Source: a virus (taxonomy: Duplodnaviria > Heunggongvirae > Uroviricota > Caudoviricetes). Taken from it: a stretch of 64,000 bases of DNA. Below, piece after piece: positions 1 through 64,000 of the stretch. Every line of letters starts with the position of its first letter. Within the stretch, counting starts at the first letter, position 1. Location of the stretch: the IMG/VR virus record IMGVR_UViG_2636416131_000001, positions 1 through 64,000 of that record. One strand, 5' to 3'. Both the position numbers and the translations under genes were made by a program. Under the pieces are notes generated by a model, which saw only the letters and a list, made by a program, of their open reading frames with translations, searched no databases and was not told the DNA's origin.

Positions 1-22682: not shown

Positions 22683-25600
22683 CTATATTTTTCCGCCTAC
22701 GCCTTTAAACTTCTCAATAAACGAGACGATTTTCTGGAAAACTGCCTGTTTTTTCGTTTTATATTGCGGATTTAACGGACTAAGTTTTGGTAATGTTTCG
22801 TTTAATTCTGTGCCATTTTCGGTGGCATATTCGCGTTTTAAAGACGTGCGAATATAGCGTTTTGCTGCATCTTCATTGAGATTTTCTTCTTTTATCAATG
22901 CTTCTGCTTCACGTTGCTGTTCGCGTTGAGCAAACGTAAAGAATGCGTCAATGATGCTGGCTTTGTCCGGTAAATCATCCAGGTTCGTTTGCTGAATAAA
23001 ATCGACCACCAGGCCCTCTTTAGCACGGTTCCCTAGGCTTGAACGAATTAAGCGTTTGACCTCTTCGATCATTTCGCCCTTGCCTTTATTTTGTCTGTTG
23101 TGTTCGAAAATCAGTCCAAGGATATAATCCAGGTTTATTTCCTGAGACTTCAGCAAATCGACCTCAAAAACTACGTCATCCCAGTCAGTGGTTGATTTCT
23201 CTTTTTTCTCAGCTTCTTTCTCACGGCGCTGCCAGTCGCGAATATCGTTATAGGCAGAACGATAATCCTGAATCTTGCGATCAGCAGGGAGACGAATTGT
23301 TTGCAATTCAGCGAATTTTTCATCATCCACATAATGTTCTGCTTTGAATTTTTCTACCGCAACAGGATCGCTAAGATCGATTTGTTGCAGGGCTTTCAGC
23401 GTGGCAAATTCATCATAGTTTTGCAGGATGTTCTCGGCACGCAGGTATTCACCAAACAGTTTAACGAAGTCTTTCTTCTCTTTTTCACTTTCAATACTGG
23501 CAGGGTCAGGGAACCGTTGTTCCAGTTCTGAAACTACTGCCATAAAGCCGCGCTTAGCTTCACCAGTGGCAGCATCAGTAAAGCCTTCCATATACTCTGC
23601 ATAACTCTTTTCTAAAACCACATTTTTGGTGTTTTTGTCACCAAACAGCGTTATGGCATCAATAGTTGAGCGTTCCAGATCCCGGAAAGTGACGATATTA
23701 CCGAAGGTTTTAGTTGCATCATAAATACGGTTGGTGCGGGAAAATGCCTGCATCAAGCCGTGAAAACGCAGGTTTTTATCGACGAATAGCGTGTTCAATG
23801 TTGGAGCATCGAAGCCAGTTAAAAACATCCCCACGACAATTAACAGATCGATATCCTGATTTTTAATCCGTTGGGCTAAATCGCGATAGTAGTTCTGAAA
23901 ACCGTTACCGTCGGTGCTGAAGTTAGTTTTAAAATAGCTGTTATACTCACGAATTGCAGCGTCAAGAAACTCTTTAGCACTGCTGTCCATTGCACTGGTA
24001 TCAAAAGATTCATCGGAAATTTCACCAATGGCATTTTGTTCTTCATTAGCGGCAAAGGAGAAGATTGTCGCAACACGCAGTGGTTTATAGGTAGCAGATT
24101 TATTAGCTGCTTCCTCTTGTAACCGTTTAAACGTCGCGTAATAGGCTTTCGCGGCATCCACGCTGCTCACTGCCAACATAGCATTAAAACCTTTTGAGCC
24201 AGGGAAGGTACGGTGGGTTTTCTGGCGGAAATTATTCAGAATATATTGCGTGATTTCCTGAATACGCATGGGATGAAGAAACGCCTGCTGATTTTCAGCC
24301 GCACTCAGTTTTTTCTCGTCAGTTTCTGTCTCTAAAGACTTAAACTGTGGCCGCACATCGTTGTAGTCCACCTTGAATTTGAGCACTTTTTCGTCACGAA
24401 TCGCATCGGTAATTACATACGAATGCAATTCACGACCAAATACGCTGGCGGTTGTTTCTGAGCCTAAGGCGTTTTCCGGGAAAATAGGGGTGCCGGTAAA
24501 ACCAAACTGATAATAGCGTTTGAATTTCTTCTTCAGGTTTTTCTGCGCTTCTCCAAACTGGCTGCGGTGGCATTCATCAAATATAAACACCACTTGCTGA
24601 TTATATACAGGCAGGTCGCTTTCTGCTTTCATCAGGTTATTGAGTTTCTGAATAGTAGTGACGATAATTTTGTTATCGTCCTTATCCAGATTTCGTTTAA
24701 GGCCTGCGGTATTTTCCGAGCCGTTGACGCTGTCTGGCGAAAAACGCTGATATTCCTTCATGGTCTGGTAATCGAGGTCTTTCCTGTCGACCACAAAGAA
24801 GACTTTATCAATAAAGTCCAGCTCTGTTGCCAGACGCGCGGCTTTAAAGCTGGTGAGGGTTTTACCAGAACCGGTAGTGTGCCAGATATACCCACCGCTT
24901 TCCGGTTTTGACCAGTTCTTCGCTGTAAAGGAACTCTTAATTTTCCACAGAATGCGCTCGGTGGCGGCAATCTGGTACGGTCGCATCACCAGTAGCGTCT
25001 GACTACTGTCAAAAACGCTGTAGTTCACCAGAACATTCAGCAGAGTATGTTTCTGGAAAAAGGTAGCGGTAAAGTCTTTGAGGTCTTTAATCAGCGTGTT
25101 GTCTGATTTCGCCCAATTCATGGTGAAGTCAAAACTGTTTTTATCGCGCTTTGTGGTGTTGGCAAAATAACGGGTATCAGTGCCGTTGGAAATGACGAAC
25201 AGCTGCAGATACTTAAACAGGGAATTTTCGCTGTTAAAACTCTCTTTACTGTAACGATGTATCTGGTTGAAAGCCTCACGAATCGCCACCCCGCGTTTTT
25301 TTAGTTCGATTTGCACCAGCGGTAAACCATTAACCAGGATCGTGACGTCATAACGGTTAGCATGAGAACCCGTCTGTTCAAACTGCTGGATAATCTGCAC
25401 CTTATTGCGCATGAGATTCTTTTTATCTATCAAATAGATGTTCTCAAGTCGCCCGTCGTCAAAAATAAAGTCGCAGATATAGTCGATATGGATTTTACGG
25501 GTTTTATCCAGAATACCATCGCTGGGGTTGTCCAGATACTGCTCCGTGAAGCGCCGCCACTCGCTGTCATTAAACATCACACCATTGAGGCTCTGAAGCT

Positions 25601-25799
25601 GTTCCCGAACATTGGACAGCATTGCCGACTGTGATTTTACGGAAATAAATTCATAACCCTGATTCCGCAGGTCCTGAATCAGTTCACGTTCCAGGTCCGA
25701 TTCGCTCTGGTAGCTGTCGCTTGTTTGCTCAGCTTTGATGTACTTATCAAGGACGATAAAGTTATTGGATTCAGCAATGGTGTGTGTTTGATGAGTCAT
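22683..25799 (-). CDS. hsdR: type I restriction enzyme R subunit, EcoR124-like (type IC)
   Basis: 1038 aa; helicase motif I HTTGSGKT and DEAH-like FDECH; separate from hsdMS by a 122-nt gap; AT-rich. Confidence 0.9.
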
Positions 25800-25921
25800 A
25801 GCGCATCCTTTGTGCCGCCTGGCAAGAGCCGGAAGGGCGTTAAGAGTGACTTCCGGCGCGTAAAAAAATAGTCTATATACTGACCGGATGTTAAGGTGGT
25901 CCGGTCTGTAAAAATGCTCAA

Positions 25922-27070
25922 TTAATTACTGGCTGTTTCAGGTTTTGGGAAACTGAACAGTAAATCACGATAGTACTCGTATTGTTTCTGGCGCAACTCG
26001 ATTTCACGCGGGAGACCTTCGGTGATGGAGTTGGTCAGTGTGTCGAATTTATCGAGTATTGCGACGATACGAGCTTGCTCTTGTAAAGGGGGAACCAAAA
26101 CAATAGGAGCATTTAATATGTTATATGAAACAAAAGGCTGTGATGCACTATTAGATTTTGAACCGAAATCTTGTAAAAGTAATAAATAGTAGGCGTATTT
26201 TTGAAGAACTTCCTTCGATTTGTGCCTACAAATAACTCCGTTGTATGTAACAAAATGCTTACCTTGGCCCCAGTTAACGATTCCTGCGTAAGCACCTATA
26301 TGACCAATAACAGGCGAGTCTTCGCTGTTATATTTGTCATGGGAGCCTACAATCCCGTTGCTACCATAAACAGGATATTGCCCTCCAGATTTAGGAATTG
26401 TATTGCCTGTTCCATACTGAAAATCATAAATATCACCTATCCTCATTTCTCGAGTATTTTCCCTGCCCTCAAGATTCAGTAACTGGTCGCGATAGTAGTT
26501 GTACTGTTTTTTACGCATGTTAAGCTCAGCGGTAAGCTCAGCGGTAACTGCAGTAAATTTATCCAGAATCCGAACGATTTCAGACTGGATGGCAAGGGAT
26601 TTTTCCGGATTATCCGGGCAAGGGATTGGAACTTCAAACTTATCTGTATCAGGAGTTGCAATTTGTGGCATTTGCATTTTACCCCCAATTTTCTGGAAAT
26701 ATCCTTCATTTATTTTTAGGAAGTAATAAATATACTTTATGCTTATCGCATCATTATTTGAGTGATATGACCACATCTCATTTTTGTGAGAGAATGGTTT
26801 ATCGTAATACTCGAATTCGATAATACCTCTGGATTTAACAATGATCGATGGCTCTCTATTAATATCTTTCTCTGGAATATCTTTAAAGTCAACAAAGGCT
26901 ACTGTTTTTCCCCCTGCAAAAATTTTAAGCGGCGCATTATCTTTGTGAAGAGCTTTCATCTGCCCAGCGGTTATTTTTGTGCCTTTAGTTCGTTTAAGCA
27001 CTTTCTCTAGTGTTTTCCACTCAACCTTAACTCCATCCAGCAATTTTTCCAGATAACTCAACTCGCTCAT
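25922..27070 (-). CDS. hsdS: type I R-M specificity subunit with central TAEL x2 repeat
   Basis: Two target-recognition regions separated by conserved ...[27 protein letters not shown]...; start overlaps the hsdM stop (ATGA). Confidence 0.85.
26521..26544. repeat. 12-bp tandem repeat x2 (TAAGCTCAGCGG) encoding TAEL-TAEL in hsdS
   Basis: Direct tandem duplication read in sequence; encodes the spacer-length determinant known from EcoR124I/II. Confidence 0.7.
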
Positions 27071-28629
27071 TTCTGTACCTCGCAGCCTTCAATTTCAGCC
27101 ACAATCGCATCAATATCTTTGCGCAACTGGTCGATTTTGCTGACCGTGGTTTTCAGCTCTGCATTCAACTCAGCGATATCGATAATTTCGCGAGTATCTT
27201 TCACTTCAACATAGCTGCTCACCGACAGGTTATAGTCATTAGCAACAACAGTCTCAAACGCAACAGATTTCGCCAGATGAGCAACATCTTCCTTGCTGGC
27301 AAATACCTGCATAATTTTTTCTATATGGGCATCGGTCAGAATGTTGTTGTTAGTCTCTTTTTTGAACAGTTCGCTGGCATCAATAAACTGAACTTTGGTA
27401 TCCGTTTTATGTTTAGACAGCACCAGAATATTGACGGCAATGGTGGTGCCAAAGAACAGATTCGGTGCCAGTGAAATCACGGTTTCGACATAGTTATTGT
27501 CAACCAGATACTGACGGATTTTCTGCTCCGCGCCGCCACGGTAAAAAATGCCCGGGAAGCAGACAATCGCAGCACGACCTTTGGCAGAAAGATAGTTCAG
27601 CGCATGTAATACAAACGCAAAGTCAGCTTTGGATTTGGGGGCCAGAACGCCAGCCGGGGCAAAACGTTCATCGTTAATCAGCGTCGGGTCATCGCTGCCA
27701 ATCCATTTCACCGAATACGGCGGGTTAGAAACGATGGCATCAAACGGTTTTTCATCTCTGAAGTGCGGCTCAGTCAGCGTATTGCCCAGCTTGATATCAA
27801 ACTTGTCGTAGTTGATGTTGTGCAAAAACATGTTCATACGCGCCAGGTTATAGGTCGTATGGTTGATCTCCTGACCGAAAAAGCCTTCTTCGATGATGTG
27901 GTCATCGAACTGCTTTTTCGCCTGCAACAACAGCGAACCGGAACCTGCTGCCGGGTCGTAGATTTTGTTAACGTGGGTCTGGCCGTGCATTGCCAATTGT
28001 GCAATCAGCTTAGAGACGTGCTGCGGTGTAAAGAACTCGCCGCCTGACTTACCAGCATTCGCGGCATAGTTAGAAATCAGGAACTCATAGGCATCGCCGA
28101 ACAGGTCAATCTGATGTTCGTTGAAGTCACCAAGTTTTAACCCTTCAACCCCTTTCAGAACCGCAGCCAGGCGGGCATTTTTATCTTTAACGGTGTTACC
28201 CAGGCGGTTACTGGTGGTATCGAAATCAGCAAACAAACCTTTGATGTCAGCTTCTGAAGGATAACCGTAAGCAGAACTTTCGATAGCAACGAAGATGCTG
28301 TTTAAATCTGCGTTCAGTCTGTCATTGGTATTTGCTTTCGCCGCTACGTTGCAGAAAAGCTGACTGGGGTAGATGAAGTAGCCTTTAGTTTTGATGGCAT
28401 CGTCTTTAATGTCATCAGTAATTACGCTGTCATCCAGTTTCGCATAACAGATACTGTCATCACCGGCTTCAATATAGCTGGAAAAATTTTCGCTGATAAA
28501 ACGGTAGAAAAGTGCGCCCAGAACGTATTGCTTAAAATCCCATCCATCGACCGAACCCCTGACATCGTTAGCAATTTGCCAGATTTGACGATGAAGCTCT
28601 GCACGTTGTTGAATACTTGTCATTTTCAT
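27067..28629 (-). CDS. hsdM: type I R-M N6-adenine methyltransferase subunit, EcoR124-like
   Basis: 520 aa; SAM motif [10 protein letters not shown] and catalytic NPPY ([11 protein letters not shown]); N-terminus [25 protein letters not shown] matches my recollection of EcoR124 HsdM. Confidence 0.9.
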
Positions 28630-28753
28630 CCACTTATTTCAGGCTTATGTAATTGGCGGTGATTCTACAGCAACTTGGATGCTTTAGCAGTTCGGACATT
28701 AGGCAACGAATGACCTAATTAGAGCTTTTTGGAAAAGCGGTATTGTCGGTGCG

Positions 28754-28978
28754 ATGATAGCTATGTTTGGGTGCGCGATGGTGCAATACAATGACGGTGA
28801 AAAGGTAAGCATCCAGTCTGATGGCTGGTATGGGCTGGATAGCCTGCAAAAAACCGCAGATAAAGCCTGTCAGCAATATGGAAAGTCTAAAGCCGTATAT
28901 CAGCATAGCGCGAACGCTAATCCACATCTCGCGCCCGGCACGGGCGTTCAGAACACTATTTGGAAATGCGAACCATAA
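28754..28978 (+). CDS. hypothetical small protein, possible lipoprotein
   Basis: 74-aa ORF with AMFGC lipobox-like start; overlaps an antisense ORF; weak. Confidence 0.2.
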   Translation: MIAMFGCAMVQYNDGEKVSIQSDGWYGLDSLQKTADKACQQYGKSKAVYQHSANANPHLAPGTGVQNTIWKCEP

Positions 28979-29161
28979 CGCAGGTTGACTTTTTACATCT
29001 TGGGCCGAATACTGATTCCGCGCTAAGTTGTTTGTGCGGAAGTGACACTGTGGAGCTTAGAAATAGTAAATACTGGTGGGCAACAAATTGAGCCTTCACA
29101 CGCTCACCAGCACACACAAAAAATGGTTAAACAGCAAGGGAATTAATATCTCATCGCGACA

Positions 29162-29299
29162 TTAAATAAGCCAGCGCACGCCTCTGTTTATCACTGACTT
29201 GAAAAACCATATCAGAACCACGATGAAGACAATCGCCAGCACTTGGCTAAGAACAGGCGCATTTAAAAATGCACTTAGAAACTGAAAAAATACAATCAT
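29162..29299 (-). CDS. 45-codon hydrophobic peptide
   Basis: AGGA SD; MIVFFQFLSAFLNAPVLSQVLAIVFIVVLIWFFKSVINRGVRWLI; below the track cutoff. Confidence 0.25.
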   Translation of the reverse strand: MIVFFQFLSAFLNAPVLSQVLAIVFIVVLIWFFKSVINRGVRWLI

Positions 29300-29767
29300 C
29301 AGGGTAATCCTCGTCTAATGTAAAGCTGTGTGCTCTCACGTTGACGTAGAAACCCAACCTCTATATAGTTGGATTCGGTGAAAGAAAGTCGTTAACGTGA
29401 ACTTACGGCACATGTTTTCGGTATAAAAATCAGGGAACTGTGAATTCCTTGATGTAGTTGGGGCCTGTAATGCAGGCCCTATCTATTAATGTCATGATTA
29501 CATCTCAAATTTTCTCCTTATCATTATTATTTAATAAAATTCAATTAATATAATATCCATTTCCTGTGTGTGCAAACACAGTATGAGGAAAATGGCCCCG
29601 TTGCAAGTGCATAACTTTGTGGATAACTCTGAAGGCGAATTTACATTTCGGCGCACCGCAAGCCAGATAAGCTGTGCGCAAAAAGCAATGGGGTGAGAAA
29701 AAAACTTTGAAGATATTGCGGCGACTAAATAATAGCCGTTATTCAATTATTCTGGATGGGATTTAAT

Positions 29768-30019
29768 ATGAACGAATGGAACATAGCAGCCAAAAGCCAG
29801 GAAGAAAGGAATAAAGTTAACGTTGACCTGGCTGCCAGGGGGGTTGCCTACAAAGAGCGATTGAACATACCCGTCATAGCGGAACAGGTAGCCCGTGAGC
29901 AACCTGAGAACCTGCGCACCTATTTCATGGAACGGCTACGGCACTACCGGCAGTTAAGCCTCCTGCTGCCAAAAGGAAACGATCCGGTATATCAGAAAGA
30001 AGATATAGCCAAAAAATAA
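29768..30019 (+). CDS. hot: DNA polymerase III theta-subunit homolog
   Basis: [42 protein letters not shown] aligns with E. coli HolE from recollection; 83 aa from the internal ATG. Confidence 0.8.
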
Positions 30020-30079
30020 CGCGCCACCAGGCGAGCGCAAAGCATCGCGCTATTGCACACTTCAAGCATCTTTAATGTA

Positions 30080-30099
30080 TACTGTATGGATAAACAGTA
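30080..30099. promoter_or_regulatory. LexA (SOS) box upstream of humD
   Basis: TACTGTATGGATAAACAGTA matches the CTGT-N8-ACAG consensus, 19 nt before the humD ATG. Confidence 0.7.
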
Positions 30100-30117
30100 C
30101 TCTGAGGTGAAAACGCT

Positions 30118-30507
30118 ATGGGCTTCCCTTCTCCTGCGGCGGATTATGCTGAGAGCCGTATTTCTCTTGATCAGCAGATAATTAGACATCCTTCAGCGAC
30201 CTACTTCATGAGGGCAGCTGATAGTCATCATCGTGAGGGAATATTACAGGGTGCATTGCTGGTGGTTGATTCCTCACTTACCCCGGTTGATGGTTCTCTG
30301 CTTGTATGCGCTCTGGATGGGGAATATCGCGTAAAAAGATACCGGAAGTATCCACGTCAGCATCTGGAGGATTTAAGAACCGGTAAGAAGGAAGCATTGC
30401 CAAAGGATGACGATGGATGCACGGGGAGTAATGCTGTGTTTGGTGTGATCACTCATGTCATTAATGATGCCCGAAGTGGGGAATTTGATGATTGTCCGGT
30501 GATTTAA
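30118..30507 (+). CDS. humD: UmuD'-like S24 peptidase-family protein
   Basis: 129-aa protein in the P1 hot-humD-phd-doc position; LexA box upstream. Confidence 0.75.
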   Translation: MGFPSPAADYAESRISLDQQIIRHPSATYFMRAADSHHREGILQGALLVVDSSLTPVDGSLLVCALDGEYRVKRYRKYPRQHLEDLRTGKKEALPKDDDGCTGSNAVFGVITHVINDARSGEFDDCPVI

Positions 30508-30579
30508 GCTGCAAAGTGCTGGTGCTTTATGCCTGTGAAGTTTATAATTGTGTACACATAACGAGTACACGAGGTGTTT

Positions 30580-30801
30580 ATGCAATCCATTAACTTCCGT
30601 ACCGCGCGCGGCAACCTTTCTGAAGTGCTCAACAATGTTGAAGCCGGGGAAGAGGTTGAAATCACCCGCAGAGGCCGTAAGCCAGCAGTAATTGTCAGCA
30701 AGGCTACTTTCGAAGCCTACAAAAAAGCGGCGCTGGATGCTGAATTTGCATCCCTGTTTGACACCCTGGACTCCACCAACAAGGAACTGGTTAACCGATA
30801 A
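30580..30801 (+). CDS. phd: Phd antitoxin
   Basis: [32 protein letters not shown]... matches P1 Phd as I recall it; 73 aa. Confidence 0.9.
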
Positions 30802-31181
30802 TGAGGCATATATCACCGGAAGAACTTATTGCGCTTCATGATGCGAATATAAACCGCTACGGCGGCCTGCCGGGAATGTCAGATCCGGGTAGGGCAGAGG
30901 CCATTATCGGGAGAGTTCAGGCCAGAGTTGCCTACGAAGAGATCACCGACCTTTTCGAAGTCTCCGCCACCTACCTGGTGGCTACAGCGAGAGGGCATAT
31001 ATTCAATGATGCCAATAAGCGTACCGCGCTAAACAGTGCGCTGCTATTTCTACGCCGTAACGGGGTGCAGGTATTTGATTCACCAGAACTGGCAGACCTT
31101 ACCGTAGGGGCTGCGACCGGAGAGATATCTGTATCTTCTGTCGCCGACACGTTACGTAGATTGTATGGTTCTGCGGAGTAG
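30801..31181 (+). CDS. doc: Doc toxin (Fic-fold kinase)
   Basis: 126 aa; TAATG overlap with phd; matches P1 Doc from recollection. Confidence 0.9.
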
Positions 31182-31185
31182 ATTA

Positions 31186-31365
31186 ATGGCACGTAAATAC
31201 AACAAGTTGTCCCGTGAAGCGTTAAAGATGCTTCTTGATGGCGTGAGTCGCCGCGAGGTAAAGCAATACCTGGTTGGTAAGCAAGTTGGTGTCAGGACTG
31301 CTATTGCTGTGTTATGCCGTCAGGAAATGGTTGTGCTTAAACAGAGAATGCCGGGCAGCAGATAA
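31186..31365 (+). CDS. pdcA: small protein downstream of doc
   Basis: ATG 5 nt after doc stop; named by position. Confidence 0.4.
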   Translation: MARKYNKLSREALKMLLDGVSRREVKQYLVGKQVGVRTAIAVLCRQEMVVLKQRMPGSR

Positions 31366-31392
31366 AGCCCAATCAGTGATGAAAGGTGTGAT

Positions 31393-32436
31393 GTGAAAGC
31401 CGTAATTACTCCCTTTGTACAAAAAGAGCTTGGCGTCGCCACATTCAAAGTGGATCAGGAAGTCAGAAAGCTGGTGGAGGCTGGCCGTAAATTTATTATG
31501 GAGCCGGTGCCGCGTGAGTTAATCGAGCACATGGACGACGGCCTCGTTGTTTCCGAGCAAACTATGGCAACAAATGAGGCGTTGCAGCCGTTTTTTAACA
31601 GCGATGAACTGTTTCGCCGTATTGGTGGGATTGACTCGCTGGTGGCGTGGTTGCGCAGGAAAGAGGGGCAATGCCAGGCCGCAGATCGTAGTTGGTGTGA
31701 CAACCATATTGTCCACGCTGAACGAGACAATAGCGCGGTGTTGTTGTGCTGGCATCACGATAACCATTACCGGATGCGTGGTTTTAATGAGCTGAAAGAA
31801 ACGCTGCATAATAATCGCGTTAACTGGATACTGGATGTCGCCCGTCAGGAAATGGGGCTTTCAGATGGCCATGATTTAAGTATTCAGGAACTGTGCTGGT
31901 GGGCTTTCATGCGCAACATGATGCACCTGATGCCGGAAGAAGTTTGCCGTATATCAATAAATAAGATGAAAGCCGCAACGCAGGATAGCGGACCTCTGAA
32001 AGAGGCGGATATTCGCCCGTATGACGATCGCGCTACAGCATATGTTCAGATGATGGAAGAACGCGCCGCGCCGATGCGTGCAAAAGTATGCCCTGTGGAT
32101 GTTGACTCCGACCCTGGCATGGCGCATTTCAAAATACCAAAACTGCAATCGCTAAAATTACCTGAGTACATGGACTTTGTTGCTTCCCGTCCATGCTGTG
32201 GGTGTGGAGCGGCGGGAGCTGGCGCTCACATTACGCCTTATATCGTTCGTCATAGTCGATTATGCGCGCATGACATTTACGCAATTCCTCTGTGCCAGTC
32301 ATGCCAGCGTGATATTGAGCGTGACCGCGATAATTGGGAGAAGACGCACGGTAGGCTGGCGATGCATCAACGATTGTTCTTTGATTACGCGCTTGGAGTC
32401 GGCGCTATCACAAGTCACTCGTCGAGCGTTAGATAA
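31393..32436 (+). CDS. pdcB: hypothetical Cys/His-rich protein downstream of doc
   Basis: GTG start after GAAAGGTG SD; 347 aa; named by position. Confidence 0.5.
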
Positions 32437-32437
32437 A

Positions 32438-32454
32438 ATTGCTCTAATGTATTG
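32438..32454 (+). promoter_or_regulatory. C1 operator-like box (14/17) upstream of lpa
   Basis: ATTGCTCTAATGTATTG overlapping the pdcB stop; lpa is C1-repressed in P1. Confidence 0.45.
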
Positions 32455-32524
32455 CAATTTCTTTAATCGAGGGTATTATATTCCACGTTGATTAGTTGAC
32501 ATGGGCTAATCAGTAGGTGACAGG

Positions 32525-32977
32525 ATGTTACTTAACTGGCAGGGACGCCACTTCATGGAAATAAATCACTCACGAATAACATCGTACGAGATTGCGGATT
32601 ACATGATCCGCACTAAATCTCTTCTATCAGCGAAAGAACTCGCAGCAATTCTTGAAAAGGAATACCCGCATCTGGATGTCGATAAGCGCGATGTTTATCT
32701 GCGCTTAAAGGCTATCGCTGTGTCTAAGTATTCGTCTGTTTTGATTGATGACAGTACACGCCCACGTAGATTTCAGATCCACTCTCTGAATCCTGAATTC
32801 TTTCGCCGTAGCCGCGCTCCGCGCCGGTTTGATGAAAAACTCCAGAACGAACTCTATATGACGCAGGACGAAAAGGAACGCCGGGAGCACCAGCCTTGGG
32901 TAATGGCGCGTCAACTTTTCAATAAGGTGGCCCGTCAGCACCGTCATTACGGTAATGCCACATCCGCACGTATCTGA
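32525..32977 (+). CDS. lpa: late promoter activator
   Basis: 150 aa, position between pdcB and pacA, preceded by operator box; by synteny. Confidence 0.6.
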   Translation: MLLNWQGRHFMEINHSRITSYEIADYMIRTKSLLSAKELAAILEKEYPHLDVDKRDVYLRLKAIAVSKYSSVLIDDSTRPRRFQIHSLNPEFFRRSRAPRRFDEKLQNELYMTQDEKERREHQPWVMARQLFNKVARQHRHYGNATSARI

Positions 32978-33062
32978 TTGATTGCTTGCCCGTTCCGGGC
33001 CTTTTGACATGTGACTTTCGTTACCCTCGCGTCAAAAAGAGTTTTTACGAAAGGAAGCATAA

Positions 33063-34256
33063 GTGACCTGGGACGATCACAAGAAGAATTTTGCTCGCCT
33101 GGCGCGAGATGGTGGTTACACCATCGCACAGTATGCCGCCGAGTTTAATCTTAACCCTAATACTGCACGTCGTTATCTCCGTGCCTTCAAAGAAGACACC
33201 AGGACAGCGGACAGCCGCAAGCCAAATAAGCCAGTCAGGAAGCCACTAAAAAGCATGATCATTGATCACTCTAATGATCAACATGCAGGTGATCACATTG
33301 CGGCTGAAATAGCGGAAAAACAAAGGGTTAATGCCGTTGTCAGTGCCGCAGTCGAGAATGCGAAGCGCCAAAATAAGCGCATAAATGATCGTTCAGATGA
33401 TCATGACGTGATCACCCGCGCCCACCGGACCTTACGTGATCGCCTGGAACGCGACACCCTGGATGATGATGGTGAACGCTTTGAATTCGAAGCTGGCGAT
33501 TACCTGATAGATAACGTTGAAGCGCGGAAGGCCGCGCGCGCTATGTTGCGTCGTTCCGGAGCTGATGTTCTGGAAACCACTCTTCTGGAAAAGTCTCTTT
33601 CTCATCTCCTTATGCTGGAGAATGCCAGGGATACGTGTATTCGCTTGGTGCAGGAAATGCGCGATCAGCAAAAAGAAGATGATGAAGGTACTCCGCCTGA
33701 ATACCGTATCGCGAGCATGCTAAACAGCTGTTCCGCGCAGATAAGCAGCCTGATCAACACCATTTACAGCATCCGGAATAACTATCGAAAAGAAAGCCGG
33801 GAGGCGGAAAAGCACGCTTTGTCTATGGGGCAAGCTGGCATTGTTAAGCTGGCATACGAACGAAAGCGTGAAAATAACTGGTCAGTGCTGGAAGCAGCTG
33901 AATTCATCGAGGCGCATGGCGGGAAAGTGCCGCCCCTGATGCTGGAGCAAATCAAAGCCGATCTGCGTGCTCCTAAGACCAATACCGATGATGAGGAAAG
34001 GCAAACTGCCGTCGGTGGCCCTTCTCTTGAAGATCTGGACAAAGTTGCGCGAGAACGGGCCGCCAACCGCCGCGCCGATGCCGCATTGTGGATTGAGCAA
34101 CGTAGGGAAGAAATCGCCGATATCGTTGATACAGGCGGTTATGGAGATGTTGATACTGAAGGTGTATCAAACGAACCATGGCTGGAACAAGACCTGGACG
34201 AAGACGAGGAGGAAGACGAAGAAGTTACCCGCAAGCTATACGGGGATGATGATTAA
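33063..34256 (+). CDS. pacA: terminase small (pac-recognition) subunit
   Basis: GTG start after AAGGAAG SD; 397 aa; contains the pac site in its 5' part as in P1. Confidence 0.8.
33256..33414. other. P1-type pac packaging site (4 + 3 TGATCA/G hexanucleotides)
   Basis: TGATCA at 33256, 33263, 33275, 33290, then TGATCG/TGATCA at 33386, 33398, 33409; each carries a GATC Dam site. Confidence 0.75.
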
Positions 34257-35770
34257 TGGCCAGAAGTTGCGTAACGGATCCACGTTGGCGCGAGCTGGTG
34301 GCGCTATATCGTTATGACTGGATTGCGGCCGCTGATGTTTTGTTCGGCAAAACACCTACCTGGCAGCAGGATCTGATTATTGAGTCTGTGCAGGAACAGG
34401 GTAGCAAGACATCTGTTTCGTCTGGTCACGGTACCGGGAAATCAGACATGACTTCTATCATGATCATGTTGTTCATAATCATGTATCCCGGTGCCCGCGC
34501 CATTATCGTTGCGAACAAAATTCAGCAGGTAATGACCGGTATATTCAAGTACATCAAGATAAACTGGGCTACTGCCACCAGCCGTTTTCCATGGCTTGCT
34601 GATTATTTTGTTCTGACAGAAACCGCTTTCTATGAGGTTACTGGTAAAGGTGTATGGACTGTAGTACCGAAGGGCTTTCGTCTGGGAAGTGAAGAAGCTC
34701 TCGCCGGTGAACACGCAGATCATCTTCTGTATATTATCGATGAAGCCTCCGGTGTCAGTGATAGAGCTTTCGGTATCATCACCGGTGCTCTTACCGGACA
34801 GGATAACCGCATCTTATTACTGTCACAGCCTACACGCCCAAGCGGCTATTTCTACGATACTCACCATAAACTGGCCAAGCGTCCTGGTAACCCTGATGGC
34901 GTTTATACGGCGATCACGCTTAACAGTGAGGAATCACCGCTGGTAACGCCAGCATTTATCAAAATGAAGCTGGCGGAGTACGGCGGGCGCGATAACCCTA
35001 TGTACATGATTAAGGTACGCGGCCTATTCCCTAAATCACAGGATGGCTTCCTTCTTGGACGTGATGAGGTTGAACGTGCAACGCGGCGGAAAGTCAAGAT
35101 TGCCAAAGGATGGGGCTGGCTTGCATGTGTGGACGTTGCTGGTGGTACGGGAAGGGATAAGTCCGTTATCAATATCATGATGGTGTCCGGCCAGAGAAAT
35201 AAACGCCGTGTAATCAACTATCGAATGCTGGAATACACAGACGTTACAGAAACGCAGCTTGCCGCCAAAATTTTCGCAGAATGTAATCCTGAGCGATTCC
35301 CAAATATTACCATAGCGATAGACGGCGATGGCCTGGGTAAAGCAACGGCGGATCTGATGTACGAGTATTATGGTATTACCGTACAGCGTATACGCTGGGG
35401 TAAAAAGATGCATAGCCGTGAAGATAAGAGCCTGTACTTTGATAAACGTGCTTATGCCAACGTTCAAGCCGCAGAGGCCGTAAAATCTGGTCGTATGAGA
35501 CTGGATAAGGGTAATGAAACTATTGAGGAAGCGTCGAAAATCCCTGTAGGGATTAACTCCGCAGGTCAATGGAAGGTGATGAGTAAGGAGGATATGAAGA
35601 AAAAACTCAACCTGCACTCACCAGACCATTGGGATACATATTGTTTCGCTATGCTGGCGGATTATGTTCCCCAGGACGAAGTGCTTAGCGTCGAAGACGA
35701 AGCGCAGGTTGATGAAGCTCTGGCATGGCTTAATGAATTAATATTTGCTCTAATAAATTGTGTTTTTTAA
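34256..35770 (+). CDS. pacB: terminase large subunit
   Basis: 504 aa; TAATG overlap with pacA; synteny. Confidence 0.8.
35744..35760 (+). promoter_or_regulatory. C1 operator-like box (15/17) at the pacB 3' end
   Basis: TTTGCTCTAATAAATTG. Confidence 0.45.
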
Positions 35771-35891
35771 CTGCCGATGTTACATTGAACCTGACCTCTT
35801 GCGCCTTGAGGCATTTTCGGTTTATGCTTATCAGGCACCTCAGTAAAACGGGTGCCGGGATTGGAACCCCGGATAATGTCAAAGGCGACAC

Positions 35892-35916
35892 AGACGCCAA
35901 AAGCGTCTTTTTTTGT
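35892..35916 (+). terminator. rho-independent terminator after pacB
   Basis: AGACGC-CAAAA-GCGTCT hairpin followed by a T9 run. Confidence 0.6.
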
Positions 35917-35939
35917 GTCATGCCATCGCACGGCCATAC

Positions 35940-36090
35940 GTAGCGTTTAGCTCAGAGATCAATGGTAGTGCTGGCTGGGCTGCCGAAAGGCAGGCCGGTT
36001 CCCTTTGACGCCGGTAGTTCCAACCCAGTCAGTGCTACCGCCATTGAGATTGGAACCTCACGCGGTAGCTCCTTAACTTAGTCAAAGGAG
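35940..36090 (+). ncRNA. structured leader, candidate c4-like antisense RNA locus
   Basis: 16-bp stem (GGTAGTGCTGGCTGGG with CCCAGTCAGTGCTACC, allowing G-U); GGTTCC/GTTCCAACC elements complementary to ATTGGAACC copies at 35850 and 36047. Confidence 0.3.
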
Positions 36091-36099
36091 GCTGCCATT

Positions 36100-36321
36100 A
36101 TGGCTACTATCCCTACCCCAACTCATCCTGAATTTATCTGGCGCTTTTACTCCTGCCAAAAACGTCACTATCACTTCGTTATTGCACCGACAGAAGATGA
36201 GGCCCGCTCTCAGCTTCCTGACGCCCCATGTATTTTCTCTGCCCGTTTTTCCACTGATTCACGCAATTCTCTCAGTTACTGGTGCCTCCCTGTTAACGCT
36301 TCTGTTCAGGAGGGGCTATGA
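36100..36321 (+). CDS. Icd-like small protein (possible cell-division inhibitor)
   Basis: 73 aa with AAGGAGG SD; HPEFIWRF motif recalled from Icd-like proteins; 4-nt overlap with the antirepressor-like gene. Confidence 0.4.
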   Translation: MATIPTPTHPEFIWRFYSCQKRHYHFVIAPTEDEARSQLPDAPCIFSARFSTDSRNSLSYWCLPVNASVQEGL

Positions 36322-37430
36322 GAACGTCATTAGTCACCCGTGAAGAGATGATCGAGGCAATTGAACAGCACACTGCCTGTATCAGCACCAGGGATATTCC
36401 CAGTGTTATAGCCAACTACTTCATGATCACTAAACAACTTTACCGGAGAAAGGACAAGAACGCGGTTCACCGTATCCTGCTGTCTGATATTCGCGAATAC
36501 CTGCTCGAACAGGGTCATCTGAATTACGCAACCGTCGCAGCCGAAGCACGCAAGGAGGCACACAGAATGAAAGCAACTAACGTTAAATCAGAAAAAATTC
36601 ATGCACCTTCAGTTCAGGAATCGGAGCTGGTGGTTGTTCAGAATCAGTCTGATGAAATTCCCGTTCTGGAATGGCTGGGAGTGCGTGTAGTGACAACTGA
36701 GACTCTTGCTAAAGGGTATGGGACCGATGAAGCGAATATTCGTAAAAATTTGTCTCGCAACCCCGATCGCTTTGAAGAAGGTAAGCATTACTATCTCTTA
36801 ACTGGTTCAAAATTAAAGGAATTTAAAAGGCTAGTGACTATTAGTCACTTGGTTAGCAAATATACAAGTCAGGTAATTCTCTGGGCCGAGCGCGGAGCGG
36901 CACGCATGTCTAAGATCGTGGACACAAATGAAGCATGGGCATTCTTTGAAAAACTGGAAGACAGCTACTTCCGGCAAAAAGAACAGCAACCGGTTGCAAT
37001 CCCCCAAACATTACCAGAAGCCCTACGCCTGGCTGCCGAACTGGCTGAAAAAAAGCAGCTTCTGGAACAGAAAGCCCACCAGCTAAATCAGCAGCTGGTA
37101 GCCGCCGCTCCTAAGGTCGATTTTGCCGACCGGGTATCAGTAGCTAAAGGGATCCTGATTGGGAATTTTGCAAAGGTTGTTGGACTTAAGCAAAACGCGC
37201 TGTTTGCCTGGTTACGGGAGAACGGCATCCTGATAGCGTCCGGTGGACGTAAAAATGTGCCGTTCCAGCAGTACATCAACGCGGGGTATTTCACGGTGAA
37301 AGAAGTGGTGCTGGATGATGAAGATGGCTACCAGATACGGTTGACGCCTCAATTAACGGGTAAAGGCCAGCAGTGGTTGACGCGTAAACTGCTCGATGCT
37401 GGCTTGTTAAAACCGGTGGCGGTTGAATAA
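36318..37430 (+). CDS. phage antirepressor-like protein (ORF6N-like N-domain, KilAC-like C-domain)
   Basis: LEWLGVRVVTTETLAKGYGTDEANIRKNL in the N-part; VVGLKQNALFAWLRENGIL...NVPFQQYINAGYF in the C-part. Confidence 0.55.
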   Translation: MRTSLVTREEMIEAIEQHTACISTRDIPSVIANYFMITKQLYRRKDKNAVHRILLSDIREYLLEQGHLNYATVAAEARKEAHRMKATNVKSEKIHAPSVQESELVVVQNQSDEIPVLEWLGVRVVTTETLAKGYGTDEANIRKNLSRNPDRFEEGKHYYLLTGSKLKEFKRLVTISHLVSKYTSQVILWAERGAARMSKIVDTNEAWAFFEKLEDSYFRQKEQQPVAIPQTLPEALRLAAELAEKKQLLEQKAHQLNQQLVAAAPKVDFADRVSVAKGILIGNFAKVVGLKQNALFAWLRENGILIASGGRKNVPFQQYINAGYFTVKEVVLDDEDGYQIRLTPQLTGKGQQWLTRKLLDAGLLKPVAVE

Positions 37431-37462
37431 TGGAAGAATGCCCGGTTGATGCCGGGCATAAT

Positions 37463-38314
37463 TTATTGCGCGCTTTCGGGGTTGTCGTTTACTGGCTGCC
37501 CCTTCTTGGTTTTACGGCTGCGCGTAACTGATGCGGCTGACTTAACCTTTTTCTCTTCGCGAGTGATGGCAATTTGTTTTTTTACATTTTCAATATCTGC
37601 CAGGCGATATATTTTTGCTTGCGGCCAGCGGTCGCAGATGATCGGTTCTATGGAGTCATAAAGGCTAAATTTTGCTTTTTCGAATTCACCGTTGATGATA
37701 ATTCCATCACGGAGAGTTTCATCGCAGATAAACACGCCACACAGTGGCACATGGTAACTAACTGATTTGCCATCATTGTAGTTAGGGCTACTGGAAATGT
37801 AGTGGACGCGCAGCATTGTTTCGCTAAAGCCGTGTACGCGCATACGGAATTTTTCATCCTCCGGGTACTGCTTCATTAGCTCTTTTGTTGCTTCCAGGTT
37901 CTCTATGTATTTCGCACTGTGCTCATTGATCCCTGCGCTTTTCTGGATGCGAATGTCCTTATCAATCAGATGAATAATGCGACCGGCGGTCATGTTGACG
38001 CTGTTCACAGCTTCTGTCTGATAAGTCGTAACCTTACGCACACCGCGAAGGATGTTAGGCACTGGATATAAAATAGTCTTTGGGATATTGAGGTCTGGGT
38101 ACTGTTCCAGTTCCCGCGCCATTAAAGTCCATTTATCAATTTCAGCCTGAATGCTGTCAGTTTCTTTGAACGGTAGAACGACAACCGGGCGTACAGGACG
38201 ACCGTCGCTGGCTGTATCAACGTGTTGGGCGCGTGCAACAGCTTTTTTTAGAAAGAGATCCCTGAAGCTGACGAACTCCTGGTACAGTTGTTCGCCGTAG
38301 ACATAATTTATCAT
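37463..38314 (-). CDS. c1: C1 repressor of lysogeny
   Basis: 283 aa beginning MINYVYGEQLYQEFVSFRDLFLKKAVARAQHVD; matches P1 C1 as I recall it. Confidence 0.9.
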   Translation of the reverse strand: MINYVYGEQLYQEFVSFRDLFLKKAVARAQHVDTASDGRPVRPVVVLPFKETDSIQAEIDKWTLMARELEQYPDLNIPKTILYPVPNILRGVRKVTTYQTEAVNSVNMTAGRIIHLIDKDIRIQKSAGINEHSAKYIENLEATKELMKQYPEDEKFRMRVHGFSETMLRVHYISSSPNYNDGKSVSYHVPLCGVFICDETLRDGIIINGEFEKAKFSLYDSIEPIICDRWPQAKIYRLADIENVKKQIAITREEKKVKSAASVTRSRKTKKGQPVNDNPESAQ

Positions 38315-38408
38315 TGATCCTCCTCCAGAATTGACATGGCCAATAACGCCCGGCTGAGAAAACCGGTCATTACTGACCTATATTATAGAGGGATCAAACA
38401 AAAATAAT

Positions 38409-38425
38409 AGATTTATTAGTGCATT
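38409..38425 (-). promoter_or_regulatory. degenerate C1 operator-like box (14/17) between coi and c1
   Basis: Reverse complement AATGCACTAATAAATCT. Confidence 0.3.
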
Positions 38426-38634
38426 TATTGTGAGTCTAACTGGTTAGTTGCCATGAGATATTCGATTGTGTCAGTGAGGTCATCCAGGTCGTCTTGGGTG
38501 ATGCGGTACTCCTGATTGGATATCTTTGAGTAGTGTTCAGCAATGGCGCGGGCAGCGTCGGTTTCGGCAGGGTCTACAGATAAAGCGTTAGAGCAATGTC
38601 TAACGTCGTCGATGGTTGGTTGAATGAAAGCCAT
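38425..38634 (-). CDS. coi: C1 inactivator
   Basis: 69 aa MAFIQPTIDDVRHCSNALSVDPAETDAARAIAEHY... immediately upstream of c1. Confidence 0.8.
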   Translation of the reverse strand: MAFIQPTIDDVRHCSNALSVDPAETDAARAIAEHYSKISNQEYRITQDDLDDLTDTIEYLMATNQLDSQ

Positions 38635-38872
38635 AATTATGCCTCACTGTATTGACAACACAGAGCCTGAAGCTCTGACCTACTGTTTCACCCATGATCC
38701 ATGCTGGGGTAATCTAACAACATTGCGCTGTGTGTAAGATGAGCAATGCATAGCTGTAATGCCGTTGTATAAGGTTTCCCTGTTTGCTCATTTCCTTCTG
38801 AGCCGCTCTACAACGCTGAAGACACATTAAATAGTGAATCCAAAGTCGTATTACGTAACGGCGGCAAAACTA

Positions 38873-38889
38873 TAATTTATTAGAGCAAT
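38873..38889 (-). promoter_or_regulatory. C1 operator box (16/17) in the coi/c1 promoter region
   Basis: Reverse complement ATTGCTCTAATAAATTA adjacent to a TATAAT. Confidence 0.55.
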
Positions 38890-38955
38890 TGTCAAACAAC
38901 TATGAAAAACAATCCAGTTTTTGGCTGGTGGAGTGGGATTTTTCTCTCAAAATTT

Positions 38956-38972
38956 ATTGCTCTAATAATTCT
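38956..38972 (+). promoter_or_regulatory. C1 operator box (15/17) next to loxP
   Basis: ATTGCTCTAATAATTCT. Confidence 0.5.
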
Positions 38973-39015
38973 TGATTTTTATGCGCAGCTGGACGTAAAC
39001 TCCTCTTCGGACCTA

Positions 39016-39049
39016 ATAACTTCGTATAGCATACATTATACGAAGTTAT
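39016..39049. other. loxP: loxP site-specific recombination site
   Basis: Exact ATAACTTCGTATA-GCATACAT-TATACGAAGTTAT. Confidence 0.97.
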
Positions 39050-39238
39050 CTTAAGGGTTATTGAACATGATCAATTTACCTGTAAATCCATACAGTTCAA
39101 TACCTTATCAGGTCAAATAGTGATCACTTGATCATTTGATCAAGGTTGCGCTACGTAAAATCTGTGAAATGTTGGCAGTGTTTGTGCTCCAGATTTCGCG
39201 TAGCGCACTTAGCACCACCAATCAATCAGAGGTGAAAA

Positions 39239-39460
39239 ATGGGATATTCAGCTGCTAAAGTGTCCACTCATCTTGAGCTTGAGAAAAACCGTGGTTACTG
39301 GCGGGCAAAAGGGTTTGATCGTGATAGTTGTCAACTGTCATTATCGCGCGGTGAAGAGAAAATAGAACGCACGCGCGGTCGCTGGCGTTTCTATGACGAG
39401 AACCATAAACAGGTAAAGGCAGAGCCGATCCTGTACACTTTACTTAAAACCATTATCTGA
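39239..39460 (+). CDS. small hypothetical ORF between loxP and cre
   Basis: GAGGTG SD; 73 aa; lies in the region expected to hold cre promoters, so could be non-coding. Confidence 0.25.
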   Translation: MGYSAAKVSTHLELEKNRGYWRAKGFDRDSCQLSLSRGEEKIERTRGRWRFYDENHKQVKAEPILYTLLKTII

Positions 39461-39467
39461 GTGTTAA

Positions 39468-40499
39468 ATGTCCAATTTACTGACCGTACACCAAAATTTG
39501 CCTGCATTACCGGTCGATGCAACGAGTGATGAGGTTCGCAAGAACCTGATGGACATGTTCAGGGATCGCCAGGCGTTTTCTGAGCATACCTGGAAAATGC
39601 TTCTGTCCGTTTGCCGGTCGTGGGCGGCATGGTGCAAGTTGAATAACCGGAAATGGTTTCCCGCAGAACCTGAAGATGTTCGCGATTATCTTCTATATCT
39701 TCAGGCGCGCGGTCTGGCAGTAAAAACTATCCAGCAACATTTGGGCCAGCTAAATATGCTTCATCGTCGGTCCGGGCTGCCACGACCAAGTGACAGCAAT
39801 GCTGTTTCACTGGTCATGCGACGGATCCGAAAAGAAAACGTTGATGCCGGTGAGCGTGCAAAACAGGCATTGGCGTTCGAACGCACTGATTTCGACCAGG
39901 TTCGTTCACTCATGGAAAATAGCGATCGCTGCCAGGATATACGTAATCTGGCATTTCTTGGGATTGCTTATAATACCCTGCTACGTATAGCAGAAATTGC
40001 CAGGATCAGGGTTAAAGATATCTCACGTACTGACGGTGGGAGAATGTTAATCCATATTGGCAGAACGAAAACGCTGGTTAGCGCCGCAGGTGTAGAGAAG
40101 GCACTTAGCCTGGGGGTAACTAAACTGGTCGAGCGATGGATTTCTGTCTCTGGTGTAGCTGATGATCCTAATAACTACCTGTTTTGCCGGGTCAGAAAAA
40201 ATGGTGTTGCCGCGCCATCTGCCACCAGCCAGCTATCAACTCGCGCCCTGGAAGGGATTTTTGAAGCAACTCATCGATTGATTTACGGCGCTAAGGATGA
40301 CTCTGGTCAGAGATACCTGGCCTGGTCTGGACACAGTGCCCGTGTCGGAGCCGCGCGAGATATGGCCCGCGCTGGAGTTTCAATACCGGAGATCATGCAA
40401 GCTGGTGGCTGGACCAATGTAAATATTGTCATGAACTATATCCGTAACCTGGATAGTGAAACAGGGGCAATGGTGCGCCTGCTGGAAGATGGCGATTAG
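39468..40499 (+). CDS. cre: Cre tyrosine recombinase
   Basis: 343 aa beginning MSNLLTVHQNLPALPVDATSDEVRKNLMDMFRDRQAFSEHTWKMLLSVCRSWAAWCKLNNRKWFPAEPEDVRDYLLYLQARGLAVKTIQQHLGQLNMLHRRSGLPRPSDSNAVSLVMRRIRKENVDAGERAKQALAFERTDFDQVRSLMENSDRCQDIRNLAFLGIAYNTLLRIAEIARIRVKDISRTDGGRMLIHIGRTKTLVS; matches P1 Cre as I recall it. Confidence 0.97.
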   Translation: MSNLLTVHQNLPALPVDATSDEVRKNLMDMFRDRQAFSEHTWKMLLSVCRSWAAWCKLNNRKWFPAEPEDVRDYLLYLQARGLAVKTIQQHLGQLNMLHRRSGLPRPSDSNAVSLVMRRIRKENVDAGERAKQALAFERTDFDQVRSLMENSDRCQDIRNLAFLGIAYNTLLRIAEIARIRVKDISRTDGGRMLIHIGRTKTLVSAAGVEKALSLGVTKLVERWISVSGVADDPNNYLFCRVRKNGVAAPSATSQLSTRALEGIFEATHRLIYGAKDDSGQRYLAWSGHSARVGAARDMARAGVSIPEIMQAGGWTNVNIVMNYIRNLDSETGAMVRLLEDGD

Positions 40500-40516
40500 C
40501 CATTAACGCGTAAATG

Positions 40517-40533
40517 ATTGCTCTAATTCTTTG
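40517..40533 (+). promoter_or_regulatory. degenerate C1 operator-like box (13/17) upstream of cra
   Basis: ATTGCTCTAATTCTTTG. Confidence 0.35.
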
Positions 40534-40549
40534 ATATTTATGGTGGCAT

Positions 40550-40861
40550 ATGAGAAAGGATTTCAACATCGACGGAAAATATGTAGTGCTGTCTGTAAGC
40601 ACTAATATTCTGTCACCATCTGTCATTGTCACCGTAAAGTTGAGCGATAGGATGCCTGATATCGACTCGATATCTGTTGCGTTCCCCGTTAAAAGCATGC
40701 GGAGTGCTGAACATTTTGTGATGAATGCAACGGAGGAGGAAGCGCGGCGCGGGCTTACTAGAGTGATGGGGGAATTTGGCGAACTCCTGGGTAAGGTAAA
40801 CAATGCCCTTTCAATCAGTTCAGCAAGGTCCAAAGCGTTAACAGCTTCCATGATGAAATAA
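40550..40861 (+). CDS. cra: cre-associated protein
   Basis: 103-aa ORF directly after cre; by position. Confidence 0.5.
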   Translation: MRKDFNIDGKYVVLSVSTNILSPSVIVTVKLSDRMPDIDSISVAFPVKSMRSAEHFVMNATEEEARRGLTRVMGEFGELLGKVNNALSISSARSKALTASMMK

Positions 40862-40993
40862 AAAAAAGCCTGGCAAGGAGCCAGGCTGCACAAAAGAGCG
40901 GGTTTGTATTCCGCATCCAATCAATCAAGAAGGAGTATAGCACACAGGTACTGAAGTGAAAAAATGTGATTCGCGATAAACAAAATATCTGCC

Positions 40994-41020
40994 ATTGCTC
41001 TAATTGATTGCTATAATTTA
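40994..41020 (+). promoter_or_regulatory. C1 operator pair with embedded -10 (ref promoter-operator)
   Basis: ATTGCTCTAATTGATTGCTATAATTTAG. Confidence 0.5.
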
Positions 41021-41077
41021 GCCGCAGTTTTTGTCAACTACGAAGACGTTGCCATTACTTCACTCCTTGACATCATT

Positions 41078-41103
41078 GGCGGCCATTAGGCCGCCTTTTT
41101 TTT
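41078..41103 (+). terminator. hairpin plus T8 in the ref leader (terminator/attenuator-like)
   Basis: GGCGGCC-ATTA-GGCCGCC followed by TTTTTTTT, 5 nt before the ref ATG. Confidence 0.5.
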
Positions 41104-41108
41104 GCCAT

Positions 41109-41669
41109 ATGAAAACAATCGAACAAAAACTTGAACAGCGCCGCGAGTGGCAGAAGGCAGCCAGAGAACGAGCGATCGCTCGGCAACGGGAAAAGTTGGC
41201 TGACCCCGCCTGGCGAGAATCGCAATATCAGAAAATGCGGGATTCTATCGACCGCCGTATCGCTAAACAGAAAGAGCGCCCACCAGCCAGCAAAACGCGG
41301 AAAAGTGCGGTAAAAATAAAATCTCGTGGCTTGAAGGGGCGAACACCGACGGCGGAGGAACGGACCATCGCCAATGCTCTTGGCACTCTCCCCTGCATTG
41401 CCTGCTACATGCATGGAGTAATATCTGAAGAGGTGTCTCTGCACCATATCTCCGGTCGTACCGCGCCGGGTTGTCACAAAAAGCAATTGCCCCTTTGCAG
41501 ATGGCACCACCAGCATGCAGCACCGGCTGAAGTAAGAGAAAAATACCCTTGGCTGGTCCCCGTTCATGCCGATGGTGTGGTTGGAGGCAAGAAAGAATTC
41601 ACCTTGCTGAACAAGTCAGAGATGGAATTGCTGGCTGACGCCTATGAGATGGCAAACATCATGCACTAA
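41109..41669 (+). CDS. ref: recombination enhancement function, HNH endonuclease
   Basis: Internal ATG gives 186 aa (the P1 Ref length as I recall); Cys/His cluster CIACYMHG...LHHISG...CHKK...CRWHH. Confidence 0.75.
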   Translation: MKTIEQKLEQRREWQKAARERAIARQREKLADPAWRESQYQKMRDSIDRRIAKQKERPPASKTRKSAVKIKSRGLKGRTPTAEERTIANALGTLPCIACYMHGVISEEVSLHHISGRTAPGCHKKQLPLCRWHHQHAAPAEVREKYPWLVPVHADGVVGGKKEFTLLNKSEMELLADAYEMANIMH

Positions 41670-41735
41670 TAAATATATTATTTTTAATCTTAAATGATTG
41701 ACAACTGACAAGTGACTTGAGTCAGAATCATCACA

Positions 41736-41798
41736 CGCCCGGTACGGATGGATCCCTTTTCAAATATTCCATGGACGGCACAGTCTGAGTACCGGGCG
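41736..41798. repeat. 10-bp perfect inverted repeat with 43-nt spacer between ref and mat
   Basis: CGCCCGGTAC ... GTACCGGGCG. Confidence 0.5.
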
Positions 41799-41818
41799 CT
41801 ACCTTCAGTTGTATTGCT

Positions 41819-41846
41819 AAGCCGCCGCTGGTGGCTTTTCTTTTTT
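41819..41846 (+). terminator. rho-independent terminator upstream of mat
   Basis: AAGCCGCC-GCTG-GTGGCTT hairpin followed by TTCTTTTTT. Confidence 0.5.
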
Positions 41847-41857
41847 GTAGGGGCGCT

Positions 41858-42499
41858 ATGGATAAGAAAATATGCGTTGTTTCAATGAGCGTCGGCAAAC
41901 CGGCGTCAATGACTGCTGCATGGATCAACAATGAGCTGATAATGGCTGAGCGGACCAGCTACCCTGAACGCCGCCGCGATATGGAACTCCAGCTGCTGCG
42001 CGAATTGCGAGAAAAAGAGGAAAAGGGTTTTATCGTGCTGGTGGAAGAGGAAAACAGCTTTATTACCGGTCGAGTTGGCCAGCGTGTAAGGTTGCGTGAT
42101 CCCTTCATGAACGGCAGACCGGTACTGATTGAAGCAATGCAGATTTACAAGGAATTGGAACGCCAGAAAGCGATCAAGTTACCGCGCAAGGAATCCGGCA
42201 AATACATCCTTCACCAAAGCATCTTCGATTCCGAACACGATAAAAAAGGCGATGAATTTTTCAACATCAACTGGAGCGAAATAACGACAGAACATGTTCT
42301 GACGTTACTATGTTGCTTTGCGACGGAATACAACAACGTTGCCAGCGCCGACTACATCAGGGCAATGGCTGGAGAAGTTGAGGCCCATCAGGAACCATCA
42401 TTACTAAGTCCCCTGATTAACATAATTCGCGGAACTCAAACACTAACGCAAAAACAAGTGCCGCAAGGAGAATTAACAGGTAAACAGAACTATTTATAA
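41858..42499 (+). CDS. mat: maturation control protein
   Basis: ATG after AGGGG SD (the track GTG start lies inside the terminator hairpin); named by position after ref. Confidence 0.5.
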   Translation: MDKKICVVSMSVGKPASMTAAWINNELIMAERTSYPERRRDMELQLLRELREKEEKGFIVLVEEENSFITGRVGQRVRLRDPFMNGRPVLIEAMQIYKELERQKAIKLPRKESGKYILHQSIFDSEHDKKGDEFFNINWSEITTEHVLTLLCCFATEYNNVASADYIRAMAGEVEAHQEPSLLSPLINIIRGTQTLTQKQVPQGELTGKQNYL

Positions 42500-42611
42500 T
42501 AGTTACGTTAGGTAACATTATGGGTATGTTTCATTTTCATACCCATTGATTTCTAGCTTGATTTGTTATTATATGTAACAACACATTAATCATTTGAACT
42601 GGATGTTAGTA

Positions 42612-43733
42612 ATGGGCAGTGAAGTATATCAAAGCCAAAAATGCGAACTTAAATATTCGAAATCTCAAATAGAAAAAGCAGCCAGAAAAATTAGACATGG
42701 TTGTGAGGGCGCAGAGCGAGAAGAAGCAATTAAAATGATTCAAAATTTCCGCGAGCTTCATTTATATCCATTGATGCTAATGAAAAATCATCTTGATAGG
42801 GCTGCAAAAAAAGTTGATAAAGAGAATAAGATTATTGTTGCAAGACGCCTAAAAAGACTTAGCACAATAATTGATAAACTGGAGCGTCCAAGTCTTGACG
42901 GCGGCGCAACAAATAATGCAATAGCCCTTACTAGAATGCAGGATATTGGCGGATGTAGAGCTATAGTTAGAAACATCGAACAACTAAAGAAACTAAAAGA
43001 CCGACTAGTTAAAAGTCGCTCCAAGCATAAAATCTTAAAGGAATATGACTATTTAACTCCAAAGCCAAGCGGATATAGTGGCATTCACCTTGCATATAGT
43101 TGTTTTGATGAAGAAAACGGTAACAATCCGTGGAGTAAAACTAAAATCGAAGTACAACTAAGAACAGAACTCCAACATGCTTGGGCAACAAGTCTGGAGA
43201 TAATAGATACACTTGAAAATATTAAGCTGAAAACTTCTAATGAAGGTCACCCTGAGTGGAGAAGATTTTTTTATCTTTCTGGATGCCTAGTTGCTCATGA
43301 TGAAGGTGCCTGTATTCTTGATGATGAAACCATCAAAAATTATCAAACAGAGCTTAAAACATTGGAGGAGGCTTTATCTGTTCGCTCAAAATTAAGTACA
43401 TATACATTTGCAATGAAGCTGACATCAGATGCAAACCTAAAGAAAAGCCTGCCCAAAAACCATAATGGATTCTTTTTGGTGAGGATGAGAAACGCCATAA
43501 CAAAAAATGGCAAGGATACTGGAAAGTTTCTTGTTTCTGTGAAACCTTTTAGGAAAAAAGAATCGGAACAAGCCCTCCAGGAACTTAATAAGGATGATGC
43601 GGATCCTGAAGTATTAATTGCGGTGCTGCTTGCCACTAACAACATTAAATCTCTTAAAAAGGCTTATCCTAACTATTTTGGGTCAACAAATCAGTTCGGG
43701 AGATTCCTTAGCAGACACATTGATACTGTGTAA
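42612..43733 (+). CDS. RelA/SpoT-domain toxSAS fused toxin-antitoxin, CapRel-like
   Basis: Synthetase-fold motifs RMQDIGGCRAIV and KIEVQLRTELQHAWATSLE; 373 aa from ATG with GGA SD; AT-rich relative to backbone; occupies the P1 res/mod position. Confidence 0.6.
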   Translation: MGSEVYQSQKCELKYSKSQIEKAARKIRHGCEGAEREEAIKMIQNFRELHLYPLMLMKNHLDRAAKKVDKENKIIVARRLKRLSTIIDKLERPSLDGGATNNAIALTRMQDIGGCRAIVRNIEQLKKLKDRLVKSRSKHKILKEYDYLTPKPSGYSGIHLAYSCFDEENGNNPWSKTKIEVQLRTELQHAWATSLEIIDTLENIKLKTSNEGHPEWRRFFYLSGCLVAHDEGACILDDETIKNYQTELKTLEEALSVRSKLSTYTFAMKLTSDANLKKSLPKNHNGFFLVRMRNAITKNGKDTGKFLVSVKPFRKKESEQALQELNKDDADPEVLIAVLLATNNIKSLKKAYPNYFGSTNQFGRFLSRHIDTV

Positions 43734-43737
43734 ATTC

Positions 43738-43762
43738 CTATGCCTGGCTTAGCCAGGCATAG
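43738..43762. terminator. 11-bp perfect hairpin between convergent genes
   Basis: CTATGCCTGGC-TTA-GCCAGGCATAG. Confidence 0.45.
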
Positions 43763-43770
43763 CCAAAGAT

Positions 43771-44019
43771 TTAATCAGCATTCAGGAGCAATGCGTTATC
43801 TATGATGATCTGCTCCCATTCTTCGAATGCCCGGTCGCGGACGCCCTGGGGAACGCTGTTAGTTTTGAAATCGACGACCGTACGCCATTTCCCGTCCGGA
43901 CGGTACATGCGCAGAGCTTTACTTCCCCCTTCCCTGCGCACCTCAACGTTATGCTTATCAGCAAACTCTTGTAATGCTCGTAGCGTCCCATGCTTTACTG
44001 TGTAGTATCGCTTTTTCAA
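43771..44019 (-). CDS. lxc: Lxc (Bof) modulator of C1 repression
   Basis: 82 aa, last gene of the darB-ulx-lxc string; length and position as I recall for P1. Confidence 0.65.
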   Translation of the reverse strand: MKKRYYTVKHGTLRALQEFADKHNVEVRREGGSKALRMYRPDGKWRTVVDFKTNSVPQGVRDRAFEEWEQIIIDNALLLNAD

Positions 44020-44456
44020 GTTTTCTCTCCAGCCTGTGCCAAGGCTTCAACTTCCAAATCGTAAGACTCAAACTCATAGTCCTGGTCGTCAACTTCTTCA
44101 GGCACTGGCAGTAAATGCCAGGCTGAGTATATCTGACCATTATCAAAACGCTCCTGGCTGTAGAGCGTCGCGGCTATGAGTGTTAGCGCCGGGCGGTCAT
44201 AACGGTAAATTTTGCGAACGTCACGGTCAACGAGACGACCGAAATTACCATAACCGCGCTCCAGTAATAATTTTTTAATTTCCGGCCAGTATGGACCATA
44301 GCTGCGGTACAGGCGGGGATTTTTCAGTAATCGCCCGCGTAGCCCTGACAGGAAGAAATCAACGTATTCGTCTTCTGTCTTTCCTAACAACGCTGTACGG
44401 AGTACCGCCTCAAGATATGTTTTATTCGGTTTTATTGTATCAGATAGTGTGGCCAT
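44016..44456 (-). CDS. ulx: hypothetical protein upstream of lxc
   Basis: 146 aa; ATGA overlap with lxc. Confidence 0.55.
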   Translation of the reverse strand: MATLSDTIKPNKTYLEAVLRTALLGKTEDEYVDFFLSGLRGRLLKNPRLYRSYGPYWPEIKKLLLERGYGNFGRLVDRDVRKIYRYDRPALTLIAATLYSQERFDNGQIYSAWHLLPVPEEVDDQDYEFESYDLEVEALAQAGEKT

Positions 44457-44489
44457 ATTATGCGACGCCCGGCGAACCGGGCGCTCCTG

Positions 44490-47400
44490 TTATGCGTATT
44501 GTTGGATGACGGCCAGAACGTCCGCCACGTTGTGTTTTGTCTCGATAATCCACCAGTTACCCGGGAAATCGCTGTTCTTCGCCTTCGCTGGCAGCCAGCG
44601 AGCGCCGAATTTCGCCTTGATTGCGTCTTTCGCACGGAAAAGAACGCCTTTCATGCCTGAGGCTTCCTGAAGCCCAAATACCTCGCCAGCGGCGAATTTT
44701 GGTGCGTACATCATCTTCAGGTCGGCGGTGGATACGCGATAATTCAGACCAAGAGACTGAGCTATGCTGGTGGCATCACCCTGTATTGATGATAACTCTT
44801 CTTGTTTCTCGTTTCTGGCGGCAATCTCTTCCTCCGTGATGTTGCCAAGGGCCAGGTTTATCCGATCAGCGTCGGCCTGTTTCTCTTCATCGGTGCGCCC
44901 GGCAAGAACCGTGTTAATTCTCTGCAATATCTCCACATGATTCTTGCGCATGCTGAGCAATTCCGGCGTAACCTCGTTAAGATCCACCAGCCCAAGGATG
45001 GCAAGGTCGGAAAACATTGATACCAGGTTGTAGGTCATGCGATAGCTGAGTTGACCATAGGCTGATGGCAACTTCACCGCATCCATTTGATAGGCATCCA
45101 TAAATTTAGAGCCGTCGTTTACGACATCCGCTATTGCAGGTGTGATTTTCCCTGTGGTGGCGGCCTCCCTGATTGCTGTTACCCACGATTGAGTCAGCGC
45201 GGCGACTGCATGATTCAGATTGGCTTCCCGTTCTGCTGCGATGCGCGCGCTTGCTGCGTCCATTGCCTGCTTGATCTCGGCTTTATTGCTGTAAATGCCA
45301 ATGGTGCCAAACTGTGCTGTGGTGATCTCATAATCTGACGCCCGGAACTCATTGGTACCGAAAATGGCATTGGTGACTTCAAGTTCAGAATCCCCGTTAC
45401 GAGTAGCCCCCTGGCTTGTTTTCTCCGGCATTCTGGCGATCGCATCCGCTATTTTCTCCTGAATTGCTTCAGGGGATAGCGTATCTCCGTATGACGCGAT
45501 TACATCGCCATAATTGGAGCCAAACAGTTCAACCAGGAATGCTTCTGCCGAACGGATCTGGCGGTTATTCCCTTCCGACATCATACCAAGCACCCATTTT
45601 GCAATTGACGACTTCAGCGCGCCGTCACGGCGATCCGGGTAAACCGCATGCTTCAGTGGGTCCGTATAGGTACCAACAAAATCAATGCTATAGCCTGACT
45701 CTGTAGTCTGAACGCCGTATGAGTCAGTGATTTTGATCATGCCGCGCTGCTGGAAACGGTAGAAATCGTCACAGGAAACGATGTCGTTAATCCCGGCGAT
45801 GGAGACGCCACCACTGATTTTCTGCATAACAGCATCTTCATCGGGAGTTACATCAACCTGTTTATCCAGCGTCTTCACATCCCAGTTACCCGATTTGGTG
45901 CCTTTGAAGGTAAAGATGATCTCCACGTCTGCGCGCTGGCTGTCGAAGTCCAGCGACTTAATGCGAACGATATCACCGGCACAATCATAGTATTGGCCTA
46001 CACGCCATGAGCGATCGCCGATAACAAGGAACTCATTCGCATGGTTAACCAGATCAGGATCAACATCCAGAATGCCTTTATTTATTGCATCCTCCACCAG
46101 CGGGCGCAGGCGTTTGATATCCGTCGCGGCCTTCTGAGTACGGTTCAATAATTTCTCATAGCGGGAGATGGCCTGAGAGATATTAGCCTTGCGCTGAATG
46201 GCGCTTTTCAACGACGCGCGATACTGTGCTAACAACATACGGTCTGTGTGATGGACGCTACCCCAGCGGGCTTTCCAGTCTGCGTTATCAGCTGCTTTGG
46301 CCATTACCGCCTGTTTGAATTTGGCGACGTCGGCGGTGGTCTTTTCAAGTTCCGCTTTGCTTCGCTCCAATTCAGCGGTAAGTACCTCCACATCCTCACC
46401 AGCTGCGTGCTGCGCCTTGATGTAGTTCTGAAGGTCGATAGTAGCCTGTTCTTTCTGGCGAGCGCGTTTCGCAGCTTTCGCCTTATCCATTTGAACCTGC
46501 ATCATTGCCAGACGTTCGCCGTCATCCTTCGCGGTATACATCTGCATTTCGATCATATCGTTGGCGTCGGCGTTCTCCATTTCTGACTTATCTGAACGGA
46601 GGATATCGGAGATCCAGCCTGCTTTACGCTTCAGCGTCTTCAGTCGGTATTCATCGAAAGACCCCTTGCCGCAGTAGTAGTGAACGCGAACGCTTGCACG
46701 GTTGGAGCCAACTCGGGCACCGCGACCGTTTCGTTGCGCAATACTGGCTGGAGTCCATGGCAACGTCAGATGATGGATGTCAGTCGTTCCTCGATGCAGG
46801 TTGATACCCACCTCTGCCTTTTTGTTGCAGATGATGATCGGAGTCCGGCCCTCCTGGAAGTCGGCTGCAATCTTTTCCAGACCGCCCAACGACATTTCAT
46901 TTTGCTGCGCGATATAGGCGTCATACAGAGCCATTTGCTCGTTGTATTTCGCTATCTGTGCATCTGTTGGTTCATCCGGTAACTCTTTCGGCGGTTTAAC
47001 CGCTTTCAGTTTCTTACCGGTTTTACCTGCCTCGGCAACCGTCTGAGCATTCAGTATCCCCACCTTTGAAGGTTCAAGGTTAAGAGCATTGCAGATAATG
47101 CGCTTGAGCTTCTGGTGCTGCGTTTTTTCATCGGTGAAGATGATTTGCTTACCTTCCGGGAAAAACTCCTTCAGCGTGGCAATCAGCTTCGCGTATTTGG
47201 GCGTAACGGGGTGAGTTACGGTCTGTTCGTCAATGCCAAACCTGGCCAGGCGCTTATTCACTTCCTGCTCGAACGCTTCCGGAACCTGCAACTGAATAAA
47301 CTCGCCCTTATCTATCAGGGAGTATTGCGATTGCTGCGTGATTGAATCATCACTGTCGTCGTCTTCGCTGGTGGCTTGTTTAGGCAAACTGTCCGCCAGC

Positions 47401-50400
47401 TGCTGCACCGCATCGGCGTACTCCGGCAGGAAACGATAGGTGATCCGGCGATAGTACAGGTCCATGTCAGTACATACGCGGTCCATATCCCTGATTATTG
47501 AGAAGATCGGACGGGCTTTCTCGTGCTCAATCACGCCGTCTTCATTGACCGAGGTCGTTACGCCATTGTTGGCTTTGGCCGCCGCTTCCGCCTGCTGACG
47601 CAATTCTTCATACGCCGCCAGTTGTTCTTCAGTAAGTGGTGCATCCTGCTGGTGTTCGTCCAGCTCCGGGATCTCCACGGTATCCTTAACGTCTTCCGCC
47701 GTTTTAAGCGTTACCCAGCGATGGAATATACCGCGCAGCGCATCAAGGTTTTCAAAGCCCACCAGCGCCATTTTTTCTTCAACTTCACCGCTAATTTTCT
47801 GTACCGTTTCCAGCCTGGTCTTGCCGAAGAATTTAACGAAGTCATCAGGACCGTAGATCCCCATGTTCTGCCAGTATTCCTTCGGCAGAACATGAGAAAG
47901 CATGTTGTATGCATCGATCGGGGTGTTAACGACTGGCGTTGCAGTCAGGAGAACCGGCCCGCGCCCACCATTCTTTTTCATCAGGTACGCGTTTTTAATT
48001 GCCATATCTCGCGCCGATTGCGCCACCGCGCTGGTGGGCAGATAGGCCAGTTGTGACGCTTCGCGACCATTTTTATAGCTATTGCGGTAGTTGTGACCTT
48101 CGTCAGCGATCACACTATCGAAGCCCATATCCTCAAAGTACGGATACTTCTCTGCTTTTTCGGTGCCGGTATCTGAATACTCCGACAATACCCGGCGACG
48201 CGCGGCCTCTTTGCGGTGGGAGTCGGAGTCCATTGCGCTGGCTACGCGTCCGGCGGCAACGAAGTCATAAAGCATATCCTGTGCATGCTCATCTACGGTG
48301 TCATCACGTAGCGGAATGCGGGCGTATTGTTCTTTGGTAAACACGACTGCACGGTAATTTGAGTGCGGGATCGCGTTCATCCGCGCCGTGATAGTGGCTT
48401 CATCTGCCAGCTTAAGAGCATCGCGCATAACTGGAGTGCCATCAGTACCAAGAACAGGTTTACCGTTCTCATCGAGCACCTGCACCTGGCGAATCTGATC
48501 GCCATCCATCAGCACATCAAGACCGACGAACAGGTAGTTACTGAATGCCTCTTCACTCAGGAATTCTTTTGCTTCGTAATACCAGTTTTCCAGCACTGAT
48601 TTAGGCACTACATACGCAGTACGGGTGGAGCGACCGTTCTCATAGTTGAACGCCTCAAGCGCCAGCGCGGTCGTGGTTTTACCCAGCCCGGTGCCGAAGC
48701 CCAGGATGCCGCGCCCATCTTCGGACAGTCGGCGCACCTCGCTATTCTGGTAATCAAATGGCTGGCGCTTACCGCTTAATCCCTTCAACCCAAGCGGATC
48801 GCCAGAGTGTTCATACGGGATATTGCTATTGAACACATCGTTGTATTTAGCAACCAGCTCATCGTAGCGATCGTGCGTCTTGATCCACTTATTGAACTGG
48901 TCCTCAAGCAGTGCCATCTGCTCGCGGTAGCCGTTCGCCGTCGCGCTATCTTTGCCACCGATACGCGCACCATTGAGATACTTTTCCAGCTGTGCCGGGA
49001 ACCCGGTCGCGTTTTCACCTGATTTACGGTCCCACTCGTAGCGGATCTCGCCTGTTTCTTTATCCTTACGCTGGACGACACCGTATCGGTGCCCGACGAA
49101 CAGGCCATCACCACCGTGATAGGTGTCAGAAACCATTTCGTCGCCTTCCAGCTGCACTGACTGCACATAGCGCAGATCCGGATAGCCGTTTTCCTGCAAA
49201 AACTCCAGAATGACGGAACGGTCGAACCAACGGCTATTGAGCTTAAAGCGGATATTCTCTGCTGGCGTCTTGATGCGCTTCTCTTCGATCGCTGCCAGCT
49301 GATTAAGGACGTTGTTCTTTACTGGACCGTCGGGGAGCGTGGCGAGGAATTCCTGTTTTGGAGCCACTATCTCGTTAATGTCGCCGCTGGTGGCGCGGGC
49401 GAACGGAACAATCCCGCCATACGGTGAAACCGCAATGCCAGGGGTGCTGGCCAATAAATTAAGCAACTCGTCATCACTGGCTGGCAGTTCGCCGGTAAAC
49501 GCAAGGCGGAAATCATCGAGCTGGATTGGATCGCGAGTGAGATCACTGTAGAGATAACGCAGGGTGTCCTGATAGCTGGTGGAGTCATAACTGGCGCTGG
49601 AATCATGCGTAACCAGTTTTCCTGTCAGCTCGTCAGAAATAGTGCCATCCAGCTTAATTGCACCACGGAAAGCAAACCAGGCGCGCGCACCGCTCCCCGA
49701 TAATTTCGCTATCGGACCGCGACCGGGGTTACCAAAACGGTCAATCTCTGCCTGCAAACGGAATACCAGAGAAAGGCGCTGCTGTTCGATTTGTTCAGCA
49801 CTATGCCCGGCGGCCTTCATGTCCTGATATTCAATTAACATCCGGCCAATCATCGCCCCGCGATACAAGCGTTCACGGTATTTTTCAGGCTGGCTGTTAA
49901 TCCAGTCCACCAGCTGCACCATATCGTCGCTGATTGATGTGGTGTACTTATCGCGGACATTTGCCATCTGGGTAAATGTCATGCCGAGACGGCCTTCTGT
50001 TGTAGTCAGGTTACGCTGAAGAGCCTCCCAGCTATCCGCGCCATAACTGGCAGCATCGATCTTAAGTTCCTTCCCTGCATCAGCTTCAATCCAGCGACCA
50101 CCAGCATATTTTTGCCATACGCCATTAATCAGGCGCATTTCCCCTTCACCAACAACGTCTGCGGTCGGTGACGGTTCAGCCATATCGAGCAAAGACCAGT
50201 CGATACGGCTTTCGAAACGATGAATCAGCTTCGCTTTAAGAGCCTGGTTATCAATCTGACCGTCGGCACGAACCTCAATACGCCCCTGGAAGCCCTTTTC
50301 CTGGGTGCCATGAACAAACCGGCGGCCGTCCTTTTCAAACCACTTGCCAGAAATAAACGTTGGCCAAAGCACATTTGCCGATTCGAGAGTGCTTTCATCC

Positions 50401-51257
50401 ACCAGGGGGATTTTCTCAGCCATCTCTGCCGGATGTTTGCGCATCAGCACCACATCAACAACTGTACTGGTCCCGTTTGCGTCAAAAGTACCGGTAGGCA
50501 AGCGGTGGGCACCAAGAAATTCAGCTTTCCGTGATAGGCGCAGGCGTAACCGTTTCATGTTTGAACCTGAAACAATGGACGGCGGCACAATCACACACAT
50601 GAATCCGCCAGGTTTTATCTTGTCCAGCATGCGGAGCATGAAGTAAGACCCCATGTCCGTTTCTTCTGCGTAAGGCTTATCGATGTTGCGTGTGTTATCA
50701 CGACCGCCGAACGGAACGTTACCCACAACATGGTCGAATGAATCGTTAGGCGTGTTTATAGCCAGCTGTTCGAACGGGGAAATCTGTACGCTGTCTTCCG
50801 GGTGTAACAACTGGTTTATACGACCGGAAACACTGCTGATCTCAGTCGCGGTCATCACCGTACCAACCGGTTTTGTCTCATTAAAAACGCCGGTTCCCGC
50901 CGATGGTTCCAGAGTGTTACCTACGTCCGCGCCGTAGAGCTTCATGATCTCCCAGACACCTTCAGCGATAGGCTTTGGTGTGTAATATTCGGAGACGGAC
51001 CCGCCAATGCCGCCTTCACCAGTGTACCCGGCCAGGATCTGGCGCTGTTCATCTGTCAGTGTCGCGCCGTCCACCAGCGAATTAAGCAAATCTATCGCCT
51101 TCTGATTCGCCTCCCGGCGCAGTCGGTCATAGCTTTTGCCTTCCACCTTTTCCACGCCGTATTTAATCGGCGCTCGGTGAGATGTTATTGCCCTAATGTA
51201 TTTCAATATTTCGCTGACACTTGAACAGCGAAACACACCAATAGATAGCTTGTTCAT
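44490..51257 (-). CDS. darB: DarB antirestriction protein (methyltransferase plus helicase domains)
   Basis: 2255-aa ORF; N6-MTase-like NVPFGG and helicase motifs GFGTGLGKTT and DEGH (IADEGHNYRN); length matches P1 DarB as I recall. Confidence 0.85.
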   Translation of the reverse strand: MNKLSIGVFRCSSVSEILKYIRAITSHRAPIKYGVEKVEGKSYDRLRREANQKAIDLLNSLVDGATLTDEQRQILAGYTGEGGIGGSVSEYYTPKPIAEGVWEIMKLYGADVGNTLEPSAGTGVFNETKPVGTVMTATEISSVSGRINQLLHPEDSVQISPFEQLAINTPNDSFDHVVGNVPFGGRDNTRNIDKPYAEETDMGSYFMLRMLDKIKPGGFMCVIVPPSIVSGSNMKRLRLRLSRKAEFLGAHRLPTGTFDANGTSTVVDVVLMRKHPAEMAEKIPLVDESTLESANVLWPTFISGKWFEKDGRRFVHGTQEKGFQGRIEVRADGQIDNQALKAKLIHRFESRIDWSLLDMAEPSPTADVVGEGEMRLINGVWQKYAGGRWIEADAGKELKIDAASYGADSWEALQRNLTTTEGRLGMTFTQMANVRDKYTTSISDDMVQLVDWINSQPEKYRERLYRGAMIGRMLIEYQDMKAAGHSAEQIEQQRLSLVFRLQAEIDRFGNPGRGPIAKLSGSGARAWFAFRGAIKLDGTISDELTGKLVTHDSSASYDSTSYQDTLRYLYSDLTRDPIQLDDFRLAFTGELPASDDELLNLLASTPGIAVSPYGGIVPFARATSGDINEIVAPKQEFLATLPDGPVKNNVLNQLAAIEEKRIKTPAENIRFKLNSRWFDRSVILEFLQENGYPDLRYVQSVQLEGDEMVSDTYHGGDGLFVGHRYGVVQRKDKETGEIRYEWDRKSGENATGFPAQLEKYLNGARIGGKDSATANGYREQMALLEDQFNKWIKTHDRYDELVAKYNDVFNSNIPYEHSGDPLGLKGLSGKRQPFDYQNSEVRRLSEDGRGILGFGTGLGKTTTALALEAFNYENGRSTRTAYVVPKSVLENWYYEAKEFLSEEAFSNYLFVGLDVLMDGDQIRQVQVLDENGKPVLGTDGTPVMRDALKLADEATITARMNAIPHSNYRAVVFTKEQYARIPLRDDTVDEHAQDMLYDFVAAGRVASAMDSDSHRKEAARRRVLSEYSDTGTEKAEKYPYFEDMGFDSVIADEGHNYRNSYKNGREASQLAYLPTSAVAQSARDMAIKNAYLMKKNGGRGPVLLTATPVVNTPIDAYNMLSHVLPKEYWQNMGIYGPDDFVKFFGKTRLETVQKISGEVEEKMALVGFENLDALRGIFHRWVTLKTAEDVKDTVEIPELDEHQQDAPLTEEQLAAYEELRQQAEAAAKANNGVTTSVNEDGVIEHEKARPIFSIIRDMDRVCTDMDLYYRRITYRFLPEYADAVQQLADSLPKQATSEDDDSDDSITQQSQYSLIDKGEFIQLQVPEAFEQEVNKRLARFGIDEQTVTHPVTPKYAKLIATLKEFFPEGKQIIFTDEKTQHQKLKRIICNALNLEPSKVGILNAQTVAEAGKTGKKLKAVKPPKELPDEPTDAQIAKYNEQMALYDAYIAQQNEMSLGGLEKIAADFQEGRTPIIICNKKAEVGINLHRGTTDIHHLTLPWTPASIAQRNGRGARVGSNRASVRVHYYCGKGSFDEYRLKTLKRKAGWISDILRSDKSEMENADANDMIEMQMYTAKDDGERLAMMQVQMDKAKAAKRARQKEQATIDLQNYIKAQHAAGEDVEVLTAELERSKAELEKTTADVAKFKQAVMAKAADNADWKARWGSVHHTDRMLLAQYRASLKSAIQRKANISQAISRYEKLLNRTQKAATDIKRLRPLVEDAINKGILDVDPDLVNHANEFLVIGDRSWRVGQYYDCAGDIVRIKSLDFDSQRADVEIIFTFKGTKSGNWDVKTLDKQVDVTPDEDAVMQKISGGVSIAGINDIVSCDDFYRFQQRGMIKITDSYGVQTTESGYSIDFVGTYTDPLKHAVYPDRRDGALKSSIAKWVLGMMSEGNNRQIRSAEAFLVELFGSNYGDVIASYGDTLSPEAIQEKIADAIARMPEKTSQGATRNGDSELEVTNAIFGTNEFRASDYEITTAQFGTIGIYSNKAEIKQAMDAASARIAAEREANLNHAVAALTQSWVTAIREAATTGKITPAIADVVNDGSKFMDAYQMDAVKLPSAYGQLSYRMTYNLVSMFSDLAILGLVDLNEVTPELLSMRKNHVEILQRINTVLAGRTDEEKQADADRINLALGNITEEEIAARNEKQEELSSIQGDATSIAQSLGLNYRVSTADLKMMYAPKFAAGEVFGLQEASGMKGVLFRAKDAIKAKFGARWLPAKAKNSDFPGNWWIIETKHNVADVLAVIQQYA

Positions 51258-51323
51258 TGGTAATCCTTAACAAGTGACTAGTGTTAAATTCCGTTCAAAC
51301 ACGATGCGAATTATTCTAATTAA

Positions 51324-54054
<2,731 letters not shown>

Positions 54055-54060
54055 CCACCA

Positions 54061-54087
54061 AAAATAACCCCGGCGGCTGCCGGGGTT
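54061..54087. terminator. bidirectional hairpin terminator between pro and the lyz string
   Basis: AACCCCGGC-GGCT-GCCGGGGTT with A-run before and T-rich after on the minus strand. Confidence 0.55.
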
Positions 54088-54098
54088 ATCGTTAACTA

Positions 54099-54353
54099 TT
54101 ATCGCCTTCGCCTGCGTGCCATATATTTGCGCACCGCGCGGCGTGGACAATCTGAAGCGGTTTCTTTCTGCTGCATCAATCTTGCAGCCATGCTCAAAAA
54201 TGTCAGGCACAGTCGAAGCCCAGCATACAATAGCGGTTCCAGTGGCCACGTCTCATTGAGCACATATACCGCCATGAAAATCGAGTCGAAAACTATCGCC
54301 GCCAGCGATAACTTCATTGTCGAAAGTCGGCGGAGCTGCCGGAGTTTATTCAT
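54099..54353 (-). CDS. small membrane protein downstream of lyz
   Basis: 84-aa ORF with hydrophobic segments and Arg-rich C-terminus; overlaps the lyz stop by 8 nt. Confidence 0.3.
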   Translation of the reverse strand: MNKLRQLRRLSTMKLSLAAIVFDSIFMAVYVLNETWPLEPLLYAGLRLCLTFLSMAARLMQQKETASDCPRRAVRKYMARRRRR

Positions 54354-54903
54354 TGACCAGTCCCGTCAGGCAAAGCTGGCGTTCTTTTTCACGGCGAATC
54401 TTTAAACCTCGCAGGGGCACGCCGTTACTGTTCACGAAATCAGGGAGATGGTTACACATATTCACCCATTCCCCTTTCTGCGCCCACTTGTGGATGGACG
54501 TTTCTACTCGCATGCCTCGCGCTTTGCTGTAGTAGGTCCGTAAGCTATTGCATCCCATATTGAATGCCGCGCTTGTCATTGCACTGAAGGCATTATCGGG
54601 CATGTCTTTGCCCCGGAAGTGCTGATTAATACAGCGTTCAGCGATCAGGATATTCTTTTCCCAATCAGCGGCGATTTGCTGGTCGTTTTTTCGCACACCC
54701 GGCGTTACCCCGTGTGTATTACCGATCCCGTCAGTCCATACCCCCGCCGGGCACATGTATGGATCACGTCGGCAACCTTCAGCGTTACCAATCAGCTCAA
54801 GCCCCGCCTGGTTGGTTCGCACATTGCCATTACCCATCACGATGGTAATCATCACCGCGATAGCGCAAATTGCACCGCCTCCTGCGGCTGTTTTTCCCTT
54901 CAT
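54346..54903 (-). CDS. lyz: SAR endolysin (T4-lysozyme family)
   Basis: 185 aa from MKGKTAAGGGAICAIAVMITIVMGNGNVRT (Gly/Ala-rich signal-anchor-release domain); matches P1 Lyz as I recall. Confidence 0.85.
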   Translation of the reverse strand: MKGKTAAGGGAICAIAVMITIVMGNGNVRTNQAGLELIGNAEGCRRDPYMCPAGVWTDGIGNTHGVTPGVRKNDQQIAADWEKNILIAERCINQHFRGKDMPDNAFSAMTSAAFNMGCNSLRTYYSKARGMRVETSIHKWAQKGEWVNMCNHLPDFVNSNGVPLRGLKIRREKERQLCLTGLVNE

Positions 54904-55036
54904 AAAGACCTCATAAGCGAATTTTTTACGCTCCAGGACAAACACTCATTCACAGCCAATACCGACTGACTCGATCCCTTTAGAAGGCACAGGATAATGC
55001 AAATCACTTGTTAGCTACGTTTCAAAGATATACATT

Positions 55037-55053
55037 ATTGCTCTAATTAATTT
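55037..55053 (+). promoter_or_regulatory. C1 operator box (16/17) upstream of ssb
   Basis: ATTGCTCTAATTAATTT. Confidence 0.55.
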
Positions 55054-55072
55054 ATTTTATTAGGTAAGATAA

Positions 55073-55561
55073 GTGGCACAACGCGGTGTAAACAAAGTCA
55101 TCCTGATTGGTACCCTGGGGCAAGACCCGGAGATCAGGTATATACCAAATGGCGGAGCGGTCGGAAGACTCAGCATCGCAACGAATGAATCATGGCGCGA
55201 CAAGCAAACGGGCCTACAGAAAGAGCAAACAGAATGGCATAAAGTCGTTTTGTTCGGAAAACTTGCTGAAATTGCGAGTGAGTATTTACGAAAAGGTTCT
55301 CAGGTCTACATCGAAGGGAAACTTAAAACCCGTAAGTGGACAGATGACGCCGGTGTAGAACGTTACACGACGGAAATTATCGTCAGCCAGGGCGGCACCA
55401 TGCAAATGATCGGCGCTCGCCGTGACGATTCACAGTCCTCAAATGGCTGGGGGCAATCAAACCAACCTCAAAACCACCAGCAATACAGTGGTGGCGGTAA
55501 ACCTCAGAGCAACGCCAATAACGAACCTCCAATGGACTTTGACGACGATATTCCGTTTTGA
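55073..55561 (+). CDS. ssb: single-stranded DNA-binding protein
   Basis: GTG start; [10 protein letters not shown]...[10 protein letters not shown] nearly colinear with E. coli SSB including the acidic tail. Confidence 0.9.
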
Positions 55562-55758
55562 ATGTGTAAAAAACGACTGAAAGAAAAGCGGTGGTCCAGA
55601 CGCCGACAAAAGCACGAACTCGCAAACAAACGCCAAAGTTGGCAATGGCACACGCTTTTCACGAAAAGAACACCCCGAGATATTGCGTTCGCTGGTGGGA
55701 AAACATTCCTGACCCACCTGAAGGCGCAATACATCAGGTTTTAAGCAGAGGAAAGACT

Positions 55759-56436
55759 ATGAATAACATGACAACGAAAGAGCTTTTGACGGCACTTCCA
55801 AAATACAAAAGCCATAAAACAGTTCGCGCCTCAAAAATCAAAGATATCGAAATTATCGCCCTAATGGATGTGGTCCTTTTTTGCAACATCGAAGTCGTTG
55901 AGCCAGAAGGGGTAAAAGTCCATGTTGATAAAATATTTTTGCAAAAACACCGACCAGAAATTGGCGGATATCTGGTCGCTTATGAGGACGGATCTCTGTC
56001 CTATTCACCAGAAAAAACATTTGAAGAAGGCTTTAGTCGGACTAACGACTTCTTCGAAAATGGGGTATCGCTCAGCATTGAAGGTCACAATGGGGTGACA
56101 TTCATTACAGCCAGGGACGTAACTATTTCTGCTGGCGGTATCGCTACTCTACAAGAAGAAATCGACCTTGAAGCAGCCGACTTTTCTGACGCGCTGATGT
56201 GGCTGAAGGATGGCAAGAAAGTTGCTCGACGCGGGTGGAACGGCGAAAACCAATTCTGCTGGCTGGTTCCTGAAGGACAGTACCCGGCACGAATGGAAGC
56301 CATTAAGGGATATTTCCCCGGCGACCTCGTTCCGTATGGTGCTTATTTCGCCTTAAAAAATGCACAAGGTGTAGTTGTTCCGTGGGTTCCTTCTGTAGGC
56401 GACTTACTGGCATGTGACTGGTTTGTAGTGGAGTGA
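55759..56436 (+). CDS. hypothetical protein
   Basis: ATG with AGAGGAAAG SD; 225 aa; the track's upstream GTG extension is rejected. Confidence 0.45.
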   Translation: MNNMTTKELLTALPKYKSHKTVRASKIKDIEIIALMDVVLFCNIEVVEPEGVKVHVDKIFLQKHRPEIGGYLVAYEDGSLSYSPEKTFEEGFSRTNDFFENGVSLSIEGHNGVTFITARDVTISAGGIATLQEEIDLEAADFSDALMWLKDGKKVARRGWNGENQFCWLVPEGQYPARMEAIKGYFPGDLVPYGAYFALKNAQGVVVPWVPSVGDLLACDWFVVE

Positions 56437-56442
56437 TTTAAC

Positions 56443-57225
56443 GTGGAAAATACTAAAGCAATTCAATACCGCCTGCGTAATGGCCAGAGTGTCGAAGTGA
56501 CCATCAATAATGATGGAGTACCTGGCGAAAAGGTTTCTATCTCTGATCTGGCTATCGAAAAAACCATCATGTGCCACCTTGGCTTTACTGAAGAAGTGAG
56601 CAAAAAGCATGGTGTAGCAATCTGGAGCGCAATGGATACTGGTATGCGCAAATTCATTACTGCTCGTACCCCAGGGATGACCATGATGGACCTCATGCAG
56701 ATTGCGCCGCTGTTTGAATGTGAGCCTTTAGATGTATTCAGCAATCCAGCTATCTGCCAGCAGTTATATGGTGAGATGAAACTCGCGGTTACCCCCATTG
56801 TGCTGCATGAAGGATCGCTTGCTGGCGTGTGGAAAGTGGAGCGTATTTCAAGCTACATGCCTTTCCATGTCAACGGCGTAATCACTGGTGAAAATCAACC
56901 TGTTTCCGTTATAAAGTCAGACCTCAAGCGCGCAATTCTTGAAGCAAGTTGTCGAGTTGTCGGCCTGGGCAAACAGTCTTATGTTTCCTTCCCGGCTGGC
57001 CCTGAAGGCCCGGCAGAAATTCTGATTATGGATGCCGATCTGCTCTGGCAAATACAGTTTCTGATTGGCAAAAGCATCATCCGCGCTGAAGAACTCGATC
57101 AGTACATTACCTGCACGATGACGGATGAAGTCAAAAGTGTGGCTATAGCCAATGCCCGGAACCTATGTCGTGCTGCATTAACAGAACTGCAAGAAAACAC
57201 CACGGAAGAAGTGGAAAGCGATTAA
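56443..57225 (+). CDS. hypothetical protein
   Basis: GTG start 7 nt after the previous stop; 260 aa. Confidence 0.45.
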   Translation: MENTKAIQYRLRNGQSVEVTINNDGVPGEKVSISDLAIEKTIMCHLGFTEEVSKKHGVAIWSAMDTGMRKFITARTPGMTMMDLMQIAPLFECEPLDVFSNPAICQQLYGEMKLAVTPIVLHEGSLAGVWKVERISSYMPFHVNGVITGENQPVSVIKSDLKRAILEASCRVVGLGKQSYVSFPAGPEGPAEILIMDADLLWQIQFLIGKSIIRAEELDQYITCTMTDEVKSVAIANARNLCRAALTELQENTTEEVESD

Positions 57226-57231
57226 AAAAAA

Positions 57232-57255
57232 TCCCGCCGATTGGCGGGATTTCTT
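57232..57255. terminator. bidirectional rho-independent terminator
   Basis: A8 run, TCCCGCC-GATT-GGCGGGA hairpin, TTTCTT. Confidence 0.65.
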
Positions 57256-57566
57256 CAATATACGATCTGGTCTACATGATCACCAAAATCATCGTCGTCG
57301 TCGTCCTCATCGCCACCATCTACTGCTGGCCAATCAACAAACCAGCCAGCGTAAAGATGCAGCGTTCGGAGAACATCACTTGCGGGAGCATCAAGGGTGT
57401 TAACGAATCCCATATAGCTATTGGGATTTGCCCCAGCTATGGCTTCAGCGATCATGTCCTCGGTAATGTCACCGGAGATAATGCTTAAACGCCCGGAAAC
57501 TTCTTCATTATCATCAAATTCGATAATGGCATCTCCGCCTAATGGCGCTGCGATTTTAATCTGCAT
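57255..57566 (-). CDS. acidic hypothetical protein, last gene of the darA operon
   Basis: 103 aa with DGGDEDDDDDDFGD tail; overlaps the ddrB stop. Confidence 0.4.
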   Translation of the reverse strand: MQIKIAAPLGGDAIIEFDDNEEVSGRLSIISGDITEDMIAEAIAGANPNSYMGFVNTLDAPASDVLRTLHLYAGWFVDWPAVDGGDEDDDDDDFGDHVDQIVY

Positions 57567-60543
57567 TATTTAGCTCCTTTGCCACACCTAATAACAGTTC
57601 CAGCAATCCGTCACCATTCATCAGTGATGCGGCAGCGGCCTCTTTGTCATGATACAACTGAAGAGCCATAGAGAATACTTCCGTTGCTGACGTTTTGGAA
57701 ATAGTCGGTGATTTCTGCCGAATTTTCCCGGTGTTACTTACTGAGGCTGGCGGGTATACCTTCGCCATATAAATATTACTCAATCGAGATCTGAAGCACC
57801 ATTCAGGCTTGCCACGCCCACCGATATTAACGAAAGATGGCTTATCCCCTTCAACATTGGCCTTCAGGAATGACCGGGCTTTCTCTAACAAACCAGGGTT
57901 ACTGTACTCAAGATGATGACCCAGCTCGTGCCACAGTGCACTTGCATTTTCATCGTTCAAATTGACAGCAACAACACCATTAATATTTGCATATGCCCTT
58001 CCCTGGTGGTGAACCACCTTTGATAAGGTCGAAATTTTACCGCCGGTCAGGCGATAAATATCAGCAAGTTCCTTGCGCAGGTCTATCCCACCATTCTGTC
58101 CAGCGCGGGCTTCTTCCACTTCTTCCGTGATAAAAGAGTCGGCCCACTCAAGAGCTTTTTCTTCAGATACGGATGAGTTGGCGATCGCACTGTTCATGGC
58201 AGATAACACTTTCTCGTGGACCGAACCCATACTTTGCTGATTCATTTGCCAGCGTGTCTGCGGGTTATATGAGAATCGCTTAAGTAGTTGGTCAAGATGC
58301 TCAAGTTCTTCTTCGCTGACATACTTTTTAGCCTCACCAATAATGCCGGGGAGAATATTGCCGTTAGGATTAAACGCTCGCGAAAGGAAGAGTTTCAGCG
58401 CCCCCATGCCCTCCGATGCTTCAATATCACCAATAACACGGTTAACAATGGCCGCACTCTTCGGATTAGCATCCGCCAACGCTCTGGCTACGATTTGCAG
58501 GGACGATACGACCTCACGCTGCATATCAGTCCTGATCTCATCAATAAACTCTGGCGTTATGCCGTGCTCTTTAAGGATATCCCTGCCTTCCGCCGTTACC
58601 CCATCGATATCACCGACATGTTTATTAACCTGACTTTGCAATGCCTTAAATGCCCTCAGAATTCCACGGGCATCATCAGCTTTACTAACGGCCTTCCTGA
58701 ATGCTGGCAAGAAGTCAGAGTTAACCTCATTTTGTTGATCGGCCCACTGAATGGAGGCTTCTTTCATCTCGTCCAGAGTCAAATCACCCAACGCGGTATG
58801 GTCTGTGAATATGAGCGACAACCTCTGAACCATTTCTGCCAATGGTGATGCCGAATGCGCCGCGCTAAGGAATGCTTTCACCCTGGTTGGGCGAATGGAA
58901 AACCAGTCAATAGCTGGTGGCATATCTCCGTTTTTTATCGCCTGCGCTATCTCGTCAAAGCCATCGCGCCCAAGGGAGGATGCGTGATTTAACAAGCCGC
59001 GAAGTAACGAATTGCTGATACCGAATAATCGGCACCATTTTTTCACGTCGGCAACAGGCATTCGAACAAAATGCGCAAGCACTTGTACAAGCTGTTCATC
59101 CTGGGGATCTGTACGGGAAAGCAGCCTGATCAGATGAATAATGTCTTTGATGCCGGATGCCCGATGTAATAGCAAACTGGTATATGGAGCAACACCATTG
59201 TAACTACCGCCGGAAACGGACTCGAAAAGACCGCCGGATATCCCTTGCATGCCTTCGTTTTCCAGTTCCTGAGACACCTGGCGAAGGATATCCTGTAACG
59301 ACACATCACCACCGCCAAACATATCCCCCAGCGCCTGGCCCTGGTGCTGTAACTCATCATTGATACGTTGAGCCATCAACTTAAAGGCGGAGGCCATACG
59401 CTTCGCGCTACGGTTATTCGCGACGATGAACAACGCGAGTGCTTTCACTTCCGGGGCCGTTTCGCTGAACATATCCCCCTGAGCAATAACATCGGTAATA
59501 TGCTGGCCTGACTCCTTCGATTGCCTTACCAGGTCTACCGCATCTTTCAATGCCGCCAGCGCCTTTTTATCGAGGCTATCCGCTGTCTCAATGCCATCAA
59601 CAATAGTTGTCACAGCCTGCTTGTGCGCTTCTCCTGATAAAGCCTGCATCTGGACAAAATCATTGGCTGCCGCATTAAGCGCCGTCAGAACATTACGCAT
59701 GTCCGGATCAGGTTCTTCTGCAACCATCCTTACCAGGCGCGCATCCTTATATGCCTTGGCAAAGATCGCGTTTTGTATACGGTCTACAAGTTGCCGTGTT
59801 GGTCGCCCATCTTCAGTTACAAGGCCAGCCGCCTGTGTGGCACCAACTTGCGTCATAAATCCGCGAATAAACGCGTCATTACTGCGGCTAAGCAGATCTC
59901 CGCTTTCTGACGGGTTAAAAAGCGCCATCATCGCCGGTGTTATGCTGTCGGCATCAACAAAAGCCTTTTCACTGGCTGCCATTTCCTGAAGATCAGAAAT
60001 ATTTGAGTCCTTGGCAAACTGAACGCGGTCAACCTTGGTTAACCGGCGGCGCACCAGTACCGGAGCCGTCATTGATTCAACCTTTTCAGGTCGTATGCCG
60101 AATTCGGTCGCATGATCAATCAGGTACTCACGATACCGATCCGCATTGCCGTCCTGATAGGCTTTGATGATCCCCATGGTCCGTCCATTACCTGACTCAA
60201 CGGCATTGTCCTCACCAATTATCGGCGCACCATGGCTGGATAAACCGGAATCAGTAAGCTGAGCAGGCCGCAAATCTTTGGATATCTGGTTAACCTGAAG
60301 AAGGCTGGATGCGCGGGTCCGGTCGCGCGGCTGAAGTTCCTGGGGATAGTCAGGATTAATTTTCCCATCCAGAGTATTGGATACCAAAAGAGCTGAGGCA
60401 TCGACGATATCAAACGCTGTTTTTACCTCGTCTCCCTTCGCTGTCACCACATACGAAACCCGCCCATAACCGGGCAGGTTCTTTAGCAGCTCGATCAGCG
60501 TTTCTATGCTGGTGGCCATTACCACCTGATCGCTTAAGCTCAT
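57556..60543 (-). CDS. ddrB: DdrB-like large virion-associated protein
   Basis: 995 aa downstream of ddrA in the lydA-lydB-hdf-darA-ddrA-ddrB order. Confidence 0.65.
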   Translation of the reverse strand: MSLSDQVVMATSIETLIELLKNLPGYGRVSYVVTAKGDEVKTAFDIVDASALLVSNTLDGKINPDYPQELQPRDRTRASSLLQVNQISKDLRPAQLTDSGLSSHGAPIIGEDNAVESGNGRTMGIIKAYQDGNADRYREYLIDHATEFGIRPEKVESMTAPVLVRRRLTKVDRVQFAKDSNISDLQEMAASEKAFVDADSITPAMMALFNPSESGDLLSRSNDAFIRGFMTQVGATQAAGLVTEDGRPTRQLVDRIQNAIFAKAYKDARLVRMVAEEPDPDMRNVLTALNAAANDFVQMQALSGEAHKQAVTTIVDGIETADSLDKKALAALKDAVDLVRQSKESGQHITDVIAQGDMFSETAPEVKALALFIVANNRSAKRMASAFKLMAQRINDELQHQGQALGDMFGGGDVSLQDILRQVSQELENEGMQGISGGLFESVSGGSYNGVAPYTSLLLHRASGIKDIIHLIRLLSRTDPQDEQLVQVLAHFVRMPVADVKKWCRLFGISNSLLRGLLNHASSLGRDGFDEIAQAIKNGDMPPAIDWFSIRPTRVKAFLSAAHSASPLAEMVQRLSLIFTDHTALGDLTLDEMKEASIQWADQQNEVNSDFLPAFRKAVSKADDARGILRAFKALQSQVNKHVGDIDGVTAEGRDILKEHGITPEFIDEIRTDMQREVVSSLQIVARALADANPKSAAIVNRVIGDIEASEGMGALKLFLSRAFNPNGNILPGIIGEAKKYVSEEELEHLDQLLKRFSYNPQTRWQMNQQSMGSVHEKVLSAMNSAIANSSVSEEKALEWADSFITEEVEEARAGQNGGIDLRKELADIYRLTGGKISTLSKVVHHQGRAYANINGVVAVNLNDENASALWHELGHHLEYSNPGLLEKARSFLKANVEGDKPSFVNIGGRGKPEWCFRSRLSNIYMAKVYPPASVSNTGKIRQKSPTISKTSATEVFSMALQLYHDKEAAAASLMNGDGLLELLLGVAKELNNAD

Positions 60544-60555
60544 CCCTGTTACGCC

Positions 60556-60921
60556 TTATGCTGCCTCTTTAATGTTGGCGGCTATCCATGCCGCCGTGTG
60601 CTGTTTAACCTGGTCCAGGTCGATGTATGTGCCAACATATTGACTCAAATCCTGCAAGGTACCGATAAATGCATCGGTGCTCTGATCGACGAATTTATCA
60701 GCCAGGAAATCAGCAACCAGTTTTGGCACACCATCATGTACCGAAGGTTGTTTTTCCTCGCCACTACTGCCGCCGGACACACCGTACCCCATCTGTTGCA
60801 TGATCTGGTCAATTTCATCGCTGATATCCAGCAACTCCATGCCACTCGCGGTAGCCGCTTTGGACATCAAAGCATCCAACTTATCGCTGAGATCCATTAA
60901 CTCAATAGCTGATAGTGTCAT
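60556..60921 (-). CDS. ddrA: DdrA-like protein
   Basis: 121 aa; ATGA overlap with the darA stop. Confidence 0.55.
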   Translation of the reverse strand: MTLSAIELMDLSDKLDALMSKAATASGMELLDISDEIDQIMQQMGYGVSGGSSGEEKQPSVHDGVPKLVADFLADKFVDQSTDAFIGTLQDLSQYVGTYIDLDQVKQHTAAWIAANIKEAA

Positions 60922-62837
60922 GCCGCTACCCCCGCTTTCTGGATTGCTACCAGCAGATCAGCCAAGTGGCGAGCAGCGCCATTAACCAGCTCTTCGTTTT
61001 CCTCAAAACGCCCGGCAGCCTGAAGGGCTGCAATCGCTTCCCGGACATTACCCCGGGCGTTACGGATCTCCGCCATGTCAGTGCTTTGCATATCCATCAC
61101 GTTATTGAGATATTCAATGGCTTTATTAGCCTCTGCATCTGCTTCGCTAACCGTTTCATCAGGCTGTGCCGGGGCAGGTTCTGGCTGAGTAATCTCACCG
61201 ACTTCGGCCTGCAATGCATTGATCATGCTCTGCACCATTTTCTCGGTGCCAGCGCCCCCCGGAAACGCAATATTGGGGAAAGTTTTTTGAAACTGAGTTT
61301 TCAGCATTACGCGGAACTCGTCTGGTGAGCTGGTGGCCAGCTCCAGAGCTTTTTGTGCATATTTGCCAAACGGACCATTAGTAAGTGTCTTCGCCAAGAA
61401 GTCGAAAGAATCCTCGCGAGGCAATAACTTCAGGTCGTACTCACTCATTTGCTGATCAGAAAGCGGGGTATCGTAAGTAGCAATGCCGTAGCGTGCATAT
61501 TCATAATACGGGTCACCTTCATCAGGGCGCGGCAGAATTGCTTTGTTACCTTCAGGTATTGCGCCAGGGGCCGCCGGACGCATTTGCAGGGCATATCGAT
61601 ATGCACCTACAGAGATTTCTGGTTCAGGCGAAGAGCTACCGGTATCCTCCGCTGGTTCAGGTTCGACGTTTTCCGGTTTATGTTCTTCTGGTTGGACCAG
61701 GTATTCCGATACATTACCCGCTTTATAGGCTTTAAACAGCTTGCCGATCGCATCTGCCATGTCCACACCCTGTATGGATTTAGCCTTGATCATGTACACG
61801 CTGCCATCCGAATCGGTTAACTGGATATACCCTTCACCGTCCTCAATGAATTGCTTCATTGATGCACCATTACTGAGCGTCACTTCCCCGTTCATATGCA
61901 TACGATTTTTGATACTTGCAAGGCGATCCGTCATCGCGCGAGAGTGTCCACCAGTCATCCCCGCAGGAGCAATGGTTTCGCGCCCACCAGTTCGATTGAG
62001 CTGATCAATCTCCGTCTGCAAACGCTCATTCTCTTCATAAAGAGAATCCGCTTCCGATGCAACAGCGTTAATTTTCTGCTCCAGATCTACCTTCTGCCCT
62101 TCTACCGCTGCCACCTGATCCGCGAGGTCGCTCATGGCATCCTCTTTCTGGTCACTGTCAGCCTGTAGTTGGGTTATTTCATCAACCAGGGCTTTTTTCT
62201 TCTTCTGCGCACGCTGGAATTTTGCCGAGTTTTTCTCTGCAAGGTTGGCAAGTTTCATGGTGACCTGCGCCAGCGTCATATCACGTCCACTCATCGGAGC
62301 AACGGTATGAGTAACGTCTTTTTTATTCAGTAAGAACTGGAAAGCAATCAGCGTATCGCTATTGGTGATCCGGTTTTCCGCTGTCGGGCTATGAAACAGA
62401 ATGCTGATAGTCTGACCATCACTGAGCGGAATAATGGCTGGCAGGACCGGCAGCCCGTTAACGTTACGTGCCCGGCCAATTTCAGCCCCGCCGATCGCGC
62501 GTGCACCGTTCTGGGCCACATCCCCCGTTTTATCACTCCCCGCAGAGATTCCGGTACCATTCAGCTTCTGGTTCAATGCCCGGACAAATGCCTGCATGGT
62601 CCGGTGTAGCTGCAAACGAGTAGAACTAATCGCCTCCAGTAAATCCGTAGCACACCAGTGGATCGGCGTGTCATAGAAGAACGTAGCCTCGATTTCCTCC
62701 AGGGTGTTGGATTCCGTCATCAGATAGCGGTCCTCACCGGCCATTAATGCGCGATATTCATCATCAGTCACTGGCGGGGGAAGCACGTCAAGCCCAGGTT
62801 TGATCGTCACCCCTTTATTGATATTGAACTGTTCCAT
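60918..62837 (-). CDS. darA: DarA antirestriction/capsid morphogenesis protein
   Basis: 639 aa (the P1 DarA length as I recall); central coiled-coil; position after hdf. Confidence 0.75.
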   Translation of the reverse strand: MEQFNINKGVTIKPGLDVLPPPVTDDEYRALMAGEDRYLMTESNTLEEIEATFFYDTPIHWCATDLLEAISSTRLQLHRTMQAFVRALNQKLNGTGISAGSDKTGDVAQNGARAIGGAEIGRARNVNGLPVLPAIIPLSDGQTISILFHSPTAENRITNSDTLIAFQFLLNKKDVTHTVAPMSGRDMTLAQVTMKLANLAEKNSAKFQRAQKKKKALVDEITQLQADSDQKEDAMSDLADQVAAVEGQKVDLEQKINAVASEADSLYEENERLQTEIDQLNRTGGRETIAPAGMTGGHSRAMTDRLASIKNRMHMNGEVTLSNGASMKQFIEDGEGYIQLTDSDGSVYMIKAKSIQGVDMADAIGKLFKAYKAGNVSEYLVQPEEHKPENVEPEPAEDTGSSSPEPEISVGAYRYALQMRPAAPGAIPEGNKAILPRPDEGDPYYEYARYGIATYDTPLSDQQMSEYDLKLLPREDSFDFLAKTLTNGPFGKYAQKALELATSSPDEFRVMLKTQFQKTFPNIAFPGGAGTEKMVQSMINALQAEVGEITQPEPAPAQPDETVSEADAEANKAIEYLNNVMDMQSTDMAEIRNARGNVREAIAALQAAGRFEENEELVNGAARHLADLLVAIQKAGVAA

Positions 62838-62838
62838 G

Positions 62839-63450
62839 TTAATTTCCTGCTTTCAGTTGCTTAAGACGGCGTTTGAGTTCGCCATTTCGGGCCTTTTCGT
62901 TATTGAGTCGGCCTGTCTCCTTATCCAGCTTCGCCCGCAAATCAGTGATCTGCTGTTGATTGAAAGACACCGAGTTCTGCGCTGATTTATAAGCGGCAAC
63001 CACCTGAGCATTCCGCTGTTTTGCCTCTTGCAGGCGCTGAAAGTTGGATTTTACTGCCGGTTTCTTGTCTACCGGATTGGCAACACGTTTCGCTTTGGCG
63101 ATCAGTGATTTCTGGAATTTTGCGGAGTTTTTGCGGGCCGCTTGCCCCATGACGGTACCAAGCGTCTTGATATCCGGCGACTGAGCGTTAGGAATAGCTT
63201 TTCCATTCAGCCTCACAGACGATATATCGCCAGTATCGTTTACCTGTATGGCAAGAATTTGTCCGTCGTTAAGAACCAGCTTTGCGGTTTTAACTTTAAC
63301 GCCATCTTTCGTTGTTGCGCGGTTGCTGGAGTCAACCTCAATTACCGTAACACCGGTTTTATTGATCGCCGCGATAAGGGATTTCAGCCCCTTTTCATTA
63401 ACCTGGTCAAAATCGACCGTTGCATACTTATTTTTCGTCATCTGACACAT
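62839..63450 (-). CDS. hdf: Hdf, homolog of a DarA fragment
   Basis: 203 aa with coiled-coil C-terminus resembling the DarA mid-region. Confidence 0.6.
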   Translation of the reverse strand: MCQMTKNKYATVDFDQVNEKGLKSLIAAINKTGVTVIEVDSSNRATTKDGVKVKTAKLVLNDGQILAIQVNDTGDISSVRLNGKAIPNAQSPDIKTLGTVMGQAARKNSAKFQKSLIAKAKRVANPVDKKPAVKSNFQRLQEAKQRNAQVVAAYKSAQNSVSFNQQQITDLRAKLDKETGRLNNEKARNGELKRRLKQLKAGN

Positions 63451-63871
63451 CCTGTGCGAGATTTATTACGTAACTTCTGCGGATTTGCTGAGTAACAGGG
63501 AAAATGCGATACAACGGGTTAATGAACGAGTCGCCATGCGTAACCATGACGTTGAAATGCCACAGTCGCTCTCCTTTACCCATATATTCAGTGGGTATGT
63601 ACAACCATTCACTGTTTTCGCCCTGTTCAGCCGACGTCAGACAACGTTGTTCACCTTCAATCACTGTCGTCGGCTTCTGAACATCGCGGATCCAATATCT
63701 GACCGTTGCGCCGCGCAAAAACGGGAATTTAGACCGGTACTTGAACGGCACCCGGATGAAACCCGGTTTAATTTCCACATCACCAAGTTCTAAATGCGTG
63801 ATGTCCTTGCGTTTTAGCAAATAGCGATCGGCTAAGGCTAACGCAAGAACGCATACACCCCAGCCAATCAT
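63428..63871 (-). CDS. lydB: LydB antiholin-like lysis regulator
   Basis: 147 aa, start in an ATGA overlap with the upstream holin-like ORF. Confidence 0.6.
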   Translation of the reverse strand: MIGWGVCVLALALADRYLLKRKDITHLELGDVEIKPGFIRVPFKYRSKFPFLRGATVRYWIRDVQKPTTVIEGEQRCLTSAEQGENSEWLYIPTEYMGKGERLWHFNVMVTHGDSFINPLYRIFPVTQQIRRSYVINLAQDVSDDEK

Positions 63872-64000
63872 TTCCCGCCTCCCTTTTTCACCAAACTTGT
63901 AAGAACATTCAGAATGCTATCGATATTCACTCGTTTCATCCCTGAAATCACCTCATGACCGTTATTGCTGGCTATCGTTACCATTAAGTACGTAATTGAT
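63868..64000 (-). CDS. lydA: LydA holin-like protein, N-terminal part outside window
   Basis: Open frame from the window edge ending ...SLVKKGGGK-TGA overlapping the lydB ATG. Confidence 0.45.
   Translation of the reverse strand, partial: SITYLMVTIASNNGHEVISGMKRVNIDSILNVLTSLVKKGGGK

Follow-up and report, generated by a model that had tools for sequence, protein, structure and literature searches.

The three hsd genes in the window, i.e. the whole 64,000-nucleotide stretch of phage-plasmid DNA analysed here, can be assigned with high confidence to a type IC restriction-modification system of the EcoR124 family that is complete, is very probably active and forms an exchangeable accessory cassette within a P1-like backbone. 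The block is real but ordinary, since intact EcoR124-type systems at this P1 position have been described since 1997.

The coordinates and lengths of hsdM, hsdS and hsdR in the open reading frame list (Table 1) match those of the preliminary description exactly, as do the M-S-R order on the minus strand and the 122-nt gap between hsdS and hsdR; hsdM and hsdS overlap by 4 nt (ATGA). The EcoR124-like type IC identity that was proposed there is borne out by full-length alignments, in which HsdM differs from EcoR124 M (PDB 7bst_D) at 5 of 520 residues (~99% identity) and HsdR aligns to EcoR124 HsdR (2w00_A) over residues 1-1038 with 2277 bits (~98% identity, ~17 substitutions in the ~970 residues shown), and by the type IC conserved regions of HsdS. 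Profile matches far above chance were obtained for HsdM (TIGR00497, 652 bits, along with PF02384/PF12161), for HsdR (TIGR00348, 766 bits) and, twice, for the Methylase_S domain in HsdS, and the EcoR124_C domain (PF12008) covers HsdR residues 728-1031 at profile positions 1-260 of 260 (E 1.6e-71). PADLOC detects REase_I, MTase_I and Specificity_I in the block. The catalytic motifs of HsdM and HsdR are all intact: the previously noted NPPY motif occupies HsdM residues 302-305, with DPAAGSG at residue 225, and the helicase motifs reported for HsdR are GSGKT (310), DECH (408), TGTP (435) and QAFSR (684), accompanied by the nuclease residues D151, E165 and K167 and by QIHRY at 179. The AT-richness ascribed to the block is present and modest (43.6% GC vs 48.1% for the window; 38.9% in hsdS).

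Table 1. Features of the hsd cassette and its flanks (positions in the window).
Feature	Position	Strand	Description	Evidence
P1-homologous DNA, pap to junction	22416-22607	+		P1 annotation, alignment A2, terminator scan, sequence
C1 operator Op88/OpmgT	22416-22432		ATTGCTCTAATAAATCT	P1 annotation
Intrinsic terminator	22465-22489	-		Terminator scan
Conserved hydrophobic ORF	22517-22603		28 aa, in P1-homologous segment	
Cassette tail 3' of hsdR	22608-22682	-	75 nt	BLAST, alignment A2, sequence
hsdR	22683-25799	-	1038 aa, helicase-nuclease restriction subunit	ORF, TIGR00348, PF12008, PF22679, PF18766, PF04313, PDB 2w00_A
hsdS-hsdR intergenic region	25800-25921	-	122 nt, presumed hsdR promoter site	Gap, sequence
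hsdS	25922-27070	-	382 aa, specificity subunit	Type IC N-terminal, central and C-terminal conserved regions
HsdS TRD2 (aa ~199-330)	~26081-26476	-	Differs from EcoR124 TRD	
TAEL-TAEL coding repeats	26522-26545	-	Two tandem 12-nt repeats, HsdS residues 176-183	Type IC spacer-length ruler
HsdS TRD1 (aa ~20-147)	~26630-27013	-	Differs from EcoR124 TRD	
hsdM	27067-28629	-	520 aa, N6-adenine methyltransferase subunit	ORF, TIGR00497, PF02384/PF12161, PDB 7bst_D
Conserved leader upstream of hsdM	28630-28716	-	87 nt, presumed hsdM-hsdS promoter region	Right cassette end
Segment homologous to neither canonical P1 nor hsd cassette	28717-29104	+		BLAST, distribution
74-aa ORF	28754-28978	+	Phage family phrog_7757	Full-length match, E 2e-54
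Resumed P1 homology	29105-30019	+	upfM/N/O-like region and hot	~81% identity to P1 85929-86815
hot	29756-30019	+	DNA polymerase III theta homologue	PF06440, NF008207

EcoR124 has a two-promoter organisation with hsdR as its own transcription unit. From this and the 122-nt gap we infer a separate promoter for hsdR, as had been suggested. A consensus promoter scan of the gap gave a weak match (9/12, at 25894-25865), and the whole region contains 20 promoter-like sites compared to 14.6 +/- 3.6 in shuffled sequence, a slight excess; a search of the accessible literature returned no confirmation that hsdR and hsdM of EcoR124 have promoters of their own. At the other end of hsdR, a hairpin with a 10-bp stem lies at 22639-22667 within the cassette tail, and the minus-strand terminator in the adjoining P1 DNA probably ends the hsdR transcript. 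No structured RNA was found in positions 20000-32000 with Rfam at gathering thresholds.

Type IC HsdS subunits are defined by a conserved N-terminus, a centre with 2-3 TAEL repeats, a conserved C-terminus and two variable target recognition domains (TRDs)(PMC3874165). The two TRDs and the doubled TAEL noted earlier are both present in the window protein, whose conserved blocks are near-identical to those of 7bst_A and four other type IC S alleles, with the variation located in the TRDs (alignments A1 and A4). Type IC targets are bipartite and asymmetric, the two methylated adenines being separated by 7 or 8 bp. The number of TAEL repeats sets the spacer to N6 (two) or N7 (three)(PMC3874165). 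With two repeats, an N6 spacer is expected here by analogy with EcoR124I (PMC3874165; PMC12707154 Table 1). Both TRDs are unlike those of EcoR124, which excludes GAA(N6)RTCG as the recognition sequence. A PDB search for relatives of the TRDs returned EcoR124 S, which has different TRDs, and a weak match of TRD2 to 7eew_A (E 7e-10), with no usable specificity, and no information came from a literature search by RefSeq accession for this S allele and its relatives. TRD shuffling and variants with two or three TAEL repeats are documented in the hsdS allele alignments: p2017.15.03CC carries the same TRD pair but three repeats, and the BLAST gaps against CP057172 (26058-26481 and 26629-27017) coincide with the TRD areas.

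The location between the P1 backbone genes pap and hot stands, with pmgS and pap as left neighbours and hot and humD as right neighbours, and comparison with canonical P1 demonstrates that the hsd block is absent there, pmgT, pmgU and pmgV taking its place. The boundaries previously estimated near 22440 and 29750 are displaced, by ~170 bp on the left and by ~650-1030 bp on the right. On the left, homology to P1 ends at 22607, equivalent to P1 84482 (alignment A2), so that the cassette starts at 22608. Matching to hsd-less P1-like plasmids stops at the same base, and in the P1 GenBank record (NC_005856) the homology to the downstream flanks of the EcoDXXI and R124/3 hsd genes also ends at P1 84482. 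On the right, the cassette extends to 28716, where sequences part after ...ATGACCT (alignment A3); homology to hsd loci in other contexts ends at 28716-28728, and P1 homology returns after 29104. The intervening 28717-29104 belongs to a variant of the backbone that other phage-plasmids also have upstream of hot. In pIso00270_02 a phrog_7757 homologue is annotated upstream of hot without hsd genes there, and the right junction of the window is common to CP057172 and IncFIB plasmids of ~110 kb. A 70-aa minus-strand frame at 28715-28927, considered as a regulator, was dropped as the overlapping plus-strand 74-aa frame matches phrog_7757 over its full length. Of the small P1 genes that the earlier view placed at this site, only pmgT-V have been replaced, since the window still has the upfM/N/O-like region before hot.

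Insertion by a transposon or integron-like element was considered and rejected: a repeat search of 22000-30200 gave short chance matches, none of them at 22608 or 28716, and no IS elements were found. Without end repeats or IS elements, recombination between conserved flanking sequences is a likelier route of cassette exchange than transposition.

The criteria that define type I restriction-modification families are similarity in sequence, cross-reaction with antibodies and complementation between subunits. The window system shares with EcoR124I and EcoR124II (R124 and R124/3; the type IC prototype) the hsdM-hsdS-hsdR order, the subunit lengths of 520 aa (HsdM) and 1038 aa (HsdR), the HsdS conserved regions and the EcoR124_C domain of HsdR, and with EcoR124I specifically the two TAEL repeats, but differs in both TRDs. 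Given that M and R show 98-99% identity and that the conserved regions of HsdS are identical, the subunits would very likely complement, or exchange with, those of EcoR124I and EcoDXXI. P1 DNA also flanks the type IC hsd loci EcoDXXI (on pDXX1) and EcoprrI, reportedly described by Tyndall et al. in 1997 (Mol Microbiol 23:729), where the P1 flank of R124 is said to be a short remnant truncated by IS1; the flank in the window, in contrast, is a complete P1-like phage-plasmid backbone. The 1997 study is cited in PMC12707154 and PMC2853133. EcoR124 loci have the same 84 bp of P1 DNA downstream of hsdR as the window (22524-22607), and this R124-type remnant is also present in numerous IncF-type plasmids and in some chromosomes. 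As in the P1-flanked loci, P1 DNA here starts at the common point downstream of hsdR, with an identical breakpoint (P1 84482 = 22607), and hsd lies between pap-side and humD/phd-doc-side P1 DNA (P1 GenBank misc_features). EcoprrI, however, carries the prrC anticodon nuclease, which the window lacks. Furthermore, hsdM directly adjoins phd-doc (P1 87969 onward) in pDXX1-type loci, p1506-2, pD72-mcr1, p2017.15.03CC and pMCR_SCKP-LL83, whereas in the window the phrog_7757 gene, the upfMNO-like region, hot and humD intervene.

The arrangement is not peculiar to this element. The P1/hsdR junction was found in 221 of 5426 complete E. coli genomes and full-length pap in 567, and roughly four in ten P1-like elements of complete E. 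coli genomes have the hsd arrangement. The order M, S, 'EcoR124II R protein', pap, pmgS is also listed in a published table of P1/P7-like plasmids (PMC5786510). The block occurs as well in two phage records, phi456 and vB_EcoM-673R5, which, like pMCR_SCKP-LL83 and pMCR-1-P3, carry an 'unnamed type I R-M' with M-S-R-pap-pmgS order at the same position but with a right junction of the phd-doc type, unlike the window. The best matches to the hsdS allele are pMCR-1-P3 (NZ_KX518745) and p1506-2, at 99.4% nucleotide identity; in pD72-mcr1 the left junction is 100% identical, but the S allele is a different one and the right junction is of the phd-doc type. Among the phage, plasmid and complete E. 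coli records searched, none matches the whole hsd block and none has both this S allele and the hot-side junction.

We propose that the system operates as follows. HsdS, its two TRDs held apart by a coiled coil with the two TAEL repeats, would join two HsdM subunits in an M2S methyltransferase that modifies one adenine per strand of a bipartite target, and HsdR, made from its own transcription unit, would bind stepwise to form R1M2S and then R2M2S. At unmethylated targets the complex would pull in DNA by ATP hydrolysis and cut at a distance, so that a lysogen would restrict incoming unmodified phages and plasmids while the DNA of element and host is marked. A new host would presumably tolerate establishment of the element, as type IC enzymes assemble via an R1 intermediate that is cleavage-incompetent, in agreement with the type IC mechanism and assembly-based restriction alleviation (PMC3874165, PMC12707154). 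Cassette 22608-28716, in place of P1 pmgT-pmgU-pmgV, is probably swapped among P1-like and other plasmids via the conserved flanks, with specificity diversifying through TRD exchange and gain or loss of a TAEL repeat.

Alternatively, the main role of hsd may be that of a methyltransferase, or of a selfish, addiction-like stabilising module that reinforces phd-doc, and not that of a barrier to phages and plasmids. The direct contact of hsdM with phd-doc in many relatives (p1506-2, pD72-mcr1 and p2017.15.03CC) is compatible with such a role, but in the window hot and humD separate the two, and type I systems are not known to exert strong post-segregational killing. PMC10879196 discusses restriction-modification systems as poison-antidote elements that phage-plasmids exchange; type IC enzymes, however, are tuned against killing during establishment and damage (PMC12707154), and the full-length, ~98% conserved hsdR with intact nuclease and motor motifs argues for selection on restriction. 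We therefore regard a predominantly stabilising role as improbable. Even less probable is a silent or decaying passenger whose reading frames are intact without expression or a functional complex. The promoter-like matches are indeed weak, and IS elements such as IS1203, ISApl1, ISKpn26 and IS91 are found in or beside hsd of related plasmids, indicating that decay does happen at this locus. However, the three window frames are uninterrupted, M and S are coupled through ATGA, all motifs are intact, the HsdM and HsdR subunits are 98-99% identical to those of the experimentally active EcoR124, and the hsdM leader and the hsdS-hsdR intergenic region are conserved across hundreds of other loci.

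A link to the prophage switch was also considered. Op88 and the positions of the PpmgT promoters are retained within 22416-22607 (P1 annotation), just downstream of hsdR and antisense into it, and the hairpin that follows them is a terminator for minus-strand transcripts only. Inactivation of C1 at induction could thus allow convergent PpmgT transcription, lowering HsdR and sparing replicating, transiently under-methylated phage DNA; we consider such wiring unlikely. Canonical P1 also has the minus-strand terminator, and the nearest minus-strand gene rightward in the stretch examined is lxr, ~2.5 kb away. If the wiring were true, retention of the terminator at such a distance would fit an hsd-bearing ancestor of P1.

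In conclusion, the block is appropriately annotated as a type IC hsdMSR cassette of the EcoR124 family, located in the already recognised variable region 8 of P1-like phage-plasmids, a finding that settles no open question and makes none newly testable. Like EcoP1I, the type III res-mod system of P1, it is a prophage-plasmid-borne restriction-modification system of the kind that confers immunity to foreign DNA by lysogenic conversion, but it is of another enzyme type and at another locus, EcoP1I lying between mat and IS1/lxc. No res/mod-sized frame was found at the canonical EcoP1I site of the window, which instead holds a 379-aa RelA/SpoT-domain gene; the element relies on a type IC system instead of the type III system of P1, alongside the Dar genes that had been noted in the same window (darB 44490-51257, darA 60918-62837). 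It exemplifies how temperate phage-plasmids carry classical restriction-modification systems between plasmids, phages and chromosomes, and how specificity changes naturally when TRDs are swapped or a TAEL repeat is gained or lost. The recognition motif would help to predict which DNA is excluded by a lysogen, and this bears on the transfer of the mcr-1- and ESBL-bearing relatives.

Based on curated protein models, solved structures and comparisons to P1 and related elements, we identify the hsd genes of the window as a type IC restriction-modification cassette, most probably active, at a known variable site of the P1 backbone. The open reading frames agree exactly with the coordinates, strand and lengths that the preliminary description had assigned to hsdR, hsdS and hsdM, the gap between hsdS and hsdR is the 122 nt it had noted, and hsdM and hsdS overlap in an ATGA. 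HsdM matches TIGR00497 with 652 bits (cut-off 243), and HsdR matches TIGR00348 with 766 bits in addition to carrying EcoR124_C, T1R_D3-like, SWI2_SNF2 and HSDR_N domains. The Methylase_S model recognizes two stretches of HsdS, and PADLOC labels the block REase_I, Specificity_I and MTase_I. With these matches to curated models, the identity of the three genes is beyond doubt. The NPPY, doubled TAEL and helicase motifs cited previously were all located together with the remaining ones, i.e. DPAAGSG at 225 and NPPY at 302 in HsdM, TAEL-TAEL at residues 176-183 of HsdS and, in HsdR, the nuclease residues D151, E165 and K167 with QIHRY at 179, followed by GSGKT at 310, DECH at 408, TGTP at 435 and QAFSR at 684. 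The block is also AT-rich as described, with 43.6% G+C vs 48.1% in the window, the lowest value being that of hsdS (38.9%).

Features of the window at the hsd locus and elsewhere; P1 coordinates are those of NC_005856, with identities from BLAST
Feature	Window coordinates	Strand	Description
DNA methyltransferase-like ORF	3512-6799	+	1095 aa
P1-homologous segment	20300-22607		P1 82177-84482, 98% identity
C1 operator Op88	22416-22432		ATTGCTCTAATAAATCT
Strong terminator	22465-22489	-	minus strand only; followed by TTTTTATTTT
Hydrophobic ORF	22517-22603		28 aa, MNTAFKIIMAAIYFWLFSITFGSIVAHG
Conserved cassette	22608-28716		6109 bp
hsdR	22683-25799	-	1038 aa
hsdS	25922-27070	-	382 aa
hsdM	27067-28629	-	520 aa
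Intervening DNA	28717-29104		388 bp, matches neither P1 nor the cassette
phrog_7757 ORF	28754-28978	+	74 aa
P1-homologous segment	29105-30004		P1 85929-86815, 81% identity
hot	29756-30019
Segment at the lxr position	30005-30068		64 bp, stands for 718 bp of P1 (86816-87533)
P1-homologous segment	30069-31500		P1 87534-88966, 95% identity
humD	30118-30507
cre	39468-40499
RelA/SpoT-domain gene	42594-43733	+	379 aa

The EcoR124-like assignment is supported by a search of solved structures. The window HsdR aligns end to end (1-1038, 2277 bits) with EcoR124 HsdR (2w00_A), with about 17 substitutions counted in the printed part of the alignment, and 5 of the 520 HsdM residues are not those of the EcoR124 M protein (7bst_D). 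The match of HsdS to the EcoR124 S protein (7bst_A) is near-perfect over the first 20 and the last 50 residues and in the central region, whereas both target-recognition domains (TRDs) are unrelated or weakly related to those of 7bst_A. Hence, the block is, by sequence comparison, a bona fide type IC member with a predicted specificity other than that of EcoR124. Known type IC specificities are GAA(N6)RTCG, GAA(N7)RTCG, TCA(N7)RTTC and CCA(N7)RTGC, two TAEL repeats specifying an N6 and three an N7 spacer (PMC12707154 Table 1; PMC3874165). For the hsd system of the window we infer the spacer length as well as the promoters, the best matches in a promoter scan reaching only 9/12.

The left junction lies directly after ...GCGCATGGGTAAGGGG at window 22607, beyond which P1 runs on into pmgT and the window into a 75-nt tail of hsdR. 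On the right, hsd loci from other contexts share sequence with the window as far as 28716, a point 87 nt upstream of hsdM, and these homology limits therefore define the conserved cassette. P1 homology returns in an upfM/N/O-like region and hot, so that only pmgT-pmgU-pmgV (P1 84483-85928) is replaced. The proposed insertion between pap and hot thus holds relative to P1, but does not extend to the whole interval, and the boundaries suggested near 22440 and 29750 move to 22607/22608 on the left and to 28716 (cassette) or 29104 on the right. A search of 22000-30200 found no direct or inverted repeats flanking the cassette and no IS elements.

Two types of right junction were observed. In p1506-2, pD72-mcr1 and p2017.15.03CC, hsdM abuts phd-doc, while in the window, CP057172 and IncFIB plasmids of ~110 kb the cassette abuts a phrog_7757/hot/humD module. 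The phrog_7757 ORF, between the cassette and the upfMNO-like region, is a full-length match (E 2e-54) to this family of unknown function. In pIso00270_02, a plasmid with ead/Ea22-like and DUF551 genes in place of hsd, the annotation puts a homologue immediately before hot. The P1 segment that holds most of lxr is missing from the window, leaving hot and humD almost adjacent; in related plasmids such as CP057172, two other minus-strand genes occupy this spot.

A type IC hsd locus at this P1 site is already known; the observation is confirmed, its interpretation supported and its boundaries corrected. The P1 reference annotation records 84263-84482 as 96% identical to DNA downstream of the EcoDXXI hsd locus, 84399-84482 as 98% identical to DNA downstream of hsdR on plasmid R124/3, and 87969-88647 (phd-doc) as 98% identical to DNA upstream of the EcoDXXI locus. 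The annotated homology end, P1 84482, is exactly the left junction of the window. Type IC hsd loci flanked by P1 DNA are the subject of Tyndall et al. 1997, a paper cited in PMC12707154 and PMC2853133. Later genome papers agree. In the one on pMCR_SCKP-LL83, the tabulated genes run from subunit M and subunit S through 'EcoR124II R protein' to the 3'-phosphatase (pap) and pmgS, with doc on the opposite side (PMC5786510). Moreover, pmgT-humD is one of eight highly variable regions in a survey of 77 P1-like phage-plasmids (PMC9603915), and R-M systems have been singled out among the genes that phage-plasmids and plasmids exchange (PMC10879196).

Some part of the region matched 1772 PLSDB plasmids, with at least 80% covered in 24, and in a phage collection the block adjoins pap in phi456 and vB_EcoM-673R5, the former being a spontaneously produced phage according to PMC10967188. 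Among 5426 complete E. coli genomes, a 361-bp probe over the left junction was at least 80% covered in 221 and pap was full-length in 567, which places hsd at this site in roughly four of ten P1-like elements. In the same search, the match stops at 22607 in hsd-less P1-like plasmids and starts at 22524 in R124-type loci, corresponding to an 84-bp P1 remnant. Near-identical type IC cassettes also occur on non-mobilisable IncFIB plasmids of ~108-110 kb from Klebsiella pneumoniae (NZ_CP079763.1) and E. coli (NZ_CP082122.1), with TerB/tellurite-colicin-resistance and DUF3927 genes as neighbours. A DUF262 protein adjoins hsdM in the Klebsiella plasmid; NZ_CP082122.1 has the phrog_7757-hot-humD right flank of the window and a left flank that is non-P1 from the hsdR stop codon on.

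Five hsdS alleles of this locus have only the conserved regions in common (40-46% overall identity). The TRD pair of the window recurs at 99.4% nucleotide identity in p1506-2 and pMCR-1-P3, which have two TAEL repeats (12-nt units in hsdS). It has three repeats in p2017.15.03CC, which makes this allele a counterpart in nature of the laboratory EcoR124I/EcoR124II switch, and it is also present in Klebsiella IncFIB plasmids (96% amino-acid identity). In pTB212, TRD2 of the window is joined to another TRD1 and to three repeats, a natural equivalent of TRD-swap hybrids. The hsdS coordinates for p1506-2, p2017.15.03CC and pTB212 as a set, in arbitrary order, are NZ_LC511659.1 3001-4161, NZ_CP059290.1 6001-7149 and NZ_CP033252.1 201-1388. 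Both TRD exchange and change of repeat number are well established for type IC S genes (PMC3874165). A single E. coli chromosome, that of strain J2, has the window allele (NZ_CP195980.1 1201356-1202504, 98.3% identity). Parts of the hsdS query, i.e. conserved regions or single TRDs, gave 892 chromosomal and 668 plasmid matches in 1309 of the 5426 genomes.

Beyond the cassette, the window carries the expected Dar genes darB (2255 aa) and darA (639 aa). The 1095-aa ORF matches phage DNA methyltransferase families phrog_116 and phrog_56 strongly and presumably encodes a double methyltransferase like Dmt of P1, which would make it the element's second source of DNA methylation. In canonical P1 the type III res-mod genes lie between ref/mat and lxc/darB; at that position the window instead encodes a protein that matches both PF04607, a RelA/SpoT nucleotidyltransferase domain (E 3e-13), and PDC-S33, a candidate defence family of PADLOC (E 5e-87). 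EcoP1I is absent from this canonical site, as no ORF of at least 400 aa lies between cre and darB (40500-44490).

Conservation on the left flank extends to Op88 and to the positions of the PpmgT promoters, which are oriented antisense into the 3' end of hsdR. The minus-strand terminator lies in P1-homologous DNA and also exists in canonical P1, where the nearest minus-strand gene to its right, within the stretch examined, is lxr, ~2.5 kb off; the 28-aa ORF is likewise conserved in DNA common to canonical P1. Since operator, promoter positions and terminator survive downstream of hsdR, prophage induction might be linked to restriction through antisense transcription, a speculative idea that we consider very unlikely.

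We infer that an active R-M system is very probably the correct reading. That the genes serve mainly a stabilising or epigenetic role appears decidedly unlikely, and that they are a silent passenger is highly improbable, because hsdR and the regulatory regions are intact and highly conserved. As an active system, M2S would methylate a bipartite target, and HsdR, expressed separately, would assemble via an R1 intermediate into the cleaving R2 complex, which would translocate DNA and make distant cuts where it is unmodified. Entry of the system into naive hosts would be allowed by assembly-based restriction alleviation (PMC12707154). Once established, the lysogen would exclude unmodified phages and plasmids.

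What the first reader, a model, noticed from the sequence alone, without database searches (positions are those of the whole stretch)
35940..37430. icd-like/antirepressor module with structured leader between pacB and c1
After the pacB terminator there is a 160-nt leader with a 16-bp G-U-tolerant stem and short elements (GGTTCC, GTTCCAACC) complementary to two ATTGGAACC copies, one of them about 40 nt upstream of the next ATG. This is followed by a 73-aa FIWRF-motif protein and a 370-aa ORF6N/KilAC antirepressor-like protein. The layout fits the antisense-RNA-controlled immI logic (c4, icd, ant). As I recall, canonical P1 immI lies elsewhere, next to kilA/repL, so this may be a relocated or extra antirepressor module directly upstream of immC.
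Basis: partly seen in the sequence, partly recalled or inferred. Interest (0 to 1): 0.5.

Follow-up and report, generated by a model that had tools for sequence, protein, structure and literature searches.

The report
Second antisense-controlled antirepressor operon beside c1
A P1-like phage-plasmid carries, between its DNA-packaging gene and its main repressor gene, a complete extra copy of the phage's small-RNA-controlled antirepressor operon with its own RNA recognition code. This is real and probably working, but it is common in such plasmids and has already been noted in print.

Summary
Window 35737-37462 replaces the 27-bp pacB/c1 spacer of phage P1 with a full immI-type operon. It holds:
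- a C1-operator-like site;
- an IsrK-like leader RNA carrying target sites a1 and b1 and a terminator;
- a C4 antisense RNA (Rfam 77 bits);
- target sites a2 and b2, with b2 over the icd Shine-Dalgarno;
- icd (82% identical to P1 Icd);
- ant1/ant2, overlapping icd in ATGA.

The pairing scheme needs correcting. These elements co-vary at all positions in 162 related modules, which fall into 16 specificity classes.

Canonical P1 and P7 lack the module. About 55% of c1-carrying plasmids in PLSDB (385 of 702) have one at this site. Phage RCS47 has it, and a 2019 paper mentions the insertion.

The nearest plasmid (99.9% identical) also keeps a P7-type immI with a different C4 specificity, so the two RNA locks look independent.

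Verdict: a known kind of system, already described at annotation level. The only modest novelty is the apparent combinatorial set of immunity specificities. Nothing was tested functionally.

The parts
35737..37462 (+). Whole inserted module. It fills the space between the stop codons of the convergent genes pacB and c1 and replaces 27 bp of P1.
   Evidence: Alignment of the junctions with P1. P1 annotation: pacB ends at 93206 and c1 ends at 93231.
35744..35760 (+). C1-operator-like site TTTGCTCTAATAAATTG, inside the 10-codon C-terminal extension of pacB. It sits in the same relative position as P1 Oc4 (Op51).
   Evidence: 15 of 17 matches to the consensus ATTGCTCTAATAAATTT. It is one of 15 sites in the window, against 0.24 expected by chance. 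The core TTGCTCTAATAAATTG is kept in all junction variants. P1 Oc4 is shown.
35758..35828 (+). Two predicted weak promoters, assigned by position analogy with P1 P2c4 and P1c4: TTGTGT-17-TACATT (35758-35786, overlapping the operator) and TTGCGC-18-TATGCT (35799-35828, 7 nt upstream of the IsrK-like 5' end).
   Evidence: Read from the sequence and compared with the P1 annotation. Each matches the consensus at only 7 of 12 positions, and the consensus scan did not report them. This is inference only.
35835..35913 (+). IsrK-like leader RNA, the homologue of the P1 a1b1 leader. It has hairpin 1, hairpin 2 with a1 in its loop, single-stranded b1, and a terminator hairpin followed by U7.
   Evidence: Rfam isrK RF01394 scores 61.9 bits (gathering score 50). 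c4-a1b1 RF03163 scores 23.1 bits, below its threshold. Fold. The P1 leader hits isrK at 35.1 bits.
35861..35867 (+). a1 target site UUGGAAC.
   Evidence: Longest complement of the C4 junction found upstream of c4. Covariation.
35878..35885 (+). b1 target site GUCAAAGG.
35892..35914 (+). Intrinsic terminator: hairpin AGACGC-CAAAA-GCGTCT followed by T7. It ends the short IsrK-like RNA and would also stop pacB transcripts.
   Evidence: Terminator scan and the Rfam isrK alignment.
35958..36045 (+). C4 antisense RNA gene. The mature RNA is predicted at about 35964-36042 by homology with the 77-nt P1 C4.
   Evidence: Rfam RF01695 scores 77.1 bits, full length. Fold z = -5.0. 12 of 28 pairs are compensatory across three backbones.
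36002..36009 (+). b' recognition element CCUUUGAC, in the loop of hairpin 2 of C4.
36017..36023 (+). a' recognition element GUUCCAA, in the single-stranded 3' junction of C4.
36050..36056 (+). a2 target site UUGGAAC, 7 nt after C4.
36081..36091 (+). b2 target site GUCAAAGG (36081-36088), overlapping the icd Shine-Dalgarno AAGGAGG (36085-36091).
36100..36321 (+). icd: 73-aa Icd-like cell-division inhibitor, serving as the leader ORF for ant.
   Evidence: 82% identical to P1 Icd. NCBIfam phage_ICD_like scores 49.8 bits against a cut-off of 25. phrog_1426 E = 1e-45.
36318..37430 (+). ant1: 370-aa antirepressor. Its start overlaps the icd stop in ATGA.
   Evidence: 56% identical to P1 Ant1. Pfam ORF6N plus KilAC. 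phrog_63 'anti-repressor Ant' E = 4e-131.
36567..37430 (+). Predicted ant2: in-frame internal start at Met84, preceded by AAGGAGG 8 nt upstream.
   Evidence: The start is at the same codon as P1 ant2 (48937 against ant1 at 48688). Alignment, sequence.
37438..37459 (.). 9-bp hairpin between the ant and c1 stop codons, a candidate two-way terminator.
   Evidence: Terminator scan.

Best explanation
This is a complete second immI-type immunity operon of a P1-like phage-plasmid. It sits in the spacer between the convergent genes pacB and c1.

Proposed mechanism, by homology with P1 immI and Gifsy-1 isrK:
1. Transcription starts just after pacB, from promoters next to a C1 operator.
2. Part of it stops at the terminator at 35892-35914 and gives a short IsrK-like RNA that carries sites a1 and b1.
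3. Read-through transcripts carry c4, icd and ant.
4. C4 (about 79 nt) is cut out of the read-through transcript. Its elements a' (GUUCCAA) and b' (CCUUUGAC) pair with a2 and b2 on the mRNA.
5. Because b2 covers the icd ribosome-binding site, icd is not translated. Because ant is coupled to icd (ATGA overlap), Ant1 and Ant2 are not made either.
6. If C4 is missing or is titrated, Ant is made and inactivates the C1 repressor. This would happen on entry into a cell without a matching C4, or when the a1/b1-bearing short RNA is in excess.

The C4 specificity here (class A) differs from the P1 and P7 types. The module is therefore a separate lock from the canonical immI operon.

Shown: homology of every part, the RNA structure, and the co-variation of the pairing sites. 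Inferred: that the RNAs are made, that C4 represses, that the operator works, and that this Ant binds C1.
For: - RNA families: Rfam C4 at 77.1 bits and isrK at 61.9 bits, both above their gathering scores.
- C4 fold: z = -5.0, and 12 of 28 pairs are compensatory.
- Target sites: an unbiased search for complements of the C4 loop and junction finds a1, b1, a2 and b2 at fixed positions in every relative, with b2 ending 10-11 nt before the icd ATG.
- Co-variation: formal counts give 100% pairing and 7 of 15 pairs with changes on both sides, against 26-56% pairing in slid controls.
- Breadth: all 162 modules scanned have all four sites matching their own a' and b'.
- Proteins: Icd is 82% identical to P1 Icd. 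Ant shares its N- and C-terminal parts, the Met84 Ant2 start and the ATGA coupling with P1.
- Operator: a C1-operator-like site lies in the position of P1 Oc4.
- Ant type: the same ORF6N-type Ant (98% identical in its middle part) fills the canonical immI slot before kilA-repL in L031.
- Independence: CP100027.1, 99.9% identical over the module, also has a P7-type immI C4 with a' CUGCUAA and b' UCACAAUC. In 38 genomes or contigs with two or more modules, no two share both elements.
- Experimental precedent: for Gifsy-1, the IsrK residues G28 and G31 that pair with 'orf45' fall in the a1 loop by Rfam numbering, and orf45 is processed to an RNA of about 80 nt (PMC4825925).
Against: - There are no expression or binding data for this module.
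- The two predicted promoters match the consensus at only 7 of 12 positions, and the scan did not report them.
- The middle third of Ant is not homologous to P1 Ant; it is an ORF6N domain instead. Binding to C1 is therefore assumed, not shown.
- A good terminator lies between the promoters and c4, so the supply of C4 depends on read-through of unknown extent.
- c4-a1b1 scores below its Rfam threshold here: 23.1 bits against 46.7.
- The window does not include the canonical immI region, so the presence of two modules in this very genome rests on a near-identical relative.
Confidence: 0.8

Rival explanations
1. The RNA control works as described, but this Ant acts mainly on something other than the element's own C1. 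Candidates are repressors of co-resident prophages or of rival P1-like elements. The module would then be a tool of competition between elements rather than part of the element's own lysis-lysogeny switch.
For: The middle domain differs from P1 Ant (ORF6N). It is highly variable among modules at this site, 62-100% identical, while C1 is at least 96.5% identical in the phage records listed. The same isrK-C4 cassette drives unrelated Rha-like regulators in Stx phages and in D6.
Against: The Ant1-specific N-terminus and the KilAC C-terminus are close to P1 Ant. The same Ant type sits in the canonical immI slot of some P1-like elements (L031). A C1-operator-like site precedes the operon.
Confidence: 0.12
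2. The module is a silent passenger: a recombination product that is kept but not expressed, and that has no effect on immunity.
For: The predicted promoters are weak, and a strong terminator lies ahead of c4. Laboratory P1 and P7 do without the module.
Against: All ORFs are intact. The module is present in 385 of 702 c1-carrying plasmids. Six separate short elements change in concert across five classes at this site without a single broken pair, which is hard to explain without selection on the RNA pairing.
Confidence: 0.05
3. The region 35940-36100 is only a structured 5' leader, for example a cis-acting attenuator of icd/ant, and does not give rise to a separate trans-acting small RNA.
For: No separate promoter for c4 was found between the terminator and c4.
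Against: P1 C4 is also made by processing of a longer transcript, and it acts in trans (P1 annotation; review PMC12197685). The structure is a full-length, high-scoring member of that family. Target sites both upstream and downstream co-vary with it.
Confidence: 0.03

Closest known systems
Phage P1/P7 immI operon (Oc4, P1c4/P2c4, a1 b1, c4, a2 b2, icd, ant1/ant2)
   Same: Same order of all parts. C4 has the same three-helix fold. b2 lies over the icd ribosome-binding site. icd is 73 aa and 82% identical. The icd/ant ATGA overlap and the Ant2 start at Met84 are kept. The Ant N-terminal part is conserved and the C-terminal KilAC part is nearly identical in the pairwise alignment. A C1-operator-like site lies upstream.
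   Different: The location is between pacB and c1 rather than between sim and kilA-repL. The recognition sequences differ: a is UUGGAAC against UUGACAG in P1 and UUAGCAG in P7; b is GUCAAAGG against GUUAGUGA in P1 and GAUUGUGA in P7. The leader is closer to Salmonella IsrK than to the P1 a1b1 leader. The Ant middle domain is replaced by ORF6N.
pacB-c1 'ant' insertion of phage RCS47 (FO818745) and plasmid pTZ20_1P
   Same: Same site, same gene order and the same backbone. RCS47 matches 91% of the segment at 95% identity. The insertion is noted in PMC6906374.
   Different: RCS47 has a different a element (UUGAGAC, class B) and an Ant middle part only 68% identical. In those records only ant is annotated; the RNAs and icd are not described.
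Gifsy-1 isrK-orf45-anrP locus of Salmonella (Hershko-Shalev 2016, PMC4825925)
   Same: An IsrK-type leader with a terminator, giving a short RNA and a read-through mRNA. A conserved segment of about 80 nt is processed out of the transcript. There is a small upstream ORF whose stop overlaps the antirepressor start in AUGA. The short RNA activates translation in trans by pairing with that segment.
   Different: Here the segment after IsrK is a clear C4 RNA, followed by a separate icd gene. In Gifsy-1 it was read as a coding 'orf45'. That orf45 is a C4 homologue is my inference and was not tested here. The downstream targets also differ: C1 of P1 here, the Gifsy repressor and antQ there.
Phage D6 icd/antirepressor region and Stx-phage isrK-C4 cassettes
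   Same: D6 is 92% identical over IsrK, C4 and the start of icd. Stx2 phage F039 is annotated with isrK followed by C4 upstream of a regulator gene.
   Different: D6 is class D (UUGAGAC with GCAAAAGG) and drives a Rha/Roi/KilA-like protein. The Stx phages lack icd and are only about 69% identical.
Satellite phage P4 CI immunity RNA
   Same: The C4 part of the window matches the P4 immunity region at 74% identity (X02534.1, 2560-2713). From my own knowledge, P4 CI RNA and P1 C4 are known to be related processed antisense RNAs.
   Different: From my own knowledge, P4 CI causes premature transcription termination rather than blocking an antirepressor ribosome-binding site. P4 has no icd or ant.

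Membership tests
C4 antisense RNA (Rfam RF01695) | Covariance-model score at or above the gathering score, over the full length of the model. | tested here: met
   77.1 bits against 45, model positions 1-87 of 87.
C4 antisense RNA (Rfam RF01695) | A long closing stem enclosing two hairpins, supported by compensatory changes. | tested here: met
   The MFE structure has this shape, z = -5.0. 12 of 28 pairs show changes on both sides across three backbones.
C4 antisense RNA (Rfam RF01695) | Two exposed elements, a' and b', complementary to a2 and b2 in the downstream mRNA, with b2 at the ribosome-binding site. | tested here: met
   7-nt and 8-nt perfect complements lie 7 nt after C4 and over the icd Shine-Dalgarno. 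They co-vary with 100% pairing.
C4 antisense RNA (Rfam RF01695) | A processed RNA of about 77 nt is present in lysogens and represses in trans. | not testable with these tools
   This needs a northern blot or RNA-seq, and reporter assays.
IsrK / c4-a1b1 leader (Rfam RF01394, RF03163) | Covariance-model score at or above the gathering score. | tested here: met
   isrK scores 61.9 bits against 50. c4-a1b1 scores only 23.1 against 46.7, so membership holds for isrK but not for the P1-type a1b1 model.
IsrK / c4-a1b1 leader (Rfam RF01394, RF03163) | Carries sites a1 and b1 complementary to the downstream C4, and ends in an intrinsic terminator. | tested here: met
   Sites, co-variation, terminator.
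IsrK / c4-a1b1 leader (Rfam RF01394, RF03163) | The short RNA binds Hfq and activates translation of the read-through mRNA in trans. | not testable with these tools
   Known only for Gifsy-1 (PMC4825925).
Icd (NCBIfam NF033153 phage_ICD_like) | HMM score above the cut-off and close similarity to P1 Icd. | tested here: met
   49.8 bits against 25. 82% identical to P1 Icd over 66 residues, and the same length of 73 aa.
P1 Ant1/Ant2 antirepressor | C-terminal KilAC (PF03374) domain and the Ant1-specific N-terminal part, with an in-frame internal start for Ant2. | tested here: met
   KilAC E = 1e-31. The N- and C-terminal parts align with P1 Ant1, and Met84 with its Shine-Dalgarno lies at the same codon as P1 ant2.
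P1 Ant1/Ant2 antirepressor | Middle region homologous to that of P1 Ant. | tested here: not met
   Residues of about 100-230 do not align meaningfully with P1 Ant. Pfam finds ORF6N here and none in P1 Ant1.
P1 Ant1/Ant2 antirepressor | Binds and inactivates the C1 repressor. | not testable with these tools
   This needs biochemistry or genetics.
P1 immI operon (as a locus) | A C1 operator overlapping the upstream one of two tandem promoters. | tested here: inconclusive
   The operator-like site matches 15 of 17 positions and is conserved. The promoter hexamers are weak, 7 of 12 each, and the scan did not report them.
P1 immI operon (as a locus) | Position between the sim genes and kilA-repL. 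| tested here: not met
   The module lies between pacB and c1. In the nearest relative the canonical site is occupied by a separate P7-type operon.

The most novel reading that the evidence does not exclude
P1-like phage-plasmids may carry two, and sometimes three, independent C4/IsrK-type RNA locks, each on its own antirepressor operon. The locks appear to be built from mix-and-match a and b recognition elements: 5 a' variants and 9 b' variants make 16 observed classes. Within the window's backbone, all four combinations of two a variants with two b variants exist. Immunity between natural P1-like elements would then follow a combinatorial code in which both locks must match, giving a far finer set of immunity groups than the classic P1/P7 pair. 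The pacB-c1 module would be the second digit of that code. I found no paper in the held library that says this, but I could not read Gilcrease & Casjens 2018, which may cover part of it.
Probability: 0.45. Interest if true: 0.5.

Novelty: already known. Interest (0 to 1): 0.27.

Why it matters
P1-like phage-plasmids are common in E. coli and Salmonella and often carry resistance genes. Which of them can coexist in a cell, exclude one another or induce one another depends on their immunity systems. If the second antirepressor operon works as inferred, the immunity group of a P1-like element is set by at least two independent antisense RNAs rather than one. More than half of sequenced P1-like plasmids would then differ from the textbook P1 circuit. 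The data also tie together two literatures: the P1 a1b1 leader and Salmonella IsrK look like the same RNA, and Gifsy-1 'orf45' looks like a C4 RNA. For genome annotation, the 'ash family protein' gene that NCBI's annotation pipeline (PGAP) calls here lies on the C4 RNA and is probably not a real gene.

Tried and rejected
Rejected. GGUUCC does not change in relatives whose a site is UUGAGAC.
- **A separate promoter for c4 between the terminator and c4 (35915-35957).** None was found, either by the scan or by eye. C4 is therefore taken to be processed from read-through transcripts.
- **TTGAAC (35785-35790) as a -35 box.** No usable -10 follows it at 16-18 nt.
- **c4-a1b1 Rfam membership.** Below threshold at 23.1 bits. 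The leader is filed under isrK instead.
- **Solved structures for Ant.** Only a weak, irrelevant match to ribosomal protein L9, E = 0.002.
- **Rfam KCNQ1OT1 hit at 36982-37091.** Noise: 12.5 bits against a threshold of 70.
- **Gilcrease & Casjens 2018 (PMC5800970), the D6 / P1-supercluster paper.** Not held, so I could not check whether it already lists C4 specificity types.
- **Test for avoidance of same-class pairs within a genome.** None was seen in 38 genomes or contigs. By my own estimate only about 0.4 would be expected by chance, so the test has no power.
Full report
**Setting.** The window is from a P1-like phage-plasmid. The genes around the finding are pacA (33063-34256), pacB (34256-35770), c1 (37463-38314, minus strand), coi (38425-38634, minus strand) and cre (39468-40499). 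In canonical P1, pacB ends at 93206 and the convergent c1 ends at 93231, so only 24 bp lie between the two coding sequences. In the window the two stop codons are about 1.7 kb apart. Aligning the junctions shows that similarity to P1 stops at the pacB stop codon (35737) and resumes at the c1 stop codon (37463). Counting the diverged stop-codon bases, 27 bp of P1 are replaced. In this variant pacB reads on for 10 extra codons into the inserted DNA.

**What the insert contains.** Rfam at curated thresholds finds two RNAs on the plus strand:
- isrK (RF01394) at 35835-35913, 61.9 bits against a gathering score of 50;
- C4 antisense RNA (RF01695) at 35958-36045, 77.1 bits against 45, covering the full model.

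The C4 segment folds into a 17-bp closing stem with four G.U pairs that encloses two hairpins. MFE is -46.5 kcal/mol, z = -5.0, and 0 of 200 shuffles fold as well.

Two proteins follow the RNAs.
- The 73-aa ORF (36100-36321) is 82% identical to P1 Icd and passes the NCBIfam Icd-like model.
- The 370-aa ORF (36318-37430) is 56% identical to P1 Ant1. The N-terminal 83 residues and the C-terminal KilAC domain are conserved. The middle third is unrelated to P1 Ant and is an ORF6N domain.
- Met84 (36567), with AAGGAGG 8 nt upstream, is at the same codon as the P1 ant2 start.
- The ant start overlaps the icd stop in ATGA, as in P1.

**Control region.** A C1-operator-like site, TTTGCTCTAATAAATTG (35744-35760), matches the consensus at 15 of 17 positions. 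It is one of 15 such sites in the window, against 0.24 expected by chance. It sits where Oc4 sits in P1 immI, and its core is kept in every junction variant examined. Two promoters can be proposed by position analogy with P1 P2c4 and P1c4. Their hexamers are weak and the scan did not report them, so this step is inference.

**The RNA pairing, corrected.** In P1, C4 has two exposed elements: b' in the loop of hairpin 2, and a' in the 3' junction. They pair with a2 and b2 on the icd-ant mRNA and with a1 and b1 upstream of c4 (annotation, sequence).

I searched without prior assumptions for the longest complement of the hairpin-2 loop and of the junction, both upstream and downstream of c4. In the window:
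- a' GUUCCAA (36017-36023) matches UUGGAAC at 35861-35867 (a1, in the loop of the second IsrK hairpin) and at 36050-36056 (a2);
- b' CCUUUGAC (36002-36009) matches GUCAAAGG at 35878-35885 (b1) and at 36081-36088 (b2);
- b2 overlaps the icd Shine-Dalgarno (36085-36091).

**Evidence from relatives.**
- Scans of IMG/VR with the window's Icd and with the Icd of the immI operon of plasmid CP100027.1 (a P7-type operon) returned 160 loci. About 58 of the first 80 have the same pacB-module-c1 layout.
- On 26 distinct leaders of the window's backbone type, all 390 cells of the a1:a', b1:b', a':a2 and b':b2 pairs are standard pairs. 7 of 15 pairs change on both sides. Sliding the partner by 1-3 columns drops pairing to 26-56%.
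- Across all loci held, 162 modules were typed, and every one has all four target sites matching its own a' and b'. They fall into 16 classes, built from 5 a' variants and 9 b' variants.
- At the pacB-c1 site there are five main classes. The window's class (UUGGAAC with GUCAAAGG) is the rarest, 4 of 61.
- Within the window's backbone, two a variants (GGAAC, GAGAC) and two b variants (GUCAAAGG, GCAAAAGG) occur in all four combinations. The a and b sites are interleaved along the DNA, so one crossover cannot produce these combinations. I take this as a sign of selection for new specificities; that is inference.
- The C4 helices show 12 of 28 pairs with compensatory changes across three backbones.

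**Extra, not relocated.**
- Plasmid CP100027.1 is 99.9% identical over the module. It also has a canonical sim / c4-icd-ant / kilA-repL region. The C4 there is P7-type: a' CUGCUAA and b' UCACAAUC, with matching targets.
- If the window is collinear with that plasmid, the canonical site lies about 14 kb before the start of the window. It cannot be checked for this genome. Only one C4 is found within the window.
- In 38 genomes or contigs with two or more modules, no two share both recognition elements. By my estimate only about 0.4 such pairs would be expected by chance, so this shows that the locks are independent but does not show avoidance.

**How common, and what is already known.**
- 702 PLSDB plasmids carry c1. 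385 of them have the 3' end of an ant gene abutting the 3' end of c1. 300 carry at least 80% of this 1.69-kb segment.
- Among phage records, RCS47, JL22 and vB_EcoM-673R5 have the module. P1, P7 and SJ46 matched only the conserved ant 3' part, at their own ant genes.
- RCS47 annotates an 'ant' gene there. Venturini et al. [quoted passage not shown] RCS47)' (PMC6906374).
- A paper on a D6-like prophage notes a second c4/icd region (PMC6799933).
- A Stx2 phage record already annotates isrK followed by C4.
- The C4 and c4-a1b1 motifs date from Weinberg et al. 2010 (PMC2864571).
- The module is therefore a known kind and has been noted in print. I did not find its RNA parts, or its separate specificity at this site, described in the held library. 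I could not read Gilcrease & Casjens 2018.

**Mechanism.**
- By homology with P1, C4 blocks the icd ribosome-binding site, and ant expression falls with it through translational coupling. The P1 annotation states this role, and so does the review PMC12197685. The Rho-dependent polarity step is from my own knowledge of the P1 literature.
- The leader adds the Gifsy-1 logic. Its terminator gives a short RNA that carries a1 and b1. In Salmonella, short IsrK activates translation of the read-through mRNA by pairing with the next segment, 'orf45'.
- That segment is conserved in nucleotides but not in amino acids, and it is processed to an RNA of about 80 nt. The IsrK residues shown to pair (G28, G31) lie in the a1 loop by Rfam numbering. 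I infer that orf45 is a C4 homologue and that IsrK-type RNAs act as decoys for C4. This was not tested here.
- The P1 leader itself hits isrK at 35 bits, which supports treating the two leaders as homologues.

**Verdict.** The feature is a well-formed, probably functional second immI-type operon. It is ordinary in kind and already recorded. The modest interest lies in the apparent two-lock, combinatorial immunity code, which still needs experiments.

Noticed in passing
window 35962-36081 (= L085 1692-1811): RefSeq/PGAP annotates a 39-aa 'ash family protein' gene that lies almost exactly on the C4 RNA. The name traces to the old 'ash' ORF over the CI immunity RNA of phage P4, which this region matches at 74% identity (X02534.1). 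The gene call is probably spurious, like 'orf45' in Gifsy-1.
   Followed up: partly
window 35738-35770: In this variant pacB has lost the P1 stop codon and reads 10 codons ([11 protein letters not shown]) into the inserted DNA, across the C1-operator-like site. Other variants (L030, L043) keep a stop at the P1 position.
   Followed up: partly
L059 about 3730-4003: In one IMG/VR contig an internal part of pacB is fused directly to the b2/Shine-Dalgarno region of icd, with no IsrK or C4. This is either a deletion that would leave icd-ant without its RNA repressor, or an assembly error.
   Followed up: no
L013 4219-5532: About 1.3 kb is inserted between icd and ant in one pacB-c1 module, which would break the translational coupling. 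The insert was not identified.
   Followed up: no
L068 627-5307; L020/L078; L142/L143: Some contigs carry further c4-icd-ant modules at other places. One has two divergent modules 2 kb apart. Another has a module a few kb beyond c1, on the cre side. So there is at least a third insertion site, in line with the 'RD-1' icd-ant1/2 segment of pSvP1 in PMC6906374.
   Followed up: partly
L031, L041, L079-L084: In some P1-like elements the canonical immI slot (before kilA-repL) holds the IsrK-type leader and C4 (class UUGGAAC with GCAAAAGG). In L031 it also holds the ORF6N-type Ant. The two backbone types therefore move between the two sites.
   Followed up: partly
window 7472-7544, 7550-7622, 9057-9129: Three tRNA genes on the plus strand (Rfam 65-75 bits), as expected for a P1-like genome.
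   Followed up: no
window, 15 sites (e.g. 6790-6806, 22416-22432, 38873-38889, 55037-55053): There are fifteen matches to the 17-bp C1 operator consensus with at most 3 mismatches, against 0.24 expected by chance. This is a map of the C1 regulon of this element. One pair (6790-6806 on plus, 6801-6817 on minus) overlaps like a bivalent operator.
   Followed up: no

Follow-up and report, generated by a model that had tools for sequence, protein, structure and literature searches.

The gene at positions 42612-43733 of the 64,000-nt stretch of viral DNA analysed herein (the window) encodes, with a probability that we put at about 97%, CapRelSJ46, a single-polypeptide toxSAS toxin-antitoxin through which the lysogen is protected from other phages by abortive infection. 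The capRel finding is already known and the gene itself is nothing new; the mechanism for the exact sequence found in the window has been set out in two Nature papers (PMC9712102, PMC11578894).

The gene and its surroundings

In the ORF listing, an intact 373-aa open reading frame runs on the + strand from an ATG at 42612 to a TAA at 43731-43733; an in-frame TTG at 42594, 18 nt upstream of the capRel ATG, is an alternative start that would add 6 residues and give 379 aa. The GC content is 0.34-0.39 over 42400-43800, compared with about 0.47-0.54 in the flanks. The features of this region are as follows.

39468-40499: cre, a neighbour of capRel, 2 kb away
41031-41669: ref, RecA-dependent nuclease (RecA_dep_nuc, 1e-49)
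41831..42499, + strand: mat (maturation control), the left conserved flank (ORF; P1 and SJ46 annotation; start codon uncertain)
42473..42611, + strand: upstream region, candidate native promoter (consensus scan)
42500..43769, no strand: AT-rich cargo cassette, 1270 bp, GC 0.37 (P1 homology breakpoints)
42520..42546, + strand: hairpin with a 9-bp stem, AUGGGUAUG...CAUACCCAU, just 3' of the mat stop
42612..43733, + strand: capRel(SJ46) CDS, fused toxSAS toxin-antitoxin (ORF; 7ZTB_A identity; SJ46 annotation; PADLOC PDC-S33)
42612..43427, + strand: toxic N-terminal fragment, residues 1-272, toxSYNTH (Pfam match; published fragment, PMC9712102)
42846-43190, + strand: RelA_SpoT Pfam match, residues 79-193 (profile search)
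43428..43730, + strand: antitoxin/sensor region, residues 273-373 (residue check; PMC9712102, PMC11578894)
43738..43762, no strand: perfect hairpin of 11 bp, GC-rich, lying between the stop codons of the convergent genes capRel and lxc
43771..44019, - strand: lxc (modulator of C1), the right conserved flank (ORF; P1 and SJ46 annotation)
44016-44456, - strand: ulx, a neighbour beyond lxc
44490-51257, - strand: darB, intact, 2255 aa, a neighbour beyond ulx

In the 1270-bp cassette, a single ORF has a family match, and a partner gene is absent. An earlier note, made from the letters alone, had described a single AT-rich gene for a 373-aa protein between mat and the lxc-ulx-darB string, with two RelA/SpoT synthetase-fold motifs and a C-terminal extension of about 100 residues. 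The ORF, the GC profile and the neighbours all agree with that description; both of the motifs that it quoted (TRMQDIGGCRAIVRN and KIEVQLRTELQHAWATS) are found in the 373-aa translation, the fold is backed by Pfam PF04607, and the extension equals the fragment published as the antitoxin (residues 273-373). Every detail of the observation is confirmed.

Elsewhere, the window carries a type IC R-M system, Dar anti-restriction genes, a Tad2-like gene, a Dmt with an intein-like insertion, and an extra isrK-C4-icd-ant module.

Identity of the protein

The earlier note had compared the protein to CapRel and proposed, as checks, a profile search and an alignment to published CapRel sequences, both of which bore the comparison out. 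Specifically, the profile search gave a significant match to RelA_SpoT (PF04607) over residues 79-193 (E=3e-13; 50.5 bits against a cutoff of 27), and the PADLOC model PDC-S33, a candidate family, matched over the full length (7e-87). In the alignment, all 373 of 373 residues were identical to PDB 7ZTB_A (E=1.4e-250), and the 372-residue chain 9ERV_A was likewise identical to the window protein at 372/372 positions. These structures are, respectively, CapRelSJ46 in the open state and CapRelSJ46 with Gp54 of phage Bas11 (PMC11578894; preprint 10.64898/2026.04.06.716658). At the DNA level, 42400-43800 is 99.9% identical to Salmonella phage SJ46, in whose record the gene has the same start and is labelled only "RelA/SpoT family protein". 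Because of the full identity to solved structures together with the 99.9% DNA identity to SJ46, the gene is taken to be CapRelSJ46 itself, not a relative.

The residues on which the published mechanism turns are in place. R79, R116, the G-loop Y155, L280, L307, Y352 and Y355 each lie at their published position in the window protein, R79, R116 and Y155 being those named as catalytic and ATP-coordinating in CapRel (PMC9712102). Residues 273-373 include part of the anchor helix alpha9 (270-279), the pseudo-zinc-finger domain, and the YXXY motif Y352-P-N-Y355. The protein thus has what defines the CapRel class, namely a toxSYNTH domain, the catalytic residues, a C-terminal YXXY antitoxin domain on the same chain, and similarity to CapRelSJ46. 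Judged by its sequence, the window protein is CapRelSJ46, the type member, and "CapRel-like", the term used at first, understates an exact match; there is no evidence against the identification. The earlier suggestion that this was a described system rather than a new one also holds, since the gene is an exact CapRelSJ46 copy in its published genomic context, and the source, activation by capsid protein and pyrophosphorylation of tRNA agree with PMC9712102.

Position relative to P1 and SJ46

Collinearity with P1 (62983..94800 plus 1..30986) extends across the whole window, and almost every matched block has 92-99% identity. In P1 (NC_005856), mat (2716-3468) is followed by res (3544-6456, - strand), mod, interrupted by IS5, and lxc (9750-9998, - strand), and then by ulx and darB. 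BLAST homology to P1 ends at window position 42499, the final base of the mat stop codon (P1 3468), and resumes at 43770 (P1 9749), a single base beyond the stop codon of lxc. With breakpoints at 42499/42500 and 43769/43770, the window therefore has a 1270-bp cassette where P1 has 6280 bp. On the mat side, the DNA is 94.6% identical to P1 1968-3468, and on the lxc side it is 98.4% identical to P1 from 9749 onward. Thus, capRel sits between the 3' ends of convergent mat and lxc, within the ref-mat/lxc-ulx-darB backbone that marks the slot of P1-like (Punavirus) elements, and both the annotation order in P1 and the BLAST breakpoints agree with its earlier placement in the P1 res/mod slot.

The closest published counterpart is the CapRelSJ46 of SJ46, with which the window has in common an identical protein, a cassette that is the same apart from one synonymous change, and the same mat and lxc flanks. 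The host elements differ, however. Next to mat, SJ46 has Tn1721 and the window has ref-cra-cre; the darB of SJ46 is split and that of the window is intact (2255 aa); and SJ46 homology with the window starts only at 41629. Because Tn1721 adjoins the SJ46 mat where the window has ref-cra-cre, we regard the window as a mosaic relative of SJ46 and not SJ46 itself. Nor did any PLSDB plasmid match window positions 22001-47000 in full, the best one covering 90% at 97.9% identity.

Distribution of the cassette

In PLSDB, the CapRelSJ46 cassette was found on 22 plasmids, all at >=99.8% identity (15 from Escherichia, 4 from Salmonella and 3 from Klebsiella), while the lxc-ulx backbone was found on about 699, such that about 3% of these plasmids carry the cassette. 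Among complete E. coli genomes, 14 of 5426 have it, all on plasmids and none on a chromosome, and the window's cassette is 100.0% identical to that of several E. coli plasmids, e.g., NZ_CP009168. Across SJ46 and five IMG/VR loci, the 1270-bp cassettes show 0-1 synonymous differences and the flanks are 99.5-100% identical. Taken as sequence, such near-identical cassettes and flanks point to the recent spread of one block. The exact protein occurs on at least 1000 public contigs, mainly under the names "RelA/SpoT domain-containing protein" or "GTP pyrophosphokinase", and also as (p)ppGpp synthetase.

One candidate for a split toxin/antitoxin variant, in phage vB_EcoM-673R5, where the gene appears as two CDSs, was set aside as a probable assembly error, as darB is fragmented there too; this sequence has 88.8% identity, with 28 gaps over 4.5 kb.

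Survey of the mat-lxc interval

An Lxc-anchored scan of IMG/VR was used to collect P1-like loci from the best 80 Lxc matches, 73 of which had both anchors, and the interval between the anchors was clustered. Besides the empty state, the 73 resolved loci showed at least 13 types of cargo, as follows (loci out of 73).

SIR2_2-domain protein (PADLOC PDC-S25/ThsA-like), two variants: 11 + 2
DUF2971 protein (PDC-S31): 10
EcoP1I-type res/mod (type III R-M): 7
PIN_12 protein, C-terminus matching PDC-S34: 6
CapRelSJ46: 5
Second CapRel allele (type T10; loci L007, L031 and L062): 3
GNAT acetyltransferases, two variants: 4 + 4
3.6-kb unit of ANT/ORF6N antirepressor, HTH protein and JukA (1e-65): 4
Pair of YaaC-like and nucleoside-deoxyribosyltransferase-like proteins: 4
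AraC regulator and EAL protein: 4
Lipoprotein: 1
Empty, 46-53 bp with a GC-rich hairpin: 8

The cargo in the interval has a GC content of 0.32-0.43, and genes matching PADLOC models of known or candidate defence systems were present in 48 of the 73 loci. Hence, among loci drawn from the best 80 Lxc matches, the interval combines unrelated cargos, conserved flanks and an enrichment in defence genes, which together make a defence hotspot in the sense used for P2 and P4. The idea that this position is a swappable defence slot, first raised from the window alone, is borne out by the variety of cargo and by the empty loci. The borders are precise: in every cargo type, the right one is no more than about 3 nt from the stop codon of lxc, and in most, the left one coincides with that of mat; in three types, the final ~40 mat codons are replaced as well. 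Nearly every cargo type has its own GC-rich hairpin beside lxc.

The second CapRel allele, T10, which likewise lies in the mat-lxc interval and matches PADLOC PDC-S33, is 73.7% identical to CapRelSJ46 overall, with 77% identity in residues 1-272, 64% in 273-373 and 59% in 280-335. This pattern of sequence divergence fits the published view of the sensor domain as the fast-evolving, specificity-determining part.

Expression signals and hairpins

Within the upstream region (42473..42611), a sigma70-like TTAACA-16-TATAAT at 42473-42500 matches the consensus at 11 of 12 positions, spans the mat stop codon and is followed by an AT-rich 112-bp leader. Scans for promoters and terminators gave 3 sites against 4.0 in shuffled sequence and 3 against 1.6, respectively, the sigma70-like sites being the 3 against 4.0. 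Further, the junction alignment showed that the TTAACA hexamer is also mat coding sequence and is kept in other mat alleles. Because sites of this kind are no commoner than in shuffled sequence, and because the hexamer is retained coding sequence, TTAACA-16-TATAAT is given here as a candidate promoter only. In the portion of the PMC9712102 supplementary files open to searching, there was no match for the construct sequence or for the upstream promoter bases.

Matches to the P1 C1-operator consensus number 15 in the window, none of them between 41011 and 51186, and direct C1 control of capRel was therefore dropped from consideration. On this pattern of operator sites, C1 probably does not repress capRel, which leaves the gene free to be expressed in the lysogen, something that defence requires.

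Two hairpins lie in the cassette. For the one just beyond mat (42520-42546), a 61-nt fold has an energy of -17.3 kcal/mol (z = -4.1), and it could act as the terminator of mat or as a structure in the leader. The hairpin between capRel and lxc (43738-43762) folds at -19.5 and -20.2 kcal/mol on the two strands (z = -4.4 and -4.6) and resembles a bidirectional terminator, with no clear U-tract. At gathering thresholds, Rfam returned no RNA family in the capRel cassette.

Discussion

What CapRelSJ46 does has been worked out on the very sequence found here. Fragment 1-272 is toxic and 273-373 rescues in trans, while full-length CapRelSJ46 becomes toxic only once a phage protein binds, the C-terminal pseudo-zinc-finger antitoxin autoinhibiting the N-terminal toxSYNTH (PMC9712102). 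With 100-200 bp of native upstream DNA, CapRelSJ46 lowers the plating of T2, T4, T6, RB69 and SECPhi27 by 10- to 1000-fold, the mode of defence being abortive infection and the Y155A mutant serving as the paired control (PMC9712102). [quoted passage not shown] A second and unrelated trigger is Gp54 of Bas11, for which a co-crystal has been solved and whose binding surface overlaps that of Gp57 and includes helix alpha9 (270-279) (PMC11578894).

Trigger binding, tRNA pyrophosphorylation and the block of phage production are thus shown in the literature for the exact sequence, and for the present element they are predicted from it. Specifically, when a sensitive phage infects, newly made major capsid protein (SECPhi27, Bas5, Bas8) or Bas11 Gp54 would bind the C-terminal domain and would hold the enzyme open. 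The opened enzyme would then transfer pyrophosphate from ATP to tRNAs, such that translation would be blocked and phage production stopped. In the lysogen, capRel is probably expressed from the short AT-rich upstream region, outside C1 control. As for its origin, capRel would have arrived as a 1270-bp cassette, foreign by its GC content, in the mat-lxc interval, replacing the EcoP1I type III R-M system, and homologous recombination in the conserved flanks probably accounts for the exchange of cassettes in this interval.

CapRelSJ46 has relatives at several removes. The fused architecture of toxSYNTH and pseudo-ZFD is common to the window protein, to CapRelEbc, CapRelKp and CapRelEcHT (PMC9712102), and to the T10 allele. 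PhRel/ATphRel of mycobacteriophage Phrann and FaRel2/ATfaRel2 have toxSYNTH enzymes that pyrophosphorylate tRNA, together with an antitoxin related to the CapRel C-terminus (PMC9712102); these, however, are two-gene operons, whereas the window CapRel is one polypeptide in a cassette with no second gene. RelQ/YjbM and RelP/YwaC share the RelA/SpoT synthetase fold at a remote level of similarity, but their substrate is GTP/GDP, whereas that of CapRel is tRNA, and CapRel has the additional C-terminal sensor domain.

That last kinship raises the question of whether the gene could be an ordinary small alarmone synthetase, one that makes (p)ppGpp or (p)ppApp and alters host physiology and does not modify tRNA. 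Public records calling it GTP pyrophosphokinase, (p)ppGpp synthetase or RelA/SpoT domain protein would have it so, and there is weak similarity to the YjbM, YwaC, RelQ and RelP SAS enzymes (PDB E 1e-7 to 1e-4) and a 39-bit score with the NCBIfam YjbM model. Yet that model, the GTP diphosphokinase YjbM equivalog NF053588, has a cutoff of 320, far above the 39.4 bits obtained; a later study sets the tRNA-binding pocket of CapRel against the alarmone-making GRel toxins; and the identical protein pyrophosphorylates tRNA and blocks translation in vitro (PMC9712102). Published biochemistry has already refuted this role for this sequence, and its probability is negligible. Scarcely more credible is a role in plasmid addiction, in which post-segregational killing would stabilise the P1-like plasmid and phage defence would be incidental. 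P1-type elements do use toxin-antitoxin addiction (phd-doc), and this toxin-antitoxin gene was found only on plasmids, both in PLSDB and in complete E. coli genomes. The differential decay needed for such killing is, however, unavailable where toxin and antitoxin are one polypeptide, and full-length CapRel is non-toxic until bound by a phage protein (PMC9712102). Moreover, 22 of the 699 lxc-ulx plasmids, only ~3%, carry the cassette, and the slot is empty in 8 of the 73 loci, from which it follows that the cassette is dispensable for maintenance. CapRelSJ46 acting in abortive-infection immunity is the reading that we carry forward.

How the cassette came to the slot is a separate matter. The precision of the borders described above could suggest a site-specific mechanism (integron-like, Cre/lox-type or a transposon) in place of homologous exchange via the mat and lxc flanks, and cre lies 2 kb away. 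Nevertheless, when the junctions of the 13 cargo types and the empty state were aligned, there was no shared repeat, att-like core or inverted terminal repeat; there are no transposases in the cassette; and in three types, the final ~40 mat codons are replaced as well. Further, the 99.5-100% identity of the flanks among CapRel carriers is as expected if blocks move by homologous recombination. Because no border repeat is shared and the flanks are co-inherited, recombination in mat and lxc would be favoured, and the site-specific route appears unlikely.

The presence of CapRel on a P1-like phage-plasmid is itself established, as such an element was its original source (PMC9712102), and according to a 2025 preprint, P1-like phage-plasmids are defended mainly by type III R-M, dGTPase, PrrC and CapRel, the last being commoner in E. 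coli. Neither "hotspot" nor "variable region" occurs in its text. The nearest parallel to the mat-lxc interval is provided by the hotspots of P2-like phages and P4-like satellites (PMC9122126), which are likewise fixed intervals with alternative, mostly AT-rich anti-phage systems of a single gene or a few genes; they differ in the phage family (here, P1-like phage-plasmids) and in the flanks (here, mat and lxc). In that work, Rousset et al. (2022), P1 is mentioned only as a test phage (PMC9122126). A paper on phage-plasmid recombination and a review of R-M do not describe the interval, a search for the PADLOC candidate names yielded nothing relevant, and no description of the interval as a hotspot was found in the searchable literature, from which most subscription journals are missing, so that novelty is not thereby shown. 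The idea goes only a short way beyond published work.

Hence, it is with some reserve, and at a little less than even odds, that we propose the mat-lxc interval as a dedicated single-cassette immunity hotspot, undescribed as such, in which the uncharacterised cargos may be unrecognised or untried anti-phage systems that could be mined there. The cargos that may act against phages are the DUF2971 protein (PDC-S31-like), the PIN_12 protein, the pair of YaaC-like and nucleoside-deoxyribosyltransferase-like proteins, the GNAT proteins, and the AraC regulator with the EAL protein. If the hotspot reading is true, trigger specificity could suitably be mapped by comparing the slot's two CapRel alleles, as most of their divergence falls in the sensor domain.

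Few bacterial immune sensors are as well characterised as CapRelSJ46, for which crystal structures are available and two phage triggers have been identified, and annotation has fallen behind the biology, with public records still reading "GTP pyrophosphokinase" or "RelA/SpoT domain protein". For P1-like phage-plasmids, the position of EcoP1I is one allele of a highly polymorphic immunity locus, and a survey of the slot is useful for mining new systems or for predicting the phage susceptibility of carrier strains. Given this polymorphic slot, together with the R-M, Dar and Tad2-like genes of the window, the widespread P1-like plasmids of E. coli and Salmonella therefore shuffle modules of defence and counter-defence.

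Alternative cargos and CapRel alleles in the mat-lxc slot

Our survey of P1-like IMG/VR loci revealed several uncharacterised cargos in the mat-lxc defence slot, the position of EcoP1I res/mod in P1. Specifically, four loci (L015, L042, L052, and L060) encode a YaaC-like protein (1.5e-45) and a nucleoside-2-deoxyribosyltransferase-like partner, a pair for which PADLOC returned no match. In ten others (L016 and nine more), the cargo is a DUF2971 protein (PDC-S31), and in six (L004 and five more) it is a PIN_12 protein with a PDC-S34 match at its C-terminus. The PADLOC candidate defence families S25, S31, S33, and S34 are all matched by cargo types of this slot and, given that their numbers lie close together, might have been defined from related loci; our literature search did not find their origin. 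A further cargo type, T7 (L005), includes an ANT/ORF6N protein of 370 aa whose domains are arranged as in the antirepressor encoded at 36318-37430 in the window.

The slot also carries a second CapRel allele in three loci (L007, L031, and L062), in a 1268-bp cassette whose product, counted from the first possible start, is 378 aa long. Overall identity of this allele to CapRelSJ46 is 73.7%, and it diverges mostly in the sensor region, with 59% identity in residues 280-335. In Escherichia phage vB_EcoM-673R5 (L003, ON470615.2), capRel, at 3095-4194, is annotated as two CDSs of 549 and 543 nt. In a 4.5-kb alignment to the window, however, the region has only 88.8% identity and contains 28 gaps, and darB of the same phage is also in fragments; the two-CDS capRel therefore probably reflects a low-accuracy assembly rather than a natural split toxin/antitoxin variant.

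Departures from P1 elsewhere in the window

Comparison with P1 at 57225-57257 and 42500-43769 revealed that the window lacks both insertion sequences of the reference genome, namely IS1 with isaB (P1 22531-24246) and IS5, which lies inside P1 mod. All three P1 tRNA genes are retained (7472-7544, 7550-7622, and 9057-9129).

The Dmt methyltransferase ORF (3512-6799, +) encodes 1095 aa, compared with 754 aa in P1, owing to an in-frame 1020-bp extra segment (3746-4765) that contains Hint_2 and LAGLIDADG_3 domains. This segment resembles a homing-endonuclease intein inserted in the N-terminal C5-methylase part of Dmt. Further, a 684-bp non-P1 insertion after ssb is overlapped by a 281-aa Tad2-like (anti-Thoeris) ORF (55591-56436, +; C-terminal domain match, 2.4e-22); Tad2 has been reported in 56% of P1-like phage-plasmids (2025 preprint).

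Between pacB and c1, the window carries an additional immI-like module (35739-37430), which shares only about 70-81% identity with the icd/ant1 region that P1 carries elsewhere.

Components of the additional immI-like module
35835-35913, isrK antisense RNA (Rfam, 61.9 bits)
35958-36045, C4 antisense RNA (Rfam, 77.1 bits)
36100-36321, icd-like ORF, 73 aa, following isrK and C4
36318-37430, ANT/ORF6N antirepressor, 370-aa ORF (domain matches)

A second restriction cargo site

In place of P1 pmgT-pmgV, the window holds a 6.5-kb non-P1 segment (22608-29104) with the genes of a complete type I R-M system.

Type I R-M genes
22683-25799, minus strand, HsdR, 1038 aa (EcoR124_C, 1.6e-71)
25922-27070, minus strand, HsdS, 382 aa
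27067-28629, minus strand, HsdM, 520 aa (N6_Mtase, 1.9e-121)

P1-homologous DNA around type IC hsd loci was already described by Tyndall et al. (1997), as cited in PMC12707154, and the P1 annotation likewise records type IC hsd loci flanked by P1-homologous DNA. With the complete type I system in this non-P1 segment, the element, which lacks EcoP1I, nonetheless restricts DNA from a second cargo site.
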